A stretch of DNA of 57,758 bases. Source: Thermoproteota archaeon. Its GTDB lineage: Archaea; Thermoproteota; Methanomethylicia; Methanomethylicales; JAGHCH01. Positions within the stretch are counted from its first letter, which is position 1. Each line of letters starts with the position of its first letter. The stretch lies in contig JAGHCH010000008.1 of assembly GCA_021160575.1 (NCBI GenBank), positions 1 through 57,758 of the forward strand. The letters run 5' to 3'. Position numbers and translations under genes: made by a program. The notes under the pieces were generated by a model that saw nothing but the letters and a program-made list of their open reading frames with translations, searched no databases and was not told where the DNA came from. Below are positions 1 through 57,758 of this stretch, one piece after another.

Positions 1-480
1 GAAGAACCATGCTACCACAAGGAAGGAGAAGGCTCTTTTGAAGCTCTTCACGGGTAGTGCTCGGAGAGCTGCCCCAATGAGTATGCCGTAGAGCCAGAGG
101 GGAATCATGGCCCATTCTTGAACAGCAGCGTACACGGCTCCTGTAGCAGCTCCGAGCGCCACTAGGAGAAGGGGAGGAAGCTCTCTAGCTCTGGGAGGGG
201 GTGGTGCTGAGATCCTGTACTCTCCTAGTGCTTGCCTTGCCAGTTCTGTGAGTGAATAGAGGTATCGTTTCTCCACCTTGGTCCGTGCTATGAGCCCGGC
301 GCTAGCCAGAGTGTCTAGGTGTTTCTCTATGGTACTTCTAGCCTTTCCGGTTAGTCGTGCCAATTCATCGGCCGTTCTATCCCTCTCGGCAAGAAGATAT
401 AGCATCTTCAGCCTAGTTTCATCTGAGAGAGCCTCGAAAACCCTCTGCTTAGCCCTGAGTTCCTCATCGCTGGATGGCAA
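1..480 (-). CDS. ArsR/SmtB-type winged-HTH transcriptional regulator with C-terminal hydrophobic segments (3' end runs off the window)
   Basis: Absent from the ORF track because it is open to the window edge. My minus-strand translation from TTG at 480 reads ...EELRAKQRVFEALSDETRLKMLYLLAERDRTADELARLTGKARSTIEKHLDTLASAGLIARTKVEKRYLYSLTE..., an ArsR HTH pattern, followed by LLLVALGAATGAVYAAV and IPLWLYGILIGAAL. An in-frame TAA lies just upstream of 480. The listed + ORF 278..535 is its antisense shadow. Confidence 0.7.
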   Translation of the reverse strand, partial: MPSSDEELRAKQRVFEALSDETRLKMLYLLAERDRTADELARLTGKARSTIEKHLDTLASAGLIARTKVEKRYLYSLTELARQALGEYRISAPPPPRARELPPLLLVALGAATGAVYAAVQEWAMIPLWLYGILIGAALRALPVKSFKRAFSFLVVAWFF

Positions 481-593
481 GGCTTGCCCTCTGGCTGATA
501 ATTATGCTGCGATGAGTTATAGAGGGTGTGCTTGAGGGCGAAGAGAAAAGTTATAATTCACAGTGTGAGCCTTCTTGTGAAGGCGGTGATCTC

Positions 594-824
594 ATGGTTT
601 TGGCTTGCGTGCTAGTGTTCTGCGAGCCTGGCAAGTTCGAGGAAGTGCTGAGAAACGTGAAGGAGCTGCAATTTGTGAAGAGGGCATTTTCAGTTCTAGG
701 GAGATGTGATGTTGTAGCTGAAATTGATGCTCCAACACTGGAGCAGGTGGGCTTGACTGTTTATGAAATAGCGAGGATTGACGGAGTTACCTCTACTGAG
801 ACCTTGGTTGAGACCATCATGTAG
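594..824 (+). CDS. stand-alone Lrp/AsnC ligand-binding (RAM) domain protein
   Basis: MVLACVLVFCEPGKFEEVLRNVKELQFVKRAFSVLGRCDVVAEIDAPTLEQVGLTVYEIARIDGVTSTETLV matches the AsnC C-terminal fold pattern with no HTH. I prefer ATG 594 over GTG 528 because a GGTGAT SD-like motif lies just upstream and an AT-rich TATA-like stretch lies at about 546-560. Confidence 0.7.
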   Translation: MVLACVLVFCEPGKFEEVLRNVKELQFVKRAFSVLGRCDVVAEIDAPTLEQVGLTVYEIARIDGVTSTETLVETIM

Positions 825-835
825 GTGGTGAGAGC

Positions 836-1060
836 ATGGTTCAAGCGTGTATTCTGATCAAAGCCAAGACCAAGTCTGTTTTCGATGTTGTGAAGCAGCT
901 GGAGCAGATGGAGGAGGTGGAGGATACTTTCCCCGTGTTCGGCAGATTTGACGTTGTTGCCTTCATAGAGGTGGAGAGTAGAGATCGAGTTGTAGAGTTA
1001 GCTAGGAAGATCAATAGCTTGGAGGGAGTGATTCGAACGGAGACTCTTCTTGAGGTTTAG
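836..1060 (+). CDS. stand-alone Lrp/AsnC ligand-binding (RAM) domain protein, tandem paralogue
   Basis: MVQACILIKAKTKSVFDVVKQLEQMEEVEDTFPVFGRFDVVAFIEVESRDRVVELARKINSLEGVIRTETLL is colinear with the preceding gene. Confidence 0.7.
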   Translation: MVQACILIKAKTKSVFDVVKQLEQMEEVEDTFPVFGRFDVVAFIEVESRDRVVELARKINSLEGVIRTETLLEV

Positions 1061-1063
1061 AGC

Positions 1064-1477
1064 TTGACTGGCCCAGCTGAGGGGAAGCTTCTACTAGAGA
1101 ATACCAAGGCGCTCTTGGTTTCAGGTAGGGAGGAGCTTCTGGAGGGATGTGAAGTTTACATTCATGTGAAGGGATACTCCCTTGCGAGGGTGACTCACCT
1201 AGATGTTGAGCATCCAGCTCTGAACAAGCTGCTGCCGCCTCGCGGAGGGGGCTTTAGAAGGGTGGAGGGAGTGGATGGAGGCTTACAAGTGGTTTTCAGA
1301 GCGGGGAGAGTTGTGATTCTCAACCCCTTGCTTAACAGGGTTCTGAAGCCGGGAGAGTGGCAGGTTACATGGGTTGGAGGCAAGTATGGGGGCATCTACA
1401 TAGGCTTTAGGCGGGAGCAGGTCAGGCTTTTAGAGAAGCTGGCTGAGGAGGTTTTCGGGTTTACTGTTGGAGAGTAA
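1064..1477 (+). CDS. hypothetical protein
   Basis: 137-aa ORF with a TTG start 4 nt after the previous stop. I recognise no motif. Confidence 0.4.
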   Translation: MTGPAEGKLLLENTKALLVSGREELLEGCEVYIHVKGYSLARVTHLDVEHPALNKLLPPRGGGFRRVEGVDGGLQVVFRAGRVVILNPLLNRVLKPGEWQVTWVGGKYGGIYIGFRREQVRLLEKLAEEVFGFTVGE

Positions 1478-2231
1478 GCACTGTCTCGGCGATTGACTTT
1501 CTAAGGATTTCTTTGAGCTTTTCTTCTTCAAATCTCCCTAGAATTTGCTCGGTGACCCCTCCGGGAGTTGCGACCTTAGAGATTACTTCTTTGGGGGAGT
1601 ATTGCTGTAGAAGAGCGGCTGTGCCTTTGAGAGTTTGTTGGACAAGCTTGATAGAGAGAGCTTTAGGTAGACCTATGCAGACTCCAGCTTCGGCTATGGC
1701 TTCTACAAGATAAGCTATGCAAGCTGGACCGCATCCCACGATGAAGGTTGCTAGGTCTACTAGGTGCTCTGCTGCTCGTATGCATGAGCCTAACTCTGAG
1801 AAAAGCTGCTCGAAGAGATCTATACTGTGAGTGGAGCAGCTGGGACTCGAGCAGTAGAGAATCATGGATTCGCCTACCTCCGCGGCTATGTTTAGCATGC
1901 ACTTGACCACATGTGCTCCTTTGAAGAGTTGTTGAAGTTCCTCAAGGCTGACTAGGGCAGCTGGAGAGACTACAAGCTTGCCTTGGAAAAGAGCTGCTCC
2001 TTCTTCGGCAACTTCAGCTATGGATTTGGGCTTCACAGCCACCACTATGACTTCGCTTTGGGATAGCAAGCTTTGAAGAGAGGAGTGCTTCACGATGCCA
2101 AGCGCCTCAGCTGCAGCTAAACGCTCGGGAGATACGTCGTAACCGTGTATTGTATGGCGACTTCTTCTGAGCCAGCCCTTGGCAATGGAAGTTCCAAGCC
2201 TTCCGCAGCCTATAATCCCTATGTTCACCAT
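1461..2231 (-). CDS. proC: pyrroline-5-carboxylate reductase
   Basis: N-terminal Rossmann motif MVNIGIIGCGRLG and C-terminal ATPGGVTEQIL, both typical of P5CR. Length 256 aa. Confidence 0.85.
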   Translation of the reverse strand: MVNIGIIGCGRLGTSIAKGWLRRSRHTIHGYDVSPERLAAAEALGIVKHSSLQSLLSQSEVIVVAVKPKSIAEVAEEGAALFQGKLVVSPAALVSLEELQQLFKGAHVVKCMLNIAAEVGESMILYCSSPSCSTHSIDLFEQLFSELGSCIRAAEHLVDLATFIVGCGPACIAYLVEAIAEAGVCIGLPKALSIKLVQQTLKGTAALLQQYSPKEVISKVATPGGVTEQILGRFEEEKLKEILRKSIAETVLTLQQ

Positions 2232-2243
2232 TTTTGGAGACCT

Positions 2244-3170
2244 CTAGGGAGGTTTGAAGGCTATAACGCCTTGAACCTTTCGAAGAAGCCTTGCTTCAAA
2301 ACCAGCTTCACGCAGTCTTTGAACAACACCCTTAGCGAGGTCCTTACCTCTCCTCATGCCGGGAGCACCAGTATAGTGAAAGAGGACTCCTCCTGGGACC
2401 AGAACTCTGTATAGCTGCTTGTAGAAGCTTAGGCTATAGAGTTCACCAGCCAAGCTGAAGCGTGGGGGGTCGTGAATTATGTTGGAGTAGCTGTTAGAGG
2501 GAAGTTTTGCTACAACCTCTACTGCATCTCCCAGTAGAATAGTGATTCTAGGGTCTTCCAGCGGACAGCTCCAAGGATTATGGGAAGCCATCTCAAGAAC
2601 CACGGGGTTTACTTCGATGGTGGTGACTTCACGCGCGCCGAGCTTTAGGGAAAGAATGGCAGTGTAGCCTAGCCCGGTACAGACATCGAGTACCTTGCTG
2701 CCCGGTTTCACCTTGGCTGCCTTGACTTTAAGCAGTGAATCTTGCCATGGAGAAACCTCCTTTATTCGGTGCATGTGTATTCCATCTACTTCAAGGGTTG
2801 GAGCGCCTCCTTGAGGTGCTCTCCTCAGCTTGTAGAAGTGACCTTCCACGCTGAAAGCAATTTTCCTTAGGGCTCTGGCTTCGAGAAGGTATAGCCCCTC
2901 TTCGTCGGAGGCTACTTCCTTCAGCCATTCTATGAGAATGGCTTGACCTCCGAGCACCGCAGCCTTCTCCCGGATGAGTACGGAGGTCTTAGTTCTTCCT
3001 AGGTCTAGTGAAACCTCCACGCGATTAAGCTTCTTTGCATGTGCTTCTAGGATGGCTTTAGCGGTGCCGCAGTCTAGAATTGGCAGGCGCCTGCACTTGA
3101 ACTGGTATTTCTTCAGAAGCGCCACCTCAAGAGCATGGACTGGATAGCATTTTTCAGGGTTCTTGAGCAA
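2244..3170 (-). CDS. class I SAM-dependent methyltransferase with DPPRF amino-methyltransferase-type motif
   Basis: SAM motif I VLDVCTGLGYTAI and motif IV IIHDPPRF. The TTG start at 3170 overlaps the amz stop; a GTG near 3125 is an alternative start. Confidence 0.65.
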   Translation of the reverse strand: MLKNPEKCYPVHALEVALLKKYQFKCRRLPILDCGTAKAILEAHAKKLNRVEVSLDLGRTKTSVLIREKAAVLGGQAILIEWLKEVASDEEGLYLLEARALRKIAFSVEGHFYKLRRAPQGGAPTLEVDGIHMHRIKEVSPWQDSLLKVKAAKVKPGSKVLDVCTGLGYTAILSLKLGAREVTTIEVNPVVLEMASHNPWSCPLEDPRITILLGDAVEVVAKLPSNSYSNIIHDPPRFSLAGELYSLSFYKQLYRVLVPGGVLFHYTGAPGMRRGKDLAKGVVQRLREAGFEARLLRKVQGVIAFKPP

Positions 3171-3682
3171 GAGGAGCAGAAGAGATGAGATTTGCAGTCG
3201 ACATCAAGGATGCTATTACTGAAGCTCATGACACACGTTGGATCTACGCAGTGCTTTAGCCCGAAGGTGTGTCCAAGCTCATGGGTTGCCTCTTTGAGAC
3301 AGCGGTGGAGGAAGAGCTGTTCATTTGGCGGTAATCCATAGAACTCCGGGCGAAGCCTAGGTAGATAGATGATGCAGCACCTTCCAGCTACTTGGGCTTC
3401 TCCAAAGACGAAGTTTAGACCGTGAACGAAGGCGTCCAAATCAGCCACTCCTAGCACCCTAGCGTGGGGAGAGCTCTTGGAGAAGCGGGAGAGGGAGTAG
3501 AGGACTTCTGTTGAAAGCCACTGTCTCCTATTGGGGATATAGGCTACTGGGGGAGGGGTTAACTGCTCTTCAACTACTTGAAAAGAGCATCGTGGAAAAG
3601 ACGCAGGTAATCTTTCTGCCAGGAAGTTTAAGATCTTCCGCTCTGCTGGACCTATGCCTAGAATGCCTATGGGCAGCTCCAT
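3113..3682 (-). CDS. amzA: archaemetzincin (zinc metalloprotease)
   Basis: HELGHTFGLKHC zincin motif followed by the Cys cluster CVMSF...C...CSSC, the diagnostic archaemetzincin layout. Confidence 0.9.
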   Translation of the reverse strand: MELPIGILGIGPAERKILNFLAERLPASFPRCSFQVVEEQLTPPPVAYIPNRRQWLSTEVLYSLSRFSKSSPHARVLGVADLDAFVHGLNFVFGEAQVAGRCCIIYLPRLRPEFYGLPPNEQLFLHRCLKEATHELGHTFGLKHCVDPTCVMSFSNSILDVDCKSHLFCSSCSRTLKNAIQSMLLRWRF

Positions 3683-3753
3683 GAAGGCTCACAATAAACC
3701 TTTTAGAGGCTCTGAAAGCAATAAAAGTCTTCAGTTTATTTGACGGTGAGACC

Positions 3754-4566
3754 ATGGAGGATTTCGTCGGCAAAGCCAAGGAGAAGTTGAAGGAACTCGG
3801 CATGTCGGAGGCTGAAGCGGAGATCTATGCTTTTCTAGTGACCTCCGGTGGGGAAATGCATGTTGAAGAGCTCTCTGAGAAGGTGAAGTTGACAAGTGGG
3901 GCGGTAGACGAAGCTCTTGCCAGCCTCCTCCGCAGAGGAGCCGTCCTCCTAGATAGGAATATTGTCAGAGCTTTACCTCCCAGCAATGTGGTAGCGAAGC
4001 TTTCTGAGGAGAAGAGGAAGGAGCTGGAGGAGGAGATGGAGAAGATAGCCGAGGCTTCAAGTTTTCTAAAGAAGGAGCTAGAGCTAGTATACTGGGAGTC
4101 GCAGCTGGGGTTGAAGGTTGAAGAGATCTTAGAGCCCGTAGCGAATCTTAGGGAGATGGAGCTCTACACTGTGAAGCTGATTTCAAGGGCGCAGAGGAGC
4201 TTAGAGGTGTTTACAGAGAGGTTTTCATGGTACCCGAGAGTGAGGGAAGAGCTTGTCGCGGCGATTGATAGAGGCGTCAAGGCACGAGTGCTATTGCTGA
4301 GTGATTCGCCGGATGTGTACGATACTGTGAGAGAACTCAAGGAGATGGCCGTGGAGGTTAGGCACTATAAAGGGGAGTGGCATCCAATCCGCTGGACGCT
4401 GGCTGATGGAGAGGAGCTAGTTTTCGTGATCTGGGCCACTCGGAAAGACATACCTAAGCCTAGGTACTTTAGACCACACTACACGAGGAACCCAGGGCTT
4501 GTCAAGGTGTTCAGCGAAGCCTTCGACAAGATGTGGCGTGAAAGCGAGGAAATTCAAAGCCAGTAG
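3754..4566 (+). CDS. TrmB-family transcriptional regulator
   Basis: N-terminal LKELGMSEAEAEIYAFLVTSGGEMHVEELSEKVKLTSGAV wHTH, then a coiled coil, then a C-terminal TrmB-type domain. Confidence 0.75.
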   Translation: MEDFVGKAKEKLKELGMSEAEAEIYAFLVTSGGEMHVEELSEKVKLTSGAVDEALASLLRRGAVLLDRNIVRALPPSNVVAKLSEEKRKELEEEMEKIAEASSFLKKELELVYWESQLGLKVEEILEPVANLREMELYTVKLISRAQRSLEVFTERFSWYPRVREELVAAIDRGVKARVLLLSDSPDVYDTVRELKEMAVEVRHYKGEWHPIRWTLADGEELVFVIWATRKDIPKPRYFRPHYTRNPGLVKVFSEAFDKMWRESEEIQSQ

Positions 4567-4571
4567 ACGTC

Positions 4572-5690
4572 TCACACTTTTAAGGCGTGCTCCACGTCGT
4601 CAACAAAGGATAGAGCGGCAACCGCCCCCACACAGCCCCTTTTACCTTCGCCAAGCAGCACCTTCACCCCAGCTTCCTTGCACACGCTTTCTAGTTTCTC
4701 CAAGGGGATTTCCATCTTCTTAGCTGCGAAGCCAAGTTGGCGAAGCACTTGTGGTATGTAGAGCCCTTGTAGCCATGCGACTCCGGTAAAGGAGCTTAAG
4801 CTCTGCTCAGTGATCTCTCTGGCAAATGCTTCGAGGAAAGAGGAGACTTTTGAAGGGTGTAGAGCTACTTCCACTAGGCTGGCGTAATTTCCAGCCGTCC
4901 TCCACTTGCTTAGAGGGTCTAAGGCTACTACTTTATGTGAAAGGAGGATAGCGTCTTCACCTAGCTTTTCACAGAGCCTTCTAGCCACATCGAGAGTGAG
5001 AGCCCATGTTGCCCCCTCCTCCGAGCTGTCAGTGTCATCCACTCCCACAGCAATCCTCACATAGCTCTTTAGAAGAAGCTCTCCAACAGCGAAATCTCCC
5101 TCCTTCTTAACGGAAATCTCTACTACTCCCTTGGCACGGGGCATGGTTTCCATCAAGGAGTGAGCTGCCCCACCGTAAGCTTTCATTATTACCTTCACGA
5201 ACCCCTCTAGGAGTTCAATGGACTCAACTCCTAAGGCGGGCTTTGGAGGAGGGCCTACATCCACCGAGTACTTGCCTATCTTCATCCTCAGCCTGAGAAA
5301 CGATCCCTCAATTCTTGAAGAGAGGAGCAGCCTTGAAGATCTCTGATATTCAAGTTGGCAGAAGCACATCGCACCAAAGCTTAGACACTCATGGCATAGC
5401 TCAACCAGCATGTGAGCACTATCCGCTAGGGCGAAGATTCTCTTGCAAGGGGATATGGGGAGAACCTCCTTGAAGACATAGGCGTAGGTGGCTGGTTTCC
5501 TAGCTGAAGAAGGTCTAAGAACCTTAAAGTGCCCCTCCCGCACAAGCCTTGAAACCCAGTCAGCTACGGTGGTTCTGGGCATTCCGAGGAAGGAGGAGAG
5601 CTGAGGAATGGTGAAGAAGCCTTGCTCCTCGGTCAACTGCTTAGCCTTCTCCAGTATGCTTAGTCTCCTCTCCAAGATTTTGGAGGGCAT
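4572..5690 (-). CDS. wHTH domain fused to a Cys-rich linker and a TiaS N-terminal (DUF1743 / TCKD kinase-like) domain
   Basis: N-terminus FFTIPQLSSFLGMPRTTVADWVSRLVREGH (HTH). Cys cluster PCKR..CHEC..CFC. C-terminus IAVGVDDTDSSEEGATWAL ... LDPLSKWRTAGNYASLVEV ... GKRGCVGAVAAL resembles the GIDDTDS ... RGNG ... KGRGxIGAxAA motifs of tRNA(Ile2) agmatidine synthetase TiaS, as I recall them. No OB fold or Zn-ribbon follows. Confidence 0.5.
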   Translation of the reverse strand: MPSKILERRLSILEKAKQLTEEQGFFTIPQLSSFLGMPRTTVADWVSRLVREGHFKVLRPSSARKPATYAYVFKEVLPISPCKRIFALADSAHMLVELCHECLSFGAMCFCQLEYQRSSRLLLSSRIEGSFLRLRMKIGKYSVDVGPPPKPALGVESIELLEGFVKVIMKAYGGAAHSLMETMPRAKGVVEISVKKEGDFAVGELLLKSYVRIAVGVDDTDSSEEGATWALTLDVARRLCEKLGEDAILLSHKVVALDPLSKWRTAGNYASLVEVALHPSKVSSFLEAFAREITEQSLSSFTGVAWLQGLYIPQVLRQLGFAAKKMEIPLEKLESVCKEAGVKVLLGEGKRGCVGAVAALSFVDDVEHALKV

Positions 5691-5720
5691 TGCTGCTCAT
5701 TCTACCTTAATGCTCATGGC

Positions 5721-6845
5721 ATGTATAACGGTTTGGCTTTCGGCAGCTTCTTAAGAGCCATCAACATAGGAAAGTGCTGGAGAGGAGTGCCATTGAAGTG
5801 CGCAGACATAGTGGTGAAAACTCTGAAGGGTATGGAGGAGGTAGCAGCTTCCCGCATCCTAGAGCTTGATGCAGAGCTGCAAGTGGAAGCTAAGCCTCAG
5901 GGATACTTGGGGATAGTGCTGGTTTACGGAGTTAGTGACAAGAGAAGGCTGGCTGAGAGGATCAAGAGGGAAGTTCTTGAAGCTGAGAAGGTTTTGGTGG
6001 TGATGGAGTGCACTCGAGCTGATCTTGAGAAAATAGCAGAGGCAGCTGCCAAGGCTTCTAAGAACTTTATATTGTCTGAAGACACCTTCGCCGTGAGAAC
6101 TACGAGGAGAGGTAAGCATCCATTTACAAGCATAGATGTAAATGTTAGGGCAGGAGAGGCTGTGCAGAAGGTTACGGGGGCGGACGTCAATTTAGACTAC
6201 CCGGATAAGATCGTGTGGGTGGAAATCTTCGGAGATGTTGCCTACATCTGCCTTGGAGAGGGAGTAGAGGAGTACCGCAAGAAGTCGCCGGAGAAGGTTG
6301 ACGCCTTGAGGATCCTAAAGAAAATGAGCTTGGTGCAGATGCCCTACTTGGGTCCACTGGATGCAGCCAAAGAGTTTGGTATCCGAATCGGCAGATGTGC
6401 TCAAGCCTTTGAAGTAGGCGAACTGGTGGTAGCTCCGATAGGGGTTGTAGATGCGAGGCAGCTGAACTCCTTTCTCTCGGGGGTATTCGAGGGTATAGAG
6501 TCTCGCTATGAGATTCAGAGGAGGAGCTATGCTAGGAGGCCTTGGAGGGTGCCAGTCTATGTGCAGAACCTCTATGAACTCGTGAGAGAGCGAAGAAAAG
6601 AGCCCATAGTGGTCTTCGAGCCGGAGGGAAGAGAGGTCTTTAGGCTCTCTGAAGAGCTGAGAGATCTCTTCAGAAAGCATGGTAGAGTTAACATGCTGAT
6701 AGGAGCTCGAGAGGGGATACCTTCAGGGATTTTTAGGGTTGCCGACTTAGTTGTGGATCTATGCCCAGGGGTCACCATCTCAACGGACTTTGCAGCATCT
6801 GCAGCTATTATAGCAGTGCTGACGAGCCTTGGAGGGGAGGTTTAA
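5721..6845 (+). CDS. THUMP domain fused to a SPOUT (Trm56/TrmH-like) putative RNA methyltransferase
   Basis: Central FAVRTTRRGKHPFTSIDVNVRAGEAV...VNLDYPDKIVWVEI is a THUMP pattern. C-terminal LIGAREGIPSGIFRVADLVVDLCPGVTISTDFAASAAIIAVL looks like a SPOUT trefoil-knot SAM site. A TTG at 5793 (MKCADIVVKTLKG...) is a plausible true start. Confidence 0.5.
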   Translation: MYNGLAFGSFLRAINIGKCWRGVPLKCADIVVKTLKGMEEVAASRILELDAELQVEAKPQGYLGIVLVYGVSDKRRLAERIKREVLEAEKVLVVMECTRADLEKIAEAAAKASKNFILSEDTFAVRTTRRGKHPFTSIDVNVRAGEAVQKVTGADVNLDYPDKIVWVEIFGDVAYICLGEGVEEYRKKSPEKVDALRILKKMSLVQMPYLGPLDAAKEFGIRIGRCAQAFEVGELVVAPIGVVDARQLNSFLSGVFEGIESRYEIQRRSYARRPWRVPVYVQNLYELVRERRKEPIVVFEPEGREVFRLSEELRDLFRKHGRVNMLIGAREGIPSGIFRVADLVVDLCPGVTISTDFAASAAIIAVLTSLGGEV

Positions 6846-7398
6846 TAGCGCGGTCTTGCTAACTCTATCATGGTGGAAATTGACGAGTAACATAGAGGAG
6901 TTCTTCGAGAAGCTGGCTGAAAGGTATAGGATCTCTCCTAGGGGATGGCGCATTATTCTAGGTAGAGATTTTAGAGGGTATCAAGACATAGTTATTGTTC
7001 ATGAAAAGGAGAGAACTGGTTGGAAAATTAAACGGGAGTACGTCAACCCCCTTGAGGATATAGGAGTGGTTAGGGAAATCCCCTCCATTGAAAGGGTAAA
7101 CATTCCTAGAGAGTTGAGGCTCGACGCTGGCGTGAGGGTTGTAAACGAAGACCAGCTTAAGGTCTTGTTCACAGCTGAGAAAGCTGCAGATATCGTGAAG
7201 CTTCTGAAGAGAATTCCCCCGACAGTTCCCAAAGGCATTAAGCCAGGATCCTACTTGGTGGGAGGACCCATCATCTACACGGGGAGGAGAGTTGACGAGC
7301 TGATACCTGGAGCTCGGGAGGTTGATGAGGAGCTGCGAGAGGAGCTGGAAGAGCTCCTCCGGAGGAGGAGGCCCGAGAGGTTTTTGAGATACTTGTAG
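6829..7398 (+). CDS. hypothetical protein with basic/acidic C-terminal tail
   Basis: 189-aa ORF overlapping the previous stop. No recognisable motif; start uncertain. Confidence 0.4.
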   Translation: MEGRFNSAVLLTLSWWKLTSNIEEFFEKLAERYRISPRGWRIILGRDFRGYQDIVIVHEKERTGWKIKREYVNPLEDIGVVREIPSIERVNIPRELRLDAGVRVVNEDQLKVLFTAEKAADIVKLLKRIPPTVPKGIKPGSYLVGGPIIYTGRRVDELIPGAREVDEELREELEELLRRRRPERFLRYL

Positions 7399-7494
7399 TT
7401 TGCTTTCGCTGCTTTCGATGAGCGGCGAATTCGATATCCATCTAAACAACAGCTAAAGCTGCTGACTGCGCTCCATTCAGCTGGGTAAGGCGCA

Positions 7495-8163
7495 GTGAAA
7501 CGCGGAGCTCTCAGGAAGTGGAGGCGGCTGGCGAAAATTACTGCTTTAGCTGGACTGGCTGTCTTCGGGCTGAAAGCCCCTGTACTCTGGGTGCCCTTGG
7601 CGATGTATGGAGTAGGCCTCGTCTACAGCTGGTTTTCGGAGAGAAGCGGTGTGAATCGCGGGAAACGTGACGCTTCGAGGGATCTTAGAAAGCTAAGAAA
7701 CCTCTTTGTCAAGAGATTCGCTAGCGGCTCTCCAAGTTGGGGAGTTCTACGAGCTGTTACAGTTGAGTTCTACGAGCCGGGAGTGGAGTCCCCTTGCATT
7801 GTTGTCAGAGATTGCAGGGGAGGGTTACTTGGGCTAGGCTGCCTGACAGTGAGAACCCGTGGCTCTAGGGATTTCATGGAAGGTGTTTGTGACGCAGCAT
7901 CAAGGCTTGGAGTGAAATTCACCTCTACTGTTGACTATAGCGTTGAGGAGCCCATGACATACCTCATAGTGCGGGTGCATCAGCCGCTTGAGGGAGTTGA
8001 AGCGGAGCGCGCCATGGTTCATGCGGTTTCAGAGGGGCTGCTCACCTTGATAGCCGCCATCTACTCGCAGTGCCCAGAAGCCGATGTTGAGGTGCTGAGG
8101 GGACGGCAGCTTGAGAAGCTTGTGGAGGGCTTGATCTATGGCAGGCTTAGAGCGGAGGAGTAG
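7495..8163 (+). CDS. membrane-anchor module (2 TM plus soluble domain) matching the N-terminal third of the HerA/CedB-like ATPase at 36996
   Basis: Basic N-terminus, then ITALAGLAVFGLKAPVLWVPLAMYGVGLVYSWF (2 TM), then a soluble domain of about 150 aa. This is the same layout as residues 1-200 of the 603-aa protein. It overlaps the next gene by 26 nt. Confidence 0.55.
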   Translation: MKRGALRKWRRLAKITALAGLAVFGLKAPVLWVPLAMYGVGLVYSWFSERSGVNRGKRDASRDLRKLRNLFVKRFASGSPSWGVLRAVTVEFYEPGVESPCIVVRDCRGGLLGLGCLTVRTRGSRDFMEGVCDAASRLGVKFTSTVDYSVEEPMTYLIVRVHQPLEGVEAERAMVHAVSEGLLTLIAAIYSQCPEADVEVLRGRQLEKLVEGLIYGRLRAEE

Positions 8164-9484
8164 AAGCCGCCTAGCCTTTAAGGTCTGCGATGAAATCTCT
8201 TGGATAGCCGAGGCAGCTGTGAAAGGGGTTGTCGGCATCTTCGGAGGAGAGCGGCGCGAGTTTACACTTGCTTTGGTGGAGGAGCTTTGCAAGGAGAATA
8301 GGGACTGCGTGGTGGTTTGCTGTGATCAGCGATTCCTCCAGCTGGGAGTGCGCTATAGTAGGTTTAGAGTCGCGAGGCTCGGTGTTAATGCGTCGCTCAA
8401 CCCCTTTAAGCCAGTTGGAGAAGTCGACCCCGAAGACTATGCGGTCATGCTGGTGGAGCTGCTAATGGAACTTCTAGACCTAGATCAACTGCAGGCGAGG
8501 TACTTGCTAAGGGCTCTCAGGAAGCTTTACGAAGGTGAGCGGCTGGACCCTTCGGTGGAGGAGGTTGACGACGCCCTACTCGCGGTTGAAGCGGAGATCA
8601 CTGCTAGAGAGCTCTTCAAGCTTGAGGCTGTGAGGGGGTTGTTGGAGGAGCTCTCCACTGGAGGCTTGGCTGCAGTATTCTCCAGCTGCTCCCCCATCTC
8701 TGAGGAAGAACTCCTAAGCAAGCCGTCGATACTGGATCTCTCTCAGATTCCTGGAGCTAGGTTTAAGGCGCTGGCTGCAGCGCTGACTCTGCTCAAAAAG
8801 CTTCTTCTTAGGAGATCACTATCCTTTATCATGGATGAGGCAGCTTTCGTCTTCTCGCCCGGTGGAAGGCGGACGAGGAAACACTGCCTCCTTGAACTGC
8901 TTGATGGACAGGCAGTGAGGGGAGGAGCAGTTCTACTTGGTTTAGAGCCCAGTGAGTTCTCCGTTGACGTCTATGCTCGCTGTGCAGTCAAGGTGTTCAC
9001 CAAGCCTCTCAGCATAGGGAGTGGGAGGAACTTCAATGAACTTACTCCACCATCGCTGCCTCTGCACTCGGGAGAAGCGCTGGTGGTCTCGGAGGGTCAG
9101 CAAATTTCCTTAGTTAGGTTTAAGGTTAGGGAGAGCCTCCTCACCGAGGAGGAGCTTGCAGAGGAGCTTAGGATACCTAGAGAGTGGCTTCCTCGGAGAA
9201 CGGGAAGGAGGAGCCTCCTCCAGCGGATTTTAGGAGACCGCTTCCTAGCAGAAGAGGCCTACAAGCTACTATGCTTCCTCAGAGGGAATAGAGCGCCCTA
9301 CAACGGCTTAAAGGGGTTCTCCAATCTCCCCGACCAACTCTTCGAAGGCATCCTCAGAGCGCTTCTCAGACACAAGCTGATTGCAAGCTACTTCGATGAC
9401 AAGGGGATCCGCTGGTTTGTGGTCACCGACCTCGGAGAGCAGGCAGCCGACGAGTACTCCGAGAAGAGGGGAGGCGATGGCTGA
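8138..9484 (+). CDS. HerA/FtsK/VirB4-superfamily (DUF87-like) ATPase homologue with degenerate Walker A
   Basis: Colinear with 36996..38807. GIFGGERREFTLALVEEL aligns with AIFGATGSGKTTTAATILVKL; SLNPF with VLNPF; ILDLSQIPG with VVDLSNLGD; SFIMDEAAFVF with VIVVEEASNIM; LHSGEALVVSEG with LSPGEALVVSPS. The GK[ST] lysine is absent. Confidence 0.65.
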   Translation: MAGLERRSRSRLAFKVCDEISWIAEAAVKGVVGIFGGERREFTLALVEELCKENRDCVVVCCDQRFLQLGVRYSRFRVARLGVNASLNPFKPVGEVDPEDYAVMLVELLMELLDLDQLQARYLLRALRKLYEGERLDPSVEEVDDALLAVEAEITARELFKLEAVRGLLEELSTGGLAAVFSSCSPISEEELLSKPSILDLSQIPGARFKALAAALTLLKKLLLRRSLSFIMDEAAFVFSPGGRRTRKHCLLELLDGQAVRGGAVLLGLEPSEFSVDVYARCAVKVFTKPLSIGSGRNFNELTPPSLPLHSGEALVVSEGQQISLVRFKVRESLLTEEELAEELRIPREWLPRRTGRRSLLQRILGDRFLAEEAYKLLCFLRGNRAPYNGLKGFSNLPDQLFEGILRALLRHKLIASYFDDKGIRWFVVTDLGEQAADEYSEKRGGDG

Positions 9485-9828
9485 TGAGCCATGTGAGGTG
9501 GATCTCGGAGCACGCGGTGAGATGGTACATTGGTAGGGTTGGAGGAGCTTTCCGCGTCGCGGTGGTTGAGCTTGTTGAGAAGGAGGATGGCACAAGGCTG
9601 GTGGTGAGGAAGGTGCAAGAGATCAGGAAGCGTGGGAGCACGAGGGAGGTTTACAGAGAGGTCTACTCGCTGGGCTACTTCAAGGAGATCTTGGAGGCCG
9701 AGAGGGCGCTCTTGAGCTTGGCGTCCTCCAGTGGTGTCGAGGAGAAACTTCTGCAAGCGCTCAGCCACTTGAGCTCCGCGCTTCACGCGCTGAAAAGTGA
9801 GGAGAGGAGGGGAGGTGAGGATCTGTGA
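9484..9828 (+). CDS. hypothetical protein (operon member)
   Basis: 114-aa ORF whose start codon begins at the final stop-codon base of the upstream gene (1-nt overlap at 9484, ATGA-type junction) and whose stop overlaps the radA GTG start. No motif recognised. Confidence 0.5.
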   Translation: MSHVRWISEHAVRWYIGRVGGAFRVAVVELVEKEDGTRLVVRKVQEIRKRGSTREVYREVYSLGYFKEILEAERALLSLASSSGVEEKLLQALSHLSSALHALKSEERRGGEDL

Positions 9829-10772
9829 ACTTGAAGCTTGAGGATCTTCCAGGTGTTGGTGAGGCTACAGCTCAGAAGTTAAGGAAGGCAGGAATACTTT
9901 CCGTGGAGGATCTTGCAGCTCTCTCAGCAAGGGAGATTGCTCAGAGAGTTGAGGGGTTATCCGAGGATAGGGCTTTCAGCCTTGCGAAAGAGGCACGCAG
10001 GCGGCTAGGAATAGGCATCTACACAGCAAAGCAGTACTTGGAGAAGCGTAGAAGTCAGCCGAAGCTCTCCACGGGCATTAGAAGCTTGGATGAACTGCTT
10101 AGAGGTGGACTTGAGCCGGGAATCACTGAGCTTATTGGAGGCTATGGCACTGGCAAGACGCAGCTATGCCTTCAGCTCTGCGTTACAGTGCAGCTTCCAC
10201 CAGAGAAAGGAGGGCTCTCAGGCAAGGCCTTCTTCATAGACACTGAGCACACCTTCTCCCCAGATAGGATACCAGCTATAGCTCAGCGCTTTGAACTCGA
10301 CGGTGACAGTGCCCTCGAAAACGTGCTGGCAACTTATGCTGTAAACACAGATCACCAAATGGAGCTGGTGCATGAAGCCGCGCAGTATGTGAAGAGGGAG
10401 AATGTGAAGCTAATCATCATCGACAGCTTAACAGCGCACTTCCGCAGCGAGTTCCCGGGAAGGGAGAACCTTGTAGCTAGGCAGCAGAAGCTGAACGCCT
10501 TGATCCACCAGCTCATTAGGCTCAGCATGATCTACGGCGTCGTCGTGGTGGTTACAAACCAGATTTTGGATATCCCGGAGTGCTTTCCGGGGATGAAGCC
10601 GTCTAAGCCCGCTGGAGGAAACATCGTGGCCCATGGATGTACCTTCAGGCTCTGGCTGGAGAGATCCAAGGACCTCACCAAGATCACCATCCTAGACTCT
10701 CCAAAGCATCCCAGAGCCTCAACATTGGTGAAGCTGACGGAGGAGGGCGTCGTTGATGCAGATGCCTCCTAG
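9825..10772 (+). CDS. radA: DNA repair and recombination protein RadA
   Basis: N-terminal HhH LEDLPGVGEATAQKLRKAGI. Walker A GGYGTGKTQL. FIDTEHTFSPDRI, HQMELV, IIIDSLTAHFRSEFPGRENLVARQQKLN, VVVVTNQI and KPAGGNIVAHG are colinear with RadA/Rad51. Confidence 0.92.
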   Translation: MNLKLEDLPGVGEATAQKLRKAGILSVEDLAALSAREIAQRVEGLSEDRAFSLAKEARRRLGIGIYTAKQYLEKRRSQPKLSTGIRSLDELLRGGLEPGITELIGGYGTGKTQLCLQLCVTVQLPPEKGGLSGKAFFIDTEHTFSPDRIPAIAQRFELDGDSALENVLATYAVNTDHQMELVHEAAQYVKRENVKLIIIDSLTAHFRSEFPGRENLVARQQKLNALIHQLIRLSMIYGVVVVVTNQILDIPECFPGMKPSKPAGGNIVAHGCTFRLWLERSKDLTKITILDSPKHPRASTLVKLTEEGVVDADAS

Positions 10773-11061
10773 GGGCAGTGCGTGGCTGCGTAGATGCATG
10801 ATAAGGGTTGGAGATGTGCGCGAGGTTATCGAGGGAGAGCTGTGGATCGTCGAGGGAAGGAGAGAGCTGGGAGATCAGGATAGGCGCTACTTCGTTTTTC
10901 GGAGGATTGTGGGGGGAAGGGAAGTCTTCACATGCTCTTGCCAGGATCCGACGAAGAGGTTCTCCTCAAGGAGAAGCAGGTTGACGTGTAGCCATATAGG
11001 GGCAGTTTTGATCTATAGGAGGATGAAGGAAAATGCTGGTCTTCGGAATACCAGTGCTTGA
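10753..11061 (+). CDS. SWIM zinc-finger protein
   Basis: CSCQDPTKRFSSRRSRLTCSHIGAV fits the CxCx(n)CxH SWIM signature. Overlaps radA by 20 nt and the next gene by 29 nt. Confidence 0.7.
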   Translation: MMQMPPRGSAWLRRCMIRVGDVREVIEGELWIVEGRRELGDQDRRYFVFRRIVGGREVFTCSCQDPTKRFSSRRSRLTCSHIGAVLIYRRMKENAGLRNTSA

Positions 11062-11656
11062 CCAGGTGGTTAGCAGCGCTAGGGTCGTGGTCATCTATGG
11101 AGAGGCTGGAGCAGGCAAAACCACCTTGGCTTTTCAAGCTCTCCTCACCACCCTCGCAGAGGGCGGAGCAGGGCTACTAGCGTTGAGCGAATCAGCCGTA
11201 GCGGATAGGCTTGCTGACATGGCTGGAGAGCAGTGGGAAAGTGTTGCTGAGAGGATCTACATCTGCGAATTAAAGAGGCTCTCAGACTTGGAGGAGCTCG
11301 TTGAAGTAGCTGGAGAACTTGGTGACTTGAGGATGGTTGTAGTGGATGGCGTGGATAGGATCTATAGGGGAGCTATAGGCGACTTTGAAAAGAACGTGGT
11401 TGTAAGTAGAGTGCTTAATGAGCAACTCTCTCGTTTAAGGGCCCTAGCTTACGGCAGGGGGATAGATCTAGTTGAGACCGTCGGCATGACGGTGGGGAGA
11501 ACGCCAGTAGCTGGAGAGGTTGTCTTGAGGTATGCCGACCTAGCATTGGAGATCGCCGATCTGGGGGGAGATCTAAGGCTGTTGAAAATTACGAGGCCAT
11601 GCTGCTTGCTCGAAGCTAAGCTGAAGTTGGAGAGCCGCGGCTTCACCGCTCTCTAG
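11033..11656 (+). CDS. RadA paralogue (RadB/aRadC, KaiC-like core ATPase)
   Basis: Walker A VVVIYGEAGAGKTTLAFQALL and Walker B MVVVDGVD. Core-only length of 207 aa with no HhH domain. Confidence 0.75.
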   Translation: MLVFGIPVLDQVVSSARVVVIYGEAGAGKTTLAFQALLTTLAEGGAGLLALSESAVADRLADMAGEQWESVAERIYICELKRLSDLEELVEVAGELGDLRMVVVDGVDRIYRGAIGDFEKNVVVSRVLNEQLSRLRALAYGRGIDLVETVGMTVGRTPVAGEVVLRYADLALEIADLGGDLRLLKITRPCCLLEAKLKLESRGFTAL

Positions 11657-12554
11657 CAGTTATTCTTTCAACTATTTCTTTGAGAAGCTCTTCCGACGAC
11701 CTGCCGGGAGCTTCTATATCCTGGCACGGCTTCTTGAAAATTTTAGTAACAGCGTTTACTTGTTTCCCGTCGAACGTGCCAAAGCTTTCGACGAGTTTTC
11801 TCAAGAGGGAGCACTCATAATCCAAGTTCACTAGACCAGTGTAGTCAAAGAGAAACTCCACGGTTTCTGGAGGGATGGAGATCACGTCGTCTAGAGATGG
11901 GTTGAAGTCTCTAGGACTTGCCGCTAAGCCCCCAGCTTTGAGGATCTGTGAAAGCCGCCAAGCCTGCTCCCCTATGACGGGATGGTCGAGAATGCAGGAG
12001 GATAGTATGAGCAAGCCTAACCTCTCATGCTCACCTACATAGGAGGCATAGCCATAACGGGTCATGAGATCCTTTAGCCTTAAATCCAGTTTTTCGGCAT
12101 GAATGGAGAGGTTCACTGCCTTTGATGCTATATGCTCTGCTATTTCTGAGATTATAATAGGAGGCTTGATGGATACCCATCCACCCTCAAAACCCCCTAA
12201 AAGTGTTATGAAAACCAGCTTTTTGGAGAATCTCTGCGAGATATTGACATATAGGGAGCTGCGTAAAACCGAGAGATCCCTCCAAAGGACATCCGAAGCA
12301 AGAGAGGAACCCTTCTCGGTTAGAGCCATTACTAGCATGGGGTTGTCTTCAGCAGTGCATAGAACCCTTCTCTCTATGAGCCCGTATCGCTCCAGCAATA
12401 GGTAGAGATCTTCACCCACACGCTCCTTAAACTGCTCCACCGATGGAGTGTAGGCAGCTCCCCCAGCAGCGTAAATCCTCTTGACGAGCTGGTAGACGGG
12501 CTCTGGGTCGAGCCCCATCTTGCTGAAGATGAGGTTGAACTCGCCTATTGACAT
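11643..12554 (-). CDS. hypothetical protein
   Basis: 303-aa ORF with coding-like composition and no recognisable catalytic motif. The N-terminal region may be wHTH-like. Confidence 0.5.
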   Translation of the reverse strand: MSIGEFNLIFSKMGLDPEPVYQLVKRIYAAGGAAYTPSVEQFKERVGEDLYLLLERYGLIERRVLCTAEDNPMLVMALTEKGSSLASDVLWRDLSVLRSSLYVNISQRFSKKLVFITLLGGFEGGWVSIKPPIIISEIAEHIASKAVNLSIHAEKLDLRLKDLMTRYGYASYVGEHERLGLLILSSCILDHPVIGEQAWRLSQILKAGGLAASPRDFNPSLDDVISIPPETVEFLFDYTGLVNLDYECSLLRKLVESFGTFDGKQVNAVTKIFKKPCQDIEAPGRSSEELLKEIVERITARER

Positions 12555-12615
12555 CTGAGTACGCGCTCCAATCAGTGAAGAAGCAGCGCCTTGGATAAGC
12601 CTTTACCTTCGGAGG

Positions 12616-12624
12616 AAATATTAA
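12616..12624 (+). promoter_or_regulatory. TATA box for the ncRNA at 12647
   Basis: AAATATTAA centred about 27 nt upstream of the first G of the terminal helix, preceded by purine-rich GGAGG (BRE-like). Confidence 0.55.
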
Positions 12625-12646
12625 CCACCGTTGACTATATTATACT

Positions 12647-12858
12647 GGGGCACCCGCAGGAGGCAGTGATCTCTGCGGTTCTCAGTGCTTCCGGGCATCT
12701 GCCCGGAGATGCGGTGGCGGCTAAGGTCATCCTTATGATCTGCGACGCCCCGGGGCGCATAGGAAGCTCCGGAGGACGTTGGCGCTCAAGGTCACCTTCG
12801 GGATCAGTTGGAGTTCGGTAGTCAGCTGCCACCGCGCTGAGGCTCCTGCGGGTGCCCC
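12647..12858 (+). ncRNA. unclassified structured ncRNA of about 212 nt (SRP RNA / minimal RNase P RNA not confirmed)
   Basis: Perfect 16-bp terminal helix, 12647-12662 (GGGGCACCCGCAGGAG) with 12843-12858 (CUCCUGCGGGUGCCCC). Nested 6-bp helix 12681-12686/12836-12841. Hairpin 12690-12707. 11-bp helix 12711-12721 (GCGGUGGCGGC) with 12825-12835 (GCUGCCACCGC). Distal hairpins include 12724-12741. TATA box upstream and T-tract downstream. Both overlapping ORFs look non-coding. Confidence 0.7.
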
Positions 12859-12859
12859 C

Positions 12860-12868
12860 TTTCTTTTT
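12860..12868 (+). terminator. T-rich archaeal terminator (TTTCTTTTT)
   Basis: Oligo-T tract starting 2 nt after the closing helix of the ncRNA. Confidence 0.55.
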
Positions 12869-12901
12869 AAAGCTTTAACTTGTGTAGTTCATTGAGTTTC
12901 T

Positions 12902-13585
12902 TTGGAGGGGTTGAAGATAGTTCTGCGAATTGTAGTTGATGAGCGGGAGAAGGGCTCAGAGGTGCCCTCTTTCCTAAGGAGGATGGGAGTTTACTTGGTA
13001 TTTGCTCAGCTGGGCGTCGGGGATTACGTGATCTCGGAGAAGTGTGCTGTGGAGCGTAAGGAGGTAAGGGACTTCATGTCGTCCATCTTCAGTGGAAGGC
13101 TCTTCGACCAGGCGGGTAGGCTTGTGGAGCTCTATTCTAGGAGTGCTATCGTTGTGGAGGGGGACTTTAAGGGTCTTGAGAGCTATCTTGAAAAGCCTAA
13201 GGTGTTTTGGGGCGCAGTATCGTCGCTGATCGCCGATTATGGGGTCTCAGTGGTCTTCACGGGAGATGAGGAGGAGACGGCGATGCTTCTCTACGGCTTA
13301 GCGAAGAGGGAGCAGGAGGAGAAGGCTTTGAGGAGGGTGGTGGTGAAGAAGAGGCTTCCAAAGAAGAGCTTGAGGGAGCAGCAGCTTTACGTGCTTCAGA
13401 GCTTGCCGGGGATAGGGGCGACTTTAGCTGAGAGGCTGTTGGAGAAATTTGGCTCTCTAAGGGGTGTTTTCACGGCTTCTCCTGCCGAGCTTCGGCTTGT
13501 GAAGGGAATGACGTGGGAAAAAGCTGAGGAGCTGCACAAGCTCTTTAATGAAAAAGCTGGAGGAGACGAGGAACCCCTCATGTAG
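12902..13585 (+). CDS. xpf: short-form XPF/ERCC4 structure-specific endonuclease with C-terminal (HhH)2
   Basis: VVDEREKGSEV, GDYVIS and VERKEVRDF give the ERCC4 GDx(n)ERKxxxD signature. C-terminal LQSLPGIGATLAERLLEKFGSLRGVFTAS is an HhH motif. 227 aa with no helicase domain, as in the crenarchaeal short form. Confidence 0.88.
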   Translation: MEGLKIVLRIVVDEREKGSEVPSFLRRMGVYLVFAQLGVGDYVISEKCAVERKEVRDFMSSIFSGRLFDQAGRLVELYSRSAIVVEGDFKGLESYLEKPKVFWGAVSSLIADYGVSVVFTGDEEETAMLLYGLAKREQEEKALRRVVVKKRLPKKSLREQQLYVLQSLPGIGATLAERLLEKFGSLRGVFTASPAELRLVKGMTWEKAEELHKLFNEKAGGDEEPLM

Positions 13586-13969
13586 GCGTAGAGCATACTT
13601 GAGAAAGGGAATTCTTAAGGATGAACTGCCAGATGATGTTCTGTGATGCGGCATTCACGTAGTTTGCAGACTATGGTGTGAGGTCTATAGGATCCCCTAA
13701 CTCCTCAGCCTTTGCCGCATGCTATAAAGACTAAGGGATGACTCATAGTGGTAGTGCATCTAGCCTTGACTTGGGACTACGATAAGCTTCGCCTGCGATG
13801 CTTGGCCTCCACCTCTAATCTTTTCTTTCCCATAAGTTAGCTTAGTACTGCGTTGTTGCTTTTGAAGGCTATTGCTAATTTATTCTTTGGTAGACAAACA
13901 TTTTATTTCCGCTGGGGAAGTCTTAGATTGTATAGGAGCTGTCTTGGTGTACTTGGAGGTGTTGGAGAC

Positions 13970-14536
13970 ATGAGCTTTTGGGAAGACTTCTGGGAGAGCA
14001 GGCGTAGAAGATGGTCGATTTTTAGGGAGTTTGAGCGCCTTGACCGGATGTTCGAGGACATGATTAGGGAGATTTTCAGCGAGTTTCCCTTTCCTGAAAA
14101 GCTTGTTAGCGAGCGGGAGCTGCCAGATGGCACTAGGATTAGAAGCGTGGGGCCCATAATCTACGGCTACTCAGTGACCATAGGTCCTGATGGTAAGCCT
14201 ATCATCAGGGAATTCGGCAACATCAGACCTAAAGAAGGGTTGTTGAGAGCTGAGGAGTATAGGGAGCCATTAGTGGATGTCATTGAGGGCGACAAGGTGG
14301 TGCAAGTAGTTGCTGAGTTGCCTGGCGTTGACAAGAGCGACATCAACCTTCAGGCGACGGAGGATAAGCTGATCATTTCGGTGGACAAGGATAAGCGGAA
14401 GTACTACAAGGAGGTGGATCTGCCAGCAAAGGTGGATCCAAAGAGCGCCAAGGCCAACTACAAGAACGGAGTCCTCGAGGTCACCTTGAACAAGCTTGAA
14501 GCAGAAAAGAAGGGTGTGAAAATCAACGTAGAGTAG
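13970..14536 (+). CDS. hsp20: small heat-shock protein (Hsp20 / alpha-crystallin family)
   Basis: REPLVDVIEGDKVVQVVAELPGVDKSDINL...YKEVDLPAKVDPKSAKANYKNGVLEVTLNK is a classic ACD. I prefer ATG 13970 (GGAGGTG SD 8-14 nt upstream) over the TTG at 13853. Confidence 0.88.
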   Translation: MSFWEDFWESRRRRWSIFREFERLDRMFEDMIREIFSEFPFPEKLVSERELPDGTRIRSVGPIIYGYSVTIGPDGKPIIREFGNIRPKEGLLRAEEYREPLVDVIEGDKVVQVVAELPGVDKSDINLQATEDKLIISVDKDKRKYYKEVDLPAKVDPKSAKANYKNGVLEVTLNKLEAEKKGVKINVE

Positions 14537-14541
14537 CTGCT

Positions 14542-15516
14542 TTACGCCCCTCTCATCTTATTACTTTTTCTAACAAGGGCGAGATGTTCAGCTAGCCGTG
14601 CTTTTAACCCTTCAAAGTGAAGATCAGAGACCATTATACGCGGCGGCGATAGCTCCTCTAAGGCTTGGACCACTTCATCCACTCGGTGAGGGGGCACGAT
14701 GGCGTGGATGGCTTCTCCGATCATATTTTGAAAAGCCGCTAGAGCGCCCCTCCTCTCAGCTAAAGCGATGGCTATGCGGACTTTGCGTGAGGCTAAGCCT
14801 GAGTTCTCCGAGAAGAACTTAGCAGCTTTTAGGAAGGTATCTAGTGTAGGTTTTGCTAGCACCATTTGAAGCGCTCTTCTTCCGAGGCTGTTTATCTGTT
14901 GTAGTTGGCTTTTTGAGAGAAGGACTTTCTTCTTCTCGATGGGCTGGAAGGCTGCGGCGACGATCTTGAAGGCGCCATCGGCGGGTATTTGGAGAGTGTA
15001 GCCTTCTCGAGGAGCTCCAGGTTTTTTAACTATTACTACGCCTCCAGTGACTAGCCCAGATACTGTGCCTAGCCCGGTGCAGCATTCAACTTCCACTACA
15101 TGGGCGATTTCAGCTAGTTTCCAGAGACTCAGGTTCAGCCCCAGAGCCTTTGAGGTTGCAAGGGCTGTTGCGAGGGCGCTTGCAGCGCTTGTTCCGAAGC
15201 CGCAGCCTATTGGAGGCTCTATTTTCTGCCTTATCACCACTCGGTAGGCTTCATCAACTAAGCTGAGGACCTTGAGGGCGGCTCTTCTAGCTATGTAGAA
15301 GTCCACTCGATGCCCGTTGATGAAGGTCTCCACAACGCTAGTTTCACCGCTGATAGGTTCTATGCTGACCTCAGCGGTGACGCCTTTAGTGATGCAAAAG
15401 CCTCCTCCTCTGCTGCCTATGGCTCGGGGATCTTTCGAGAGATTGCGGGGGACTTCGAAGAAGCTGGAGATACCGCATGGAGAGCATGCCCATGCCTTCA
15501 ACTCGCATACCTCCAT
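14542..15516 (-). CDS. pantoate kinase (archaeal CoA pathway, GHMP kinase family)
   Basis: PPIGCGFGTSAASALATALA (GHMP motif II) and AHVVEVECCTGLGTVSG match the pantoate kinase pattern. I start it at ATG 15516 (MEVCELK...). The 91-codon upstream extension of the listed ORF overlaps the transporter gene in another frame. Confidence 0.75.
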   Translation of the reverse strand: MEVCELKAWACSPCGISSFFEVPRNLSKDPRAIGSRGGGFCITKGVTAEVSIEPISGETSVVETFINGHRVDFYIARRAALKVLSLVDEAYRVVIRQKIEPPIGCGFGTSAASALATALATSKALGLNLSLWKLAEIAHVVEVECCTGLGTVSGLVTGGVVIVKKPGAPREGYTLQIPADGAFKIVAAAFQPIEKKKVLLSKSQLQQINSLGRRALQMVLAKPTLDTFLKAAKFFSENSGLASRKVRIAIALAERRGALAAFQNMIGEAIHAIVPPHRVDEVVQALEELSPPRIMVSDLHFEGLKARLAEHLALVRKSNKMRGA

Positions 15517-16205
15517 CCAGCTTGCTTTAGAGCCCAGATGAGGGGAGGAGCCAAGGCCACGAGGAAGGGGATCTCGGTGGAGTATGTCCAGGTGAACCAA
15601 ATGACGGCGGCTGTTAGAGGCAGGTTTTGTGCGCCAGTGGGCAAGAGGAAGAATTGGCTGAAAAGCCATACACCAAAGCCCACGATTAGGCTGCCCACCA
15701 ATAGCCCAGCTGAAGCAGCGAAGATGTAGGAGCGCCACCTCTCGGCAACGATGGACACTATGAATGATAGCGCTAAGGCAACGATGCAAGCACCGCCGAG
15801 TATGAGAGCTGTCTCGAAGTCGAGGAGAGCTGCTTGGAGTAAGATGATGACGGCTGCTATTGGGAGGAGCTGAACCCCTATGGAGGCAGGGACAGCGCGC
15901 CTAGCTTCGAGTCGAGAGAGGTAGCCGATGAGGTAGAAGCAGATGAAGTTGGCGGGTACTCCCACAGTTAGGCTTAGAAAGGCGTTGCCGTGGATCAACA
16001 TATCTGAGATGAAAATGCCTATGGCAGCTCCTACAGCGCCCACTAAGGGACCAAAGGCCACCGCGAAGGCTGCTGGGATCACTACAGGCGGCCAGAACCT
16101 TACCACGCCGACTATTGGGGCGAAGATGCCGAGATAGGTGAAGTAGCCTACAACAGCGTATAGGGCGGCGTTAAGCGATGAAAGGGTGATGAAAGCTGCG
16201 CGCAC
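15498..16205 (-). CDS. ECF-type vitamin/precursor transporter S-component-like membrane protein
   Basis: About 6 TM segments. VRFWPPVVIPAAFAVAFGPLVGAVGAAIGIFISDML resembles the R-F-P...GP..G...G..i.D motif of ECF S components. Its stop overlaps the pantoate kinase start by 19 nt. Confidence 0.55.
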   Translation of the reverse strand: MRAAFITLSSLNAALYAVVGYFTYLGIFAPIVGVVRFWPPVVIPAAFAVAFGPLVGAVGAAIGIFISDMLIHGNAFLSLTVGVPANFICFYLIGYLSRLEARRAVPASIGVQLLPIAAVIILLQAALLDFETALILGGACIVALALSFIVSIVAERWRSYIFAASAGLLVGSLIVGFGVWLFSQFFLLPTGAQNLPLTAAVIWFTWTYSTEIPFLVALAPPLIWALKQAGWRYAS

Positions 16206-16381
16206 TCCCGCTTCTCTCCTCGACCAGCCAATGGCTGTATTCCTTAAAAGGCTTACCTACAGATACATAGAAGTTGATAGTACTATACAATAAGATACGT
16301 ATAACTATAGATGTCTATGTATAGAGAACTGCCGAAGAAGAATTACAGCGTCCCCATTATCTCCGGATAGAGAGAGGAGAA

Positions 16382-16452
16382 CCCGTAGTTCAGCGGCAGG
16401 TCGCCCAGTTCGCAACTGAGGAGCTGGAGAGATCAAATCTCTCGGCCCACCA
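16382..16452 (+). pseudogene. tRNA-like 3' fragment (D arm to CCA; anticodon position reads CGC, Ala-like) lacking a 5' acceptor strand
   Basis: UAGUUCAGCGGCAGGUC (D-arm-like, U:U mismatch). CCCAG-UUCGCAA-CUG(A)GG (anticodon-arm-like with a bulge). GAGAG-AUCAAAU-CUCUC (T arm with A54). GGCCCAC-CA. No complement to the 3' acceptor strand lies upstream. A T5 tract follows at 16465-16469. Confidence 0.4.
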
Positions 16453-16696
16453 CTTCTCAGTCAGTTTTTGCCATAAGAGACCACGTCTACTGGCAGGCTT
16501 TGATGCAGCCTCTGTAGACGCTGAGATCAACTTTCACCTTGTATGCTCTGTTAAAGCGCCTTCCCATGCCGCGAGTGAGATTCATGGAGGCGCCAACAGG
16601 ACAAAGCATTGTGTACCATCCTCTACCATATTTAGTGAAGATTTCTTAGATGGTGAAAGACAGCGATTCTTCAATAAATAAAGAAACTCTCTAAGA

Positions 16697-16717
16697 ACGT
16701 CGCCCTGACGCGGCGAA
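16697..16717 (+). repeat. 21-nt direct repeat, orphan copy of the tRNA-Val anticodon arm
   Basis: ACGTCGCCCTGACGCGGCGAA is identical to 16830-16850 inside tRNA-Val(GAC). The flanks are unrelated to tRNA. Confidence 0.9.
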
Positions 16718-16772
16718 AAACTCTTAACCAAATGCTCTTTAAAGTAAGAGCTGGGCTGGCCCTCAAGGCCGC

Positions 16773-16882
16773 GGGCACTTCTAGGGAGCTATCCCTAGAA
16801 GCCGTAGCGGTCGTCTAGCCTGGTCTAGGACGTCGCCCTGACGCGGCGAAGGTCCCCGGTTCAAATCCGGGCCGGCCCACCA
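16773..16882 (+). tRNA. tRNA-Val(GAC) with a 31-nt non-canonical intron between positions 4 and 5; CCA encoded
   Basis: Exon 1 is GGGC (16773-16776), the intron is 16777-16807 and contains the perfect hairpin CUUCUAGGGA-GCUA-UCCCUAGAAG, and exon 2 is 16808-16882. The spliced product is GGGCCGG-UC-GUCU-AGCCUGGUCUA-GGAC-G-UCGCC-CUGACGC-GGCGA-AGGUC-CCCGG-UUCAAAU-CCGGG-CCGGCCC-A-CCA, a perfect cloverleaf. Its D arm is nearly identical to the tRNA-Arg at 49975. An alternative exon 1, GGGCUGG at 16753-16759, is possible. Confidence 0.7.
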
Positions 16883-16890
16883 ATCACAAT

Positions 16891-16912
16891 GTTCATTAAA
16901 GCTTTAATGAAC
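16891..16912. repeat. perfect 22-bp palindrome GTTCATTAAAGCTTTAATGAAC
   Basis: 10-bp arms around a 2-nt centre, 9 nt downstream of the tRNA-Val CCA. Confidence 0.85.
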
Positions 16913-17014
16913 GATTTCCTCATTGAGAGAGATTGATACTCGGAATGTGACCCATGAGAATAATAGTTGTCAGATGGTAAATACAGAGGCGAAAGATCTT
17001 AGATTGTAGCATAA

Positions 17015-17607
17015 AATAGCTCTGCATATCCTAAGCTTAACGCCAGCGAGCTTGCTAAGGTTCTTGAAGAAATAAGAATAATGCCAATGCCAGCACCATT
17101 GTACGAGGCGGTTAAGCCAATTACGCTTGAAGAGTTTTGGGAGCTTGCTCACAAAGAGCATCTGTCTAAGATTGTCCCGGAGATTTTCCTTCCAGCTAAG
17201 CTTCCGCAAGGATTCACTCATATCAGGATATAGTATAAGCCCCCTGTTATACTCATCTCTTTCAGCGACCGACCAGTGCAGACTTATGAGGAGGCTAATC
17301 TAACGATTGAGATCTCCATGTTGAAGGTGGATGCGGTTCCATCTTTAGAGGAGCTGAAGGCCCTCTATGAAAATGACTCCAAGACTTATGTCATGTCGAT
17401 TGATGGATGGCTGTAATCTATGAAGATGCGCCTTGCATTGATCCATTATATGTTGAAACTTTCAAAACAATTCTTTGCCACACTTCATGCATCTGGATTA
17501 AGGGTGAGAGCCGTTATTACTACTATGGAGTCACCGTGTGCCCATCGCTATCGGTGGACGACTTAGTTAGAATTATTAAAAGCCTAAAACCTTTCAAGAC
17601 GACCTAA
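17015..17607 (+). pseudogene. decayed gene (DUF4367-like C-terminus) with one in-frame TAG and one frameshift
   Basis: ...LPAKLPQGFTHIRI-TAG(17231)-YKPPVILISFSDRPVQTYEEANLTIEI...YVMSIDGW, then a frame change at the GATGGATGG repeat near 17405, then AVIYEDAPC...WIKGESRYYYYGVTVCPSLSVDDLVRIIKSLKP. The three pieces read as one protein. The antisense ORF 16970..17221 is a shadow. Confidence 0.55.
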
Positions 17608-17734
17608 AAATTACTTGCCTTCAGAGACGACGTCAAACGTCTTGAGGCGCCTTTTAGCGCGTGTTTTCAGGAGTGTGTCTTTGTAAAGCTATTTATGAGT
17701 GGAAGGTGCTAGGCTGTTTCGATGATGGCTTTAT

Positions 17735-18031
17735 GTGGAGGTGAAATGGGTGGGTGTTTCTCCGAAGAGGAGGTACTACTTTTTGAAGAGCAGTTTGAGG
17801 AACTTGCTGATTGCTGAAAAGTGGCTGGTGAAGGCTGGTAGAACTAAAGTTGCTAGGAAGATTGAGGGGATTGTCAACGAGATTTGGCTTGAGATGAATG
17901 CTTTGGAGAAGGAGCTTGGGATGAAGGAGACTAAGCTGGTGGGTATTAAGAGGAAGCTTCTGGAGACATGGCATGCAGCTGGGGAGATTTCGAAGAAGGA
18001 GAAGGAGAAGCTGGAGAGGGTTATGCTGTAG
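17735..18031 (+). CDS. small coiled-coil hypothetical protein
   Basis: 98-aa Lys/Glu-rich helical ORF with a GTG start and no known motif. Confidence 0.35.
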   Translation: MEVKWVGVSPKRRYYFLKSSLRNLLIAEKWLVKAGRTKVARKIEGIVNEIWLEMNALEKELGMKETKLVGIKRKLLETWHAAGEISKKEKEKLERVML

Positions 18032-18953
18032 ATGCTACTGCTAGCTCTGGCTTGGTGGGCGGCTCGATAGTCTTTGGAACCATGATCACCAGTGCTCTCA
18101 GCACTTCGGGAAACTCATCTACTACTTTTCTAGCGGTGGCTGTGGCTATTCTGTAGGCGTCCTCGACGGTGGTGTCTCCGGGGACTTCCATCCAGAGCTC
18201 TGCTTCTATGAAGCTTCCAAGGGGCTTGACGATCACCTTCCTCGCCTTGTAGCCAGTTTCTCTTTGGGCGAAGAGGGCTATCTTTCTCTTGAGTTCTCTT
18301 GGGTAGCGTAGTCCCAGCATGATGGAGGCTATGTTCTTTGAGAGGTTGAGGGCTTCGTAGAGGACGTAGACTGACATGGTGATTACCATGAGGCTTTCGA
18401 GGGTGGGCAACATGGCGAGGCTTGAGGCTATGATGGAGGCACCGGCGGCGAACTCTAGGATTGCGTCTAGCTGAAGTCTTTTCGTCGCGATTTCGGTGAC
18501 CACTACTTTGGCTCGGCACTTCTTCCTCTTCACGCTGTCCAGCCACTTGGCTAGGAAGTAGGAGAGGAAGCCTCCGCCCAGTAGGTAGGCTGATAGTGGA
18601 GCTGGGCTTGGAGTGGCGGGTGGAGGAATGGCCTTGATAATAAACTGGATTGCTAGAAGGCAGGTAGTTACAGCCAAGAAGAGAGCAACGATGTTTTCTA
18701 TTCTCAGCACTTCGTAGCGGGCGCCGTAAAGAGTCTTAGATGTGGCGAAGCGAAGAGCCATGAGAGAACCTAGAAAAATCAATGCCTCAAGGAGCCAGAG
18801 TAGGCTCTCCATTAGGATTAGCCCGGAGGCGTAGACGAAGAGGTAGAGGGCTAGGCCTAGGGAGGCGTAGGCGGCACTTACACTAACCACTACTTTAAGG
18901 TCTTTCAGTGCCCTTCGCACCCTGAGTATCTTCCTTAGGGCGATGCGCTTCAT
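18021..18953 (-). CDS. cation diffusion facilitator (CDF)-like membrane protein
   Basis: About 6 TM segments. ATSKTLYGARYEVLRIENIVAL resembles the CDF TM2-3 loop motif. C-terminal IEAELWMEVPGDTTVEDAYRIATATARKVVDEFPEVLRALVIMVP matches the CDF cytoplasmic domain. The canonical H/D metal ligands in TM2/TM5 are not obvious. Confidence 0.55.
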   Translation of the reverse strand: MKRIALRKILRVRRALKDLKVVVSVSAAYASLGLALYLFVYASGLILMESLLWLLEALIFLGSLMALRFATSKTLYGARYEVLRIENIVALFLAVTTCLLAIQFIIKAIPPPATPSPAPLSAYLLGGGFLSYFLAKWLDSVKRKKCRAKVVVTEIATKRLQLDAILEFAAGASIIASSLAMLPTLESLMVITMSVYVLYEALNLSKNIASIMLGLRYPRELKRKIALFAQRETGYKARKVIVKPLGSFIEAELWMEVPGDTTVEDAYRIATATARKVVDEFPEVLRALVIMVPKTIEPPTKPELAVASTA

Positions 18954-19024
18954 GGAGACACCTCCCTAGGCCTTTTTGTAAGGAAGTCAGATGCAAGAAC
19001 TCTCTTGGAGAAGAGAGTGAGAAG

Positions 19025-19051
19025 TGGCGTTTAGCGCGCACTAAAACGCCA
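19025..19051. promoter_or_regulatory. imperfect palindrome in a divergent promoter region
   Basis: TGGCGTTTAG-CGCGCA-CTAAAACGCCA has 10/11-nt arms and is followed by T6. It lies between the divergently transcribed 18953(-) and 19100(+) genes. A TATA-like GAATATAAC at 19071-19079 sits about 25 nt before ATG 19100. Confidence 0.4.
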
Positions 19052-19099
19052 GTTTTTTCTTGGAAGGGTTGAATATAACCCTTTTGGGCTGAGCTGTCA

Positions 19100-20203
19100 A
19101 TGAGACTTGAGGGCGTAGTGGAGCTGGGAGATCTTCAAGTGAAGCTTGTATGGTTTGATAGCATGGGAGCTAAGTCCTCCTGCATCTTGGTGAAGACTCC
19201 GGGTGTGAACATTCTTGTGGATCCGGGAGCTGCGGAGATGCAGCCGGGGTATCCTCTTCCACCAGAGGAGAAGGAGCGTCTTCTCCTGGAGGCACGTGAA
19301 GCTATTCTAAGGGCTGCTGGAGAAGCGGACATGGTGATCATTTCCCACTACCACTACGATCACCACACGCTTCCACGAGGCTTTGAGGAGCTTTACAGGG
19401 GCAAGGAGCTTTGGATAAAGGATCCTAATAGGTGGATTAACCAGTCGCAGTGGGGTAGGGCGAGGCTCTTCTTGGAGCAGCTCGCAGAGGTCTATGGAGT
19501 AGAGGGGGAGCGCTATACCGAACCTCAGCAGAGGGAGTTTGAAGACCCCCTCGAGAAGCTTCCACTGGCTGTGCAGAAGGATTTTGGTGATTACCAGAGG
19601 CGTAGAGAGGAGTTGTTGGAGGCGGGTAGGAGGTGGTTTAGAAAGGTTGCGGAGATGTGGGCTTCCAAGAAGTGGTGTAGGGAGTTTGAATCGGATGATG
19701 TGAAGGTGAGGTTTGCCGATGGGAAGAGTTTAAGGTTTGGGAGAACTCACATCAGATTCACTGAGCCTCTCTTCCACGGCATAGAGTATGAGAGGACTGG
19801 CTGGGTGTTTGCCACTGTTATTGAGAGGGGAGGGGTTAAGGTTCTGCATAGCTCTGACTTGCAGGGACCATTGATAGAGGACTATGCAGAGTGGATTGTG
19901 AAGGAGAAACCCGACCTCCTAATCTTGGATGGGCCCACAACCTATCTCTTCGGCTACATGCTCAATAGAATTAATTTGAACCGCTCTGTGGAGAACGCTG
20001 TGAGAATTGTTAGGGAACTTGAAGATTCGATGATTATCTACGATCATCACTTGCTTAGGGATGCGCTCTATCGGGAGAGGGTTTCCAAGGTCTATGAGGA
20101 GGCGGAAAAGCTTGGTAGGAGAGTGCTTACTGCTGCAGAGCTTTACGGGCACAAGCCCTTAATCCTTGAAATAACAGAGAAGCAGCGAGGAGAGACGGGT
20201 TGA
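19100..20203 (+). CDS. MBL-fold metallo-hydrolase (UPF0282-like)
   Basis: VDPGAAE and IISHYHYDHH (HxHxDH) motifs. Confidence 0.7.
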   Translation: MRLEGVVELGDLQVKLVWFDSMGAKSSCILVKTPGVNILVDPGAAEMQPGYPLPPEEKERLLLEAREAILRAAGEADMVIISHYHYDHHTLPRGFEELYRGKELWIKDPNRWINQSQWGRARLFLEQLAEVYGVEGERYTEPQQREFEDPLEKLPLAVQKDFGDYQRRREELLEAGRRWFRKVAEMWASKKWCREFESDDVKVRFADGKSLRFGRTHIRFTEPLFHGIEYERTGWVFATVIERGGVKVLHSSDLQGPLIEDYAEWIVKEKPDLLILDGPTTYLFGYMLNRINLNRSVENAVRIVRELEDSMIIYDHHLLRDALYRERVSKVYEEAEKLGRRVLTAAELYGHKPLILEITEKQRGETG

Positions 20204-20658
20204 AGGTGATGATTCTCTATTACAGTGAAACGGGGAACACAGAGAAGGTGGCGCGAGCTGTTGCTGAGGCTTTGGAGCCAAAGGCTGAAGTGAGCCTCCG
20301 TAGAGTGGAGGAGGCTTCTGAAGATCTTGGAGAGTATGAGCTGATCTTCTTGGGAACTCCTGTTCACGCGCTTGGTCCAGCTAAGCCGGTTAGGGAGTTC
20401 TTGGAGAGGCTATCGGCGAATCTTGAGGGATTGTGCTTTGCTCTATTTTGTACATACAGCATGGCTGGAGCCAGTAGGACCCTCGACTTCATGGAGAAGA
20501 AGTTGGCAAATAAAGGGGCGAAGGTTCTTGGTAAGTTCGCTGTTTTTGGAGCCTTCAAGACATTCTTCAAGCACTTTAAGAAGGGACGCCCAGATGAAAA
20601 GGACCTAGCCTATGCTAAGGAGAAGGCTGAAGAGATCTTCAGTGCTTTGCAGCGATGA
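20200..20658 (+). CDS. flavodoxin-like protein
   Basis: MKVMILYYSETGNTEKVARAV is an FMN-binding loop. The start overlaps the upstream stop (GTTGA, 4-nt overlap). Confidence 0.75.
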   Translation: MKVMILYYSETGNTEKVARAVAEALEPKAEVSLRRVEEASEDLGEYELIFLGTPVHALGPAKPVREFLERLSANLEGLCFALFCTYSMAGASRTLDFMEKKLANKGAKVLGKFAVFGAFKTFFKHFKKGRPDEKDLAYAKEKAEEIFSALQR

Positions 20659-21310
20659 ACTTTTCGACGAACTCTCGCACTCCAAGCCCGTTTGGCCTCT
20701 CGCAGATGTAGTCTGCGAGTTCTTTGAGCTCTGGAACAGCGTTTGCTACAGCTACCTTGAAGCCCGCCACTTTGAAGAGCTTGATGTCGTTTTCTCCATC
20801 GCCTATACAAGCAGTCTGCGTGGGGGGTACATTTAAGATCTTTAAAGCCTCTCGAAGCCCGTGCTCTTTATCGACTCCTCTTGGAAGCACCATTACGCGA
20901 TCTCTGTTGACCTCTAGGTGGGCTAGCTGCTCTAAACCAGCTTCTAGGAGTAGGGCTTCCACGCGAGGCTTGTAGCCCACGTTCAGTGAAACTACGACTT
21001 CGCCTATCTCCATGGTGGGGTCTCCAACTCGTTCAACCACCAAGCCTTTAATTGTGCGCCATTCCCGCGGAGAGAAGGCCTTGATGACTCCTTGGCCGGG
21101 AGCATATAATATGGCTCCATTCTCAATCACCAGTAGGTGAAAGACCTCGAGCACGCGAGGGGCGAGATCTTGGAGGCGTCTACCAGTGACTAGAAGCAAT
21201 TTCACTTGATTGCGCACTTTAGCTAGCGCGTCTAGAGCAGCTTGGCTGGGTTCAAGGGATTCAGTGGTGACTGTACGGTCGTAGTCACAAGCTAGAGCTG
21301 CGATCTTCAC
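20639..21310 (-). CDS. HAD-IIB (Cof-type) phosphatase
   Basis: ALACDYDRTV (DxD), LLVTGRR, and IGDGENDIKLFKVAGFKVAVANA. Confidence 0.8.
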   Translation of the reverse strand: MKIAALACDYDRTVTTESLEPSQAALDALAKVRNQVKLLLVTGRRLQDLAPRVLEVFHLLVIENGAILYAPGQGVIKAFSPREWRTIKGLVVERVGDPTMEIGEVVVSLNVGYKPRVEALLLEAGLEQLAHLEVNRDRVMVLPRGVDKEHGLREALKILNVPPTQTACIGDGENDIKLFKVAGFKVAVANAVPELKELADYICERPNGLGVREFVEKFIAAKH

Positions 21311-24300
21311 TGGAACCCCTCCTTGCGTTTAAGGGCTTGAAGAGCTAGGTGTAGGAGGTATATAGACTTGCAGTTCTCAGCGGCGTAGGCTTCGAGTTTT
21401 TCTCCGAGGAATTTTGTGAAGTTGTGCCACTTGCCGGGAGGGGCTTGTGAAATCCTCTTCTGGGAGTTAGCTGCCTCGTATAGGACGTCGGAGATCGATG
21501 TTGACCTCTGATACTCTATGATCTTCTCAACCTCCTCTAAGGGGGCGACGCCGACTTCCAGTATCTTTTGGGTTTCCCCTTTGACGTCGATGAGCTTGCC
21601 CTCCTCTCTTAGAGAGCGGAAGAGCAGGGAGGCGAGGCGCAGCTCAACCGCCTCGAGAGTTCTTGACATTGAGGGGAGGTCATAGACTAGAAGGGTGAAG
21701 CCTTCATTGACCAGCTGGGATAGCTCTTGATCTACGCGGGAGGCATCTTTGGTGTAGCTGAAGTCCCTCAGCAGGAGGTGTGTTCTGCAAGATTCGCCGT
21801 CGAATACGCCCACGCAGATTAAGCCAGTGTCAGCTTTCTCCATCAATGGCACGTAGGTTACATCGAAGGAGGCAAGCTTAAGGGCTTTAGAGGGCTTTGG
21901 TACGCTAAGCTCAACGCCTTTAACCTTCAGTAGCAGACTTTCCTCGAGGAGGATGTAGTCGAGCACTCGTAGAGCGAAACGCTTGGCTTGCTCCCAGTCT
22001 AGGCCTAGGGTGATGAAGTCGGCGTAGGTGTACTCGTCGAAGGACTCCATCAGCACCTCATCAAGCTCTTCAGGCTGATATTCCTCCACAAGCTTCTTCA
22101 CTTGCAGCCAGTCGAGCTTCTCAAGTAATCCAGCGCTCTCCGGCTCGTGGAGACCCATGAACTTCTTCTCGCCAACCTTCCCCACGTCGTACATGATAGT
22201 CTCGAAGGGTATGCGCAGCTTCTTTCTAAGAACTATCATGAGCAAGGCGAGCCCAATCCTTATGAGGCGCACATCCTCGGCGGGATCTAGTTCGTAAAGC
22301 ATGCCATAGGTGTAGTCAGAGTACTTGCCGTAAGTCGGTGTTGGAACTTCTATTACTCTGAAGTCTCTAAAGGTGATGGTCTTGCCGTCCATCCTCTTTA
22401 CCCTAGGTGCTGTGCTAATCACTCTCCAGAGGACTCTGTTGGGGATCTTGATGTATCTCCCAAATCCCCGCCTAGGCGGGTAGACTACACATCTAACCTC
22501 GGAGTGCAGTCTGCCGTAGAGGTAGTCTGATAGCAGATTGGGAGGTTCACCCCATCTGATCTTGGCCTCTTGGTACTCCTCGAGGGCTTGAGCGAGGGCG
22601 TCCCTCCTCCAGAGGTTGGCTTCACGAAGCTCCTCTTCAACCACCGCTGTGACTATCCTGCCAGTTCTTCCGCCGAGCCTATGCTCGACAACTATTCCAT
22701 CTGCCGTGTAGTCTATGCATCCAGGCTGGAATTTTTCGACGAGATCGCAGTGGGAGATGCTCTCTAGGTAGCGGAAGCCATCCTCCACTTCGAGTATCCT
22801 ATTGATTCCATAAGGAGGAGCAAACTCGTAGAAGTTCATGTTTAGCCATGCTTCCTTGCCCCGCTGTGTTAGCTCGCCTCTCTTTACTAAGCCCAGCTTT
22901 TCGAGGAAGGAGAGTTCCTCTTTGGTGAGCAGCTGCCTCAGCTTTGGCGAGATGAACTTGAGCAGTGCCTCGAAGAGTGTTAGGTACTTGTTTTGAGGGT
23001 TGATGATCACCTTCTCAATGGGCATTTGCAGCCACGACTTGAGAGCCTCCACTCCACGGGATAGTATGTCACGATCCCACTTGCTTCCGGGGATGATAAC
23101 TGTCTCTGAGAAGCCCAGCTCTTCTCGCCTTCCCTTGCGTCCCTCCCTTTGATAGAACTCTCTCAAGCTCTCTGGAAGACCTACATGCACTATTCTGACC
23201 ACCGTGCCTATATCTATACCCTGGCTGAGAGTCCTCGGAGAGATTAAGACCTTCACTCTACCAGTTCTAGCACCTTCTTCAACTATTGCGCGATATTCCT
23301 TTGATGCCAGATGGTGATGTGCCGCGACAGCCTGGGCTGATTCGCCCTCAAGAGAAGCACGCAACTTTCTTGCAAGCTCCTCGGCTTTAGCTATCCCTCT
23401 GGTGAAAACCAAGGTTACCCCTGAGTCGTAGACATAGCTCTTCAGAATCTCTATGGGATCCGGATCTAGGGGAGGCACTTGAAGACCTATAGCTCGAGCT
23501 GCCTCCACCACGCGGTATACTTGGCTTTTGAAGAAGGTGAAGTCATCTAATGCCTTGGCTACATCCTCCCCTACGCCAGCTTTGAGAAAGGAGTCCCTCT
23601 GCTCTCGGAGCTGCCTCCAGAGGGATTGGAGGTTCCTTCCAAGCACTATGTACACCCGATTCTCGACCCTGAAGGGTGGACCTACGATTATGGAGGTTTC
23701 CCTTCCATTAACCATGGTGAAGAATTCAGCCAGCTCTTCCGGGTTTTCGATGGTTGCCGTGAGGGCAGCTAGTTGAAAATTGGGTTCTAGAAGCTTGGAA
23801 AGGATGTCTACGAGAGCCAAGAGGAGGGCAATTTCCCGAGGGCCATAGAAGTCTATTTCATCTAGAACAATCAGCTTCACATTGTGTAGAAAGCCATCGA
23901 GGAGAGAGCCTCGAGGAGAGACAGCCATCTTCTTAACTTCATGGAGGAGGAAAGCAGGATTTGTCACTATGATCTCTTTCACGGATAGAGATGCCCTGAG
24001 CTTTGTTCTCCCCTGCACCTTCAGTAGCTGATCTCTTCGGAGGGCATCAATAACTTCTACATCCGATCCGACCACTTGGCTGTAGCTTTGAATTCGCCTT
24101 ATCTGGTCATTGGCTAAGGCAAGGGTGGGATACACTGCTAGGGTAGGGATTCCGTTTTTCAGGGCGAAGAGGAGCCAAGCTTCAGTCTTGCCGGAGCCAG
24201 TGCCTGACTTCAAAATCACGTTTCTCCCGGAGTTGAGAGCTTCGAGGGCTTCCACTTGATGTCGGTAGAGCTTCCTGCCGGAGAGGTCAGGTAGTCTGGG

Positions 24301-24429
24301 TATTAGATCGTCGAAGGTGAACTCAGCTAGCTCTGGCTTAGCTGGCGGCTCGACATAGGAGTAGTAGTCGTAACCAAGCCTTTCCAAGATCTCTCTGGTG
24401 TCAATGCGTGCAAGGGAACTCAAGGGCAT
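21307..24429 (-). CDS. large SF2 DEAD/DEAH-box helicase with an uncharacterised C-terminal region of about 560 aa
   Basis: LYRHQVEA (Q), SGTGSGKTEA (I), VLDEIDFY (II), LTAT (III), ISPRTLSQGIDIG (V) and QREGRKGRR (VI) all lie in the first 480 aa or so. The remainder has no motif I recognise. Its stop overlaps the HAD start by 4 nt. Confidence 0.8.
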   Translation of the reverse strand: MPLSSLARIDTREILERLGYDYYSYVEPPAKPELAEFTFDDLIPRLPDLSGRKLYRHQVEALEALNSGRNVILKSGTGSGKTEAWLLFALKNGIPTLAVYPTLALANDQIRRIQSYSQVVGSDVEVIDALRRDQLLKVQGRTKLRASLSVKEIIVTNPAFLLHEVKKMAVSPRGSLLDGFLHNVKLIVLDEIDFYGPREIALLLALVDILSKLLEPNFQLAALTATIENPEELAEFFTMVNGRETSIIVGPPFRVENRVYIVLGRNLQSLWRQLREQRDSFLKAGVGEDVAKALDDFTFFKSQVYRVVEAARAIGLQVPPLDPDPIEILKSYVYDSGVTLVFTRGIAKAEELARKLRASLEGESAQAVAAHHHLASKEYRAIVEEGARTGRVKVLISPRTLSQGIDIGTVVRIVHVGLPESLREFYQREGRKGRREELGFSETVIIPGSKWDRDILSRGVEALKSWLQMPIEKVIINPQNKYLTLFEALLKFISPKLRQLLTKEELSFLEKLGLVKRGELTQRGKEAWLNMNFYEFAPPYGINRILEVEDGFRYLESISHCDLVEKFQPGCIDYTADGIVVEHRLGGRTGRIVTAVVEEELREANLWRRDALAQALEEYQEAKIRWGEPPNLLSDYLYGRLHSEVRCVVYPPRRGFGRYIKIPNRVLWRVISTAPRVKRMDGKTITFRDFRVIEVPTPTYGKYSDYTYGMLYELDPAEDVRLIRIGLALLMIVLRKKLRIPFETIMYDVGKVGEKKFMGLHEPESAGLLEKLDWLQVKKLVEEYQPEELDEVLMESFDEYTYADFITLGLDWEQAKRFALRVLDYILLEESLLLKVKGVELSVPKPSKALKLASFDVTYVPLMEKADTGLICVGVFDGESCRTHLLLRDFSYTKDASRVDQELSQLVNEGFTLLVYDLPSMSRTLEAVELRLASLLFRSLREEGKLIDVKGETQKILEVGVAPLEEVEKIIEYQRSTSISDVLYEAANSQKRISQAPPGKWHNFTKFLGEKLEAYAAENCKSIYLLHLALQALKRKEGFQ

Positions 24430-24526
24430 CCTCCTAAGTCTCAGTAGCCTTCTACTCTGTATTAAACTATAAAGAGAGGTAAAGCTTTAAGACCAGCAGA
24501 TTGTATGCGCTAGAGAGGTGGGCGCT

Positions 24527-24721
24527 GTGCCTAAGGAGGTCTACAGCAGGGAGGAGTTCTTGGCTTTAGCTGAGAAGGCCTCTGAGTGTCGGGTGAAGAG
24601 GCTTAAGGATATGGTGAAGCTAAAGCTGCGGACCAAGAGGTACCTCTACACCTACAAGGCGTCGCCGGAGGAAGCTGAAGAGCTGATTAAGAGCCTCAAG
24701 ATTCCTGTGAGGGAAGTTTAG
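24527..24721 (+). CDS. rpl38e: ribosomal protein eL38
   Basis: (M)PKEVYSREEFLALAEKASECRVKRLKDMVKLKLRTKRYLYTYKASPEEAEELIKSL parallels eukaryotic MPKQI...VKFKVRCSRYLYTL...EKAEKLKQSL. GTG 24527 has GAGGTG 8 nt upstream. The ORF track starts at GTG 24518. Confidence 0.8.
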   Translation: MPKEVYSREEFLALAEKASECRVKRLKDMVKLKLRTKRYLYTYKASPEEAEELIKSLKIPVREV

Positions 24722-26001
24722 AGAACTACCTTCTCTCCAAGCTTAGCTGCCATCGCTTTGAAGCCCACTTCATCGCGTATCCATGCTGCAAATTCTTTGC
24801 AAGCCTCGGCTTCTCCATGCACTGTAACTACTGTGGGGCTACCCTTGAGGGATTTCACCAGCTCATGTAGCTCCTTTCTACCGCAGTGCGACGAGAAGTC
24901 GAGCCACTCTACCCGGCACTTCACCTTCACTGGCTTTCCCTTCAACTCGTATCTGCCCTCATCTAGAAGTCTTCTGCCCGGGGTGCCGGGTATCTGGTAT
25001 GAGACAAGGATTACTGCATCCTTTGGGTTCTTGGCTACCTTTTCCATGTAGTAGGCAGCTGCACCGCCAGTGAGCATTCCAGCGGGGGAGACCACCACTC
25101 CTGGACGTTTCCTTACTTTTTCTCTATCTTTGCCCCCTGTAACGAAGTGGGCTTTCTTTACTGCTCTGCGAAGCAGCTCGGGGTCTCTGATTTCCTTTGG
25201 GTGCTGGATCAAGATCTTGCTGGCAATTCTAGCCATTCCATCCACTGCCACCGGGTATTCGAAGCCGTGAGCTTCAAGAATGCAGAGGATCTCTTGTGAT
25301 CGACCTACAGAAAATGCGGGTACAAGGGCTAGCCCTCCTCCATCAACCACATCGCTTAAGACCTCTATCAGCTTGCGCTCATTTTCCATTCTATCGGGGT
25401 GGTCTGTGAGGGCATAGGTGCTTTCGATTATTGCTAGGTCTACCTCGGGAAGGCCTTCAAGGGAGGCTCCAGTGAGGAGTCGGGTGTCAATGGTGTTGAT
25501 GTCCCCTGAATACCAGATGTATCGTCCCCCTATTTCCACGAGCACTGAGAGGCTTCCAGGGATGTGTCCGGCTCTGAAGAAGGTGATGGTTGCATCCTTC
25601 ACCTTTACCGTCTTCTCGGCTTTGACTTTCCTCGTGTTGTCGAGCATAGTTACAAGCTCTAGGACTTCGAAGGGAAGATAGTAGTGGGAGAGGTTGAGGA
25701 GGTCGCGGATCAAGATGTCTGAGAGCTGCTTTGTGAGAGAGGTGGTGTAGAGGGGTGGCGTGCAGGAGATGTAGAAGAAGGGAACCGCGCCGCTGTGGTC
25801 GAGGTGTGCATGTGTTACGATTATGGCGTCTATATCTCTTGGAGGCACGTGAATGGGAAGTTCTGGCTTGCCGTCACCCACCAGAACTCCATAGTCTAAG
25901 AGGAGTCGAGTGTTTCTATATGACATGAGAATGGCAGATCTACCAACTTCCCTTGCTCCGCCGAGAAAGCGAACTTCAACTTTATCCTTCATGTGCCTCA
26001 T
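24718..26001 (-). CDS. beta-CASP MBL ribonuclease (aCPSF2-type, no KH domains)
   Basis: VRFLGGAREVGRSAILM, IIVTHAHLDHSGAVP, and C-terminal beta-CASP motifs ending VVTVHGE. Confidence 0.85.
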   Translation of the reverse strand: MRHMKDKVEVRFLGGAREVGRSAILMSYRNTRLLLDYGVLVGDGKPELPIHVPPRDIDAIIVTHAHLDHSGAVPFFYISCTPPLYTTSLTKQLSDILIRDLLNLSHYYLPFEVLELVTMLDNTRKVKAEKTVKVKDATITFFRAGHIPGSLSVLVEIGGRYIWYSGDINTIDTRLLTGASLEGLPEVDLAIIESTYALTDHPDRMENERKLIEVLSDVVDGGGLALVPAFSVGRSQEILCILEAHGFEYPVAVDGMARIASKILIQHPKEIRDPELLRRAVKKAHFVTGGKDREKVRKRPGVVVSPAGMLTGGAAAYYMEKVAKNPKDAVILVSYQIPGTPGRRLLDEGRYELKGKPVKVKCRVEWLDFSSHCGRKELHELVKSLKGSPTVVTVHGEAEACKEFAAWIRDEVGFKAMAAKLGEKVVL

Positions 26002-26108
26002 CCACAGCCTTCTTCAGTAGCAGTAAATGAGGCATCATTCTTTGAGATTAATAAGGTTTTGGAGACCGCTGTGTAGGAATCTTTATCGGGTAGTGGGCGG
26101 TAGGGTTC

Positions 26109-26846
26109 GTGAGCGCTTCTGGAGGAGTCGACGTGACTGTGGAGTTCCACGTGAAAGCTGGGGATTTGAAGGGCTGCATTTTGGTAACGGGTTTTCACGG
26201 CATAGGCGCTACCGGGTATATTGCTGTGAAGCACTTGGTGAGCTCTCTCAAAGCAGAGCTCATAGGGTACATTGAAACTACGAGAACGCCGCCTTTTGTC
26301 TCGGTTGAAGAGGGGAGGCTGAATCTGCCCTTCCAGCTGTATAGGCATGGAAAGCTGGTGTTTGTGCTCACAGAGGTGCCTCCTCATCCGAGAGAGCGCA
26401 TTGAGTTTTCCAGGGCCTTGGCGAATTGGGCTATTAAAAACAGCTTTGACTCTGCATACTTGATCGGAGGGCTGGACAGTAGGCTGAGAGAGCGAGAAGA
26501 GGATCGTATGAGGTGTGCGGCTACCACCGCTTTTATGAAGCGGTGGAAGGCTGATGTAATGCTCTTGGAGAAGGGTCTTTTCGTAATAGGTCCTCTAGCT
26601 ACCATGCTGACGCACTTTGAGATCATGGGGTTCCCGGCGATAGCGCTTTTGCCTTATGCAAATCCAGCTAGACCAGACCCTCTGGCAGCAGCTGTGGCTG
26701 TAGAATACTTGAATAAAGTGTTTGGGATGAAGGTGGATGTAGATCCGCTGAAGAAGGATGCCCAAAAGATTGAGGCTGAAATTCAGGAGTTGATGAAGCG
26801 GAGGAAGGAGCGCATAGAGCCAGAGACTGGCGCACTATATCTTTAG
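26109..26846 (+). CDS. PAC2-family (proteasome assembly chaperone-like) protein
   Basis: ILVTGFHGIGATGYIAVKHL and LLPYANPARPDPLAAA patterns are typical of the archaeal PAC2/COG1938 family. Start uncertain. Confidence 0.65.
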   Translation: MSASGGVDVTVEFHVKAGDLKGCILVTGFHGIGATGYIAVKHLVSSLKAELIGYIETTRTPPFVSVEEGRLNLPFQLYRHGKLVFVLTEVPPHPRERIEFSRALANWAIKNSFDSAYLIGGLDSRLREREEDRMRCAATTAFMKRWKADVMLLEKGLFVIGPLATMLTHFEIMGFPAIALLPYANPARPDPLAAAVAVEYLNKVFGMKVDVDPLKKDAQKIEAEIQELMKRRKERIEPETGALYL

Positions 26847-27431
26847 CCTTGAAGCTCTTACCTCTCCTTTGAGGATAGACTGGAGAACAGAGTTGACTGT
26901 GAAATCATTGCAGCAAACTTCGGTGAAGGCTGCTCCTATACCTTCTACTCGATGAGCATCGCTACCTCCTACGCCGGGCTTGCCTAGAAGCTGGGCTGCT
27001 CTTTGAGCTTCACGGTTGGCATAGGATTTGGATTTTGCGTTGAGCACTTCAAGGGCATCCAAATTTAGGTCGAAGCACAGTTCCATGAGGCTGTTACGCT
27101 CTGGATCGAAGGGGTGTGCTGCTATGGTGATGCCCCCTTGCTTCTTAGCCTCATTGATGAGCTGCCAAGCATCCTTGAGAATCGGGGGGCTTCGAAGTCC
27201 TAGGATTATTATGTCGCCTTGACTGGTGGTCACCTCCACTCCAGGGATTATGAGCAAGTCCATGTGATACGCTAACCTCTCAGCTTCCTTGATTGCTGAA
27301 ACAGCATCGTGATCTGTGATGGCGGCGCCATCTAAGCTCAAATCTCTCAGAGCTGTTAAGAGCTGCCTAATGGAGATGGAACTATCTGGGGAGCATGTGG
27401 TATGCACGTGGAGGTCTAGCTTCAGCTTCAA
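26835..27431 (-). CDS. PHP-domain metal-dependent phosphoesterase (TrpH/YciV-like)
   Basis: DLHVHTTCSPDS, ITDHD, GVEV, AAHP and GGSDAH are PHP motifs I-IV. Its start overlaps the stop of the GGDEF-like gene (ATGA). Confidence 0.85.
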   Translation of the reverse strand: MKLKLDLHVHTTCSPDSSISIRQLLTALRDLSLDGAAITDHDAVSAIKEAERLAYHMDLLIIPGVEVTTSQGDIIILGLRSPPILKDAWQLINEAKKQGGITIAAHPFDPERNSLMELCFDLNLDALEVLNAKSKSYANREAQRAAQLLGKPGVGGSDAHRVEGIGAAFTEVCCNDFTVNSVLQSILKGEVRASRLKI

Positions 27432-27940
27432 AGAACTACCACCTTGTTACCTCCCATTCTCTTGGCTCTTTGAAGAGCTCGAAAAGCTAGTAAGCGGAGA
27501 GGGGTTGCTCGATAGGCATCTCTCCTCTTAGCTGGCTTGGAGGTGCCTATAGCTCCAAAGGCCACCCCGATGCTGACTGTAGCGCCGCTGCCTGTCTGCA
27601 GGCCTATTTCTTCAATGCGTTTTCTGATTTTTCCGAGGTCTTCTAGAAGGGCTTCCTCATCTACTGAGGGGAACTCCAACACCGCTTCCTCGGTGCCCCT
27701 CTCTTCATCTAAGCCGTGGATCACCGCTCCGAAATGCTTTGAGATTAGTTCTTTGACAAGCATGGTAAGTTCGGAAGTCACCGGGTTTGGTGTGTACTCA
27801 GACCAGCCTGTTTCCCTGACTATTTCCTTGAACCTATCTAAGTCGATGATTACTACTGCCCCTCTAACTGCCTTACTAGGCTCCATAAAGCTGAAACCAC
27901 TTCCTCTGCGAGCTCGTTTGGGGATTTGGCTTCCCGCCAT
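27428..27940 (-). CDS. stand-alone GGDEF / Cas10-palm-like nucleotide cyclase-polymerase domain protein
   Basis: AVVIIDLDRFKEIV aligns with lDiDhFKxiND; IHGLDEERGTEEAVLEF with the GGDEF/GGEEF position; ATVSIGVAF with vTiSiGva; LLAFRALQRAKRMGGNKVVV with AdxALYxAKxxGRNxv. ATG 27886 (MEPSKAV...) is an alternative start. Either start overlaps the tgtA 3' end. Confidence 0.65.
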   Translation of the reverse strand: MAGSQIPKRARRGSGFSFMEPSKAVRGAVVIIDLDRFKEIVRETGWSEYTPNPVTSELTMLVKELISKHFGAVIHGLDEERGTEEAVLEFPSVDEEALLEDLGKIRKRIEEIGLQTGSGATVSIGVAFGAIGTSKPAKRRDAYRATPLRLLAFRALQRAKRMGGNKVVVL

Positions 27941-29472
27941 TCTATGAATAGTAAAGGTTTGGGAATAGAGTGTTCTATCAGCTGGAGGAGCTCTCGTGGA
28001 CTGCAGAGAACTGTGGCCTTGTAACGGTGCTTTTTGATGATTGAGAGGAGCCCTCTCGCCATGAGCTGAAGGGAGCGCTTAGAAGTGGGTTCAATGCACG
28101 ACTCGTGCTGAGATAGCGGATATACCTCATCTAGCTCCTCTGGAATTACTCCAAAGGCTGAACTGAGAAATACTACGTGCAATGTTTTCTCAAGTTTTTT
28201 GGGAAGCTTGCTGGCGAGTATTGCCTTGTAGAGGGGACCTTGATGCAGGGGCTTTTGCGGGGATTCAGGAAGAATGAGGAGTATTTCCTTTGGAGGAGGA
28301 AGGTAGCGCTCCTCAAGTCTAGATAAGTGCCTCTCCACCTCTGGTCTGTTGAGTGACGTTTCATCGAAGAAGAAGATGCCTCGCGGAGAGCCTCTCGTTA
28401 CAGGGTCAAACTTCTCGAGGTACTTTGTGTACTTGCCTAGCCGCTTAAATGCTTGGTAGAGCAGTGGATGAGATCGGCATTTCTCCTCTAAGTATTCCCA
28501 GAGGGTGCCCTCTTGGATTCTCTGCTTTATTGCCCGGATTTCCATGGCAGTTATGTAGAGGTTGTGTCGAGCAATGAGCTTCTCTCGCTCTTCTTTGGGG
28601 AGTTCCTTAAGTTCCTCGGCAGTGGTTTTTCTACATACTGGACAGCTGCAGGGAAGTTCGTGGAGGTGCTCGATTTTCACCGTTCGTGTTGGGAGCATGT
28701 AGCGATTATCTCTGGCGAAGATGGCGTAGGCTGCTGAGTCAAAGAGGTCGCAGCCAAGTGCTACGGCTAGGGGGAGGATCATGGGATGCCCAGCGCCAAA
28801 GAGGTGTAGAGGGCGATTTAGAGGGAGATTCAGACGGGCGGTAACTATCATGTCGACTAGCTGAGGATAATCGTACTGCTCCATTATCTGCGTAGGGCTC
28901 CCCAGTGCGTGAATATGGAAGTCCATAGAGCCTATTTTGCGGGCGCAGTAGGCTAGGAGATCGAGGTAGGTTCCACCTTGAATTGGCCCAACCCACAGTA
29001 TGGATGGATCGCTACGCAGAGATAGACTCTCTTCAGCGCGCCTCAAGGTTTCTCTCACAGTTTCCTCAGCTCTTGCGCGCGTGGCTTCACCTCCAGTGGG
29101 CACGTCTAAAATTACCGCGATATCACTACCCATGGATTCTTGAAGCCAGATTACCTCTTCAGGGGCGATCTCAACATCGCCATATAAGAGGAGCTGATAA
29201 GCGCCAGAATCCGTCATTATGGGACCCTTAAACCCTAGTAGGTGGTGCACCTCAACGTTGACCGGAAAGTGCTTTTTAATCAAGTATGCATTAGTTATGA
29301 GAGCCTCAAACCCGTATTCCTCGGAGATTTCCTTCGGAGGAATGGTGATCTTAACGGGATTGACAACTGGGAGAAGAGCAGGAGTTTGTATCACCCCCCT
29401 TCTAGTTTCAAGTTCTCCTATTTTCCCAGCTAGGTCTTTTTCGATGACCTCAAACACCAAGAGCGGGAACAC
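27853..29472 (-). CDS. tgtA: archaeosine tRNA-guanine transglycosylase (ArcTGT)
   Basis: GKIGELETRRGVIQTPALLPVVNP, MTDSGAYQ, GLGSP-like core, and Zn site CSCPVCRK. Confidence 0.85.
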   Translation of the reverse strand: MFPLLVFEVIEKDLAGKIGELETRRGVIQTPALLPVVNPVKITIPPKEISEEYGFEALITNAYLIKKHFPVNVEVHHLLGFKGPIMTDSGAYQLLLYGDVEIAPEEVIWLQESMGSDIAVILDVPTGGEATRARAEETVRETLRRAEESLSLRSDPSILWVGPIQGGTYLDLLAYCARKIGSMDFHIHALGSPTQIMEQYDYPQLVDMIVTARLNLPLNRPLHLFGAGHPMILPLAVALGCDLFDSAAYAIFARDNRYMLPTRTVKIEHLHELPCSCPVCRKTTAEELKELPKEEREKLIARHNLYITAMEIRAIKQRIQEGTLWEYLEEKCRSHPLLYQAFKRLGKYTKYLEKFDPVTRGSPRGIFFFDETSLNRPEVERHLSRLEERYLPPPKEILLILPESPQKPLHQGPLYKAILASKLPKKLEKTLHVVFLSSAFGVIPEELDEVYPLSQHESCIEPTSKRSLQLMARGLLSIIKKHRYKATVLCSPRELLQLIEHSIPKPLLFIEWREAKSPNELAEEVVSALWSLVRQLEGQ

Positions 29473-29490
29473 CCCAAAGAAAGAGGGAAA

Positions 29491-29937
29491 TTAAGGGAAC
29501 CGCGCAGCTTTTTTCTCGGCAACGAATTGATCGTAGATTCTCTTCACCCTTTCGTACATGGGTCCGGTACCTTCAACTCCTTGCGGTGTCACCTTGATGC
29601 GATCCATGACTGTGATGAGATTGGCTTCCTCGTACACCTTAACTAGATTTGGAAAGACCTTTTCAAGCCTCTCCGCCAATCCTTGCAGATCAAAGGGCTC
29701 TTCTTCGAGAATGATCTCAGATACAGCTTCACCCCGCACGATAACGCGTGGGTGATGCTCCCCGGTGCTCGCTTCGACGTCGGCTAAGCATAGGCTTAGA
29801 GATACGGGGTCATAACCGAGAAGCCTCCCTCTAAAAACTTTGTCTCTAACTGTTGTGACCGCCACGCGTTTACCAAGGAGTAGTGAGAGTTCTGAGAGGA
29901 AACGCTTGCTAGCACTTGTTGAGCTCAACGAACTCAA
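29491..29937 (-). CDS. Sm-like archaeal protein with C-terminal extension domain (SmAP3-type)
   Basis: LLGKRVAVTTVRDKVFRGRLLGYDPVSLSLCLADVE (Sm1) and VIVRGEAVSEI (Sm2), plus an extra domain of about 70 aa. Confidence 0.7.
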   Translation of the reverse strand: MSSLSSTSASKRFLSELSLLLGKRVAVTTVRDKVFRGRLLGYDPVSLSLCLADVEASTGEHHPRVIVRGEAVSEIILEEEPFDLQGLAERLEKVFPNLVKVYEEANLITVMDRIKVTPQGVEGTGPMYERVKRIYDQFVAEKKAARFP

Positions 29938-30043
29938 TGCGCCACACCTTCACGTGCTTTTCAGCGGGGATTATCTAAGGCGTTCTAGCAAAAAAGGATT
30001 TATGTCTATGCGAAGTGGTGGATGTAGGCGTGGTGAAGTAGAG

Positions 30044-30397
30044 ATGCTCGAAGTTCTAGTTACGGTGAAGCGAGTTGAGCCCATACCCCCTCCAGGGGTT
30101 GCTAAGCTGACGGTAGAAGATGAAGATGGTGTTGAGAGAGGGACCTTGGAAATCCCTGTCAACATTTTCAGAGCAGAGGCTGGAGAGGTTATGAAGCTGA
30201 CCTTAGATGAAGAAGAACCGAAGGGGCTGTCAGAGAAAGCTCTCGTTATGCGGGGAGACGTCTTCAAGTTAAGGGAGGAGGAAAGAGGAATTAGAGCCTA
30301 CATTTCTTGCGGTGGGTTTCAGCAGAGGATACTTTTCACAAAAGAAAAACCTCCAAAGCCCTTCCAAGAAGTTTACGTTGCCCTTGAAAAACCGTGA
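30044..30397 (+). CDS. rpoG: RNA polymerase subunit Rpo8 (RpoG)
   Basis: C-terminus ALVMRGDVFKLREEERGIRAYISCGGFQQRILF parallels Rpb8 YVMYGKVYRIE...SAYVSYGGLLMRLQG. ATG 30044 lies downstream of the TATA-like AAAAAGGATTTAT at about 29989-30001. The long ORF-track N-terminus (from 29840) is antisense to the Sm gene. Confidence 0.65.
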   Translation: MLEVLVTVKRVEPIPPPGVAKLTVEDEDGVERGTLEIPVNIFRAEAGEVMKLTLDEEEPKGLSEKALVMRGDVFKLREEERGIRAYISCGGFQQRILFTKEKPPKPFQEVYVALEKP

Positions 30398-30575
30398 TGG
30401 AACACTTTCACTTATCTCTGAGACTCTACTACTGTTGGAAGTATTCAGACCCTAACGAGTTGACCGCAGCTCGATATTTCCGAAGGAAAGGAGAGTATGA
30501 GGAGAATCAATAAAGTTTATCTTACCAACTGCAAGCGCCACCCCCGGAGCCCCCTTCAGTGGAGATGTTTCGGGG

Positions 30576-31580
30576 GTGGCATGGTTGGAGGAAACTTCTG
30601 TATGCAGTGAGTGTGGAGGAAGAATCGTAGTTGCTCCATCAGGAGAAAGGGTGTGTAGTTGCTGCGGCTTAGTTTACCCTCAAGACAACCTTGAGTTCTT
30701 AGGGTATGTTGAGCGCTATCACGGTGACGTGGATCCCGAGACATTTCTCCCTATGAGTGTAAGGGGACAGAACCCTCTAGGCACTTTGATAGGGCTTCCT
30801 GGAAAGTTCCTTTTCACAGATGCTTCAGGAAGGAGATTGAATCCAAGGTTGCAAGCGCTTTTTAGGAAGCTAAAAATTCTTCACGAGTACTCCCCCGGCC
30901 TCACTAAGCTTGAAGGGAGAAGGCGCGCGCTACGGCTTCTGCGTAAAGTCGTGGGAATTTTGAAGCTAACCCCCGAGATTTGTCAAGATGCTATGAGGAT
31001 CTATGATCAACTTCTTAACAGTATGCCCTCAACTAGCTATGTAATTCTTGCAGCTACAAGCCTCCTCTTAGCATGCAGAATTAAGGGTAGTAAAGCCCCA
31101 GTTACGCTTCAAGAGGTAGCTGAAACACTACATGTTCTCGGACATCGAGTAGCCCCACGTACCATAGTTAAGATGGCAGCCCTCGCCATCTCTCGAGGAA
31201 TTGTCAATGCGCCTAGCATGAGGCGCAGCGAGGACTATGTGGATAAAATGGTGAAGCAGCTAGCTGAATCGCCCATGTTGCTCTTGAGGATGTCTAAAGC
31301 TGGCGTGAGATCCAATGGCTACTTGAATGAATTGAAGAAGACAGCACTCCAGCTTCTAGCGAAGGCACCAGAGAGGGCAAAGAGCGGCAAAAATCCATAC
31401 ACTTTAGCAGCTTCAGCTATTTATGCTGCAGATAGGGTTTTAGCACAAAGAAGCGGAAGGGAGCCTGTAATTACACAAGCGCTTCTTTCAAAGACTTTGA
31501 AAATTGCGGAGTACACGTTGAGAGAGCACTGGGTAAAGATTTTTAGCCAAACTGCCGCTGAGCTAGCTGAAGATCGATAG
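30576..31580 (+). CDS. tfb: transcription initiation factor TFB paralogue with divergent B-reader
   Basis: Zn ribbon CSECGG...CSCCG and two cyclin-fold repeats (ALRLLRKVVGILKLTPEICQDAMRIYDQ...; NPYTLAASAIYAA...). The GPEWRAF B-reader motif expected after the ribbon is absent. Confidence 0.75.
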   Translation: MAWLEETSVCSECGGRIVVAPSGERVCSCCGLVYPQDNLEFLGYVERYHGDVDPETFLPMSVRGQNPLGTLIGLPGKFLFTDASGRRLNPRLQALFRKLKILHEYSPGLTKLEGRRRALRLLRKVVGILKLTPEICQDAMRIYDQLLNSMPSTSYVILAATSLLLACRIKGSKAPVTLQEVAETLHVLGHRVAPRTIVKMAALAISRGIVNAPSMRRSEDYVDKMVKQLAESPMLLLRMSKAGVRSNGYLNELKKTALQLLAKAPERAKSGKNPYTLAASAIYAADRVLAQRSGREPVITQALLSKTLKIAEYTLREHWVKIFSQTAAELAEDR

Positions 31581-32436
31581 CTAGAAGTTTTTCAAAGGTT
31601 ACGTGAGGTATAGGGTACACCTGGTTCATTAAGGAGCTGGCGTAATGGAGATCCTTCACCGTGATATCTAAAAGAACGAAGCAGGTGTTGCCAATTACAC
31701 CAGCAGTCCTCACGCTGAGATTTATATGCAAATCTTGAACGCAACTATTGAGACTTGAGGACGCCTCACGAGCTAGAGTTCTAGCTAAAGAGCTTACGCT
31801 TCGCGAATCTATGGAAGCGTTTTCCACGAGTGCTTGTCGAGCTAACAGCGTACACAGCTTTCCCTTAAAGAGGTTGACAGCCCGCTTCGCCAGAGCTTCC
31901 GCGGCGTAATACCGGAAGGGATGGTGAATGATCAGTGTGAACGCTTTAGAAAGGCTTGGAGAAGGAGTTGCGCCCAAGCTCTCAGTACGAAGAAAACCAC
32001 GCACCACAATCTCTATGGAACCATTCTCGGGATGAACTCCCAGCAGTCTATCCATATTGCTAAGTCCGCGCGTAGAGGGCCCGATATTAATAGAGATTAC
32101 TACTGCCTTACAGCGCACACCATCCTTTACAATACTTGTAGAAAACCCAGACGAGGGGATTCTGAGAAATTGGGCGTGTGCAGTTAAGTAGAAGGGTCGT
32201 GTGAGCTGCGATGAAATTTCAAAAAGTATCTGCCTAGACAGCTCAATGAGACAGTTCTCAGATCTCAAGTACATATCAGATAGGGAGAGATACTGCTGAG
32301 TAGCTTGCATAGCCGAGCTGTCAGGAGAGAAAAGGCTGAGGAAGGAGAGGAGTGTGGTTGAACATAGGAGGAGAGCAACCGCTGTGTAAAAGATTCCCTT
32401 GCATTGATTAGCTTTCGATAGCAGCCTCGCTAACAT
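31543..32436 (-). CDS. prepilin-like protein (class III signal peptide-like N-terminus)
   Basis: N-terminus MLARLLSKANQCKG/IFYTAVALLLCSTTLLSFLSLF, then a Ser/Thr-rich extracellular-looking domain of about 260 aa. Overlaps the upstream pilin-like gene by 29 nt. Confidence 0.5.
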   Translation of the reverse strand: MLARLLSKANQCKGIFYTAVALLLCSTTLLSFLSLFSPDSSAMQATQQYLSLSDMYLRSENCLIELSRQILFEISSQLTRPFYLTAHAQFLRIPSSGFSTSIVKDGVRCKAVVISINIGPSTRGLSNMDRLLGVHPENGSIEIVVRGFLRTESLGATPSPSLSKAFTLIIHHPFRYYAAEALAKRAVNLFKGKLCTLLARQALVENASIDSRSVSSLARTLAREASSSLNSCVQDLHINLSVRTAGVIGNTCFVLLDITVKDLHYASSLMNQVYPIPHVTFEKLLAIDLQLAQRQFG

Positions 32437-32839
32437 AACACGTCACTTCAACGAGACCCTCTTTTGTTGAAAAAGTCATGGAGGCAGAGGCAAGGACTTC
32501 TGAACTTTGAAGACTGCCCCACTCACACATAACTGTTTTACCAACCTTCAAGGCCAGCACTACCCCCCGGGGAGGAGGATTCTTCTCCAAGAAGTTAGAG
32601 AGTATTTTTTTGAACTGATAGGGATTTTCAATTAAGGCTAAATGTCCGGCTTCCTCTATAACTTTGAGTAGATAGGCTTCTCCTACTTTTTGAGCTGCAC
32701 ATCTCTCAACTTGATAGGGAAGCGAATTACCATCGCTAAAGAGCAACGCGGAGTAATGGAGTGCTATTGCTATAGAAACTGTGAGGAGGATAATGGTAGC
32801 TGCCGCGTCTATAAGGGCGATGCTTCCATGCGAATTCAC
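32408..32839 (-). CDS. prepilin-like protein
   Basis: MNSHG/SIALIDAAATIILLTVSIAIAL has a short charged leader, a Gly, then a hydrophobic helix of about 22 aa. Confidence 0.55.
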   Translation of the reverse strand: MNSHGSIALIDAAATIILLTVSIAIALHYSALLFSDGNSLPYQVERCAAQKVGEAYLLKVIEEAGHLALIENPYQFKKILSNFLEKNPPPRGVVLALKVGKTVMCEWGSLQSSEVLASASMTFSTKEGLVEVTCYVSEAAIES

Positions 32840-32968
32840 AAGTTCACCCTCCTACTAGTTCTCGAAGAAGACGCAGTAATTGTTCAAGCTGCGAGGAAAG
32901 TAGGTGGTGCAGAAGAAAACTAAGGTACATTGCAACAGTTAGAAGCGGGATATGTAGAAACTGCTTTA

Positions 32969-33331
32969 TCACTTAAGAAGCACCACCTTCAATGTGCTAT
33001 TGGAGTAGAATACTTTATACCAACCTCCTGGTTCAAGGAAATATGGGGCTACCTTCATGGATAAAGGAGCGCTCAAGCTACGTATTGTGAGCGAGTTTCC
33101 TTGAAGTTTTATAGGAGAGTCTAAATGTCTCGGGATGAAGATAACTACCTCATAGCCTTTAGCAGCCAGCTGTAAAGCTTTCTTAACTAGGAGGAGGCTA
33201 GAAAGATCATTTATTTGCTCTATTTCTGCATTCATAGCTGTCAGCTCGAAGTTGGCGACATAGAAGAATACTAGAGCCAACACTGCTAAGCTTGCTAGCT
33301 CTAAGGCTTCAGCTACAGTACGGTGAGGCAA
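32969..33331 (-). CDS. pilin-like / N-terminally anchored small protein
   Basis: MPHRTVAEALELASLAVLALVFFYV N-terminal helix. First gene of the leftward unit, divergent from the ATPase operon. No canonical G/A cleavage residue. Confidence 0.4.
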   Translation of the reverse strand: MPHRTVAEALELASLAVLALVFFYVANFELTAMNAEIEQINDLSSLLLVKKALQLAAKGYEVVIFIPRHLDSPIKLQGNSLTIRSLSAPLSMKVAPYFLEPGGWYKVFYSNSTLKVVLLK

Positions 33332-33393
33332 GAGAGCCCCTCAGAAAGGGGAGCACGATTTAAAACCTCTCTACCTTTTCAAGGGAGCCGATC

Positions 33394-33576
33394 GTGGAAG
33401 AGCTCAGAAGGAGAGTTCAGGTGCTCGAAGAGAAGGTGCTAGCCCTTCAAGATGAACTCACTCAACTTGAGTACGCCATGGAAGTGGTCTATGAAATTCT
33501 TGAAGTGAAATCTTACAAGCATTTGAGAGCCCATAGATTGGGTGAAGGAGATGTTCTTGAAGCGGTTGGGCATTGA
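33394..33576 (+). CDS. small coiled-coil protein (first gene of the rightward pilus operon)
   Basis: 60-aa heptad-like LRRRVQVLEEKVLALQDELTQLEYAMEVV. GTG start. Overlaps the ATPase start. Confidence 0.35.
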   Translation: MEELRRRVQVLEEKVLALQDELTQLEYAMEVVYEILEVKSYKHLRAHRLGEGDVLEAVGH

Positions 33577-35491
33577 GAAAAGTGCTATTCAAGCGCTTGA
33601 GCAGGTTTATGCAAAACTTGCCTACAAAAGAGTTAGAGATTGTAATCTCACAGTAAGCATTAATGGAACACTTCATGTTTTCACGTCTAATCATTTGAAG
33701 CTGTTGATGCGCATTAGGGAAACTTTAGATGAAATACGTGAAAACGCTAGGAAGAAAAGCAAGTGCGATAAATGCATAAGATCAGCTCTAGGAGAGAACT
33801 TAGTGCAAAACTTACAGGCATTAGCGAAGATATGCATTAGCAGCTTTCCATCAAGAGAGGTCAAGTGTAGAAAATGCTGGCTCGTGGAGGAAAAGGCGGC
33901 TCGACTACTTAATGAGGATTTCGCTGAGTACGCTAAGCTAATGACATCAGAGGAGAATTTGGTTAGAGCATTTTTAAATGCATTAAAACCATATATTATC
34001 GAATCGCCGCACGCATGCGTCCTTAAGCATTCAAAACTGGTGCGCAGCTACGAGATTTGGCCCTTTAAGATTTCTCTGTTAGAGGGGGATATCTTCACTG
34101 CATATATGAGCACTTTATGCGTGGCTCAAGAGATATGGTTGTTAATTGATGCAGTGACGCTGAAGACGCTAGAGAGGGAGGAAGAGGGAGGAGTAGATGG
34201 CTATCATCTCAGAGAAATTTTAGAGTCGAGGAAGGAGAAAGCGCTTGAAATTCTCAGAGAGCTATACAAGCATGGCTTCAAGTTGCCAGAGAACTGGCAG
34301 AAGCTTGGAGAGTTAGTAGCCTTTAGATCCTGTGGACTTGATGAGCTCTATCCACCACTGTTGGATGAGAGTGTAGAGGAGATCAACATCCTCAGCTTTG
34401 GAAAAACTACGTGGATACATCATAGCGAGCTGGGGGGATGCATCTACAACCGCCGAACCTATGATGCAGCTCAGCACTTAACTTCATTAGTAAAATTGGA
34501 GACGGGGATTCCCCTTGACGAAGAGAGACCTTACATCAAGGCAACTATACAAACTCATGATTTCAAGGCGAGAGTATCCATAGATATTCCACCCATTGCT
34601 GTTGATGGGTTGACTATCTCCATTAGGAAGTTCAGGGTAAAGCCATTCACTTTAGCGGAACTAATAGCTAGAGGCACTCTTACAGCAAAGGCAGCAGCGT
34701 ACCTTTTATGGAATCTCTACCATAGAAGGAACATCAGTATCGTAGGGGAGAGCGGGGCGGGGAAAACCACCCTAGCTGTTGCCTTAGATGCATTAAGCCC
34801 TCCTTGGAGGAAAATTTCGATAGAGGAGGAGGCTGTTGAAAACATTAGTCAAAGGGATTTTGGTATTGAACACGTTAGATACTTGACCTTAGCTTCAAAG
34901 CGAAGAGAAAGGGAGGCCGTACTCCTAAATATTCTGCACAAGTCCCCGGTATACGTATTCCTTGGAGAGGTATTGTACCCAGAGGATAGTAGAATGCTAT
35001 TTCACATGTTGGCGTCAGGCATCAAGTGCATCCACACGTGTCATGCTGAAGATGTGCCGCAACTGCTTAGCAAGTGGAAGAACTACCATGGAATTCCTGT
35101 GGAATCCCTGCTTGATCTAGATCTTTTAGTGGTTATGAAGAAAAGCCTTGGCAAACCAGTGTGCCGAAGAGTAGTGAAGATTTGCGAAATCGAGAAGAGA
35201 CTATATGGGGGGATGGTTGAAATTGTTGAGGTCTTTGTATTCAACCCCAATACCCAAGAACTTGAATGGAGGTTAGCGGGTATAGATAAAGCGCCCTCCA
35301 TTAGAAGAGCGATTGCAGAGGGTTATTCGCTCAGCACAATTCTAGAGGAGCTGGCATCGTATGAGAGAGCGCTTGAGCGCTACGCGTTGCTGAAAGAACA
35401 TAGCATGGAGGCTCTTCGAAGAGAACTTCTCGAGGTGAGAGAACGTGTTCTTTCTAAGAAAATTGAAGTGGGGGCGCAGGCGACCTTCTAG
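33542..35491 (+). CDS. type IV pilus / archaellum-family secretion ATPase (FlaI/TadA/VirB11-like) with extended Cys-containing N-terminal region
   Basis: RVSIDIPPIAVDGLTISIRKFRVKPFTLAELIARGTLTAKAAAYLLW, Walker A IVGESGAGKTTLAVAL, Walker B VFLGEV, and His box IHTCHAED. The N-terminus carries CDKC...CRKC. Confidence 0.85.
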   Translation: MKEMFLKRLGIEKSAIQALEQVYAKLAYKRVRDCNLTVSINGTLHVFTSNHLKLLMRIRETLDEIRENARKKSKCDKCIRSALGENLVQNLQALAKICISSFPSREVKCRKCWLVEEKAARLLNEDFAEYAKLMTSEENLVRAFLNALKPYIIESPHACVLKHSKLVRSYEIWPFKISLLEGDIFTAYMSTLCVAQEIWLLIDAVTLKTLEREEEGGVDGYHLREILESRKEKALEILRELYKHGFKLPENWQKLGELVAFRSCGLDELYPPLLDESVEEINILSFGKTTWIHHSELGGCIYNRRTYDAAQHLTSLVKLETGIPLDEERPYIKATIQTHDFKARVSIDIPPIAVDGLTISIRKFRVKPFTLAELIARGTLTAKAAAYLLWNLYHRRNISIVGESGAGKTTLAVALDALSPPWRKISIEEEAVENISQRDFGIEHVRYLTLASKRREREAVLLNILHKSPVYVFLGEVLYPEDSRMLFHMLASGIKCIHTCHAEDVPQLLSKWKNYHGIPVESLLDLDLLVVMKKSLGKPVCRRVVKICEIEKRLYGGMVEIVEVFVFNPNTQELEWRLAGIDKAPSIRRAIAEGYSLSTILEELASYERALERYALLKEHSMEALRRELLEVRERVLSKKIEVGAQATF

Positions 35492-35975
35492 CGCGCATGA
35501 TTTACGGAAAGAGTTCCTAGCATGTGCCATGATAACCACTGCTTTATCCTTGAAAATGCCCTGGACTAAGGCGCTTATAGCCGCTAGCAGCGTGCTCGAG
35601 AAGCGTTTCACTAAAGCACTTGTCAGGCTAAGAAGCGGAGAAGAGGATCTTAGGGTGTGGCTTGAGGAGGCGCCTAAAGCGGGATTCCAAAGATGGTTGG
35701 ATGTAGAAGCACTTTCTGTAGGCAGTGCTGAAGTGTCAAAGGAGGCGCTTAAGAGCCTCGAGGAGAGCCTTGTAAGAACAGCTAAAGCCAAATTTGAAAG
35801 AATGAAGCTGCTAACGCTGATTGTTGCTGCAACAGCATTTATTGCGCCAGCCCCATTAATCATAGGGCTATTTATCGCTACCGAGGCGCAGGCACCCGGT
35901 TCGGCAGTGCTGGCTCTACACATAGCAATCTTAGTCCTAGTTGCTAGAGCAATGCTCAGGAGGAGTAGTTCTTGA
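35445..35975 (+). CDS. T2SS-F/TadB-like platform protein (half-size)
   Basis: Helical cytoplasmic domain followed by LLTLIVAATAFIAPAPLIIGLFIA and AVLALHIAILVLVA. Lies adjacent to the ATPase. Start uncertain (ATG 35529 possible). Confidence 0.55.
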   Translation: MFFLRKLKWGRRRPSSAHDLRKEFLACAMITTALSLKMPWTKALIAASSVLEKRFTKALVRLRSGEEDLRVWLEEAPKAGFQRWLDVEALSVGSAEVSKEALKSLEESLVRTAKAKFERMKLLTLIVAATAFIAPAPLIIGLFIATEAQAPGSAVLALHIAILVLVARAMLRRSSS

Positions 35976-36730
35976 CTAGAAAGATCACTTCTTTTATCTG
36001 CGCATTAGCTTTCTCTGTGGAGATGCTGATATCAACGGGCATGCTATTCTTCGCATCAGCGGTGGGGATCACGGTCTTTGTAGCCGTAGAAAGGGGATTA
36101 GCACTCCTAGAGAGGGAACTGCTCAAAGAGATGTACTGGCTGAAAAGACCAAGCACCAGCTGCTTGAGAAGACTAGGGATTCTCTTGAAACTGCTAAGAG
36201 AATACAGCTTTGAGAGAGCACTTTTAGCGGCTACACAGCCTAATGAAACCACATTAAAGGTGAAGCTTAGATCTGGAGAAATCATGGAAAGGCTCTTTGA
36301 TGACTTAGACTCTGAAGAGAGAGTGATCTTAATGAACCTCTTAGAACTTGCAAGGAGGGATGCAAGGAAGGCCTCTATTTATGCAAGGGAACTTTACAAG
36401 ACCTTGTCAAGACTTGATAGAGCTGCACAATGCTTCGAAGAGTGGAGGAAAATTCTTTCAATGAGAGCGAAACTCCTCATCGCTGCATTCTCTACGACTT
36501 TAGGTTTTCTCTCGGTGCTTATTCCTATCATACTGCATGCATCAAAGATCGCTTTTAGCATGTCAAATTGCTTGTCACTATTGCTAACACTCTACGCCGT
36601 GGCAAGTGTCTCGGCCCATGTAATCTCAAGCATAGCGGGAGGATTTGGCAGGAATCTCGCTTTAGCAACTACTTGTTATGTTTCTTCAGCCATAATGGCA
36701 TGGAGCTTAACAGCCCCTCTAAGCTTTTAA
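35972..36730 (+). CDS. T2SS-F/TadC/FlaJ-like platform protein (half-size)
   Basis: N-terminal TM pair, a helical cytoplasmic domain of about 120 aa, then three C-terminal TM segments (the GspF/FlaJ topology). Its start overlaps the previous stop by 4 nt. Confidence 0.55.
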   Translation: MTRKITSFICALAFSVEMLISTGMLFFASAVGITVFVAVERGLALLERELLKEMYWLKRPSTSCLRRLGILLKLLREYSFERALLAATQPNETTLKVKLRSGEIMERLFDDLDSEERVILMNLLELARRDARKASIYARELYKTLSRLDRAAQCFEEWRKILSMRAKLLIAAFSTTLGFLSVLIPIILHASKIAFSMSNCLSLLLTLYAVASVSAHVISSIAGGFGRNLALATTCYVSSAIMAWSLTAPLSF

Positions 36731-36759
36731 ATAGAAAGCTCATTCTCTGGGGGATCAAA

Positions 36760-36990
36760 TTGAAGAAGCTAAGGGAATGGCTTAGGGATAGAAGGGGATC
36801 ACCACTAGTCGAAGAAGCGCTGTTGCTGGGAATCGCCGCCATAACGCTATCCATAGTGCTCTCCATGATAGCAGGCTTTCTATCATCCGTCCAAGGGGTA
36901 TTTGATGTTAACCTAGCGAACTTTGACGCCATAAAAGAGCAGCTTAAGCAGGCTTGGGAGACACTAATAAAGTTCTTTAGACTAGGCTGA
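36760..36990 (+). CDS. Flp-like / archaeal type IV prepilin (76 aa)
   Basis: From TTG 36760 (GGGGG SD 8 nt upstream): (M)KKLREWLRDRRG/SPLVEEALLLGIAAITLSIVLSMIAGFL. This gives a basic leader, a Gly, a Glu at +5/+6, and a hydrophobic helix. The listed ORF 36568..36990 extends upstream into the previous gene. Confidence 0.6.
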   Translation: MKKLREWLRDRRGSPLVEEALLLGIAAITLSIVLSMIAGFLSSVQGVFDVNLANFDAIKEQLKQAWETLIKFFRLG

Positions 36991-36995
36991 GAGGG

Positions 36996-38807
36996 ATGTC
37001 CAGCAGAGGTAGGGGTAAAAGCGACTTAGTGGCAGCGCTCATAGGGCTGGCCGTGCTTCTGGGCTTGAGATACTACAGAGAAGCTCTTTGGCTTTTCAAC
37101 ATTGAAGTACCGTGGAAGTTAGCTATAATGGTCGGCGGAATAATCGTAGCTGCGCTGCTGCTCTGGAGGAAAAGCGAAATCTTCAGGGTCCTTGTGAAAG
37201 GTAAACCTAGGAGGGGTAGGACCTCCATAGTTTCTGATAAAGGAGCAATTATTGCACCTGATGGAGGTCGCTATAGAGCCTACATGGCTTTTACAGCCTC
37301 CAGCGATGGAGGAGGGGAGAAATTTCTTGAAAGTCTTGACCGAGCAGGAATTCCATTTCTCTATTTGTATGCATCACCAAATGCTGCAGAACATGGAGGA
37401 GGAAACTCCCTTATACTGCTCTGCTCCAAGCCCTCTAAGGACGTGTTTAGATGCTTAGAGGAAGTTGAGCACTTAGCGAGGCAGGTGGAGGCTCTGGCAA
37501 GCGCTATGGATGAAAATGTCCAGCTAAGCTTAGTTCGGCTCGGCGGCATTGACGATCTACTGAATCTCTGGAGAATACGGGAAGTGCATGGTCAGAACTC
37601 CGGTGAGAAAAGTCTACTGAGGCCAAAAATTAAGCCCAGGTGCTACCTTGGAAACCTTGACGAGACATTACTCCTAGGAAGGGTGAGCTTTGGAGGAAAA
37701 ACAGGCCACTCAGTATTCTTGCCTAAGAGGGAGATTCTCCGGCATACAGCGATCTTTGGAGCCACAGGCTCCGGGAAGACCACGACTGCTGCCACAATAC
37801 TGGTAAAACTGCTTGAAAAGGGAGTTAATGTTCTCGTCATTGACTGGCATGGAGAATACTGTGAACTTGTTAAGAAAGTAGGAGGAGATATTTTTACACC
37901 AGGAGGGGAAGAGCACCCGATAGTTTTGAATCCCTTCGAGCTAATACAGGGCGCAGACGTCGAAGAAAGCTTGGATCTCTTCGTGGACTTTTTCAGCGAT
38001 CTCTTCCACCTATCACATGCACAAGTATTCATGTTAAAGGAAGCTGTTCGAAACGCTTACGAGAGTGCACTTGCAAGGGGGAGTCCTCCGACGCTTGCAG
38101 ATGTTATCCAAGAAGTTGGAATGATCCCTATAAGGTCAGGTTGGGATCACGAGACAAAAATGGCGCTTCTAAGAAGACTAAAGAAGTTAACTGAAGGGAA
38201 GGCGGGGAAAGCTCTTAATGGGCCTTCGACAGCGGATTTACATCAGCTCTTCAGCGGCTTTAAAGTTGTGGATCTAAGCAACTTAGGCGACTTGACCGTG
38301 AGAAGTGTTGTGGCTGCGACTATCTTGAAGCTAGCCTACGACTACTTCACTGCTCTTGGAGGCTCTGAAGATTTAAGACAAGTGATAGTGGTTGAGGAAG
38401 CCTCTAACATCATGCCACCCAGGAGAAGGGAAGACCCCCCAGGGGTAGGAGAGAGGGTGCTAATGGAGTTAAGGAAATACGGAGTTGGCATGATCATCTT
38501 AGCTCAATCTCCAGCAGCTGTTTCAAGTGAAGTATTGAAGAACACTTCAATAAAAATCGTGCATGCTTTGAGGAGCAGTGAAGATTTGAGAGCTCTGCCT
38601 AGCTTAATGTTGGCTGAAGATGAAATTAAGCAGAGAGTTTTGAAGCTGAGTCCCGGAGAAGCTCTCGTAGTGAGTCCAAGCTATCCGGAGCCAGTAGTCG
38701 TGCGTATTGAGCCACCTGAAGTTATATGGGAGGGTTCTCCGAAAAGAAACGGTTTAACAGCTTTTTCTGAGCTAACTCGGCTAGCCAGTTTACTTGACCA
38801 GGCCTGA
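36996..38807 (+). CDS. membrane-anchored HerA/FtsK/VirB4-superfamily ATPase (DUF87; CedB-like)
   Basis: Two N-terminal TM segments (LVAALIGLAVLLGL, LAIMVGGIIVAALLLW), Walker A AIFGATGSGKTTTAA, and Walker B VIVVEEASNIM. Confidence 0.8.
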   Translation: MSSRGRGKSDLVAALIGLAVLLGLRYYREALWLFNIEVPWKLAIMVGGIIVAALLLWRKSEIFRVLVKGKPRRGRTSIVSDKGAIIAPDGGRYRAYMAFTASSDGGGEKFLESLDRAGIPFLYLYASPNAAEHGGGNSLILLCSKPSKDVFRCLEEVEHLARQVEALASAMDENVQLSLVRLGGIDDLLNLWRIREVHGQNSGEKSLLRPKIKPRCYLGNLDETLLLGRVSFGGKTGHSVFLPKREILRHTAIFGATGSGKTTTAATILVKLLEKGVNVLVIDWHGEYCELVKKVGGDIFTPGGEEHPIVLNPFELIQGADVEESLDLFVDFFSDLFHLSHAQVFMLKEAVRNAYESALARGSPPTLADVIQEVGMIPIRSGWDHETKMALLRRLKKLTEGKAGKALNGPSTADLHQLFSGFKVVDLSNLGDLTVRSVVAATILKLAYDYFTALGGSEDLRQVIVVEEASNIMPPRRREDPPGVGERVLMELRKYGVGMIILAQSPAAVSSEVLKNTSIKIVHALRSSEDLRALPSLMLAEDEIKQRVLKLSPGEALVVSPSYPEPVVVRIEPPEVIWEGSPKRNGLTAFSELTRLASLLDQA

Positions 38808-39315
38808 AGTTGGAGCCCCCTTTCTCAATAGCTTCTACGGCAATCTTGAGCAGCTCTTCAGGGGACTTCCCAGTGGCATCCACTTCTCGCACCAGATTCT
38901 CACCATAAGCTTCAACAGCTGCTATTAAGCAGTGATCCAAGATTTCAGAGGCAACATTTTCAAGGACTTTTCTCCTAGACCAGCCTAGCGACAACAGCCG
39001 CTTCTCTAGCACTAAAGGATGCAAGCGGAGGACTAGAGCTGCTTTAACAAGGTGCCTAGGCGTTATATCAGCGAAGTGGCCTTCAACGATCACCAGCCCA
39101 TGATGTTCCGCCACGATCCCCTCAATAGCTTTCGCAACCCTATCTTCATCCACTATTAGGGAATCCCTTTCTTCATCAACTCCCAAAATCAGCTCCTTTT
39201 CTCTTACCATGGAGCTCAAGTCTATGTGCCTAGCTTGATAATGCTTAGCCAAAAGCCTAGAAAGCGTGGTCTTCCCCACTCCAGGGGTTCCTATTACAAC
39301 TATGGCTTTACCCAA
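38722..39315 (-). CDS. fap7: Fap7/AK6-type nucleoside kinase (adenylate kinase isoenzyme 6 homologue)
   Basis: IVVIGTPGVGKTTLSRLLA and the Fap7-like length and layout. Its 3' end overlaps the convergent ATPase gene by 86 nt. Confidence 0.75.
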   Translation of the reverse strand: MGKAIVVIGTPGVGKTTLSRLLAKHYQARHIDLSSMVREKELILGVDEERDSLIVDEDRVAKAIEGIVAEHHGLVIVEGHFADITPRHLVKAALVLRLHPLVLEKRLLSLGWSRRKVLENVASEILDHCLIAAVEAYGENLVREVDATGKSPEELLKIAVEAIEKGGSNFRPGQVNWLAELAQKKLLNRFFSENPPI

Positions 39316-39371
39316 GTATAGCCCTCAAAAAGAGAGAATCGGAGGAGGATAAAAAGAGCTTAGGTTGGAGG

Positions 39372-41045
39372 TTAGTCGAACTCTCCAGCTCCCGACTCAG
39401 AGGGCTTCTCAGGAACCTTTGGCTTGCTTTCAGTCTTGGAGGCGGCGATGATGTCATCAATTCTCAAGATCATGGCTGCAGCTTCGACAGCGGAGCGTGT
39501 GGCATGAGTCTTAACGGCGAGAGGCTCGATCACGCCTAGCTCCACCATGTTGGCTGGCTTGCCCTTGAAGACGTCGATGCCAGCCCACACCTCTCCCCTC
39601 TCATGCAGCGAGCGTAGCTCCACTAGGATGTCAATGGGGTCTAGACCGGCGTTCTCTGCCAGCGTTCTAGGTATGATCTCAAGAGCATCGGCAAAGGCCT
39701 CGATGGCCAACTGCTCCCTACCTCCGACGCTAGCAGCATACTCGCGGATATGCTTAGCAGCTTCCATCTCACAAGCGCCACCGCCTCCCACAATCCTGCC
39801 ATCCTCAACCACATCGGCTACCACGGAGAGAGCATCGTGTATAGCGCGTTCAGCTTCGTCTACAATGCGCTCCAAGCCTCCTCTAAGCAAGATGCTGACA
39901 GCCCTTGGGTTCTTGCAGCCCTCCACGAAGACCAACTTGTCATCAGCGATCTTCCGCTCCTCAACCAGCTGAGCCTCTCCAAGATCCTTCTCGGTGAGAT
40001 CCTCGAGATTCGTTACTATCCTAGCGCCAGTAGCCCTCGCCAGCTTCTCCATGTCAGACTTCTTAACTCTTCTAACAGCTAGGATGCCCTCCTTCGCTAG
40101 GAAGTGCTGCGCAACGTCGTCGATGCCCTTCTGGCAGAACACCACATTGGCGCCAGTAGCCTTGATCTTGTTGACCATCTCGCGTAGAAGTTGCTCCTCC
40201 TCCTCGAGGAAAGCCTTCATCTGTGAAGGATCGCTGATCCTGATCTCAGCGTCGATCTCAGTTTTCTCGATTTCGAGTGGGCAGTCGAGCAGGGCGATCT
40301 TGGCGTTTTCAACGCGCTTCGGCATGCCTGGATGAACCACTTCTTTGTCCACGATTACACCGAAGATCAGCTGGGTATCTCCTAAGCTGCCTCCATGCTT
40401 CTTGATGATCTGAACGTAGTCTATGTCAGCGACGTAGCGATCGCCGCGCTTCTCGGCAATTTGCTTGACGGCTTTAACTGCGTATTCAGCGAACATATCT
40501 TGAACTCCAGCCACCGTCTTGCTGTTCATGGCGGTGTAAGCTATCTTCTTCAATGTTTCTTCATCGTTGATGTCCACCTTAATGGCAGCCTTCTCCAGCA
40601 CCTCGATAGCCTTGTCGGCAGCCTTTTTATAGCCCTCAATGATCACTGTCGGGTGAATATTCTTTTCCAGTAGCTCCTCAGCTTTTCTGAGAAGCTCTCC
40701 AGCAAGCACCACTGAGGTAGTTGTTCCATCGCCAACTTCTTCATCTTGAGATTTAGCGATTTCAACCATCATCTTAGCAGCAGGATGCTGAACTTCGATT
40801 TCACCTAGGATAGTGGCGCCATCGTTGGTTACCGTGACGTCACCTAGCGTGTCAACGAGCATCTTGTCCATGCCACGGGGGCCGAGAGTGGTTCTCACAG
40901 CTTCAGCTATGGCTCTGGCAGCCATGATGTTGGCTCGCTGAGCTTCTTTACCAACTGTTCTCTGAGTGCCTTCTTTAAGGATAAGTACTGGCACTCCACC
41001 AAGTTGGCCCACAGCAGCTTGACTTGCAGCAGCCATTAAGATCAC
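39372..41045 (-). CDS. ths: thermosome subunit (group II chaperonin)
   Basis: [22 protein letters not shown] and [15 protein letters not shown] are colinear with CCT/thermosome. 557 aa. Confidence 0.95.
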
Positions 41046-41137
41046 CCTCCTTAGACAGTAAATGCTGGGCAGAGAGCCCTTTCAAGGAGCGAGAGGAGAT
41101 TGGTTTGCACTTCTATATATTCTTTTCTCAACATGAA

Positions 41138-41362
41138 CTAGCGGATCCGCACAGCTCTTTTCGCAGCTAGCTTTACATCATCAGCCAAGACTGTGCGCCT
41201 TCCAGCATGCTTAGAGAGTTCAACTGCTTCTTGAGCGATCTCCAAGGCAATATCCTCCACTATTTCCCTAAAAACTCGGGATGCCTCATCGCTAACTCTG
41301 TGCGCTCCAGCCTTCTTCAAAATCCTCTCGAAGGGGGAGAGAGCAAACTCGCTTTCGCTCAT
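41138..41362 (-). CDS. archaeal histone (HMf family)
   Basis: 74 aa. LSPFERILKKAGAHRVSDEASRVFREIVEDIALEIAQEAVELSKHAGRRTVLADDVKLA is a histone fold. Confidence 0.88.
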   Translation of the reverse strand: MSESEFALSPFERILKKAGAHRVSDEASRVFREIVEDIALEIAQEAVELSKHAGRRTVLADDVKLAAKRAVRIR

Positions 41363-41484
41363 CGCCTTTCACCACCGCTAAGAAAATGGTGGAGGAAAGC
41401 CAATATAAGTTACCCCCAAAGAACAAGGGAAAGCCTATTAAGGGAGACCTTAATTCAGTCTTGGCGACGCAAGGGGGTCACATA

Positions 41485-41820
41485 TTGGGCAAGGTGAGGC
41501 CTAAGAAGGTCAAGGCGATCGCTAGAGAACTTGTGATGAAATATGCAGACCAGTTCGCTCAAGACTTCGACCAGAACAAAGAAGTAGCGAAGCTCCTCAC
41601 AAACATCACCGCAAAAAGACTGCTAAATCAGGTTGCTGGGTATGTAACGAGGATCATGAGGAGCCAGATCATGCAGAGGAGGCTTGTAGCATCGGCGCAG
41701 CTAACAGCAGCTCTTGAAGGAAGGGAGCTGCCAGAAAAGCTATCAGCTATTGGAGCTGTAGCTAGTGCGCCTGCCGCTGAGGAAACATCAGAGGAGCAAT
41801 CCGAGTCTTCTTCTGGCTAG
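41485..41820 (+). CDS. rps17e: ribosomal protein eS17 with acidic/Ala-rich C-terminal extension of about 45 aa
   Basis: (M)GKVRPKKVKAIARELVMKYADQFAQDFDQNKEVAKLLTNITAKRLLNQVAGYVTRIM matches eS17. The TTG at 41485 has GGGGGT 8 nt upstream. The ORF track starts at 41386. Confidence 0.8.
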   Translation: MGKVRPKKVKAIARELVMKYADQFAQDFDQNKEVAKLLTNITAKRLLNQVAGYVTRIMRSQIMQRRLVASAQLTAALEGRELPEKLSAIGAVASAPAAEETSEEQSESSSG

Positions 41821-41875
41821 CTAGCTTTTACATAATAATAAGTTTTTAAAGATGGGGCTTTCTCTATATCTTGGT

Positions 41876-41939
41876 GCGGGATGAAGTAGTTGACCTGCTC
41901 TGATCATTGATGAGGAAAATGCACCTCCTCGGACCGCCC
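41876..41939 (+). ncRNA. candidate C/D-box sRNA (imperfect terminal boxes)
   Basis: GCGG-GAUGAAG-12nt-CUGA(41900)-UCAU-UGAUGA(41908)-GGAAAAUGCACC-...CGGA-CCGC. The internal D'/C' pair is perfect, and a terminal stem GCGG/CCGC is possible. The C box (GAUGAAG) and D box (CGGA) deviate from RUGAUGA/CUGA. An AT-rich TATA-like tract at 41826-41850 lies about 30 nt upstream. Confidence 0.3.
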
Positions 41940-41960
41940 TAATTGTGGAGATGATGGCTG

Positions 41961-42836
41961 TTGGCCATCGAGGTGAAGCTATCAGATGACGATGACTCGA
42001 TCACCATCAGCTTTGAACCTCTTGAAAAGTTGAGGATGCATGAGGAAGTCATTGAGCACTCGCTAGAAAAACTTGTAGCTAGAATACAGCGTGAGAGAGT
42101 GCTCAAAAATCCTGTGATAGCAGATAGCTCCTCAAAAACTGTTATCGACGGTAATCACAGGGTGGAGGCGCTTCGCAGATTAGGTGCAAAGTATGCACCT
42201 GTTCAATTGGTCGAATATCATTCTTCAAGCATCGTAGTGGAAAGATGGTTCAGGGCCTTTGCATTTAATGACTTAAGCAGCTTGAAGAGAGCTTTAAGAA
42301 GGGTGCTGAAGAGTTGGGGGATCTTTGAAGAGACATCCGTTGAAGAGGCTTTGAAGAAGCTTGAGCAGCGCTCAGCTTCAATAGCAATACTAACTAGGGA
42401 GCAAGGGTTTGTGGTAGGGAAGGCCGTAACAAAGAGCCTTCCAGCCTATAGGAAGGCACAGCTGCTAGAGGAAGAGTTAGAAGCTCTTGGCGGGAAGAAG
42501 ACCTACGAGATGGAGAGCGTTGCCTTGGAAATGCTTAAGGGCGGCGTGCTTGTTGTGGCTCTACCCCCCATCACTAAGGAGGAGGTAGTGGAGGCTAGCA
42601 CATTGGGGAAGCTCTACCCGCCCAAATCTACGAGACACGTGGTTCCCTTGAGAGTTCTGGGGCTCAACATACCCTTGGAATGGCTTAATATTGAGAGGAA
42701 GGACCTCCTCCTAGACAAGCTGCGGAACCACCTCCAAAAAGGAAGATTTAGAAAGATGCCCCCTAGAACTAAGATCAATGGAAGGCTGTATACAGAGAGA
42801 GTTGTGATCTTCGAGGTGAACAAGGAGTGTCTGTGA
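41961..42836 (+). CDS. ParB/Srx-fold N-terminal domain protein
   Basis: LRMHEEV...KNPVIADSSSKTVIDGNHRVEALRRLGAKYAPV has the ParB-like DGxHR motif. TTG start. Confidence 0.6.
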   Translation: MAIEVKLSDDDDSITISFEPLEKLRMHEEVIEHSLEKLVARIQRERVLKNPVIADSSSKTVIDGNHRVEALRRLGAKYAPVQLVEYHSSSIVVERWFRAFAFNDLSSLKRALRRVLKSWGIFEETSVEEALKKLEQRSASIAILTREQGFVVGKAVTKSLPAYRKAQLLEEELEALGGKKTYEMESVALEMLKGGVLVVALPPITKEEVVEASTLGKLYPPKSTRHVVPLRVLGLNIPLEWLNIERKDLLLDKLRNHLQKGRFRKMPPRTKINGRLYTERVVIFEVNKECL

Positions 42837-43115
42837 AGATCAAGTTTCTTGCAGTACTTAAAGGGCTGGCTTCAAAAGAGGAGGAGGAGCTCGAGCTAAA
42901 GAGACCAGTTACTTTGAATGAATTGGTCAAGAAAGTAGCGGAACGCCAAGGAGAGGCGTTCAGAAGGAGGTTTTTTCGACCCCGAAGAGGGATGGCTTAG
43001 ACCAGATATCATGGTTTTTATCAATGGAACGGACTATAGGCTTGTTGGAGGCAGGAAGGCGGAGATCCGGGATGGCTTTGAAGTGATCTTTTTTCCAACG
43101 GTTCATGGAGGATAA
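42833..43115 (+). pseudogene. MoaD/ThiS/SAMP-like ubiquitin-fold protein ending in Gly-Gly, interrupted by a +1 shift in a T6 run
   Basis: Frame A from GTG 42833 reads VKIKFLAVLKGLASKEEEELELKRPVTLNELVKKVAERQGEAFRRRFF. Frame B from 42972 reads FFDPEEGWLRPDIMVFINGTDYRLVGGRKAEIRDGFEVIFFPTVHGG-stop (43113-43115). Removing one T from TTTTTT (42971-42976) fuses them into a 93-aa MoaD-like protein. Both halves are under 60 aa, so neither appears in the ORF track. Confidence 0.7.
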
Positions 43116-43188
43116 CCGGAAAACGCTTTTATAGAGGCGCGGATGGTAAGCCTCCGTGTATCTCCTCGAGTGGAGTTGAGGTAAACAC

Positions 43189-43803
43189 ATGAAATATCTA
43201 GTGGTTGAATGGTCAGATGTTCACAGGCTGGCGTTAAAACTCAGCGACCTCATAACCATAGATGGCTATTTCCCAGACATCCTTGTGGCTATTGCGAGAG
43301 GAGGATGGGTGGTAGCTAGGCTGCTCTCTGACTTTCTCGGAGTGGAGGAGGTAGCTAGTGTTCGCGTGGAATTCTATGAGGGGATAAATAAGAGAAAGGG
43401 GGAGGCGCGTGTCACCCAGCCAGTTTCAGCTAGTGTAGAGGAGAAGAAAGTACTGTTGGTGGATGATGTTGCCGACACCGGAGAGAGCCTGAGGGTGGCG
43501 AGAAGCCACCTCTACGCTGAAGGAGCGGTAGAGGTGAAAGTAGCGACTCTGCACAAGAAGCCTTGGAGTAAGGTGACGCCGGACTACTACGCCGAGGAGA
43601 CAGATGCATGGATCATCTATCCATGGGAGCTTCGCGAAACTATAGCCAACTTAGTTGAGAACTGGAGGCATGAAAGACCGGGGATGGCTGAAGAGGAAAT
43701 CGCTAGGAGACTTGTTCGGATAGGTTTAGACCCCGAGACCGTGCATCATTTCCTTCCATTAACCCTAGATACTAAGCCAGCGGTCCGCAGGGTATCTTTA
43801 TGA
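43189..43803 (+). CDS. purine (hypoxanthine/guanine-type) phosphoribosyltransferase
   Basis: PRPP loop VLLVDDVADTGESL and DILVAIARGGWVVARLLSDFL. Confidence 0.8.
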   Translation: MKYLVVEWSDVHRLALKLSDLITIDGYFPDILVAIARGGWVVARLLSDFLGVEEVASVRVEFYEGINKRKGEARVTQPVSASVEEKKVLLVDDVADTGESLRVARSHLYAEGAVEVKVATLHKKPWSKVTPDYYAEETDAWIIYPWELRETIANLVENWRHERPGMAEEEIARRLVRIGLDPETVHHFLPLTLDTKPAVRRVSL

Positions 43804-44372
43804 AGAAAGCAGCTGTGAAAAAGGGAGAACTTGTTGAAGATTTCCATGTAGCTTTTTCTGGGGTCAGACTCTCTAAACCTCTTTCTAGAGCGGAGCTTGA
43901 AGAGCTGCTCTCGGATAAGGGAGAAGTTGCCGTGCAGCTTGTTGATGCCCGTGCGGTAGCATCGCAGCGCCACATAGTTTCAGCCGCCGAACATGCAGCC
44001 CACTCCTTCGCCCGAGGAGAAAATATTGCCGCTAAACTTAGCTTGGAGTTTCTCCTCTACTTGGCTGCTGATAGACAGCTCCGCAGCGCCATAGAGAAGG
44101 TAGGAATAAAGGAGGAGAGCTTGGAGGTAGTCGCCATTACCCTTGGAAGGAAGAAAGGAGAAGTAGTTGAAGCTCTCAAGGAGCTGCTGGCGAAGCTTCC
44201 AGGAGAAGAGAATGAAAACCTCCTCGAGATATCAGAGGAGAAGGAGAAGCATCTAAGGAAGCTATTTGACATTAAGGAGGAGGAGCTGGAAGCTGCTAGG
44301 AAGGTTCATGGAGAAAAAGCGCTTGAGCATACGATTTTAGAGAGAATAGCGCTCTTCCACATCAGAAAGTAG
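43800..44372 (+). CDS. cgi121: KEOPS complex subunit Cgi121
   Basis: VQLVDARAVASQRHIVSAAEHAAHSFARGENIAAKLSLEFLLYLAADRQLRSAIEKVG matches the Cgi121 pattern. The start overlaps the upstream stop (ATGA). Confidence 0.75.
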   Translation: MKKAAVKKGELVEDFHVAFSGVRLSKPLSRAELEELLSDKGEVAVQLVDARAVASQRHIVSAAEHAAHSFARGENIAAKLSLEFLLYLAADRQLRSAIEKVGIKEESLEVVAITLGRKKGEVVEALKELLAKLPGEENENLLEISEEKEKHLRKLFDIKEEELEAARKVHGEKALEHTILERIALFHIRK

Positions 44373-44377
44373 CTGGC

Positions 44378-44929
44378 TCACTTGGGAAGATGCTCTGCCT
44401 TTATCTTCTCTGTAGACACCACATGCTCCGGCTTAATCACCGATATCCCAGTAAACCAGCCGAGAACCTCTATCTGCACTACCTTATCTGGAGAGGTTAG
44501 ATTCACCTTCCGCTTTATCTTGGAGGCAACGGCATCGATTATCGCTCTACTCTCGATGTGTGAGCCTCTGCGCCTGACTGTGATTCGGTAAGTTTCATCG
44601 GGTGCTATGAGTTTTTCAGCGAGCTCGCTGGCAGCTTCAGCTATGGCTCCCACTTCAGTGGCCACTACTTTCTGTATGGGGACTACTTTAAGGATGAGGC
44701 GTATATCCCATGGATTCTCCTCAGTATACCTTCTCAACTGTTCCACAAATTTTATGGGATCAGTGCCGACCTTAGCCAGTATTAGTCCAGGGAAATCTGA
44801 GGGTACTATGCTCTCCTCAGGGATATCCAGGTATCTTAGGAGGCTCCAGAGCTCGGAGGAGCACTGCTTCTCCATGCCCCTCCTAGTGGAGATTAACAGG
44901 TTGAAGTCTGGAAGGGAGACTTCACTCAT
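44378..44929 (-). CDS. THUMP-domain RNA-binding protein
   Basis: NLLISTRRGMEKQCSSEL...YRITVRRRGSHIESRAIIDAVASKI...VNLTSPDKVVQIEVL. Confidence 0.7.
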   Translation of the reverse strand: MSEVSLPDFNLLISTRRGMEKQCSSELWSLLRYLDIPEESIVPSDFPGLILAKVGTDPIKFVEQLRRYTEENPWDIRLILKVVPIQKVVATEVGAIAEAASELAEKLIAPDETYRITVRRRGSHIESRAIIDAVASKIKRKVNLTSPDKVVQIEVLGWFTGISVIKPEHVVSTEKIKAEHLPK

Positions 44930-45563
44930 GCTGTGTCAGCTCCTCTAGCAACTTCCTAAGCTCGGCTCCAGCTAAATAGCCTTCACGTAGCACTCGGGGA
45001 GGCTGCACGGTGAGGTCAATTACTGTTGAGCTGATCTTCAGCGGCGTAGGGCCAGCGTCTATGACTAGGGAGATCTCCTCCTTTAGCTGTGCCAGAGCCT
45101 CATCGACTGTTGACGGAGGAGGAGTACCAGAGATGTTGGCGCTAGTTCCCATTAAGAAGCCGCCGCAAGCCTTTATCAGCTCAAGAGTAAAGCCCATTCC
45201 CGGGATCCGCACTCCAACATCCTCTCGGCCACATGTAACGATTTCAGGGAGGGAAGGCTTCTTTTTAAGAATCAGGGTTACGGGGCCAGGCCACACTAGA
45301 TCTAGCTTCGGGCGCAGCCATTCTGGGACGTAGGCTATCTGCTCCACATCGGAGATTGAAGAGCAGAGGATGGGAAGAGGCTTGTCCCCCCTCTGCTTGA
45401 CCTTGAAGACCTTCTTGACCGCCTCTTCATTGAAGGGATCTCCTCCTAGCCCGTAGACGGTGTCCGTTGGATAGACTATGAGTTCACCTTGCTTTACCAC
45501 TGAGGCAGCCTCTTTCACTGCGTGACGCCACCGTTTTTCCAAGCTAATCTTCAAGATCTTCAA
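44922..45563 (-). CDS. tsaC: threonylcarbamoyl-AMP synthase (Sua5/YrdC/TsaC, short form)
   Basis: GELIVYPTDTVYGLGGDPFNEEAVKKVFKVKQRGDKPLPIL and GTSANISG. Confidence 0.88.
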   Translation of the reverse strand: MKILKISLEKRWRHAVKEAASVVKQGELIVYPTDTVYGLGGDPFNEEAVKKVFKVKQRGDKPLPILCSSISDVEQIAYVPEWLRPKLDLVWPGPVTLILKKKPSLPEIVTCGREDVGVRIPGMGFTLELIKACGGFLMGTSANISGTPPPSTVDEALAQLKEEISLVIDAGPTPLKISSTVIDLTVQPPRVLREGYLAGAELRKLLEELTQHE

Positions 45564-45599
45564 GTTGCGGCACCTAATAGAGCACTAAGCACGATAGGC

Positions 45600-45609
45600 T
45601 TAAATAATA
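45600..45609 (+). promoter_or_regulatory. TATA box upstream of the Glu/Trp microprotein
   Basis: TTAAATAATA about 45 nt before ATG 45653. GGAGGGGG (45635-45642) is SD-like. Confidence 0.45.
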
Positions 45610-45652
45610 CTTTAACCCCGCTTTTTCTGCTATTGGAGGGGGTTGCTTTAAG

Positions 45653-45775
45653 ATGAAGTATTTAATGTTCGAGGAAGAGGAGTGGGAGGAGGAGTTCGAG
45701 GAAGAGGAGGAGTGGCTCGAGGAGGAGGAATGGGAAGAAGAGGAGGAGTGGGAGGAAGAGGAGGAAGAGTGGTAG
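45653..45775 (+). CDS. 40-aa Glu/Trp-repeat acidic microprotein
   Basis: MKYLMFEEEEWEEEFEEEEEWLEEEEWEEEEEWEEEEEEW-stop. ATG with a strong SD 11 nt upstream and a TATA upstream. Below the 60-aa cut-off, so not in the ORF track. Confidence 0.5.
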   Translation: MKYLMFEEEEWEEEFEEEEEWLEEEEWEEEEEWEEEEEEW

Positions 45776-45811
45776 AAATATCCTCCCCTACCTCTTTTAT
45801 GGAGGTACGGG

Positions 45812-46105
45812 TTGGTGGAGTTCTGTCCAAGATGCGAGAAAATGTTGGTTCCGACAAGAACTGAGAAGGGAATCTACTTAGTGTGCAAAGCTTGCGGCTA
45901 CAAGAAGGCAGCTTCCAGCAAGGAAGGCTATAAGCTGGTACATGAGGTTGGAGAAGAGAAGAGGAGAACCACAATAATAGTTGAAGGAGCTGCGAGGCAG
46001 AAGGAGAAGGAAGAAGAAAGAGAGATGATGCAGGAGTATTATGACGTCTTCCTAGAGAGCTTTATGGAGACGCAGGAAGAGGAAGGCGGGGAGAGCTACG
46101 AGTAG
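45812..46105 (+). CDS. single Zn-ribbon protein (TFS/RpoM N-terminal ribbon-like) with acidic C-terminal tail
   Basis: MVEFCPRCEKMLVP...YLVCKACGY is a CxxC...CxxC ribbon. No second ribbon. Tail METQEEEGGESYE. GGAGGT SD upstream of GTG 45812. Confidence 0.6.
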   Translation: MVEFCPRCEKMLVPTRTEKGIYLVCKACGYKKAASSKEGYKLVHEVGEEKRRTTIIVEGAARQKEKEEEREMMQEYYDVFLESFMETQEEEGGESYE

Positions 46106-46135
46106 CCGCTGCTGGCGCGTTGCCGGTGCTAAACC

Positions 46136-47944
46136 TTGGCAAGGATCGCAGTTATAGATAGAGAGCTCTGTAAACCACATGACTGCTATAAGGAGTGCAT
46201 TCGGTTCTGCCCGATAGTCAGAACAGGGAAGAATGCCATCTTCTTAGATGAGGAATCAAAGCGTCCAGTGATCGCTGAAAACCTCTGCACTGGCTGCGGC
46301 ATCTGCGTGAAGAAGTGTCCTTTCAAGGCTATCACAGTGGTTAATCTCCCTGACGAGCTTGAGGAGGAATGCGTCCACAGATATGGAGAGAACATGTTCA
46401 AGCTCTATAGGCTTCCCGTGCTAAAAGAAGGGAGGGTGCTAGGGCTTCTAGGACCCAACGGAGTCGGCAAGAGCACTTCAATAAAAATCCTCTCAGGGGA
46501 AATCTTTCCAAACTTGGGGAGAGTGGAGGAAGCTCCCTCTAAGGAGGAGGTCATTAGATTTTTCCGGGGGTCGGAGCTTCAGCCTTACTTTGAGAAGCTC
46601 TTCTCAGGGAAGATCAAAGTCGTGGTGAAGCCGCAGTACGTGGAAAAGATTCCAAGGGTGATCTCTGGAAGAGTGAGGAATCTCCTCGAGAGGGTTGATG
46701 AAGCTGGGAGGTTCAAAGAGGTTATAGAGCTTTTAGAGCTTGAGAAGGTGCTGGGTAGGGAGATTAAGCTTCTCAGCGGAGGAGAGCTGCAAAGGGTAGC
46801 TATAGCTGCCGCCGCTCTAAGAGATGTTGATGTTTACATGTTTGATGAGCCTTCTAGTTACTTAGACGTGAAGCAGCGCTTGAAAGCGGCTAAGCTCATT
46901 AGAAGGGTAGCTTCATGGGGCAAGACGGTGGTAGTAGCTGAGCACGACCTAGCAGTTCTCGACTACATGTCAGACCACGTGTGCATCCTCTACGGCAAGC
47001 CGGGAGTCTATGGAATAGTCTCCAAGCCTCATGGAGTGAGAAACGGCATAAACATCTACTTGGAGGGCTACCTTCCAGAGGAGAACTTGAAGTTCAGGAG
47101 GGAGCCAGTTAAGTTCTTCTACACGGCTAGAGAGGAAGCTCCGCTGGAGGAGAGGATGGCAAGCTGGGGGGATCTCGAGAAGAGGCTGGGAGATTTCACT
47201 CTTCAAGTGAGGGCAGGTGAGATCTATAGAGGAGAAATTATAGGCATTCTGGGTCCCAACGGCATTGGGAAGACCACCATGGTGAAGCTCCTGGCAGGAA
47301 TTTTGGAGCCGGATTCAGGGTATGTGGCTACTCAGCACTTGAAAATCAGCTACAAGCCGCAGTACATAGCACCAAAGACCAGCAAGACCGTGAGAGAGGT
47401 GCTGGAGGGTCTCTCTGAAGGGATTCTAAGCGACCCATGGTTTAAGACGGAGGTCTTCGAGCCTCTCACTCTGGAGCCGCTTCTAGACCAGCCAGTGGAC
47501 ACCCTAAGTGGAGGGGAGCTGCAGAGGGTGGCGATAGCCGCGTGCATAGCGCAGGAGTCGGAACTCTACCTCTTCGATGAACCGAGTGCACACCTCGACG
47601 TGGAGCAGAGATTGGCTGTAGCAAGAGTCATTAGAAGAGTCACCGAGAAGAGAAGAGCAGCCACCTTTGTGGTTGAGCACGATTTAATAGCCATGGATCT
47701 CATCACGGATAGAATGATGGTCTTCTCCGGAGAGCCGGGAGTCAAAGGCATGGCAAACCCCCCCACCAGCTTGAGGAAGGGGATGAACCAGTTCCTTAGG
47801 GAGGTTGGAATAACCTTTAGAAGAGATCCTTCAACTGGGAGGCCAAGAGCTAACAAAGAGAGTTCATGGCTAGATAGGCACCAAAAAGAGATAGGGGAGT
47901 ACTTCTATGCTGTAGTTTCTGAAGAGGAGGGAGGGGAGGAGTGA
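46136..47944 (+). CDS. abcE1: ABCE1 ribosome-recycling ATPase (RNase L inhibitor homologue)
   Basis: N-terminal 2x[4Fe-4S] region (CKPHDC..CIRFCP; CTGCGICVKKCP) and twin ABC cassettes (GPNGVGKST, LSGGELQRV; GPNGIGKTT, LSGGELQRV). Confidence 0.95.
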   Translation: MARIAVIDRELCKPHDCYKECIRFCPIVRTGKNAIFLDEESKRPVIAENLCTGCGICVKKCPFKAITVVNLPDELEEECVHRYGENMFKLYRLPVLKEGRVLGLLGPNGVGKSTSIKILSGEIFPNLGRVEEAPSKEEVIRFFRGSELQPYFEKLFSGKIKVVVKPQYVEKIPRVISGRVRNLLERVDEAGRFKEVIELLELEKVLGREIKLLSGGELQRVAIAAAALRDVDVYMFDEPSSYLDVKQRLKAAKLIRRVASWGKTVVVAEHDLAVLDYMSDHVCILYGKPGVYGIVSKPHGVRNGINIYLEGYLPEENLKFRREPVKFFYTAREEAPLEERMASWGDLEKRLGDFTLQVRAGEIYRGEIIGILGPNGIGKTTMVKLLAGILEPDSGYVATQHLKISYKPQYIAPKTSKTVREVLEGLSEGILSDPWFKTEVFEPLTLEPLLDQPVDTLSGGELQRVAIAACIAQESELYLFDEPSAHLDVEQRLAVARVIRRVTEKRRAATFVVEHDLIAMDLITDRMMVFSGEPGVKGMANPPTSLRKGMNQFLREVGITFRRDPSTGRPRANKESSWLDRHQKEIGEYFYAVVSEEEGGEE

Positions 47945-48798
47945 TCAAGGAATTCATGCTGATGGGGCTGCTCACAGCGATACTTTTAGCGATAGGCTTT
48001 GTCGTAGGGTGGGTGTTCGGCAACCCGGAAGGAGTGATGCTCATAGCACTGTTCATCGCGGCAGCTATGAACATACTGGCGTACTTCCACAGTGACAAGA
48101 TAGTTTTGAAGATGACTGGCGCGAAGCTGGTATCCGAAGACGAGGCTCCAGAGCTGTATGCCATAGTTGAGAGAGTGGCGATGAGAGCTGGTCTGCCTAA
48201 ACCCAAGGTGGCAATAATTGACACTCCAGTTCCCAATGCTTTCGCCACCGGAAGAAATCCAAGGAACGCCGTGGTAGCAGTTACGACTGGGCTCCTCCGC
48301 CACCTCTCGAGGAGTGAGGTAGAGGCGGTGATAGGCCACGAGATGGCGCACATCAAGCATAGAGACATCTTAATCTCTGCCATGGCAGCCACAATAGCGG
48401 GAGCCATAGCCTACCTAGCGATGATAGGGCGATTCAGCATCTGGTTTGCAGACGAAGATAGAGGAGAGGCATCTCTACTTGCGCTTCTAGCTGGAATTCT
48501 AGCACCTATAGCAGCAGTGCTAGTGCAGGCTGCAATTAGCAGGGAAAGAGAGTTCAAGGCAGATGAGAGAGGGGCCAAGATCACTGGAAAGCCCTTAGCA
48601 CTGGCGTCAGCCCTCGAGAAGATAGAGGCGGTTGTAAGTAGAGGCTACACCATTAGGGCTAATCCAGCTACAAGCTCACTGTGGATAGTCAACCCGATAA
48701 GGGGAGATGCCCTCTACGAACTCTTCTCCACGCATCCTCCAACGTGGAAGAGAGTTGAAAGGCTTAGGAGGCTTGCTCGGCAGCTCATGGGAAGCTAG
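47941..48798 (+). CDS. htpX: HtpX-family M48 membrane protease
   Basis: HEMAHIKHRD zincin motif, 4 TM segments, FSTHPP. Confidence 0.9.
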   Translation: MIKEFMLMGLLTAILLAIGFVVGWVFGNPEGVMLIALFIAAAMNILAYFHSDKIVLKMTGAKLVSEDEAPELYAIVERVAMRAGLPKPKVAIIDTPVPNAFATGRNPRNAVVAVTTGLLRHLSRSEVEAVIGHEMAHIKHRDILISAMAATIAGAIAYLAMIGRFSIWFADEDRGEASLLALLAGILAPIAAVLVQAAISREREFKADERGAKITGKPLALASALEKIEAVVSRGYTIRANPATSSLWIVNPIRGDALYELFSTHPPTWKRVERLRRLARQLMGS

Positions 48799-49712
48799 CG
48801 CTGAGGCTCGTAGAAGATCCACGGCCTAATCTTCACTGGGCAATAGCCCAGCGAGCGATAAACAGAGATGGCGGGCTTGTTGCCCTCCTCGACGTGGAGA
48901 AGAGCCCTAGCTCCGCTTTGAATGGCATCTCTAGTAACCGCGGAGACCACAGCCTTGGCGAAACCCCTCCCCCTATAATCGGGATGCGTGTAGACATCTC
49001 CGATGAGCCATACCTCTGGAAGCCTTATGTAGCAGCATGCAATGGATACCAGCCTACCGTCAACGAACACCCCATAGTACTTGGAATTCAGCAGCATGTG
49101 GCGGGCAGCAGCACTGCTGAGGATGCATCCTTGCTCCCTCTTTATCTCCATGAAAACGCTAAGATGCTTCTCTCTAAGTGGGGAGGCGAACTCCATGTTA
49201 CAGGGGTTGAAGGATTCCTCATCCGCTACCATGTCGATGAAGCGCTTCACCTCCACTTTGCCGTGACTTTCAACCAGCTGAAGCACCCGCTCTAGCTGGT
49301 GTGGAAGATACACATGTATGGTCATCCGTCTATCAAAGTCCATTATCCGAACTGCCTCCTCCATGAAACCCCAGAGATGTACTCCCAGACCTTGCCAGCC
49401 CCTCCATGAAAGAGCATAGCTGGCGATCACTCCTCCCCACACTTCAAGGAGGAGGGCTATTCTATCTAGCTCGTAGAGGAGATCGTAGAGTAGGTAAAAG
49501 TGGCTGAGAGGATCTTCTCGGTAGAGCGAAACTATGGCTCTCCACAGCTGATAGTTCAAGTCCTCGAGGCCGATGACCCCCCTCACGCTTAAAGCCTCGA
49601 TCAGATGAGAAGGAAGAGGAGAGTATTTAGAGTTTAAAGCACACTTACTAGGGAAGCCAGAAGAATGTAGGGTGAAGTTCTTGGAGGAGGAGAAGAGGGA
49701 GAAGCCGTACAT
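48795..49712 (-). CDS. GNAT-family N-acetyltransferase (C-terminal domain)
   Basis: GDVYTHPDYRGRGFAKAVVSAVTRDAI is the acetyl-CoA Q/RxxGxG/A motif. The start is uncertain because the N-terminus overlaps the divergent 49672 gene. Confidence 0.7.
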   Translation of the reverse strand: MYGFSLFSSSKNFTLHSSGFPSKCALNSKYSPLPSHLIEALSVRGVIGLEDLNYQLWRAIVSLYREDPLSHFYLLYDLLYELDRIALLLEVWGGVIASYALSWRGWQGLGVHLWGFMEEAVRIMDFDRRMTIHVYLPHQLERVLQLVESHGKVEVKRFIDMVADEESFNPCNMEFASPLREKHLSVFMEIKREQGCILSSAAARHMLLNSKYYGVFVDGRLVSIACCYIRLPEVWLIGDVYTHPDYRGRGFAKAVVSAVTRDAIQSGARALLHVEEGNKPAISVYRSLGYCPVKIRPWIFYEPQR

Positions 49713-49923
49713 CTACCCACACAAGCACTGCGTTATCTGCGGAAAGATGCTCGAAATGGACTACCCGCGTCCCTACTGCCGGAAGTGCCGTGAAGAGTAT
49801 GAGAAGAGGAAGAAGGCAGAAGCTCGAGCAAGGCGCTTTGAAAGAGGGATGATGATCTTCGCCTTCATAACGCTAGGGCTCTTCGCCTTCATCTACCTCC
49901 TCTACGTCTACGCCCTAAGATAG
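49672..49923 (+). CDS. DUF2116-like Zn-ribbon protein with C-terminal TM
   Basis: HKHCVICGKML...YCRKCREEYEKRKK, then MMIFAFITLGLFAFIYLLYVY. Confidence 0.6.
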   Translation: MKFLEEEKREKPYIYPHKHCVICGKMLEMDYPRPYCRKCREEYEKRKKAEARARRFERGMMIFAFITLGLFAFIYLLYVYALR

Positions 49924-49974
49924 CATACACCACCCGGTAAAGATAAGAACCCCATCCAGCACTTGATTGAAGAC

Positions 49975-50053
49975 GGGCCCGTCGTCTAGCCCGGATCAGG
50001 ACGCTGGCCTCCGGAGCCAGAGGTCCGGGGTTCAAATCCCCGCGGGCCCGCCA
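49975..50053 (+). tRNA. tRNA-Arg(CCG), CCA encoded
   Basis: GGGCCCG-UC-GUCU-AGCCCGGAUCA-GGAC-G-CUGGC-CUCCGGA-GCCAG-AGGUC-CGGGG-UUCAAAU-CCCCG-CGGGCCC-G-CCA. Confidence 0.9.
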
Positions 50054-50104
50054 CATCCAAGCTTTACATGTACTGGCAAGCTCTAGGGCATGGTCTTTAG
50101 CTTG

Positions 50105-50497
50105 TTAAAGCACCTCATGGGGCTCTAACCGCTGGATATCTGTTCCATCGAAGTCTTTATCGAAGCTGATAATCGGGATGTTCCTTCTCTTAGCGAAGTA
50201 GTAGTGTAGCCCATCGTCAAAATCTAGACCTATCTTTTCAGCCAGTTCAGCAGCTATTTGTTCCTCTTCTAATGATAAATCGGCCACGATTAGCCCTTTC
50301 CATGTAAGCAACTCTAAAAGAAATTTAGCCACTAAGCTGGATTTTCCTAAAATTGCTGATATGCCGTGTACGGCGAAGTGCAGCATGTACGCACTTAGAG
50401 AACCCTTTTTCACTGCATTGAGCAGCTTGTAGGACTCCCTCCATCTTCCACGCTTGTACAACACTTCCAATACTATGTTGGCATCAATTAAATACAA
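50105..50497 (-). CDS. vapC: PIN-domain toxin (VapC)
   Basis: (M)YLIDANIVLEVL ... ISFDKDFD are PIN acidic residues. The TTG at 50497 overlaps the antitoxin stop by 10 nt. The ORF track starts at 50545. Confidence 0.8.
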   Translation of the reverse strand: MYLIDANIVLEVLYKRGRWRESYKLLNAVKKGSLSAYMLHFAVHGISAILGKSSLVAKFLLELLTWKGLIVADLSLEEEQIAAELAEKIGLDFDDGLHYYFAKRRNIPIISFDKDFDGTDIQRLEPHEVL

Positions 50498-50778
50498 ACT
50501 CTCATCCTCTTTCTTAGCGCTTCTACCAAGTCCTCGCCATTCCACATGTAATCAGATCGAAGACCTATACCCACAATGGAAGCTACGGTTTCGGCTCTCC
50601 CGGACTTGCTTAAGCCTAGTTCTTTCTGGACGAGATCGATGATGGCTCTTGAAAGAGCCCCCCTACGAAAACCATACTTCTCAGCTACATACCTCCGGAA
50701 TTTCTCAGCAAGCCATCTTGGCATCTCTACCTTGATGACTTCAATACTCCTTCTATTGTTAGACAATTTATTCCCCAA
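50488..50778 (-). CDS. vapB: ribbon-helix-helix (CopG/VapB-type) antitoxin
   Basis: IKVEMPRWLAEKFRRYVAEKYGFRRGALSRAIIDLV gives the beta-strand plus two helices of an RHH fold. Confidence 0.7.
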   Translation of the reverse strand: MGNKLSNNRRSIEVIKVEMPRWLAEKFRRYVAEKYGFRRGALSRAIIDLVQKELGLSKSGRAETVASIVGIGLRSDYMWNGEDLVEALRKRMRVCI

Positions 50779-50958
50779 AGTACTATAGTACTTTTGGTCT
50801 AATAAAAATGTTCAGCGTAAAGCTGCCGCACACTCCATGTCCTCCAATGGGAAATCTAGGGGGACCCCTTGAGACCTCATGCAGTACAAGTTTTCATTCC
50901 GTGATTATAGATGCTGCGCAATATTGAGCTCAGGTACCTTTTTCGTGTTTAGGGCTTG

Positions 50959-51630
50959 TCATGGCAAGAATGGTGAGATGAAGCCACCTAAATTGAAGCC
51001 AACATGTGTGGCTATGGCAGGTAGTAGAGAGCCCATTCTTTTACGGCAGCATCCCGCTATCATGCTCATTATGAATGCTGTACCGATAATGTAGGTTCGT
51101 TGGATTAGAGGTGCTGTAGAGAAGGGTATTAGGTGTATGAGCGAGAAGAGAAGTGCACTTATGGTTATCGCCATCCACGGATTAACATCGTTTTCGAGTA
51201 TGTAGCCGAGGAAGAGCCCTCTGAATAATGTTTCCTCTCCAACTGGGGCTAAGGCAAATGCGAGGATAAAGTACATGGCGCCCTGCTCTTCAACCCCAGG
51301 TATTGGAAAACTGTATCTCTCTGCGGGAGCTGTGTGGAGTTCAACGTATGCTATTAAGATCGCGAGGAGGGTGGATAGAAGAAATACAGTGAGTATTTTC
51401 GTGAAGCCGATAATTCTAAAGCCTATGATGTTGTCCTCTGGCTTCAATGCAAACTTCACAACTGTTATGGATAGTACTACAAAGAGTAGCTCTATAATGG
51501 CAACGCTGAGAATCGCGTTGCGGGAGATCGCGTATACCACGGAGCTAGCTATGGCGCTGGGTATGAAGACTACTAGCCATACCGCAAAGCCCTTGACAAC
51601 GCCAAGCAACCTTCGGGCTGCCATGAACAT
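50959..51630 (-). CDS. CPBP-family intramembrane glutamic protease (CAAX/Abi)
   Basis: APVGEETLFRGLFLGY (EExxxR), SALLFSLIH and ATHVGFN. Confidence 0.85.
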   Translation of the reverse strand: MFMAARRLLGVVKGFAVWLVVFIPSAIASSVVYAISRNAILSVAIIELLFVVLSITVVKFALKPEDNIIGFRIIGFTKILTVFLLSTLLAILIAYVELHTAPAERYSFPIPGVEEQGAMYFILAFALAPVGEETLFRGLFLGYILENDVNPWMAITISALLFSLIHLIPFSTAPLIQRTYIIGTAFIMSMIAGCCRKRMGSLLPAIATHVGFNLGGFISPFLP

Positions 51631-51855
51631 TCCTCACCGCTAAAAAAAGCATTGTATCCTAATAATTTTTTAACTATTGCTGAAGAATCTACATGGACAA
51701 CTCTTCCATAACCAACAAAGAAAATTCCAGGCCACCTAGAGATACAGCGTGCTTTATATCTTCTAAAAGGGAGTTCCGCTTCGCTTTAAATTGCTGAAAA
51801 GCTATGTTTTTTAATTTGAAATGCATCGTGCGGTTTTTAAGCTTCTTAGTGTGGA

Positions 51856-52707
51856 ATGCCCTTGAAGACGGATGTTGACGAGGTGCTTCAAGCAGTCACG
51901 GCAGCTAGGAGGAGAGCTGAAGAGATAGCTAGGAGGTTATGCTTAGAGACCTCAACGCTGCCCTGCTTTGAAGCCTATGTGCTGAATATTATCATGCTAC
52001 AGATGGCGTCGGATATGCGTAGAGGGAGGAGGGTAGATGTTGGAAGATACGCTTCAGTCGTTGAGAGAAAGCTCAGCAGTAGGAAGAGAACTGTGCTGCT
52101 AACAGAGATTTGCAGGCTTTATTGCGAAGAGCTGCAAAAAGAGAAGCTACGCATCATAGCTGATGTTGGCTGTGGCCTCGGCTTGAATTTAAACATCACT
52201 AAAAGTTATGTTGCCGATTCAGAGATCTTATTGGGCATTGATAAAAATCTCCACTTCCTTAAAATGCTTAAGGGAATGGTTGCTGGGGCAGAGGCTATAC
52301 TGGCTGATGCTTCAGCACTGCCGTTAAAGGATGAATCTATAGACATGATTTTCTGCACGGGAGTTGTTCACGAGCTTCCAAACCTTAATGCTATCGATGA
52401 AATTAAGCGGGTTCTTAAGAATGGCGGGAAGGCTCTGCTTGTAGATACTGCTTTAAGGAGCATTCCTTCGCAGGTGCTCGACATCACTAGAAGGCTTAGG
52501 GTAAGGCTTGGCAAGGAGCCGGAGATGCCCTACACGTTGAAGCAGCTGTTTTCGAAAATCGAAGCGCTCGGCATGCACATGGAGAAGAGTCTTGTTTTTT
52601 GGAGAGCTTTCATAATTGGGATTGTAGCGATAGTTGCAAGTAAAACTTCAGTTGCGAAGATCAAACTATCGGCTGGAGCACATTCGGAGAAGCTGAGTTT
52701 TCATTGA
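51856..52707 (+). CDS. class I SAM-dependent methyltransferase with C-terminal hydrophobic segment
   Basis: IIADVGCGLGLN (motif I), LADASALPLKDESIDMIFCTGVVHEL, and VLKNGGKALLVD. Confidence 0.75.
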   Translation: MPLKTDVDEVLQAVTAARRRAEEIARRLCLETSTLPCFEAYVLNIIMLQMASDMRRGRRVDVGRYASVVERKLSSRKRTVLLTEICRLYCEELQKEKLRIIADVGCGLGLNLNITKSYVADSEILLGIDKNLHFLKMLKGMVAGAEAILADASALPLKDESIDMIFCTGVVHELPNLNAIDEIKRVLKNGGKALLVDTALRSIPSQVLDITRRLRVRLGKEPEMPYTLKQLFSKIEALGMHMEKSLVFWRAFIIGIVAIVASKTSVAKIKLSAGAHSEKLSFH

Positions 52708-52759
52708 CTAAAGGGTTTGGAGCACACGCTAGGGAGCTGTAAGGCTTGCAAGTCTTAAG

Positions 52760-53911
52760 ATGTTTAGGGGAAAGGCAGATATCATAATAACACTGTTAAA
52801 CAGAGCGGTGTTATACGTGCCAACACGTCTTCCAGAGCAGATTCTTAAAGCCAGGTATGGCAGATTTCAAGAGCTATTAAGGAATAGTGAAGTCGATGCC
52901 GTGATGTTGAGAACCCTCTCAAGCTTCAAGTACTTTGCTAGGGTTAAGTGGCTTAGACCTGCACTTCTAATACCCGCTGAAAGCGAGCCTATAGCTTTTG
53001 TTGCCCGTGGTGAGGAGGATTTCTTCCGTGAACGAACTTGGATAGGTAGCATTGTCACATATGCTGATGGAGGAGAATTGATGGGAAAGGTGTCACGGAC
53101 CATCAGGGAGATGAAGTTTAGAAGGGTTGGCCTTGAATTTGGAATTGAGCGCGATTCCTACATCCTTTTCTATGAGATGTTTAAACGTTTGAATCCTCAA
53201 GTGGAGGTAGTGGATGTCAGTCAGCTGATTTTTCAGCTGAGGATGGTTAAAGAGGCTGTTGAACTGGATATGATACGCAGAGCTGGCAGAATAGCGGCTA
53301 AGGTGGTGGAAGACGTTCTTTCAAGGGTTAAGATGGGGATGTCGGAGACTGACATAGCCGCTGAAGCTTACTACGAACTATATAGGAGCGGATGTGAGGA
53401 GCCGCATGTATTAGTAAATGTTGGTCCTGAGCCGCGAGTGCATTCAGAGCCCTTTAAGGACGTTGTGGTCAGGGAGGGTGTCTTCGTGACCATGATTGTA
53501 GCTGCAGATTACAATGGCTATTACGCTAATGTATCGAGAACCAAATACATGGGGGAGGCTAGCGGTGTTGCTGGTAGGGCGCTTGAGTGCATGAACATGG
53601 TCTTTGAACAAGCGCGAAATCTAACTAAAGCTGGTGTGAGGTTCATTGACGTCATGAAAACACTGGACAAGATATATGCAGAGTACGGGTTTTTGGAGCA
53701 TAGGGTTGCAGGGTATGTGCATGGAATTGGATTGCAGGTAGAGGAGCCGCCCATAACAACTATAGTGCCAGCTCACAGGATGATAGATGTGAAGCCTGGC
53801 ATGGCTATAGCACTTGTTCATGCTCCTCTCCTGCTTAAAGGACTTGGCCAGGTTAAGCTGGAGGACACGTTCATCGTTAGAGAAGATGGCAGTTTGGAGA
53901 AAATCACGTGA
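52760..53911 (+). CDS. M24-family metallopeptidase (Xaa-Pro dipeptidase-like)
   Basis: Creatinase-like N-domain, HGIGLQVEEPP, and VKLEDTFIV. Confidence 0.8.
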   Translation: MFRGKADIIITLLNRAVLYVPTRLPEQILKARYGRFQELLRNSEVDAVMLRTLSSFKYFARVKWLRPALLIPAESEPIAFVARGEEDFFRERTWIGSIVTYADGGELMGKVSRTIREMKFRRVGLEFGIERDSYILFYEMFKRLNPQVEVVDVSQLIFQLRMVKEAVELDMIRRAGRIAAKVVEDVLSRVKMGMSETDIAAEAYYELYRSGCEEPHVLVNVGPEPRVHSEPFKDVVVREGVFVTMIVAADYNGYYANVSRTKYMGEASGVAGRALECMNMVFEQARNLTKAGVRFIDVMKTLDKIYAEYGFLEHRVAGYVHGIGLQVEEPPITTIVPAHRMIDVKPGMAIALVHAPLLLKGLGQVKLEDTFIVREDGSLEKIT

Positions 53912-53918
53912 CTGAATG

Positions 53919-55640
53919 CTAAAGTTTCACCACTTGAAGGAGCTGTTCGACGAGCTTGTCATCCTTGAGTATTTCACGGAGCTGTTCACGAGAGGTTATT
54001 GGACGGGCTCTAACAATTCTAGCGGCTCTCTTGGAGCCTACTCCGGGTAGCATTTGCAGCGTTTTTAGGCTGGCTTTGTTGATGTCAATGGGGTAGGGAA
54101 GCCCTACTACTGAGCGAAAGCCATAATCTACCACGACGATGTCAATGAACCTACCTAGGGAAAGGCGTTCCGGGATAGCAACCAATATCGGGTAGCTGCC
54201 GATCTGTCTTGCATAGGTGGTGTTGCGTTCCATAACCTCTGTTCTCACCCTTCTCAGCACCGTGTAGTGCGGCACTACTCTGCGGAGCATGGGGAGGTCG
54301 ATCTCTCTTCGGATCTTCTCCTTGTAGGCTTTGAAGAACTTCCTATGGCGCTTGATGATACTATCGCCTATACTCCACATTCTCGTATTGGGGAATACCA
54401 GAATTTGCCTTAAGTTGATCCGCCGGATCATGAGTCCTCTATCGAGGATTTCCTTGAGGAAGCGGAAGTTGAGCTCATAGGTTTCCCTTCGTTCACCCAT
54501 TAAGCCGTAGACGAAGTTTATGCCGGGGAGAAGGTGAGGTAAGCCGTTTTCTCCTCGGATGGCTCCAACCTTGTTGATAATTTCCACGGCTAGGAGGGCT
54601 TCTTCTGGCTCGACTTTGAGGTTGTTGAGCTTAACTACGAGGGGGTCGGCGGATTCCACTCCGAAGGCAGCTACGTCGCCGGGTGTGTGGTAGGCGACTA
54701 TGATCTTGGCAATTGTCTCTGACAGCTTTGGGTGGTGTGCTATGGTTCCGGGGTTCACATTATCTATGTGGAGCACTTGGAGGTTTGGGGCTGCTTGCCT
54801 TATCCCCTTGAAGAGCTTCTCGATAGCCTCTGGGTTTGGCTCTGGGAACTCGTAGTTGCCTACACCCTTAGCCATATAAGAGAATAGATCTGGCTGCCTT
54901 CCCAAGCGGAAGTGCATTACGCCTAGGCTGTGGAGGGCCTCGATCTCCTTGACGATGTGCTCCACGGGGCGGAAGCTGGGCTCCCCGTAAAGGGGCTCGG
55001 TGCAGAAGGAGCATCCGCCGGTGAACCAGCGGGGACATCCTCTATAGGTTTCGATCTCGCAGAGGAGAGATTCTGGGTAGTTGGGGTGCTGAGTAACTAT
55101 TCTGGCTCCTCTCACAGCGACTTCTCCTAGCTCTGCTTCACTCTCCCTAGTCTTGAAGGGGTCTACGGCGTCGACGTTGAGCTTGGCGTCCATTAGATCC
55201 ATTACAACCTTGTCCGGGTCACCCTTCACTATGAGGTCGTAGAGCCCGGAGACAAGATCAGATGGTAAGGCGGTTCTTCCACCTTCCCTTCCAAAGCCGA
55301 AGCGGGCTGCTGGTCCGCAGAGCAGTTTAACCGGAGTGAGGATGCGCTTGCCTACTTCGATTACGTCCTTTAGGGTTGCTGGAGAGCCTCCGAGATATTT
55401 TCCAGGTACAGTGACTCCGGCGATGAAGATGAGCAGCTGACTTTTCTCAGCGACTTGCTTGAACTCGTCGAAGTTGCGGCGCACTTGGTCTAGGGTGTAG
55501 TAGAGGACTTGGCAGTGAGGACTCTTCATCCATAGGGCTCCCGCGACGTAGCGGGGATATACATCGATGTAAGGTGGAACGCCCAGTCCAGCTGGCTCAT
55601 CGGTGTAGCCATCTAGGATTACGGCTCTATTAATAGTCAA
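53919..55640 (-). CDS. radical SAM protein (COG1031-like) with C-terminal HhH
   Basis: YRGCPRWFTGGCSFCTEP Cys cluster, TIM-barrel-length core, and C-terminal LQMLPGVGSKRAARIV HhH. Confidence 0.7.
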   Translation of the reverse strand: MTINRAVILDGYTDEPAGLGVPPYIDVYPRYVAGALWMKSPHCQVLYYTLDQVRRNFDEFKQVAEKSQLLIFIAGVTVPGKYLGGSPATLKDVIEVGKRILTPVKLLCGPAARFGFGREGGRTALPSDLVSGLYDLIVKGDPDKVVMDLMDAKLNVDAVDPFKTRESEAELGEVAVRGARIVTQHPNYPESLLCEIETYRGCPRWFTGGCSFCTEPLYGEPSFRPVEHIVKEIEALHSLGVMHFRLGRQPDLFSYMAKGVGNYEFPEPNPEAIEKLFKGIRQAAPNLQVLHIDNVNPGTIAHHPKLSETIAKIIVAYHTPGDVAAFGVESADPLVVKLNNLKVEPEEALLAVEIINKVGAIRGENGLPHLLPGINFVYGLMGERRETYELNFRFLKEILDRGLMIRRINLRQILVFPNTRMWSIGDSIIKRHRKFFKAYKEKIRREIDLPMLRRVVPHYTVLRRVRTEVMERNTTYARQIGSYPILVAIPERLSLGRFIDIVVVDYGFRSVVGLPYPIDINKASLKTLQMLPGVGSKRAARIVRARPITSREQLREILKDDKLVEQLLQVVKL

Positions 55641-55646
55641 TGAAGC

Positions 55647-56630
55647 CTACCTCTCGAAGTGGCTCCAGCCAAGCGGCGGAATCACCCTCTCCTCTTCCTT
55701 AGAACGATAGTATACCTTGTTTTCCTCCACCACCTTGCCTATTCTCAGCAGCCTTCCTCCAGCCGCTCTGGCCACTCTACAGGCTTGGGGCCACATCCCC
55801 TGCCTCACAGTGACTACCAGTTCGAACTCCTCACCGCCGTAGAGTACGAGGTCGAAGAGCTCTAAGCCGCGTTCCTCGGCATATCTTTTGAGCCTAGGGG
55901 GAGCCGGAAGCTCGGTGATTTCGAAGCCCACACCGCTCATCCTTGAGAGTTCATGGAGGGATTTGGCGAGACCGTCGCTGGAGTCTATGGAGGCTGAGAC
56001 TACGCCGCTCTCAGCCAGTGCTACCCCTAGGTTTACCCTAGGCTTAGGGGTGTAGACGCTGCGTAGAGCCAGTCTTTTCAGCTGCTCATCCTTCACGGGG
56101 AAGCCTTCAAGGAGAATCTTGAAGGCTAACCCGGTCCATCCAAAGTACCCAGTTACAGCCACCAAGTCGCCGGGTCTAGCTCCGGAGCGGGGGATGATGG
56201 AGCGCCCAGCTACTCCAAGCCCCACTGAGGTAGCTACTACCTCTGGCGCCTCACCCAAGTCTCCTCCTATGTAGAGGGAGTTGAACTTCCGGCAGGCTGA
56301 GGAGAAGCCTTTGACTATGCTCTCGGCGTCCTCAACTTCAAGGGAGGAGGGAGCTGAGAGGGAGAGGAGAAGGGCCAGAGGCTTGGCCCCCTTAGCTGCT
56401 AGGTCGCTTAAGCTGTAGACGGCGCACTTCCATCCAAACTGCTGATAGGACATTCCGGGGAGCTTGTCGGAGCCCTCCGAGAGGGAGTCCACGGTGACCA
56501 CTATCGATTTTCCATCAACTCGTAGGTCGGAGGCGTCGTCACCAAACTTGAGGAAGCCGGGGTCGTCAACATACTTGGAGATCAGCTTGAGGAAGCCCAG
56601 CTCCCCTACATCGCGCAGCTTCAACACCAA
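55647..56630 (-). CDS. thiL: thiamine-monophosphate kinase
   Basis: GDDASDLRVDGKSIVVTVDSL and GGDLGEAPEVV, with AIR-synthase-related PurM-like N and C domains. Confidence 0.8.
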   Translation of the reverse strand: MVLKLRDVGELGFLKLISKYVDDPGFLKFGDDASDLRVDGKSIVVTVDSLSEGSDKLPGMSYQQFGWKCAVYSLSDLAAKGAKPLALLLSLSAPSSLEVEDAESIVKGFSSACRKFNSLYIGGDLGEAPEVVATSVGLGVAGRSIIPRSGARPGDLVAVTGYFGWTGLAFKILLEGFPVKDEQLKRLALRSVYTPKPRVNLGVALAESGVVSASIDSSDGLAKSLHELSRMSGVGFEITELPAPPRLKRYAEERGLELFDLVLYGGEEFELVVTVRQGMWPQACRVARAAGGRLLRIGKVVEENKVYYRSKEEERVIPPLGWSHFER

Positions 56631-56742
56631 GCACCTACAAGCCCTTAGGAGAAAAAACGTAAAAAGAGTTCACCGACCTCGAATAATGAAGCTCCGCGAG
56701 ACCACAAAATTTTTACATCGCCTGAAGATAACAACACGAGGA

Positions 56743-56819
56743 GCCCCGGTAGCTCAGCTCGGTAGAGCGGCAGCCTTGTAAGCTGTTGGTCGCGGGTTCA
56801 AATCCCGCCCGGGGCTCCA
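56743..56819 (+). tRNA. tRNA-Thr(UGU), CCA encoded
   Basis: GCCCCGG-UA-GCUC-AGCUCGGUA-GAGC-G-GCAGC-CUUGUAA-GCUGU-UGGUC-GCGGG-UUCAAAU-CCCGC-CCGGGGC-U-CCA. TATA-like AAAATTTTTAC at 56706-56716. Confidence 0.9.
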
Positions 56820-57127
56820 TCCTTCCATTCTTGCACAGCTTAATATTGGCAGTAGATAAGTCCTCTCTTTGAGAGAGCCTCGTTAGGGTAACTTGAAGAG
56901 CTGGAGCGTAAAATTTGAGGGTGGATTGATGCCCGTCGAGTAGCGAGCGAGGTCGAAGAATTCTCGTAGGGAGAAGAGGTTCTTTGATGAAGCTACTGAT
57001 CATGGTGCTGAACTACGTAATAGTAGGACTTAAGATGGAGCATCCCCATTAGATTCTAGGGATCCTTTAAGACGGCAAGGTAATTATGGGCGTATGCATG
57101 TTCTTTTATTGGCGGTGAGCTTACACC

Positions 57128-57758
57128 TTGGAGATCGCGGAGATAGCCTCCCTGAAGCCCACCCTTTTCTGGCGTGATCCACTAGTGGTGGCACTCAGCG
57201 TATTGGCTGGCAAGACCCGGAGAAGCCCCTATCGAGTAGTTGTAACGGACTATAACATGAAGGTAAAAGGTGTCCTCACTGGGAGACGAGTCTTAGAGGT
57301 ACTCCTCGGAAGAAGAGGAACTTCCCTTAGAGAAAGAGAGGGAATTAAAGGCATCTTAAGGGAGCCAGTGGGGCTCTTCATAGATGAGGCAAGACACCTC
57401 TTCGTTGAGGACACTCCTCTTCAAGCTGTGTTACAGTACATGGCTGAAAACGAGATCGGACAAGTAGTGGTTGTCAATCAGGTGGGAGGCTTCAGAGGGA
57501 TCGTCGATGAGGAATGCCTCTTGAGGAGGTTGATTGGCAAGAAGTTTGGAATAAGAGTTTCGGAAGTTATGTCGGAGACCGTCCATTCCATCCCCCCTGA
57601 AATAAACCTCTTGGAAGCAGCGCATATGATGGTTGATCTCATGGTGAGAAGGCTAGTGGTTCTGAGGGAGAAAACTCCTCTCGGAGTTTTAACTGTGACA
57701 GACATCTTGAACTATGTGCTAGCGAAGGAAATGCACATTGAAATGCTACTCTATGACC
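57128..57758 (+). CDS. CBS-domain pair protein (3' end runs off the window)
   Basis: My translation from TTG 57128 reads (M)EIAEIASLKPTLFWRDPLVVALSVLAGKTRRSPYRVVVTDYNMKVKGVLTGRRVLEVLLG...VSEVMSETVHSIPPEINLLEAAHMMVDLMVRRLVVLREKTPLGVLTVTDILNYV, two CBS repeats. An in-frame TGA lies at 57116. Not in the ORF track because it is open at the edge. Confidence 0.7.
   Translation, partial: MEIAEIASLKPTLFWRDPLVVALSVLAGKTRRSPYRVVVTDYNMKVKGVLTGRRVLEVLLGRRGTSLREREGIKGILREPVGLFIDEARHLFVEDTPLQAVLQYMAENEIGQVVVVNQVGGFRGIVDEECLLRRLIGKKFGIRVSEVMSETVHSIPPEINLLEAAHMMVDLMVRRLVVLREKTPLGVLTVTDILNYVLAKEMHIEMLLYD

Follow-up and report, generated by a model that had tools for sequence, protein, structure and literature searches.

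A Tad/Flp-like pilus locus with a CedD-related ATPase and a divergent TFB in Thermoproteota-type archaea, a candidate DNA-uptake or DNA-exchange apparatus

Which machine is encoded where pilus genes, a HerA/VirB4-like ATPase and a TFB paralogue lie side by side on an archaeal chromosome? The locus studied here lies within 57,758 nucleotides of DNA (the window), a MAG contig of Methanomethylicia (Verstraetearchaeota). All ORFs that an initial annotation had listed between positions 30576 and 38807 were found there. The locus unites a Tad/Flp-like pilus machine, a CedD-related ATPase and a divergent TFB in one chromosomal cluster. Its features and immediate neighbours are as follows (arrows mark predicted processing sites; L numbers denote related loci and their genomes).

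29840..30397, plus strand: Rpo8/RpoG-like RNA polymerase subunit gene, constant left neighbour outside the machine (Pfam RNA_pol_RpbG, 21.6 bits)
30537..30580, plus strand: GC-rich leader hairpin overlapping the TFB-like start codon (RNA folding)
30576..31580, plus strand: divergent TFB/TFIIB paralogue with Zn ribbon and two cyclin folds, without canonical B-reader (Pfam TFIIB, Cyclin_N)
31543..32436, minus strand: pilin-like protein, 297 aa, class III-like N-terminus ..QCKG↓IFYTAVALLL (N-terminus, positional orthologues)
32408..32839, minus strand: pilin-like protein, 143 aa, MNSHG↓SIALIDAAATIILL (N-terminus)
32969..33331, minus strand: pilin-like protein, 120 aa, leaderless N-terminus MPHRTVAEALEL.., of the MPSE(T/S)(I/L)E type (positional orthologues)
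33332..33393, no strand: putative promoter region between the divergent genes, containing a TTTAAAA box (TATA-like) and a short palindrome (sequence reading)
33394..33576, plus strand: coiled-coil ORF, 60 aa, opening the rightward operon (called as a gene in L001)
33542..35491, plus strand: T2SSE secretion/pilus-assembly ATPase of the archaeal GspE2/FlaI/CpaF type with a long N-terminal extension (Pfam T2SSE)
35445..35975, plus strand: first platform-like membrane protein, 176 aa, T2SSF/TadB-C-like (transitive profile match)
35972..36730, plus strand: second platform-like membrane protein, 252 aa, about 5 TM, weakly T2SSF-like (orthologue matches)
36760..36990, plus strand: Flp-like prepilin, 76 aa, predicted major subunit, site RRG↓SPLVEE (conserved motif)
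36996..38807, plus strand: CedD-clade HerA/VirB4-like ATPase with N-terminal membrane anchor, predicted DNA translocase (NCBIfam CedD, Pfam DUF87)
38722..39315, minus strand: putative kinase (PRK03839/AAA_18, Fap7-like), conserved convergent right flank overlapping the CedD-like gene (NCBIfam PRK03839, 116 bits)
39372-41045: thermosome gene beyond the kinase

The filament module

The ATPase at 33542 is of the FlaI/TadA type that had been proposed for it, with scores of 47 bits for Pfam T2SSE (cut-off 24.9), 76 for NCBIfam FlaI and 60 for TadA. Its PDB sequence matches are 2oap (69 bits), FlaI (61) and CpaF (53), and homologues outside the close archaeal relatives are mostly labelled CpaF. The preceding 60-aa coiled-coil ORF returned no family match in our searches; similar small coiled-coil ORFs stand upstream of the ATPase in six related loci. 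Of the split GspF/TadB-TadC-like platform annotated behind the ATPase, both ORFs are present, the first overlapping the ATPase gene by 47 nt and the second overlapping the first by 4 nt; the T2SSF identity is transitive for the former and for the latter comes from weak orthologue matches. The family profile of the 176-aa protein, which lacks the N-terminal TM helices of longer orthologues, aligns with a 306-aa protein of L028 (hhalign probability 97.8%, E 9e-13) that in turn matches Pfam T2SSF (E 2.7e-5), and its orthologues give weak T2SSF matches. For the 252-aa protein, T2SSF matches come from orthologues only (L005, E 0.045 over 107/125 model positions; L011, E 0.089), T2SSF being the sole recurrent Pfam family in the 18 members scanned; its AF2 model is unusable (pLDDT 51).

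The small protein at 36760 belongs to a family in which the motif RR[GA]↓[SA][QP]L[IV]EE[AG]LLL holds throughout 55 distinct orthologues, the first E being invariant. In the window protein one hydrophobic TM helix follows the site, and the C-terminal helix is amphipathic. It is the most constrained gene of the locus (dN/dS 0.012; 96% identity with the L003 orthologue). Site and helix bear out its annotation as a Flp-like prepilin; recognition by Pfam Flp_Fap does not, since that model matches one of 32 small Flp-like proteins and misses the window protein. In agreement with the initial annotation, neither an A24 prepilin peptidase nor a CedA/VirB6-like protein was found in the window. A Peptidase_A24 gene does lie within the locus of L027 (29.3 bits) and L053 (43.2 bits; cut-off 26.5), and weaker candidates with GxGD occur in L065, L099 and L108.

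The three leftward ORFs are pilin-like at their N-termini, as previously described: a short polar stretch precedes one hydrophobic helix. The 297-aa protein probably serves as a large minor pilin or an adhesin; in seven related loci, its positional orthologues measure 248-315 aa and have [KR][GA]↓hydrophobic N-termini. An [RK]G↓x..LID motif of the 143-aa protein recurs in five loci, and the 120-aa protein shows weak, reciprocal similarity among positional orthologues in four (E 1e-4 to 1e-10). These genes evolve fast, with dN/dS of 0.25, 0.12 and 0.23, respectively. The intergenic region at 33332..33393 may serve as a promoter for both directions; TTTAAA-type boxes occupy the same position in L003, L005, L006 and L027.

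Replacement of one two-domain platform gene by two adjacent short ones is a trait of Tad and Epd pili (Denise et al. 2019, PMC6668835), and the window locus has this arrangement. It also shares with bacterial Tad/Flp (type IVc) and archaeal Epd systems a CpaF/TadA-like ATPase, a very short pilin with G/A↓xxxxE and, in some related loci, a small A24 peptidase. In contrast to them, it lacks a secretin, TadZ/FlaH and RcpB/TadD, its pilin escapes Flp_Fap, and it includes two further components, the HerA/VirB4-type ATPase and the TFB paralogue. Among solved structures, its T2SSE ATPase is closest to archaeal GspE2 and FlaI, not to CpaF.

The CedD-related ATPase

The 603-aa ATPase had been called CedB-like. 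Its NCBIfam scores instead place it with CedD (217.6 bits, against 59 for TraC, 58 for HerA and 26 for CedB), and the CedD model matches all 43 family members whereas the CedB model matches 10 of the 43. CedD is the top NCBIfam match by far for the window ATPase, Pyrolobus CedD and the 41 other members, with E values down to 1.3e-81, stronger by tens of orders than those of any other model. Protein and family nevertheless differ from CedD of the Ced system: the 218 bits of the window protein are well under the equivalog cut-off of 600, its first 200 residues stay outside the alignment with the CedD model, and the membrane anchor, predicted here as the two N-terminal helices that had been annotated, is missing in 26/43 CedD-like family members. 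Both Walker motifs, A (GATGSGKTTT) and B (VIVVEEA), are intact, as claimed. The ATPase domain was modelled with AF2 at a pLDDT of about 90, and Foldseek retrieved HerA (4d2i, E 5e-19) and, as the best compact structural match, VirB4 (4ag6, TM 0.73, rmsd 4.2 Å, 21% identity).

VirB4 powers pilus biogenesis, and the ATPase could accordingly be a second motor of an adhesion or aggregation filament, serving in VirB4-like pilin extraction and assembly or in retraction, with no DNA translocated. The structural match would agree with such a role, as would the position of the gene 5 nt behind that of the major pilin, the presence of a single T2SSE ATPase with no PilT-type retraction ATPase in the locus, and the frequent absence of the TM anchor among homologues, which fits a cytoplasmic motor docking on the platform. 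Against this, TrwB/TraG coupling-protein signatures exceed the Pfam threshold in the window ATPase. Moreover, the only clade members studied by experiment are the Sulfolobales CedD proteins, without which neither S. acidocaldarius nor S. islandicus imports DNA (PMC11823120, PMC11868833); aggregation of S. acidocaldarius does not require CedD, and models of the CedD hexamer show a pore that is about 28 Å wide and carries positive charge (PMC11823120). We therefore regard a pilus-only function as unlikely. It appears highly probable, on the other hand, that the locus encodes a type IV filament machine and that a CedD-family ATPase is an integral part of it.

The Ced system is the closest point of reference for this ATPase. 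The clade is the same (CedD in Sulfolobales and Desulfurococcales, TedD in Thermoproteales), the membrane anchor is likewise N-terminal, and the place beside a convergent kinase and a thermosome gene is that of cedD in Pyrolobus and, by locus tags, in S. acidocaldarius. In a Pyrolobus MAG (L013) the order is Rpo8-CedD-kinase-thermosome, with RpoG directly before a CedD at the same genomic position that scores 227 bits with the CedD model. However, Sulfolobus CedD partners a VirB-like system and not a type IV pilus, whereas the window locus pairs its ATPase with a type IV filament module; of the known CedD partners CedA, CedA1/A2 and CedB, none was found within the window.

Linkage and inheritance

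Across 80 metagenome loci, with each gene counted where flanking DNA sufficed, the Flp-like gene lies immediately upstream of the CedD-like gene in 49/53 related loci. T2SSF-like genes precede it in 33/39, the T2SSE ATPase gene in 32/35 and the TFB-like gene in 24/26, and the convergent kinase follows downstream in 65/69. The linkage of pilus genes, CedD-like gene and TFB-like gene is not accidental, and the co-occurrence upholds the earlier view of a type IV filament module, a HerA/VirB4-like Ced-family ATPase and a divergent TFB paralogue as one tight locus. Its genes overlap or are at most 29 nt apart, all are under purifying selection (dN/dS 0.01-0.25), and the CedD-like gene diverges in correlation with the T2SSE gene (Spearman 0.76).

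The stretch had also been described by eye as AT-rich, which is correct: GC is 0.463 at 30576-38807 and 0.508 elsewhere, the fourth lowest of 248 same-size windows. Low GC could point to recent transfer of a conjugative or integrative island that exports DNA, and mobile elements of archaea commonly carry HerA/VirB4-type ATPases (PMC4158269). Yet the order Lsm/Rpo8 - TFB-like - pilin-like genes - T2SSE ATPase - two membrane proteins - Flp-like - CedD-like - kinase, with identical flanks, is found again in some 40 distinct loci whose genomes span GC 0.23-0.68 and include Nitrososphaerales-type soil MAGs; L001, L005 and L006 carry a PF16992 annotation at the position of the Rpo8-like gene. Each genome shows a small GC offset, which tracks the genome's own bias and reverses sign in the high-GC genomes L033 and L104, as expected of weakly constrained genes. 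The locus genes diverge in step with TGT and the thermosome gene in the flanks (Spearman 0.57-0.78). The locus has no integrase and is not bordered by direct repeats, and no tRNA lies closer than 13 kb. An acquired island is thus very improbable, and the initial description as an island has to be abandoned, as does any reading as a lineage-specific fusion, the housekeeping neighbourhood being the same in all relatives examined. A conjugation-like reading, with export or a plasmid, finds no support: VirB2-, VirB6- and relaxase-like genes are absent. A single membrane machine, inherited vertically in Thermoproteota-type archaea, is the best explanation.

The TFB paralogue and the proposed function

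The TFB-like protein matches Pfam TFIIB and Cyclin_N and reaches 30.7 bits with NCBIfam TFIIB (cut-off 384). It contains the four cysteines of a Zn ribbon but, as annotated, lacks a GPEWRAF-type B-reader. Sampled relatives (40/42) match the TFIIB model with a best E of 1.5e-24 at the same 384-bit cut-off, and the family profile matches TFIIB/TFB structures at 1e-21; the Zn ribbon is lost in some lineages. The leader hairpin (MFE -36.4 kcal/mol, z = -4.1; none of 200 shuffles folds equally well), whose sequence is kept in L003, may control translation of the gene.

With a dN/dS of 0.03 against L003, the TFB-like gene is constrained on a par with housekeeping genes, and the constant link of the locus to informational genes (Rpo8, Lsm, kinase, thermosome) could point to a different, housekeeping role. 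Makarova, Koonin and Albers (2016) proposed a transcriptional or informational role for the Thermoproteales "clade 4D" loci (arCOG05557/05558/05559 + RPB8), where genes for a T2SSE ATPase and a 4-5-TM protein accompany those for a TFIIB homologue and RPB8 (PMC4858521). The neighbourhood Rpo8 - TFB-like - ... - T2SSE ATPase - membrane protein is shared with the window, where a derived T4P-like apparatus might similarly be tied to transcription or another informational process and form no pilus. However, clade 4D loci lack pilins or secreted proteins, and their TFIIB homologue has a single cyclin domain (PMC4858521). Compared by description, the window locus has two cyclin folds, a CedD-like ATPase, a highly conserved prepilin-type subunit and several pilin-like genes, with an A24 peptidase in some genomes; subunit, pilin-like genes and peptidase are hard to account for without a filament. 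The adjacent housekeeping genes, moreover, lie on other strands or in other operons. We consider an informational apparatus improbable.

Taken as a whole, the best explanation remains a pilus of the Tad/Epd kind that works together with a CedD translocase and is controlled by a TFB paralogue; we give it about an even chance. The T2SSE assembly ATPase, the two single-domain T2SSF-like platform proteins and the short Flp-like major pilin would build the type IV filament, to which the three minor pilin or adhesin genes on the opposite strand would contribute. Cleavage of the pilin behind RR[G/A] would fall to an A24 prepilin peptidase, presumably encoded elsewhere in this genome. A membrane-anchored, hexameric HerA/VirB4-type ATPase of the CedD clade, translationally coupled to the pilin gene, would form a second layer, and the TFB paralogue most likely directs or modulates transcription of both divergent operons. 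The pilus might touch another cell or catch DNA, which the CedD-like ATPase would then draw across the membrane; CedD is required for DNA import in Sulfolobus. Gene content, families, the processing-site motif, operon linkage and synteny are observed, while the formation of a pilus, DNA as its cargo, the sense of transport and control by the TFB-like protein are deduced from them. Import or exchange of DNA as the function is a tentative assignment that falls slightly short of even. Bacterial competence machines (Com pseudopilus/T4P, ComEC/ComFA; FtsK/SpoIIIE) offer an analogy only, in that a retractile type IV filament works with a membrane-associated, ATP-driven DNA translocase; the putative DNA motor of the window is instead of the HerA/VirB4 clade and unrelated in detail, and the locus has no ComEC-like channel.

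The same triad of type IV pilus, Ced-family ATPase and TFB paralogue is found in the Ups pili and TFB3 regulon of Sulfolobales. There, in contrast, the ups genes lie elsewhere in the genome, and TFB3 is described as a truncated TFB, which sets it apart from the window protein with both cyclin folds. Published locus tags place tfb3 (saci_0665) and cedD (saci_0667) around thermosome beta (saci_0666) in S. acidocaldarius, and tfb3 is SiRe_1717 and cedD SiRe_1715; the two genes are thus two apart in two Sulfolobales genera. The relation of TFB3 to the window protein is a positional lead from the literature. Given this closeness, the Sulfolobales tfb3-thermosome-cedD region may be a remnant of the locus described here. 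The latter stands as a strong candidate for an apparatus of DNA uptake or DNA exchange that is widespread in archaea.

Gene order and conservation of the locus

We show that the locus at 30576-38807 carries a conserved operon of genes for a T2SSE ATPase, putative T2SSF-like platform proteins, a prepilin-type subunit and other pilin-like proteins, with a linked TFB paralogue, and that the gene of a CedD-clade ATPase is translationally coupled to the pilin gene. Every ORF named in the initial annotation was recovered at its coordinates. The rightward operon is very compact, leading from a coiled-coil ORF through the T2SSE ATPase, two membrane proteins and a 76-aa protein to a 603-aa ATPase. The 62-nt intergenic region from which the leftward and rightward genes diverge contains a TATA-like TTTAAAA box; a scan for bacterial promoters and terminators was uninformative, the host being an archaeon.

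Features of the locus
30576-31580, convergent to the leftward genes: TFB-like gene, 334 aa
Leftward, from the common 62-nt intergenic start region: three pilin-like genes, 120, 143 and 297 aa
33394-33576, rightward: coiled-coil ORF, 60 aa
33542-35491, rightward: T2SSE ATPase, 649 aa
35445-35975, rightward: membrane protein, 176 aa, start overlapping the ATPase gene
35972-36730, rightward: membrane protein, 252 aa, 4-nt overlap with the preceding gene
36760-36990, rightward: Flp-like protein, 76 aa
36996-38807, rightward: CedD-like ATPase, 603 aa, starting 5 nt past the 76-aa gene

Homologous loci were collected from metagenome contigs in a scan for the C-terminal half of the CedD-like ATPase, which yielded 192 relatives and 80 retrievable loci. 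These were annotated with HMMs built on the first loci, and linkage was counted where flanking DNA was sufficient. Word-indexed homologue searches strongly under-reported the family (12 and 6 matches), and a scan of genome contigs with an alignment of the whole ATPase was dominated by the Walker A motif and returned mostly unrelated bacterial HerA-like genes, a Pyrolobus MAG being its useful result. Across the homologous loci the left part of the order is constant: TGT, Lsm, in some cases Rpo8, the TFB-like gene and three to five pilin-like genes on the opposite strand. To the right follow one or more small ORFs, the T2SSE ATPase, two membrane proteins, the Flp-like gene, the CedD-like ATPase and a convergent kinase (PRK03839) that often precedes a thermosome gene. 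The upstream linkages bear out the earlier proposal that a pilus module, a Ced-family ATPase and a TFB paralogue form one locus.

Linkage of neighbouring genes to the CedD-like gene, in loci with sufficient flanking DNA
Flp-like gene, directly upstream: 49/53 loci
T2SSF-like genes, upstream: 33/39 loci
T2SSE ATPase, upstream: 32/35 loci
TFB-like gene, upstream: 24/26 loci
Convergent kinase, downstream: 65/69 loci

The initial annotation called the locus an island and judged it by eye to be more AT-rich than its surroundings. The latter impression was correct, since GC is 0.463 against 0.508 for the rest of the window and ranks fourth lowest among 248 windows of the same size. A GC offset of the locus exists in most genomes, but it follows the bias of each genome and changes sign in high-GC genomes, as membrane and pilin genes under weak constraint would show. 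Searches of the locus ORFs found no integrase, the nearest tRNA genes lie 13 kb and 11 kb away, and the repeats found are short and imperfect. Every related contig of sufficient length has the locus between the same flanks, and the divergence of the locus genes follows that of the TGT and thermosome genes beside them (Spearman 0.57-0.78; 0.88 between TGT and thermosome). The island label therefore does not hold, and a mobile conjugative element is effectively excluded. All genes of the locus are under purifying selection when compared with the closest relative. The genomes that carry related loci span a GC range of 0.23-0.68; one protein of a CedD-like locus is identical to a Nitrososphaerales MAG protein, and further ones carry the label Thermoprotei or Nitrososphaerota. 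The locus is chromosomal, ancient and widespread.

Some observations lie beside this comparison. Two further stretches of the window, 17001-18000 and 50001-53000, have a GC content similar to that of the locus (0.44-0.46). The second lies just past tRNA-Arg (49975-50053), holds genes for a PIN-domain protein and an Rce1-like protease, and by appearance is a better candidate for an insertion than the locus studied here. An ORF at 4572-5690 (reverse strand) matches methanogenesis marker protein 11 at 155 bits, below the cut-off, and fits the Methanomethylicia origin of the contig. Among the relatives, the locus L059 (8770-11625) is a natural deletion variant in which the TFB-like gene is followed by a 272-aa C-terminal CedD-like remnant and then the kinase; the entire pilus module is absent.

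The ATPase and its crenarchaeal counterpart

The sequence of the 603-aa ATPase is identical to that of MCD6408892.1. The Walker A (GATGSGKTTT) and Walker B (VIVVEEA) motifs, described as intact from the start, are both present and invariant in the family alignment, and Pfam DUF87 matches with 80.5 bits. However, the motor is not CedB-like, as first annotated, but CedD-like: the NCBIfam CedD model (NF053655) scores 217.6 bits, against 59 for TraC, 58 for HerA, 38 for VirB4 and 26 for CedB. All 43 members of the family match the CedD model and 10 of the 43 match CedB, and the best E-value of the CedD model in the family (1.3e-81) is far stronger than that of any other model. The 603-aa ATPase stays below the CedD equivalog cut-off of 600 bits and aligns over the ATPase domain only (model positions 202-526). 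The CedD of the Pyrolobus (Desulfurococcales) MAG, which is in the canonical position, likewise reaches merely 226.8 bits over the ATPase domain only, so the NCBIfam model is evidently narrow and tuned to Sulfolobales. Neither CedA nor CedB was found in the 57.8-kb window, in agreement with the earlier remark that no CedA/VirB6-like gene was to be seen there.

CedD was described in 2025; one group characterized it as a VirD4-like ATPase bound to the membrane, the other as a paralogue of CedB with homology to the VirB4 N-terminal domain, and it is essential for the import of DNA in both S. acidocaldarius and S. islandicus (PMC11823120, PMC11868833). It was reported for Crenarchaeota only, encoded apart from the other ced genes. 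In the AlphaFold model of the 603-aa protein, the ATPase domain (pLDDT about 90) matches HerA 4d2i with an E-value of 5e-19, and its most compact structural match is the VirB4 ATPase domain 4ag6 (TM 0.73). The main rival to a DNA-translocating role is that the CedD-like ATPase drives assembly or retraction of the pilus in the manner of VirB4, which we regard as unlikely, though not negligibly so. Thermophile-type CedD-like proteins, that of the window included, have one or two N-terminal TM helices, whereas 26 of the 43 lack such a helix (for example those of the relatives L056, L057, L085, L098 and L104). These anchorless proteins come mostly from high-GC loci, and one of them matches a Nitrososphaerales MAG protein.

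In the Pyrolobus MAG the gene order is TGT, RpoG, CedD, convergent kinase and thermosome. In the window, TGT, Lsm and Rpo8 precede the locus, and the kinase and thermosome genes follow the CedD-like gene. The flanks are thus exactly those of the window locus, but the TFB-like gene and the pilus module are missing in Pyrolobus, and no Zn-ribbon ORF was found near CedD. Given the identical flanks, the window ATPase is orthologous in position and sequence alike to a crenarchaeal CedD. In S. acidocaldarius, tfb3 (saci_0665), thermosome beta (saci_0666) and cedD (saci_0667) carry consecutive locus tags (PMC5817253, PMC6934391, PMC10653856, PMC11823120), and the published tags of tfb3 and cedD in S. 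islandicus are SiRe_1717 and SiRe_1715. Judged from locus-tag adjacency only, a TFB paralogue and CedD thus lie by a thermosome gene in Sulfolobales, the same association as in the window locus. The three modules are in one locus, and the analogy to Ups, Ced and TFB3 drawn in the initial annotation is apt.

The clade 4D loci of Thermoproteales comprise a T2SSE ATPase, a protein with four to five TM helices, a TFIIB homologue and an RPB8 gene, without pilins, and Makarova, Koonin and Albers (2016), who described them, suggested a transcription-related role (PMC4858521). The same census names TFIIB homologues as the commonest regulators in archaeal T4P loci (PMC4858521). The window locus shares with the published description of clade 4D the order Rpo8, TFB-like gene, ATPase and membrane proteins, and therefore clade 4D may be a reduced version of the window-type locus; unlike the description, the window locus has pilin-like genes. 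No T4P operon that includes a CedD/HerA-type ATPase as an integral part is described in the T4P census (PMC4858521), the TFF-superfamily study or the Ced and Ted papers, and none was found in a wider literature search of incomplete scope. While all components of the locus belong to known families, the architecture, a Tad-like pilus operon that ends in a CedD ATPase, with a TFB paralogue beside it and placed between Rpo8 and kinase/thermosome, appears to be undescribed.

Two further observations concern the CedD-like family. The CedD-like gene of L027 (13769-15603), a locus from a 'Nitrososphaerota' MAG, is broken up into an N-terminal ORF of 208 aa and an ATPase ORF of 355 aa; an A24 peptidase is encoded in this locus as well. 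In the window, a 448-aa ORF at 8138-9484 (forward strand), just upstream of radA (9825-10772), scores 30.8 bits against the CedD-like HMM; it has no Walker A motif and no Pfam or NCBIfam match, and looks like a degenerate HerA-like relative in a recombination neighbourhood rather than a canonical HerA.

Predicted filament genes and the TFB paralogue

The 649-aa ATPase matches Pfam T2SSE with 47 bits (cut-off 24.9), FlaI with 76 bits and TadA with 60 bits. Its nearest solved relatives by sequence in the PDB are A. fulgidus GspE2, FlaI and CpaF, and outside the close archaeal relatives its database homologues mostly carry the name CpaF. The CxxC pairs in its N-terminus were considered as a link to arCOG05558; this was dropped because the pairs are not conserved beyond the closest relatives. 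In several relatives (L005 5551-6012, L006 5551-6075 and L053 4163-4615) the coiled-coil ORF and the ATPase gene are separated by the gene of a soluble protein of 150-174 aa. The similarity of its start (..LGFSKERVEEVLSKY) to the N-terminal sequence of the window ATPase (..LGIEKSAIQALEQVY) suggests that the two were fused in the window lineage.

The initial annotation read the two membrane proteins as a split platform, and this reading fares better for the first gene than for the second. Pfam has no match for either the 176-aa or the 252-aa protein alone; among 18 members of both families, T2SSF is the sole recurrent family (5/18), with a best E-value of 2.7e-5 that corresponds to 24.6 bits, slightly below the cut-off of 25.2. 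The profile of the first family aligns to that best-matching protein with a hhalign probability of 97.8% (E 9e-13), and a putative role of the first protein as part of a split TadB/TadC-like platform is supported by this profile similarity. For the second protein such a role is plausible: T2SSF matches are weak (E 0.045-0.089) and occur in orthologues only, and the AF2 model, built on a 6-sequence alignment with a pLDDT of 51, is too poor for a fold search. hhalign detected no similarity between the two families, and PDB profile searches with both found no GspF/PilC. The best-matching, T2SSF-like protein is encoded on L028 (4681-8670), a Jordarchaeaceae (Asgard) contig. This contig also carries the gene of the ATPase that comes closest outside the lineage (37% identity) and, in opposite orientation, a Flp-like gene with the same GSPLVEE motif; it breaks off short of the point where any CedD-like gene could lie.

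The 76-aa gene is the most constrained of the locus, its product being 96% identical to the orthologue in the closest relative (dN/dS 0.012), where the other locus proteins share 60-89% identity with those of the window. In 55 distinct orthologues a basic leader ending in RR[GA] is part of the motif RR[GA]|[SA][QP]L[IV]EE[AG]LLL, whose first Glu is found in all of them and whose second in 54 of the 55; one hydrophobic (TM) helix and an amphipathic C-terminal helix follow. The predicted cut after G/A places Glu at +5, a hallmark of type IV and Flp prepilins. With its basic leader, G/A at -1, Glu at +5 and hydrophobic helix, the 76-aa protein is thus a predicted class III or Flp-type prepilin. 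'Flp-like' refers here to size and motif and not to family membership, as Pfam Flp_Fap matched one of 32 members of the small proteins (E 0.0075).

The three leftward proteins and their positional orthologues evolve fast (dN/dS 0.12-0.25), and in all of them the N-terminus consists of a short polar stretch and one hydrophobic helix. A [KR][GA]| site is present in many; in others the leader is missing and an acidic residue lies within a few positions of the start. The N-terminal regex classes are descriptive and without a null model. The pilin-like N-termini first noticed in these genes are thus recovered. In the closest relative, L003 (4546-5299), the orthologue of the 297-aa protein is shortened to 169 aa that match residues 128-297, which may be due to decay or an assembly error.

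In line with the initial annotation, neither tblastn with the L027 enzyme nor checks of polytopic ORFs revealed an A24 prepilin peptidase in the window. The polytopic candidates turned out to be a cation-efflux protein, an Rce1-like protease and an M48 protease, and a 7-TM ORF is without the GxGD motif. An A24 peptidase is, however, encoded inside the orthologous loci L027 (29.3 bits) and L053 (43.2 bits; Pfam cut-off 26.5), and weaker candidates, each with GxGD, occur in L065, L099 and L108. A transcription-linked role of the locus apart from any pilus would be less likely given the conserved prepilin and these in-locus peptidases, and we consider it improbable.

In the TFB-like protein, Pfam Cyclin_N (residues 105-182) and TFIIB (residues 253-320) are matched and the CxxC...CxxC pattern is present. 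A profile built on its family aligns with solved TFIIB/TFB structures over positions 19-324, nearly the full length (1e-21), and also matches the Zn ribbon of P. furiosus TFB. The score against NCBIfam TFIIB is 30.7 bits at a cut-off of 384, and a canonical GPEWRAF-type B-reader motif was not found, as first annotated. A phmmer search of 1.84 billion representatives returned 415 relatives, 172 of them with E <1e-10; 40 of 42 sampled family members match the TFIIB model, with a best E-value of 1.5e-24 that is far short of the cut-off. By these scores the protein appears to be a member of a large family of divergent TFB paralogues rather than a general TFB. Conservation of the Zn-ribbon cysteines across the family is 90% or higher, but the relatives L005, L006 and L027 have lost them; both cyclin folds are always kept, also in lineages without the Zn ribbon. 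A GC-rich hairpin with a 14-bp stem (30537-30580) lies over the GTG/TTG start of the TFB-like gene. It has an MFE of -36.4 kcal/mol (z = -4.1; 0/200 shuffles fold as well), the same sequence is found in L003, and it may be a translational control element.

A possible DNA-import apparatus

The locus very probably encodes a type IV filament machine with an integral CedD-family ATPase. The interpretation in the initial annotation thus stands as regards three modules in one locus and fails as regards CedB and the island. The DNA transfer it proposed is also what we infer: a role in DNA import or exchange is a serious possibility, if somewhat short of an even chance.

In such an apparatus, an A24 peptidase would cut the 76-aa protein, which the T2SSE/T2SSF machine would polymerise into a thin filament of the Tad/Epd-like kind, and the fast-evolving leftward genes could provide tip or minor pilins that set contact specificity. 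The CedD-like hexamer would spend ATP to move DNA over the membrane, most probably inward as in Sulfolobus; here it would be anchored by its own helices, while the anchorless homologues presumably dock on the platform. The TFB-like protein may control the two divergent promoters, its own translation perhaps being gated by the start-codon hairpin.

A more far-reaching reading, which we hold tentatively and consider rather doubtful, is that the locus is the ancestral complete archaeal DNA importer, with a Tad/Epd-like pilus, CedD as inner-membrane translocase and the TFB paralogue as initiation factor. If true, this importer would be widespread in Thermoproteota, namely in Methanomethylicia, Nitrososphaerales-type soil archaea and uncultured 'Thermoprotei', and the reading also takes in the related ATPase, platform and pilin genes of an Asgard MAG. 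The tfb3-thermosome-cedD loci of Sulfolobales and the TFIIB/RPB8 loci of clade 4D would then be reduced remnants, CedD would have been recruited secondarily to the VirB-like Ced system, and TFB3 would descend from the TFB of the locus.

To our knowledge, DNA uptake and exchange by archaea outside Sulfolobales are largely unknown, and we know of no motor identified for the membrane step of archaeal natural transformation. The presented findings indicate that CedD-clade ATPases are far more widespread than reported and that their gene is almost always the last of a conserved pilus operon with its own TFB paralogue. The locus is therefore a concrete candidate for the apparatus by which archaea in general take up or exchange DNA. 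The tfb3/cedD pair of Sulfolobus could plausibly have evolved from such a locus, which possibly also explains the puzzling TFIIB-RPB8-ATPase loci of clade 4D. Even if the DNA-transfer reading is wrong, the locus would still be a widely conserved, undescribed variant of type IV filament with an unusual second ATPase.

Follow-up and report, generated by a model that had tools for sequence, protein, structure and literature searches.

A tryptophan-punctuated acidic microprotein gene associated with the ribosome-recycling ATPase ABCE1 in Thermoproteota

A 40-codon open reading frame (microORF) on a 57,758-nucleotide stretch of archaeal DNA (contig JAGHCH010000008.1 from a Thermoproteota archaeon; hereafter the window) belongs to a family of highly acidic, tryptophan-punctuated microproteins whose genes accompany that of ABCE1 in many Thermoproteota. 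ABCE1 is an essential protein of all archaea and eukaryotes, and the set of its archaeal partners (aRF1 or aPelota, the ribosomal stalk and the 30S subunit) is regarded as established. A conserved single-copy gene beside ABCE1 in at least about 19 Thermoproteota families has been overlooked by annotation. With moderate confidence we favour, as the best explanation as a whole, a real 40-residue microprotein that is tied to ABCE1, probably made in the source organism from one mRNA together with a TFS-like Zn-ribbon protein, ABCE1 and HtpX, and that would act in trans by docking on ABCE1 or an ABCE1-bound subunit to tune recruitment or ATPase activity. If binding to ABCE1 or the recycling complex holds true, ribosome recycling and its hand-over to initiation would be subject to a new level of control by this family.

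On the forward strand, the microORF opens a putative operon. It spans positions 45653..45775, with an ATG at 45653, 40 codons and a TAG stop at 45773-45775, and encodes MKYLMFEEEEWEEEFEEEEEWLEEEEWEEEEEWEEEEEEW. The original prediction had placed the start codon behind a Shine-Dalgarno (SD) sequence and a TATA box, and both were located: GGAGGGGG, which contains GGAGG, was read from the sequence at 45635..45642, and the TATA-like box CTTAAATA at 45599..45606, about 47-54 nt 5' of the start, where it may serve as the promoter of the operon. The predicted acidic blocks punctuated by aromatic residues and the W-stop ending were found in MKYLMFEEEEWEEEFEEEEEWLEEEEWEEEEEWEEEEEEW as well. The peptide has five Trp residues (positions 11, 21, 27, 33 and 40), Phe at positions 6 and 15 and no Cys; its acidic run begins at codon 7 (codons 4-8 in relatives), and its C-terminus reads EEEEEEW. 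The 1.40-Mb genome has 30,626 open frames encoding 25 aa or more, and this is the only one with a 30-residue stretch consisting to at least 60% of Asp and Glu. In the spacer to the Zn-ribbon gene (45776..45814), the pyrimidine-rich tract CCTCCCCTACCTC is accompanied by a T4 run and by the SD of the next gene (GGAGGT, 45800-45805). The gap is 36 nt, as predicted, when the Zn-ribbon frame is read from TTG 45812, and 39 nt from GTG 45815, which is the start conserved in relatives. Such a short T run and a gap of 36-39 nt would fit co-transcription of the microORF with the next gene in the source genome. The gene for ABCE1 (RLI; 46136..47944, forward strand; Pfam Fer4_RLI and two ABC_tran domains) follows 30 nt past the Zn-ribbon gene, and htpX starts at GTG 47941 with a 4-nt overlap of the ABCE1 stop; both relations had been predicted correctly.

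Judged by its substitution pattern, the microORF is a coding gene under purifying selection, and comparison with relatives supports the view that it is genuinely translated. An orthologue is present in all 28 Methanomethylicaceae relatives, in frame and with start codon, SD and W-stop retained. These orthologues are composed of Asp/Glu runs with W-P punctuation and invariably end in W-stop. GGAGG or GGGGG is conserved 5-13 nt before their start, and the motif (A/G)(A/C)TTAAATA recurs at the same distance upstream in 28/28 of the orthologous loci. Their codon differences comprise 120 synonymous versus 40 non-synonymous changes, 23 of the 40 being exchanges between Asp and Glu, and pN/pS is about 0.01-0.1. 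The Glu/Trp set sampled across the Thermoproteota displays 104 synonymous versus 51 non-synonymous codon differences, a count to be read against a baseline of only about one synonymous outcome per nine single-base changes in a GAR codon; 43 of its 63 members have a GGAGG/GGGGG-type SD. Since purine-only codons besides GAR are rare in this set (Lys accounts for 1.7%), the frame is not a mere polypurine tract. Conservation in the family is strongest at the Trp residues and extends to the extreme C-terminus; in alignment A4, W21, W27 and W40 do not vary. A conservation check upstream of the Zn-ribbon and ABCE1 genes had been proposed along with the original prediction: the frame is kept, with a synonymous excess, in every relative of the same order examined. 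Retention in 28/28 relatives, this excess and the unique composition within the genome bear out the claim of a real small ORF that is more than a DNA repeat. The Pro-rich antisense ORF at 45648-45974 is an artefact, as had been suspected; the substitution pattern suits the sense frame only.

Of 401 Thermoproteota genomes, 80 contain a match to a strict Glu/Trp DNA pattern, in nearly every case a single one, and the window ORF is among the matches; the reversed pattern, used as a control, gave no matches in the 401 genomes. A D/E-WP variant of the pattern brought in 27 further Methanomethylicaceae genomes. About a quarter of Thermoproteota, Sulfolobus acidocaldarius included, carry the family, which was also detected in the cultured genera Staphylothermus, Thermosphaera, Ignisphaera and Pyrodictium. 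Its presence in cultured genera and in the genetically tractable S. acidocaldarius makes the question of its role directly testable. Kinship among the loci outside Methanomethylicia was judged from an ABCE1 tree and from exact look-ups of ABCE1. Family members are 19-55 aa long and consist of about two-thirds Glu (Asp/Glu in Methanomethylicaceae), with a Trp or Phe every 4-8 residues. The Glu/Trp set has 67% Glu, 17% Trp and 2% Phe, its members range from 21 to 55 aa, and 36 of the 63 are devoid of Lys and Arg.

On the protein level, the family is hardly visible. The window peptide has no Pfam match at E<=0.01, 16 family members compared with Pfam-A by hmmscan gave no match even at E<=10, and the microORF has no match in NCBIfam or Rfam. 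A protein search of the relatives with the window peptide recovered nothing, and a profile search found merely half of the known orthologues. Large protein libraries yielded six matches in one search and three in another, all of them 'hypothetical' and with over-extended N-termini. HMMER-based searches overlooked most members, whereas DNA patterns succeeded; protein-space searches are nearly blind to the family because of low-complexity handling and missing gene calls. Beyond these few 'hypothetical' matches, the protein databases lack the family, which is unnamed and has never been annotated, and in the literature we found no description of an acidic/Trp small protein near ABCE1. Annotation most likely missed the gene because it has only 19-55 codons, looks like low-complexity sequence and encodes a product from which no tryptic peptides are expected, so that tryptic proteomics is blind to it. 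The family is a warning that low-complexity filters can hide real genes.

The microORF is a widely distributed, single-copy gene whose synteny with ABCE1 takes several forms. Of 81 loci in 80 genomes, 59 lie within 2.5 kb of ABCE1, compared to about 0.3 expected by chance, although these genomes are related and non-independent and the raw counts overstate the statistics. The association of the small ORF with ABCE1, originally noted in the window, thus extends well beyond it. The gene is located directly upstream of ABCE1 in 36 cases, upstream via the Zn-ribbon gene in seven, and divergently from the (Zn-ribbon-)ABCE1 unit in nine, for example in Staphylothermus and Thermosphaera; proximity to ABCE1 is seen in about 19 of the 26 GTDB families that have a match. 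In a set of 78 metagenome contigs gathered by a pattern blind to ABCE1, about 37 have ABCE1 50-400 nt downstream of the microORF. This synteny points to the family as an unrecognised small partner of ABCE1.

At the other 22 of the 81 loci, and in about seven families, the gene stands away from ABCE1, preceding RadA (L197, L284 and L285), aIF1A (L201, one metagenome member) or other genes. Sub-family f25, the only one with an internal WEDWGE, has a basic N-terminus and is never close to ABCE1. These contexts would also fit a general polyanionic decoy or chaperone, i.e. a DSS1-like disordered acidic adaptor or a nucleic-acid mimic that clamps onto basic proteins (ribosomal proteins, DNA- or RNA-binding proteins or recombination factors, for example), in which case the proximity to ABCE1 would reflect co-expression with housekeeping genes of translation. 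The high Glu and Trp contents and the frequent lack of Lys and Arg also resemble acidic/aromatic adaptors. We nevertheless regard such a general role as unlikely, as co-expression alone hardly explains why 59 loci from about 19 families lie near one and the same gene in three arrangements, and as the DSS1_SEM1 profile (PF05160) matches none of 16 family members even at E<=10. DSS1/Sem1 is a small, very acidic protein with Trp/Phe anchors that acts as a disordered adaptor and DNA mimic, and one microORF lineage lies upstream of RadA; yet this is a likeness and not homology. DSS1/Sem1 is eukaryotic, has about 70-90 residues and a far less extreme composition. The strict Glu/Trp pattern is absent from all 151 Asgard genomes scanned, a result that speaks against direct descent towards eukaryotes.

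The gene arrangement also bears on whether the microprotein acts in trans or its ORF in cis. In S. acidocaldarius, the microORF (NC_007181.1, minus strand, stop at 534834, candidate starts at about 534920-534935) is preceded by a TTTTATAA box and lies 49 nt upstream of Saci_0672, which encodes ABCE1 and begins with GTG; a T6 run and CTATAAATA stand between the microORF and this GTG. None of nine candidate ORFs in any frame of the S. acidocaldarius gap occurs in a collection of 15 billion proteins, and among the S. acidocaldarius transcript-atlas features examined none falls at 5348xx-5349xx. Across the 36 directly upstream copies, a run of at least five T within 60 nt after the stop is present in 31, and a TATA-like hexamer precedes ABCE1 in 17, versus 17.5% of control windows. 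The oligo-T after the stop and the TATA-like motifs before ABCE1 make action of the microprotein in trans the most likely reading and weigh against a cis leader.

In a cis model, translation of the poly-acidic stretch a few codons past the AUG would destabilise ribosomes, in the manner of intrinsic ribosome destabilisation (IRD), or pause them at termination on a GA-rich, SD-like sequence, and thereby set the translation of the Zn-ribbon protein and ABCE1, establishing a recycling feedback. The arrangement in the window and in Methanomethylicales is compatible with this idea: the microORF is the first cistron, 23-39 nt before the next start, and ABCE1 has no evident promoter. In bacteria and eukaryotes, Asp/Glu runs with intermittent Pro near the N-terminus are known to abort translation (10.1101/2021.02.02.429294; PMC9718836), eIF2D, in interplay with ABCE1, is involved in recycling after such abortive events (PMC12673854), and in mammalian cells a GA-rich sequence ahead of the stop codon favours termination pausing (PMC13341110). 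The microORF shares with leaders of the IRD/MgtL type the Asp/Glu runs near the N-terminus, starting within the first 5-7 codons, the Pro residues (in Methanomethylicaceae) and, in the window, the position in the 5' part of an essential gene's mRNA. We still consider a cis leader rather improbable. Over the family as a whole, the microORF is usually a separate unit, set off from ABCE1 by the signals just described, or it is divergent (nine loci) or elsewhere (22 loci). Furthermore, conservation is highest at the Trp residues and reaches the C-terminus, which destabilisation by an acidic run would not need, and no alternative RNA structures or conserved RNA switch were found. Predicted duplexes between the GA-rich ORF end and the CU tract reach -10 to -14 kcal/mol, which composition-matched shuffles equal, and T5-7 runs after the stop occur in some Methanomethylicaceae genera only.

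The original prediction had also offered a Trp-codon-rich regulatory leader peptide, which found no support. The downstream genes (for the Zn-ribbon protein, ABCE1 and HtpX) are unrelated to Trp, no RNA switch beyond composition and no Rfam match were found, and elsewhere the microORF is divergent from ABCE1, separated from it by oligo-T or a TATA-like motif, or distant. Two further candidates were discarded. A translation-sensitive hairpin or terminator as a family-wide feature was rejected, as the duplexes equal the shuffles and the T runs are patchy. Programmed read-through of the TAG into the Zn-ribbon ORF, which is in the same frame 159 nt apart, was rejected because spacings of 23 to 36 nt in relatives do not conserve the frame relation.

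For the favoured trans-acting microprotein, we infer physical binding to ABCE1, a binding site and a functional effect as follows. The polyanionic, helix-prone peptide would dock by electrostatics, with Trp residues as anchors, on ABCE1 or the ABCE1-bound ribosomal subunit, and the docked microprotein would then tune recruitment or ATPase activation. In the most concrete version, it would compete with, or mimic, the acidic/hydrophobic C-terminal tail of aP1 on nucleotide-binding domain NBD1 of ABCE1. The aP1 tail, acidic with a bulky hydrophobic/aromatic C-terminus, disordered when free and helical when bound, is known to bind ABCE1 NBD1 as well as translational GTPases; its C-terminal helix, located behind an acidic linker, contacts R227 and a hydrophobic cavity of NBD1 via the key residues L103, L106 and F107 and activates ABCE1 (PMC6125642). 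The microprotein shares the acidic character and, by prediction, the tendency to form a helix; it ends in Trp and is genomically tied to ABCE1. Unlike aP1, it is free-standing, with 19-55 aa, its own start codon, SD and putative promoter, rather than the tail of a protein of about 100 aa with a dimerisation domain. It also has several Trp anchors and far more Glu, whereas aP1 carries an LxxLF(G) motif; LxxLF is absent from the microprotein, and there is no detectable sequence homology. Stalk-tail mimicry, already raised in the original prediction, remains the most concrete model, by analogy with aP1. An AlphaFold2 model, computed for an artificial read-through fusion, places the microprotein segment in a long helix with a pLDDT of 85-93, which weakly suggests a helix propensity, given that poly-Glu helices can score high generically.

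The N-terminal acidic motif of eIF3j, too, consists of acidic runs centred on Trp. However, eIF3j has about 250 aa with further domains, and its acidic motif binds the RRM of eIF3b, which archaea lack. eIF3j/Hcr1 acts together with ABCE1 at the interface of recycling and initiation (PMC7780240). The microprotein resembles the eIF3j motif in its acidic runs with Trp, and the metagenome member mentioned above precedes aIF1A, but the likeness is compositional only, without homology (no Pfam match). As a tentative and somewhat doubtful extension, the microprotein may be a dedicated recycling component, that is, a free acidic/aromatic ligand engaging either ABCE1 or the 30S-ABCE1 complex left after splitting, which would gate the access of ABCE1 to stalk and ribosome as a soluble mimic of the stalk tail or act in an eIF3j-like manner.

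The acidic-Trp C-terminus might alternatively serve as an Fe-S maturation adaptor for ABCE1, acting like the Lto1 Trp or a [LIM]-[DES]-[WF] tripeptide. We deem this highly improbable; to our knowledge, no CIA targeting complex (Cia1/Cia2/Met18) has been described from these archaea. ABCE1 does bear two 4Fe-4S clusters, and the family ends in E/D-W (Trp at position -1, Glu or Asp at -2 in nearly all members). In eukaryotes, Rli1 depends on the Yae1-Lto1 adaptor with its essential C-terminal Trp (PMC4523923), and clients of the CIA system carry the C-terminal tripeptide [LIM]-[DES]-[WF] (PMC10245660). Position -3 in the family is Glu or Asp, rarely Phe or Val, and never Leu, Ile or Met, so that the tripeptide consensus is missed, and the deca-GX3 motif is absent. 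The microprotein likewise differs from the LysW/ArgW carriers, as it has neither a Cys/Zn-ribbon N-domain nor a C-terminal EDWGE.

The Zn-ribbon gene (45815..46105, forward strand) encodes a TFS/Rpb9-like protein with a single ribbon, 96 aa long when read from GTG 45815. It matches PF02150 (E 1e-7, 32.2 bits, cut-off 25.2) and partially TIGR01384 (positions 1-59 of 101; 41 bits, under the cut-off of 64.75). Best PDB profile matches are TFS4/RpoM-2 (7oqy_Y) and Rpb9, with alignment of the N-terminal ribbon and linker (E 8e-6 to 4e-5). The AlphaFold2 model predicts a ribbon (residues 1-32), strands, a helix (60-90) and a disordered tail, and a Foldseek search with it returned Rpb9 chains as top matches. 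A second, TFIIS-type ribbon is lacking, as the protein has four Cys only and the model puts the helix in that place; unlike in TFS, its place is taken by an amphipathic helix of conserved sequence (ERELMxEYYEVFLE[ST]F) together with an acidic tail. The tail ends in ...EEEGGESYE, as had been predicted, while the first 70 residues are basic (+3 to +7). The gene is conserved beside ABCE1 and not beside transcription genes.

The microORF and the Zn-ribbon gene are neighbours in the window, throughout the Methanomethylicaceae and in several further lineages. One could therefore imagine the peptide as a partner of the TFS-like protein in an RNA polymerase-related role, neutralising the basic N-domain or packing on the C-terminal helix, the pLDDT of which rises from about 75 to about 95 together with the microprotein in the artificial fusion, a model that yields no contact data. 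This partnership has very little likelihood in our estimation. Most lineages place the microORF straight before ABCE1 with no Zn-ribbon gene between (36 loci directly on ABCE1 versus seven through the Zn-ribbon gene), and therefore its link is stronger to ABCE1 than to the Zn-ribbon gene. Moreover, the two genes can part: Thermofilaceae have kept the Zn-ribbon-ABCE1 pair at a locus without the microORF, and in family f4, class relatives of the source organism, the Zn-ribbon gene is found elsewhere while the microORF remains beside ABCE1. The last gene of the operon (47941..48798, forward strand) encodes an HtpX-type M48 protease (Pfam Peptidase_M48, E 8e-38), and the HtpX gene also follows ABCE1 in the Methanomethylicaceae loci.

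The DNA upstream of ABCE1 reads exactly as the original prediction had described it. On the plus strand of the window, a TATA-like box (CTTAAATA, 45599-45606) and a Shine-Dalgarno sequence (GGAGGGGG, 45635-45642) precede a 40-codon ORF that starts with ATG at 45653, stops with TAG at 45773-45775 and encodes the Glu/Trp-rich product MKYLMFEEEEWEEEFEEEEEWLEEEEWEEEEEWEEEEEEW. This microORF opens an operon that continues on the same strand with a Zn-ribbon ORF (45815-46105; 96-97 aa with an acidic tail at its end) 36-39 nt after the microORF stop, with ABCE1 (46136-47944) another 30 nt downstream, and with htpX, the GTG start of which overlaps the ABCE1 stop. Genes for Sua5/YrdC, a THUMP protein and Cgi121 are its divergent upstream neighbours. 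The source genome is a MAG of 1.40 Mb (92% complete) and the sole representative of its family among the genomes compared. Its microORF has a unique composition, being the only one of 30,626 open frames (at least 25 aa, whole genome) with a 30-aa stretch of at least 60% Asp+Glu. An Rfam search of the region gave no match. We also considered a TAG read-through that would fuse the microORF with the Zn-ribbon ORF, as both share one frame, lie 159 nt apart and have this TAG as the sole stop between them, but the spacing varies between 23 and 36 nt in relatives, and the idea was rejected. In this genome, similar short acidic tails of the EEEGGE type end both the Zn-ribbon protein (...QEEEGGESYE, 46076-46102) and ABCE1 (...VVSEEEGGEE, 47915-47941).

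Orthologues of the Zn-ribbon gene were found in 40 relatives, and the DNA upstream of each was read. All 28 Methanomethylicaceae loci contain an equivalent small ORF of 34-51 codons, always with an intact frame, with a TTAAATA box ca. 50 nt and GGAGG 5-13 nt upstream of the start. Following an ATG, GTG or TTG start, these orthologues share a short hydrophobic N-terminus, M-[LFY]-[YH]-[LM], and a body composed of [DE]DFE[DE]DW, repeated [DE]4-6-W-P units and F-[DE]4-7-W, with the stop codon right behind the Trp. When comparing 17 pairs of orthologues of equal length, we counted 120 synonymous versus 40 non-synonymous codon differences (pN/pS about 0.01-0.1), and 23 of the 40 are Asp/Glu exchanges. 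Since changes between GAR and GAY interrupt the polypurine run, the selected feature is the amino-acid sequence rather than a GA-rich nucleic-acid element. The conservation and substitution pattern that the original prediction had proposed to check thus speak for the small ORF, and the same evidence of selection in the sense frame marks the antisense Pro-rich ORF as the artefact it had been taken for. The microORF is a real, conserved and unannotated microprotein gene. Across several Methanomethylicaceae genera the 5' UTR between TATA box and Shine-Dalgarno sequence is conserved as well, e.g. CCAAAATCC...GCGTTCTCGGAGG (20-45 nt before the start in loci L003-L030), which exceeds the needs of a bare promoter plus Shine-Dalgarno sequence.

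Further loci were found by searching genome contigs with a Zn-ribbon profile. The microORF also lies upstream of Zn-ribbon gene and ABCE1 in MAGs labelled Desulfurococcales and Thermoprotei, which fall opposite the window's side of the ABCE1 tree. A strict DNA pattern that is blind to neighbouring genes (W-E3-x0-4-W-E3-x0-4-W-stop) matched 80 of 401 species-representative Thermoproteota genomes, nearly always with one copy each; it misses variants, so that families without a match cannot be counted as lacking the gene. The reversed control pattern had no match in the 401 genomes, and the strict pattern none in 151 Asgard genomes. The Methanomethylicaceae variant, with Asp/Glu runs and W-P punctuation, adds 27 genomes to the 80, and at least 120 metagenome contigs match the strict pattern. 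Family peptides are 21-55 aa long (median 30), and Glu accounts for 67% and Trp for 17% of their residues; Trp is the last residue in every member, and Lys and Arg are absent from 36 of 63.

The microprotein gene is tied to ABCE1. Among 81 loci from the strict-pattern Thermoproteota genomes, 36 lie directly upstream of ABCE1, seven have the Zn-ribbon gene in between, six are co-directional but further off, nine are divergent from the (Zn-ribbon-)ABCE1 unit, one is downstream of ABCE1 and 22 are not near it. Altogether, ABCE1 is found within 2.5 kb of 59 of the 81 loci, against a chance expectation of about 0.3; as relatives are not independent, the fairer figure is that of GTDB families, i.e. 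about 19 of the 26 having a match. In about 37 of 78 usable metagenome loci a co-oriented ABCE1 starts 50-400 nt downstream, mostly with no Zn-ribbon gene in between. In one family of the window's class (f4) the Zn-ribbon gene is located elsewhere (L031) and the microORF still directly precedes ABCE1 (L311). Therefore, the primary link is to ABCE1.

Several loci are found in other surroundings. In family f5 of the window's class (L284, L285) the Glu/Trp microORF (MFEEEWEEEEPEEWEEEEWEEEEWEEEW) is away from ABCE1, and on a metagenome contig matching this family (L197) it lies 115 nt upstream of a putative RadA, named from its N-terminal sequence. On another contig (L201) an acidic/Trp ORF (...EEFDEDWEEDWEEEWEEEW) stops 32 nt upstream of a putative aIF1A, likewise named from sequence. 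A sub-family (family f25, L268-L272; metagenome loci L143, L186 and L213), which never occurs near ABCE1, combines a basic N-terminus with an internal WEDWGE in the layout MS[KR][KR]KxPPK-E8-11-WEDWG-E3-5-W-E4-5-W-E6-7-W; its metagenome contigs carry a putative ATP-grasp ORF, assigned by eye, ca. 160 nt downstream. One 1.83-Mb genome (G092) has two near-identical copies (L294, L295), neither near ABCE1; in both, a longer open frame (...PIPVSCEEYCKKEEDEEEEELWEEFEEEWEQEDEWEEEWEEEEEW) may have the Glu/Trp stretch as its C-terminal tail.

Taken alone, the window would allow the microORF to be a cis-acting leader peptide, as the original prediction had considered: it is the first cistron, the gaps are short, only four T follow in the T run after it, and, in line with the absence of an obvious separate ABCE1 promoter noted earlier, no TATA-like motif is seen in the short intercistronic spacers. 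Moreover, a poly-acidic N-terminus is known to make the translating ribosome unstable (PMC9718836; 10.1101/2021.02.02.429294; PMC12673854). Yet the family-wide picture disfavours a leader. Nine loci are divergent from ABCE1, and 22 lie elsewhere, e.g. upstream of a putative RadA or aIF1A. A run of at least five T occurs within 60 nt past the stop in 31 of the 36 directly upstream copies, and 17 of these 36 have a TATA-like hexamer 15-70 nt ahead of the ABCE1 start codon, compared with 17.5% of coding control windows, which speaks for separate transcription units; in Sulfolobus acidocaldarius the stretch from the microORF stop to the ABCE1 start codon, a GTG, contains both a T6 run and CTATAAATA. 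Furthermore, the Trp residues are the best-conserved positions through the last codon, and no RNA switch was found beyond a composition effect. Just past the microORF stop, most Methanomethylicaceae have a pyrimidine-rich tract (75-100% C/T over 12 nt) with T3-T7 runs behind it. This tract (45776-45811 in the window and equivalent spacers of L003-L030) is able to base-pair with the GA-rich end of the ORF, and in the window with the Shine-Dalgarno sequence of the next gene (TACCTC...GAGGTA), but predicted pairing energies were no better than those of shuffled sequences. Genes that stay neighbours while their arrangement changes typically have functionally linked products. Because ABCE1 is such a neighbour, we read the microORF product as a trans-acting protein.

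The product combines polyanionic character with aromatic anchors at regular intervals, and its C-terminal Trp is free. AF2, run on an artificial TAG read-through construct with unpaired family rows and yielding no contact data, predicted one long helix with pLDDT 85-93 at residues 3-42, values that poly-Glu helices may receive generically. A documented ABCE1 ligand, the C-terminal tail of the stalk protein aP1, has a similar design: behind an acidic linker, its helix puts L103, L106 and F107 into the NBD1 cavity of ABCE1, touches R227 and is required for ATPase activation (PMC6125642). Owing to this similarity, the most concrete model is a soluble competitor or mimic of the aP1 tail, which would modulate the recruitment or activation of ABCE1. 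Alternatively, the microprotein could bind the post-splitting 30S-ABCE1 complex in the manner of eukaryotic eIF3j (PMC7780240). As a member of known systems the microprotein was tested with negative results throughout: it lacks the LxxLF motif of aP1, family members gave no Pfam match to DSS1, position -3 is Glu and not the Leu/Ile/Met of the CIA C-terminal tripeptide, and, in contrast to LysW, there is no Zn ribbon and EDWGE occurs in one sub-family only.

Exact look-up of the adjoining ABCE1 proteins named as hosts S. acidocaldarius (AAY80056.1) and its strain SUSAZ, Pyrodictium abyssi, P. delaneyi, Ca. Nezhaarchaeales and Ignisphaera. Further hosts are presumably Staphylothermus marinus, S. 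hellenicus, Thermosphaera aggregans and Ignisphaera aggregans. In the S. acidocaldarius microORF (...VLVFEEDWEEEFEEFEEEEDWEEEEDWEEEW, L292) the stop is at 534834. According to the RefSeq GFF lines for this region of DSM 639 reproduced in PMC12817955, ABCE1 (Saci_0672) occupies 532970..534784 on the minus strand, the next feature is a tRNA-Arg (Saci_0674) at 535180, and the 395-nt gap between them (NC_007181.1, 534785-535179), within which the microORF lies, has no annotated feature; the old tag Saci_0673 is absent from these lines. None of ten family peptides, and none of the ORFs tested from this gap, was present in a collection of 15 billion proteins. A library of 1.84 billion representative proteins holds three family entries, and the few database entries are called "hypothetical protein" and have wrong, over-long N-termini. 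The Glu/Trp family thus has no name and next to no annotation.

The neighbouring 96-aa Zn-ribbon protein is TFS-like with a single ribbon, as had been predicted. It consists of a TFS/Rpb9 N-ribbon (PF02150, above cut-off) plus linker, its best PDB match is TFS4 (7oqy_Y), and in place of the second ribbon it has a conserved amphipathic helix (ERELMxEYYEVFLE[ST]F) and the acidic tail. Its gene is itself kept beside ABCE1 in Methanomethylicales, Thermofilaceae, Desulfurococcaceae and other Thermoproteota (L033-L056, L296-L304). Here a transcription-factor-like fold is retained beside a translation factor. The protein merits separate study. A bona fide TFS paralogue of two-ribbon length is encoded elsewhere in the window's genome (G000:C107:11996-12187).
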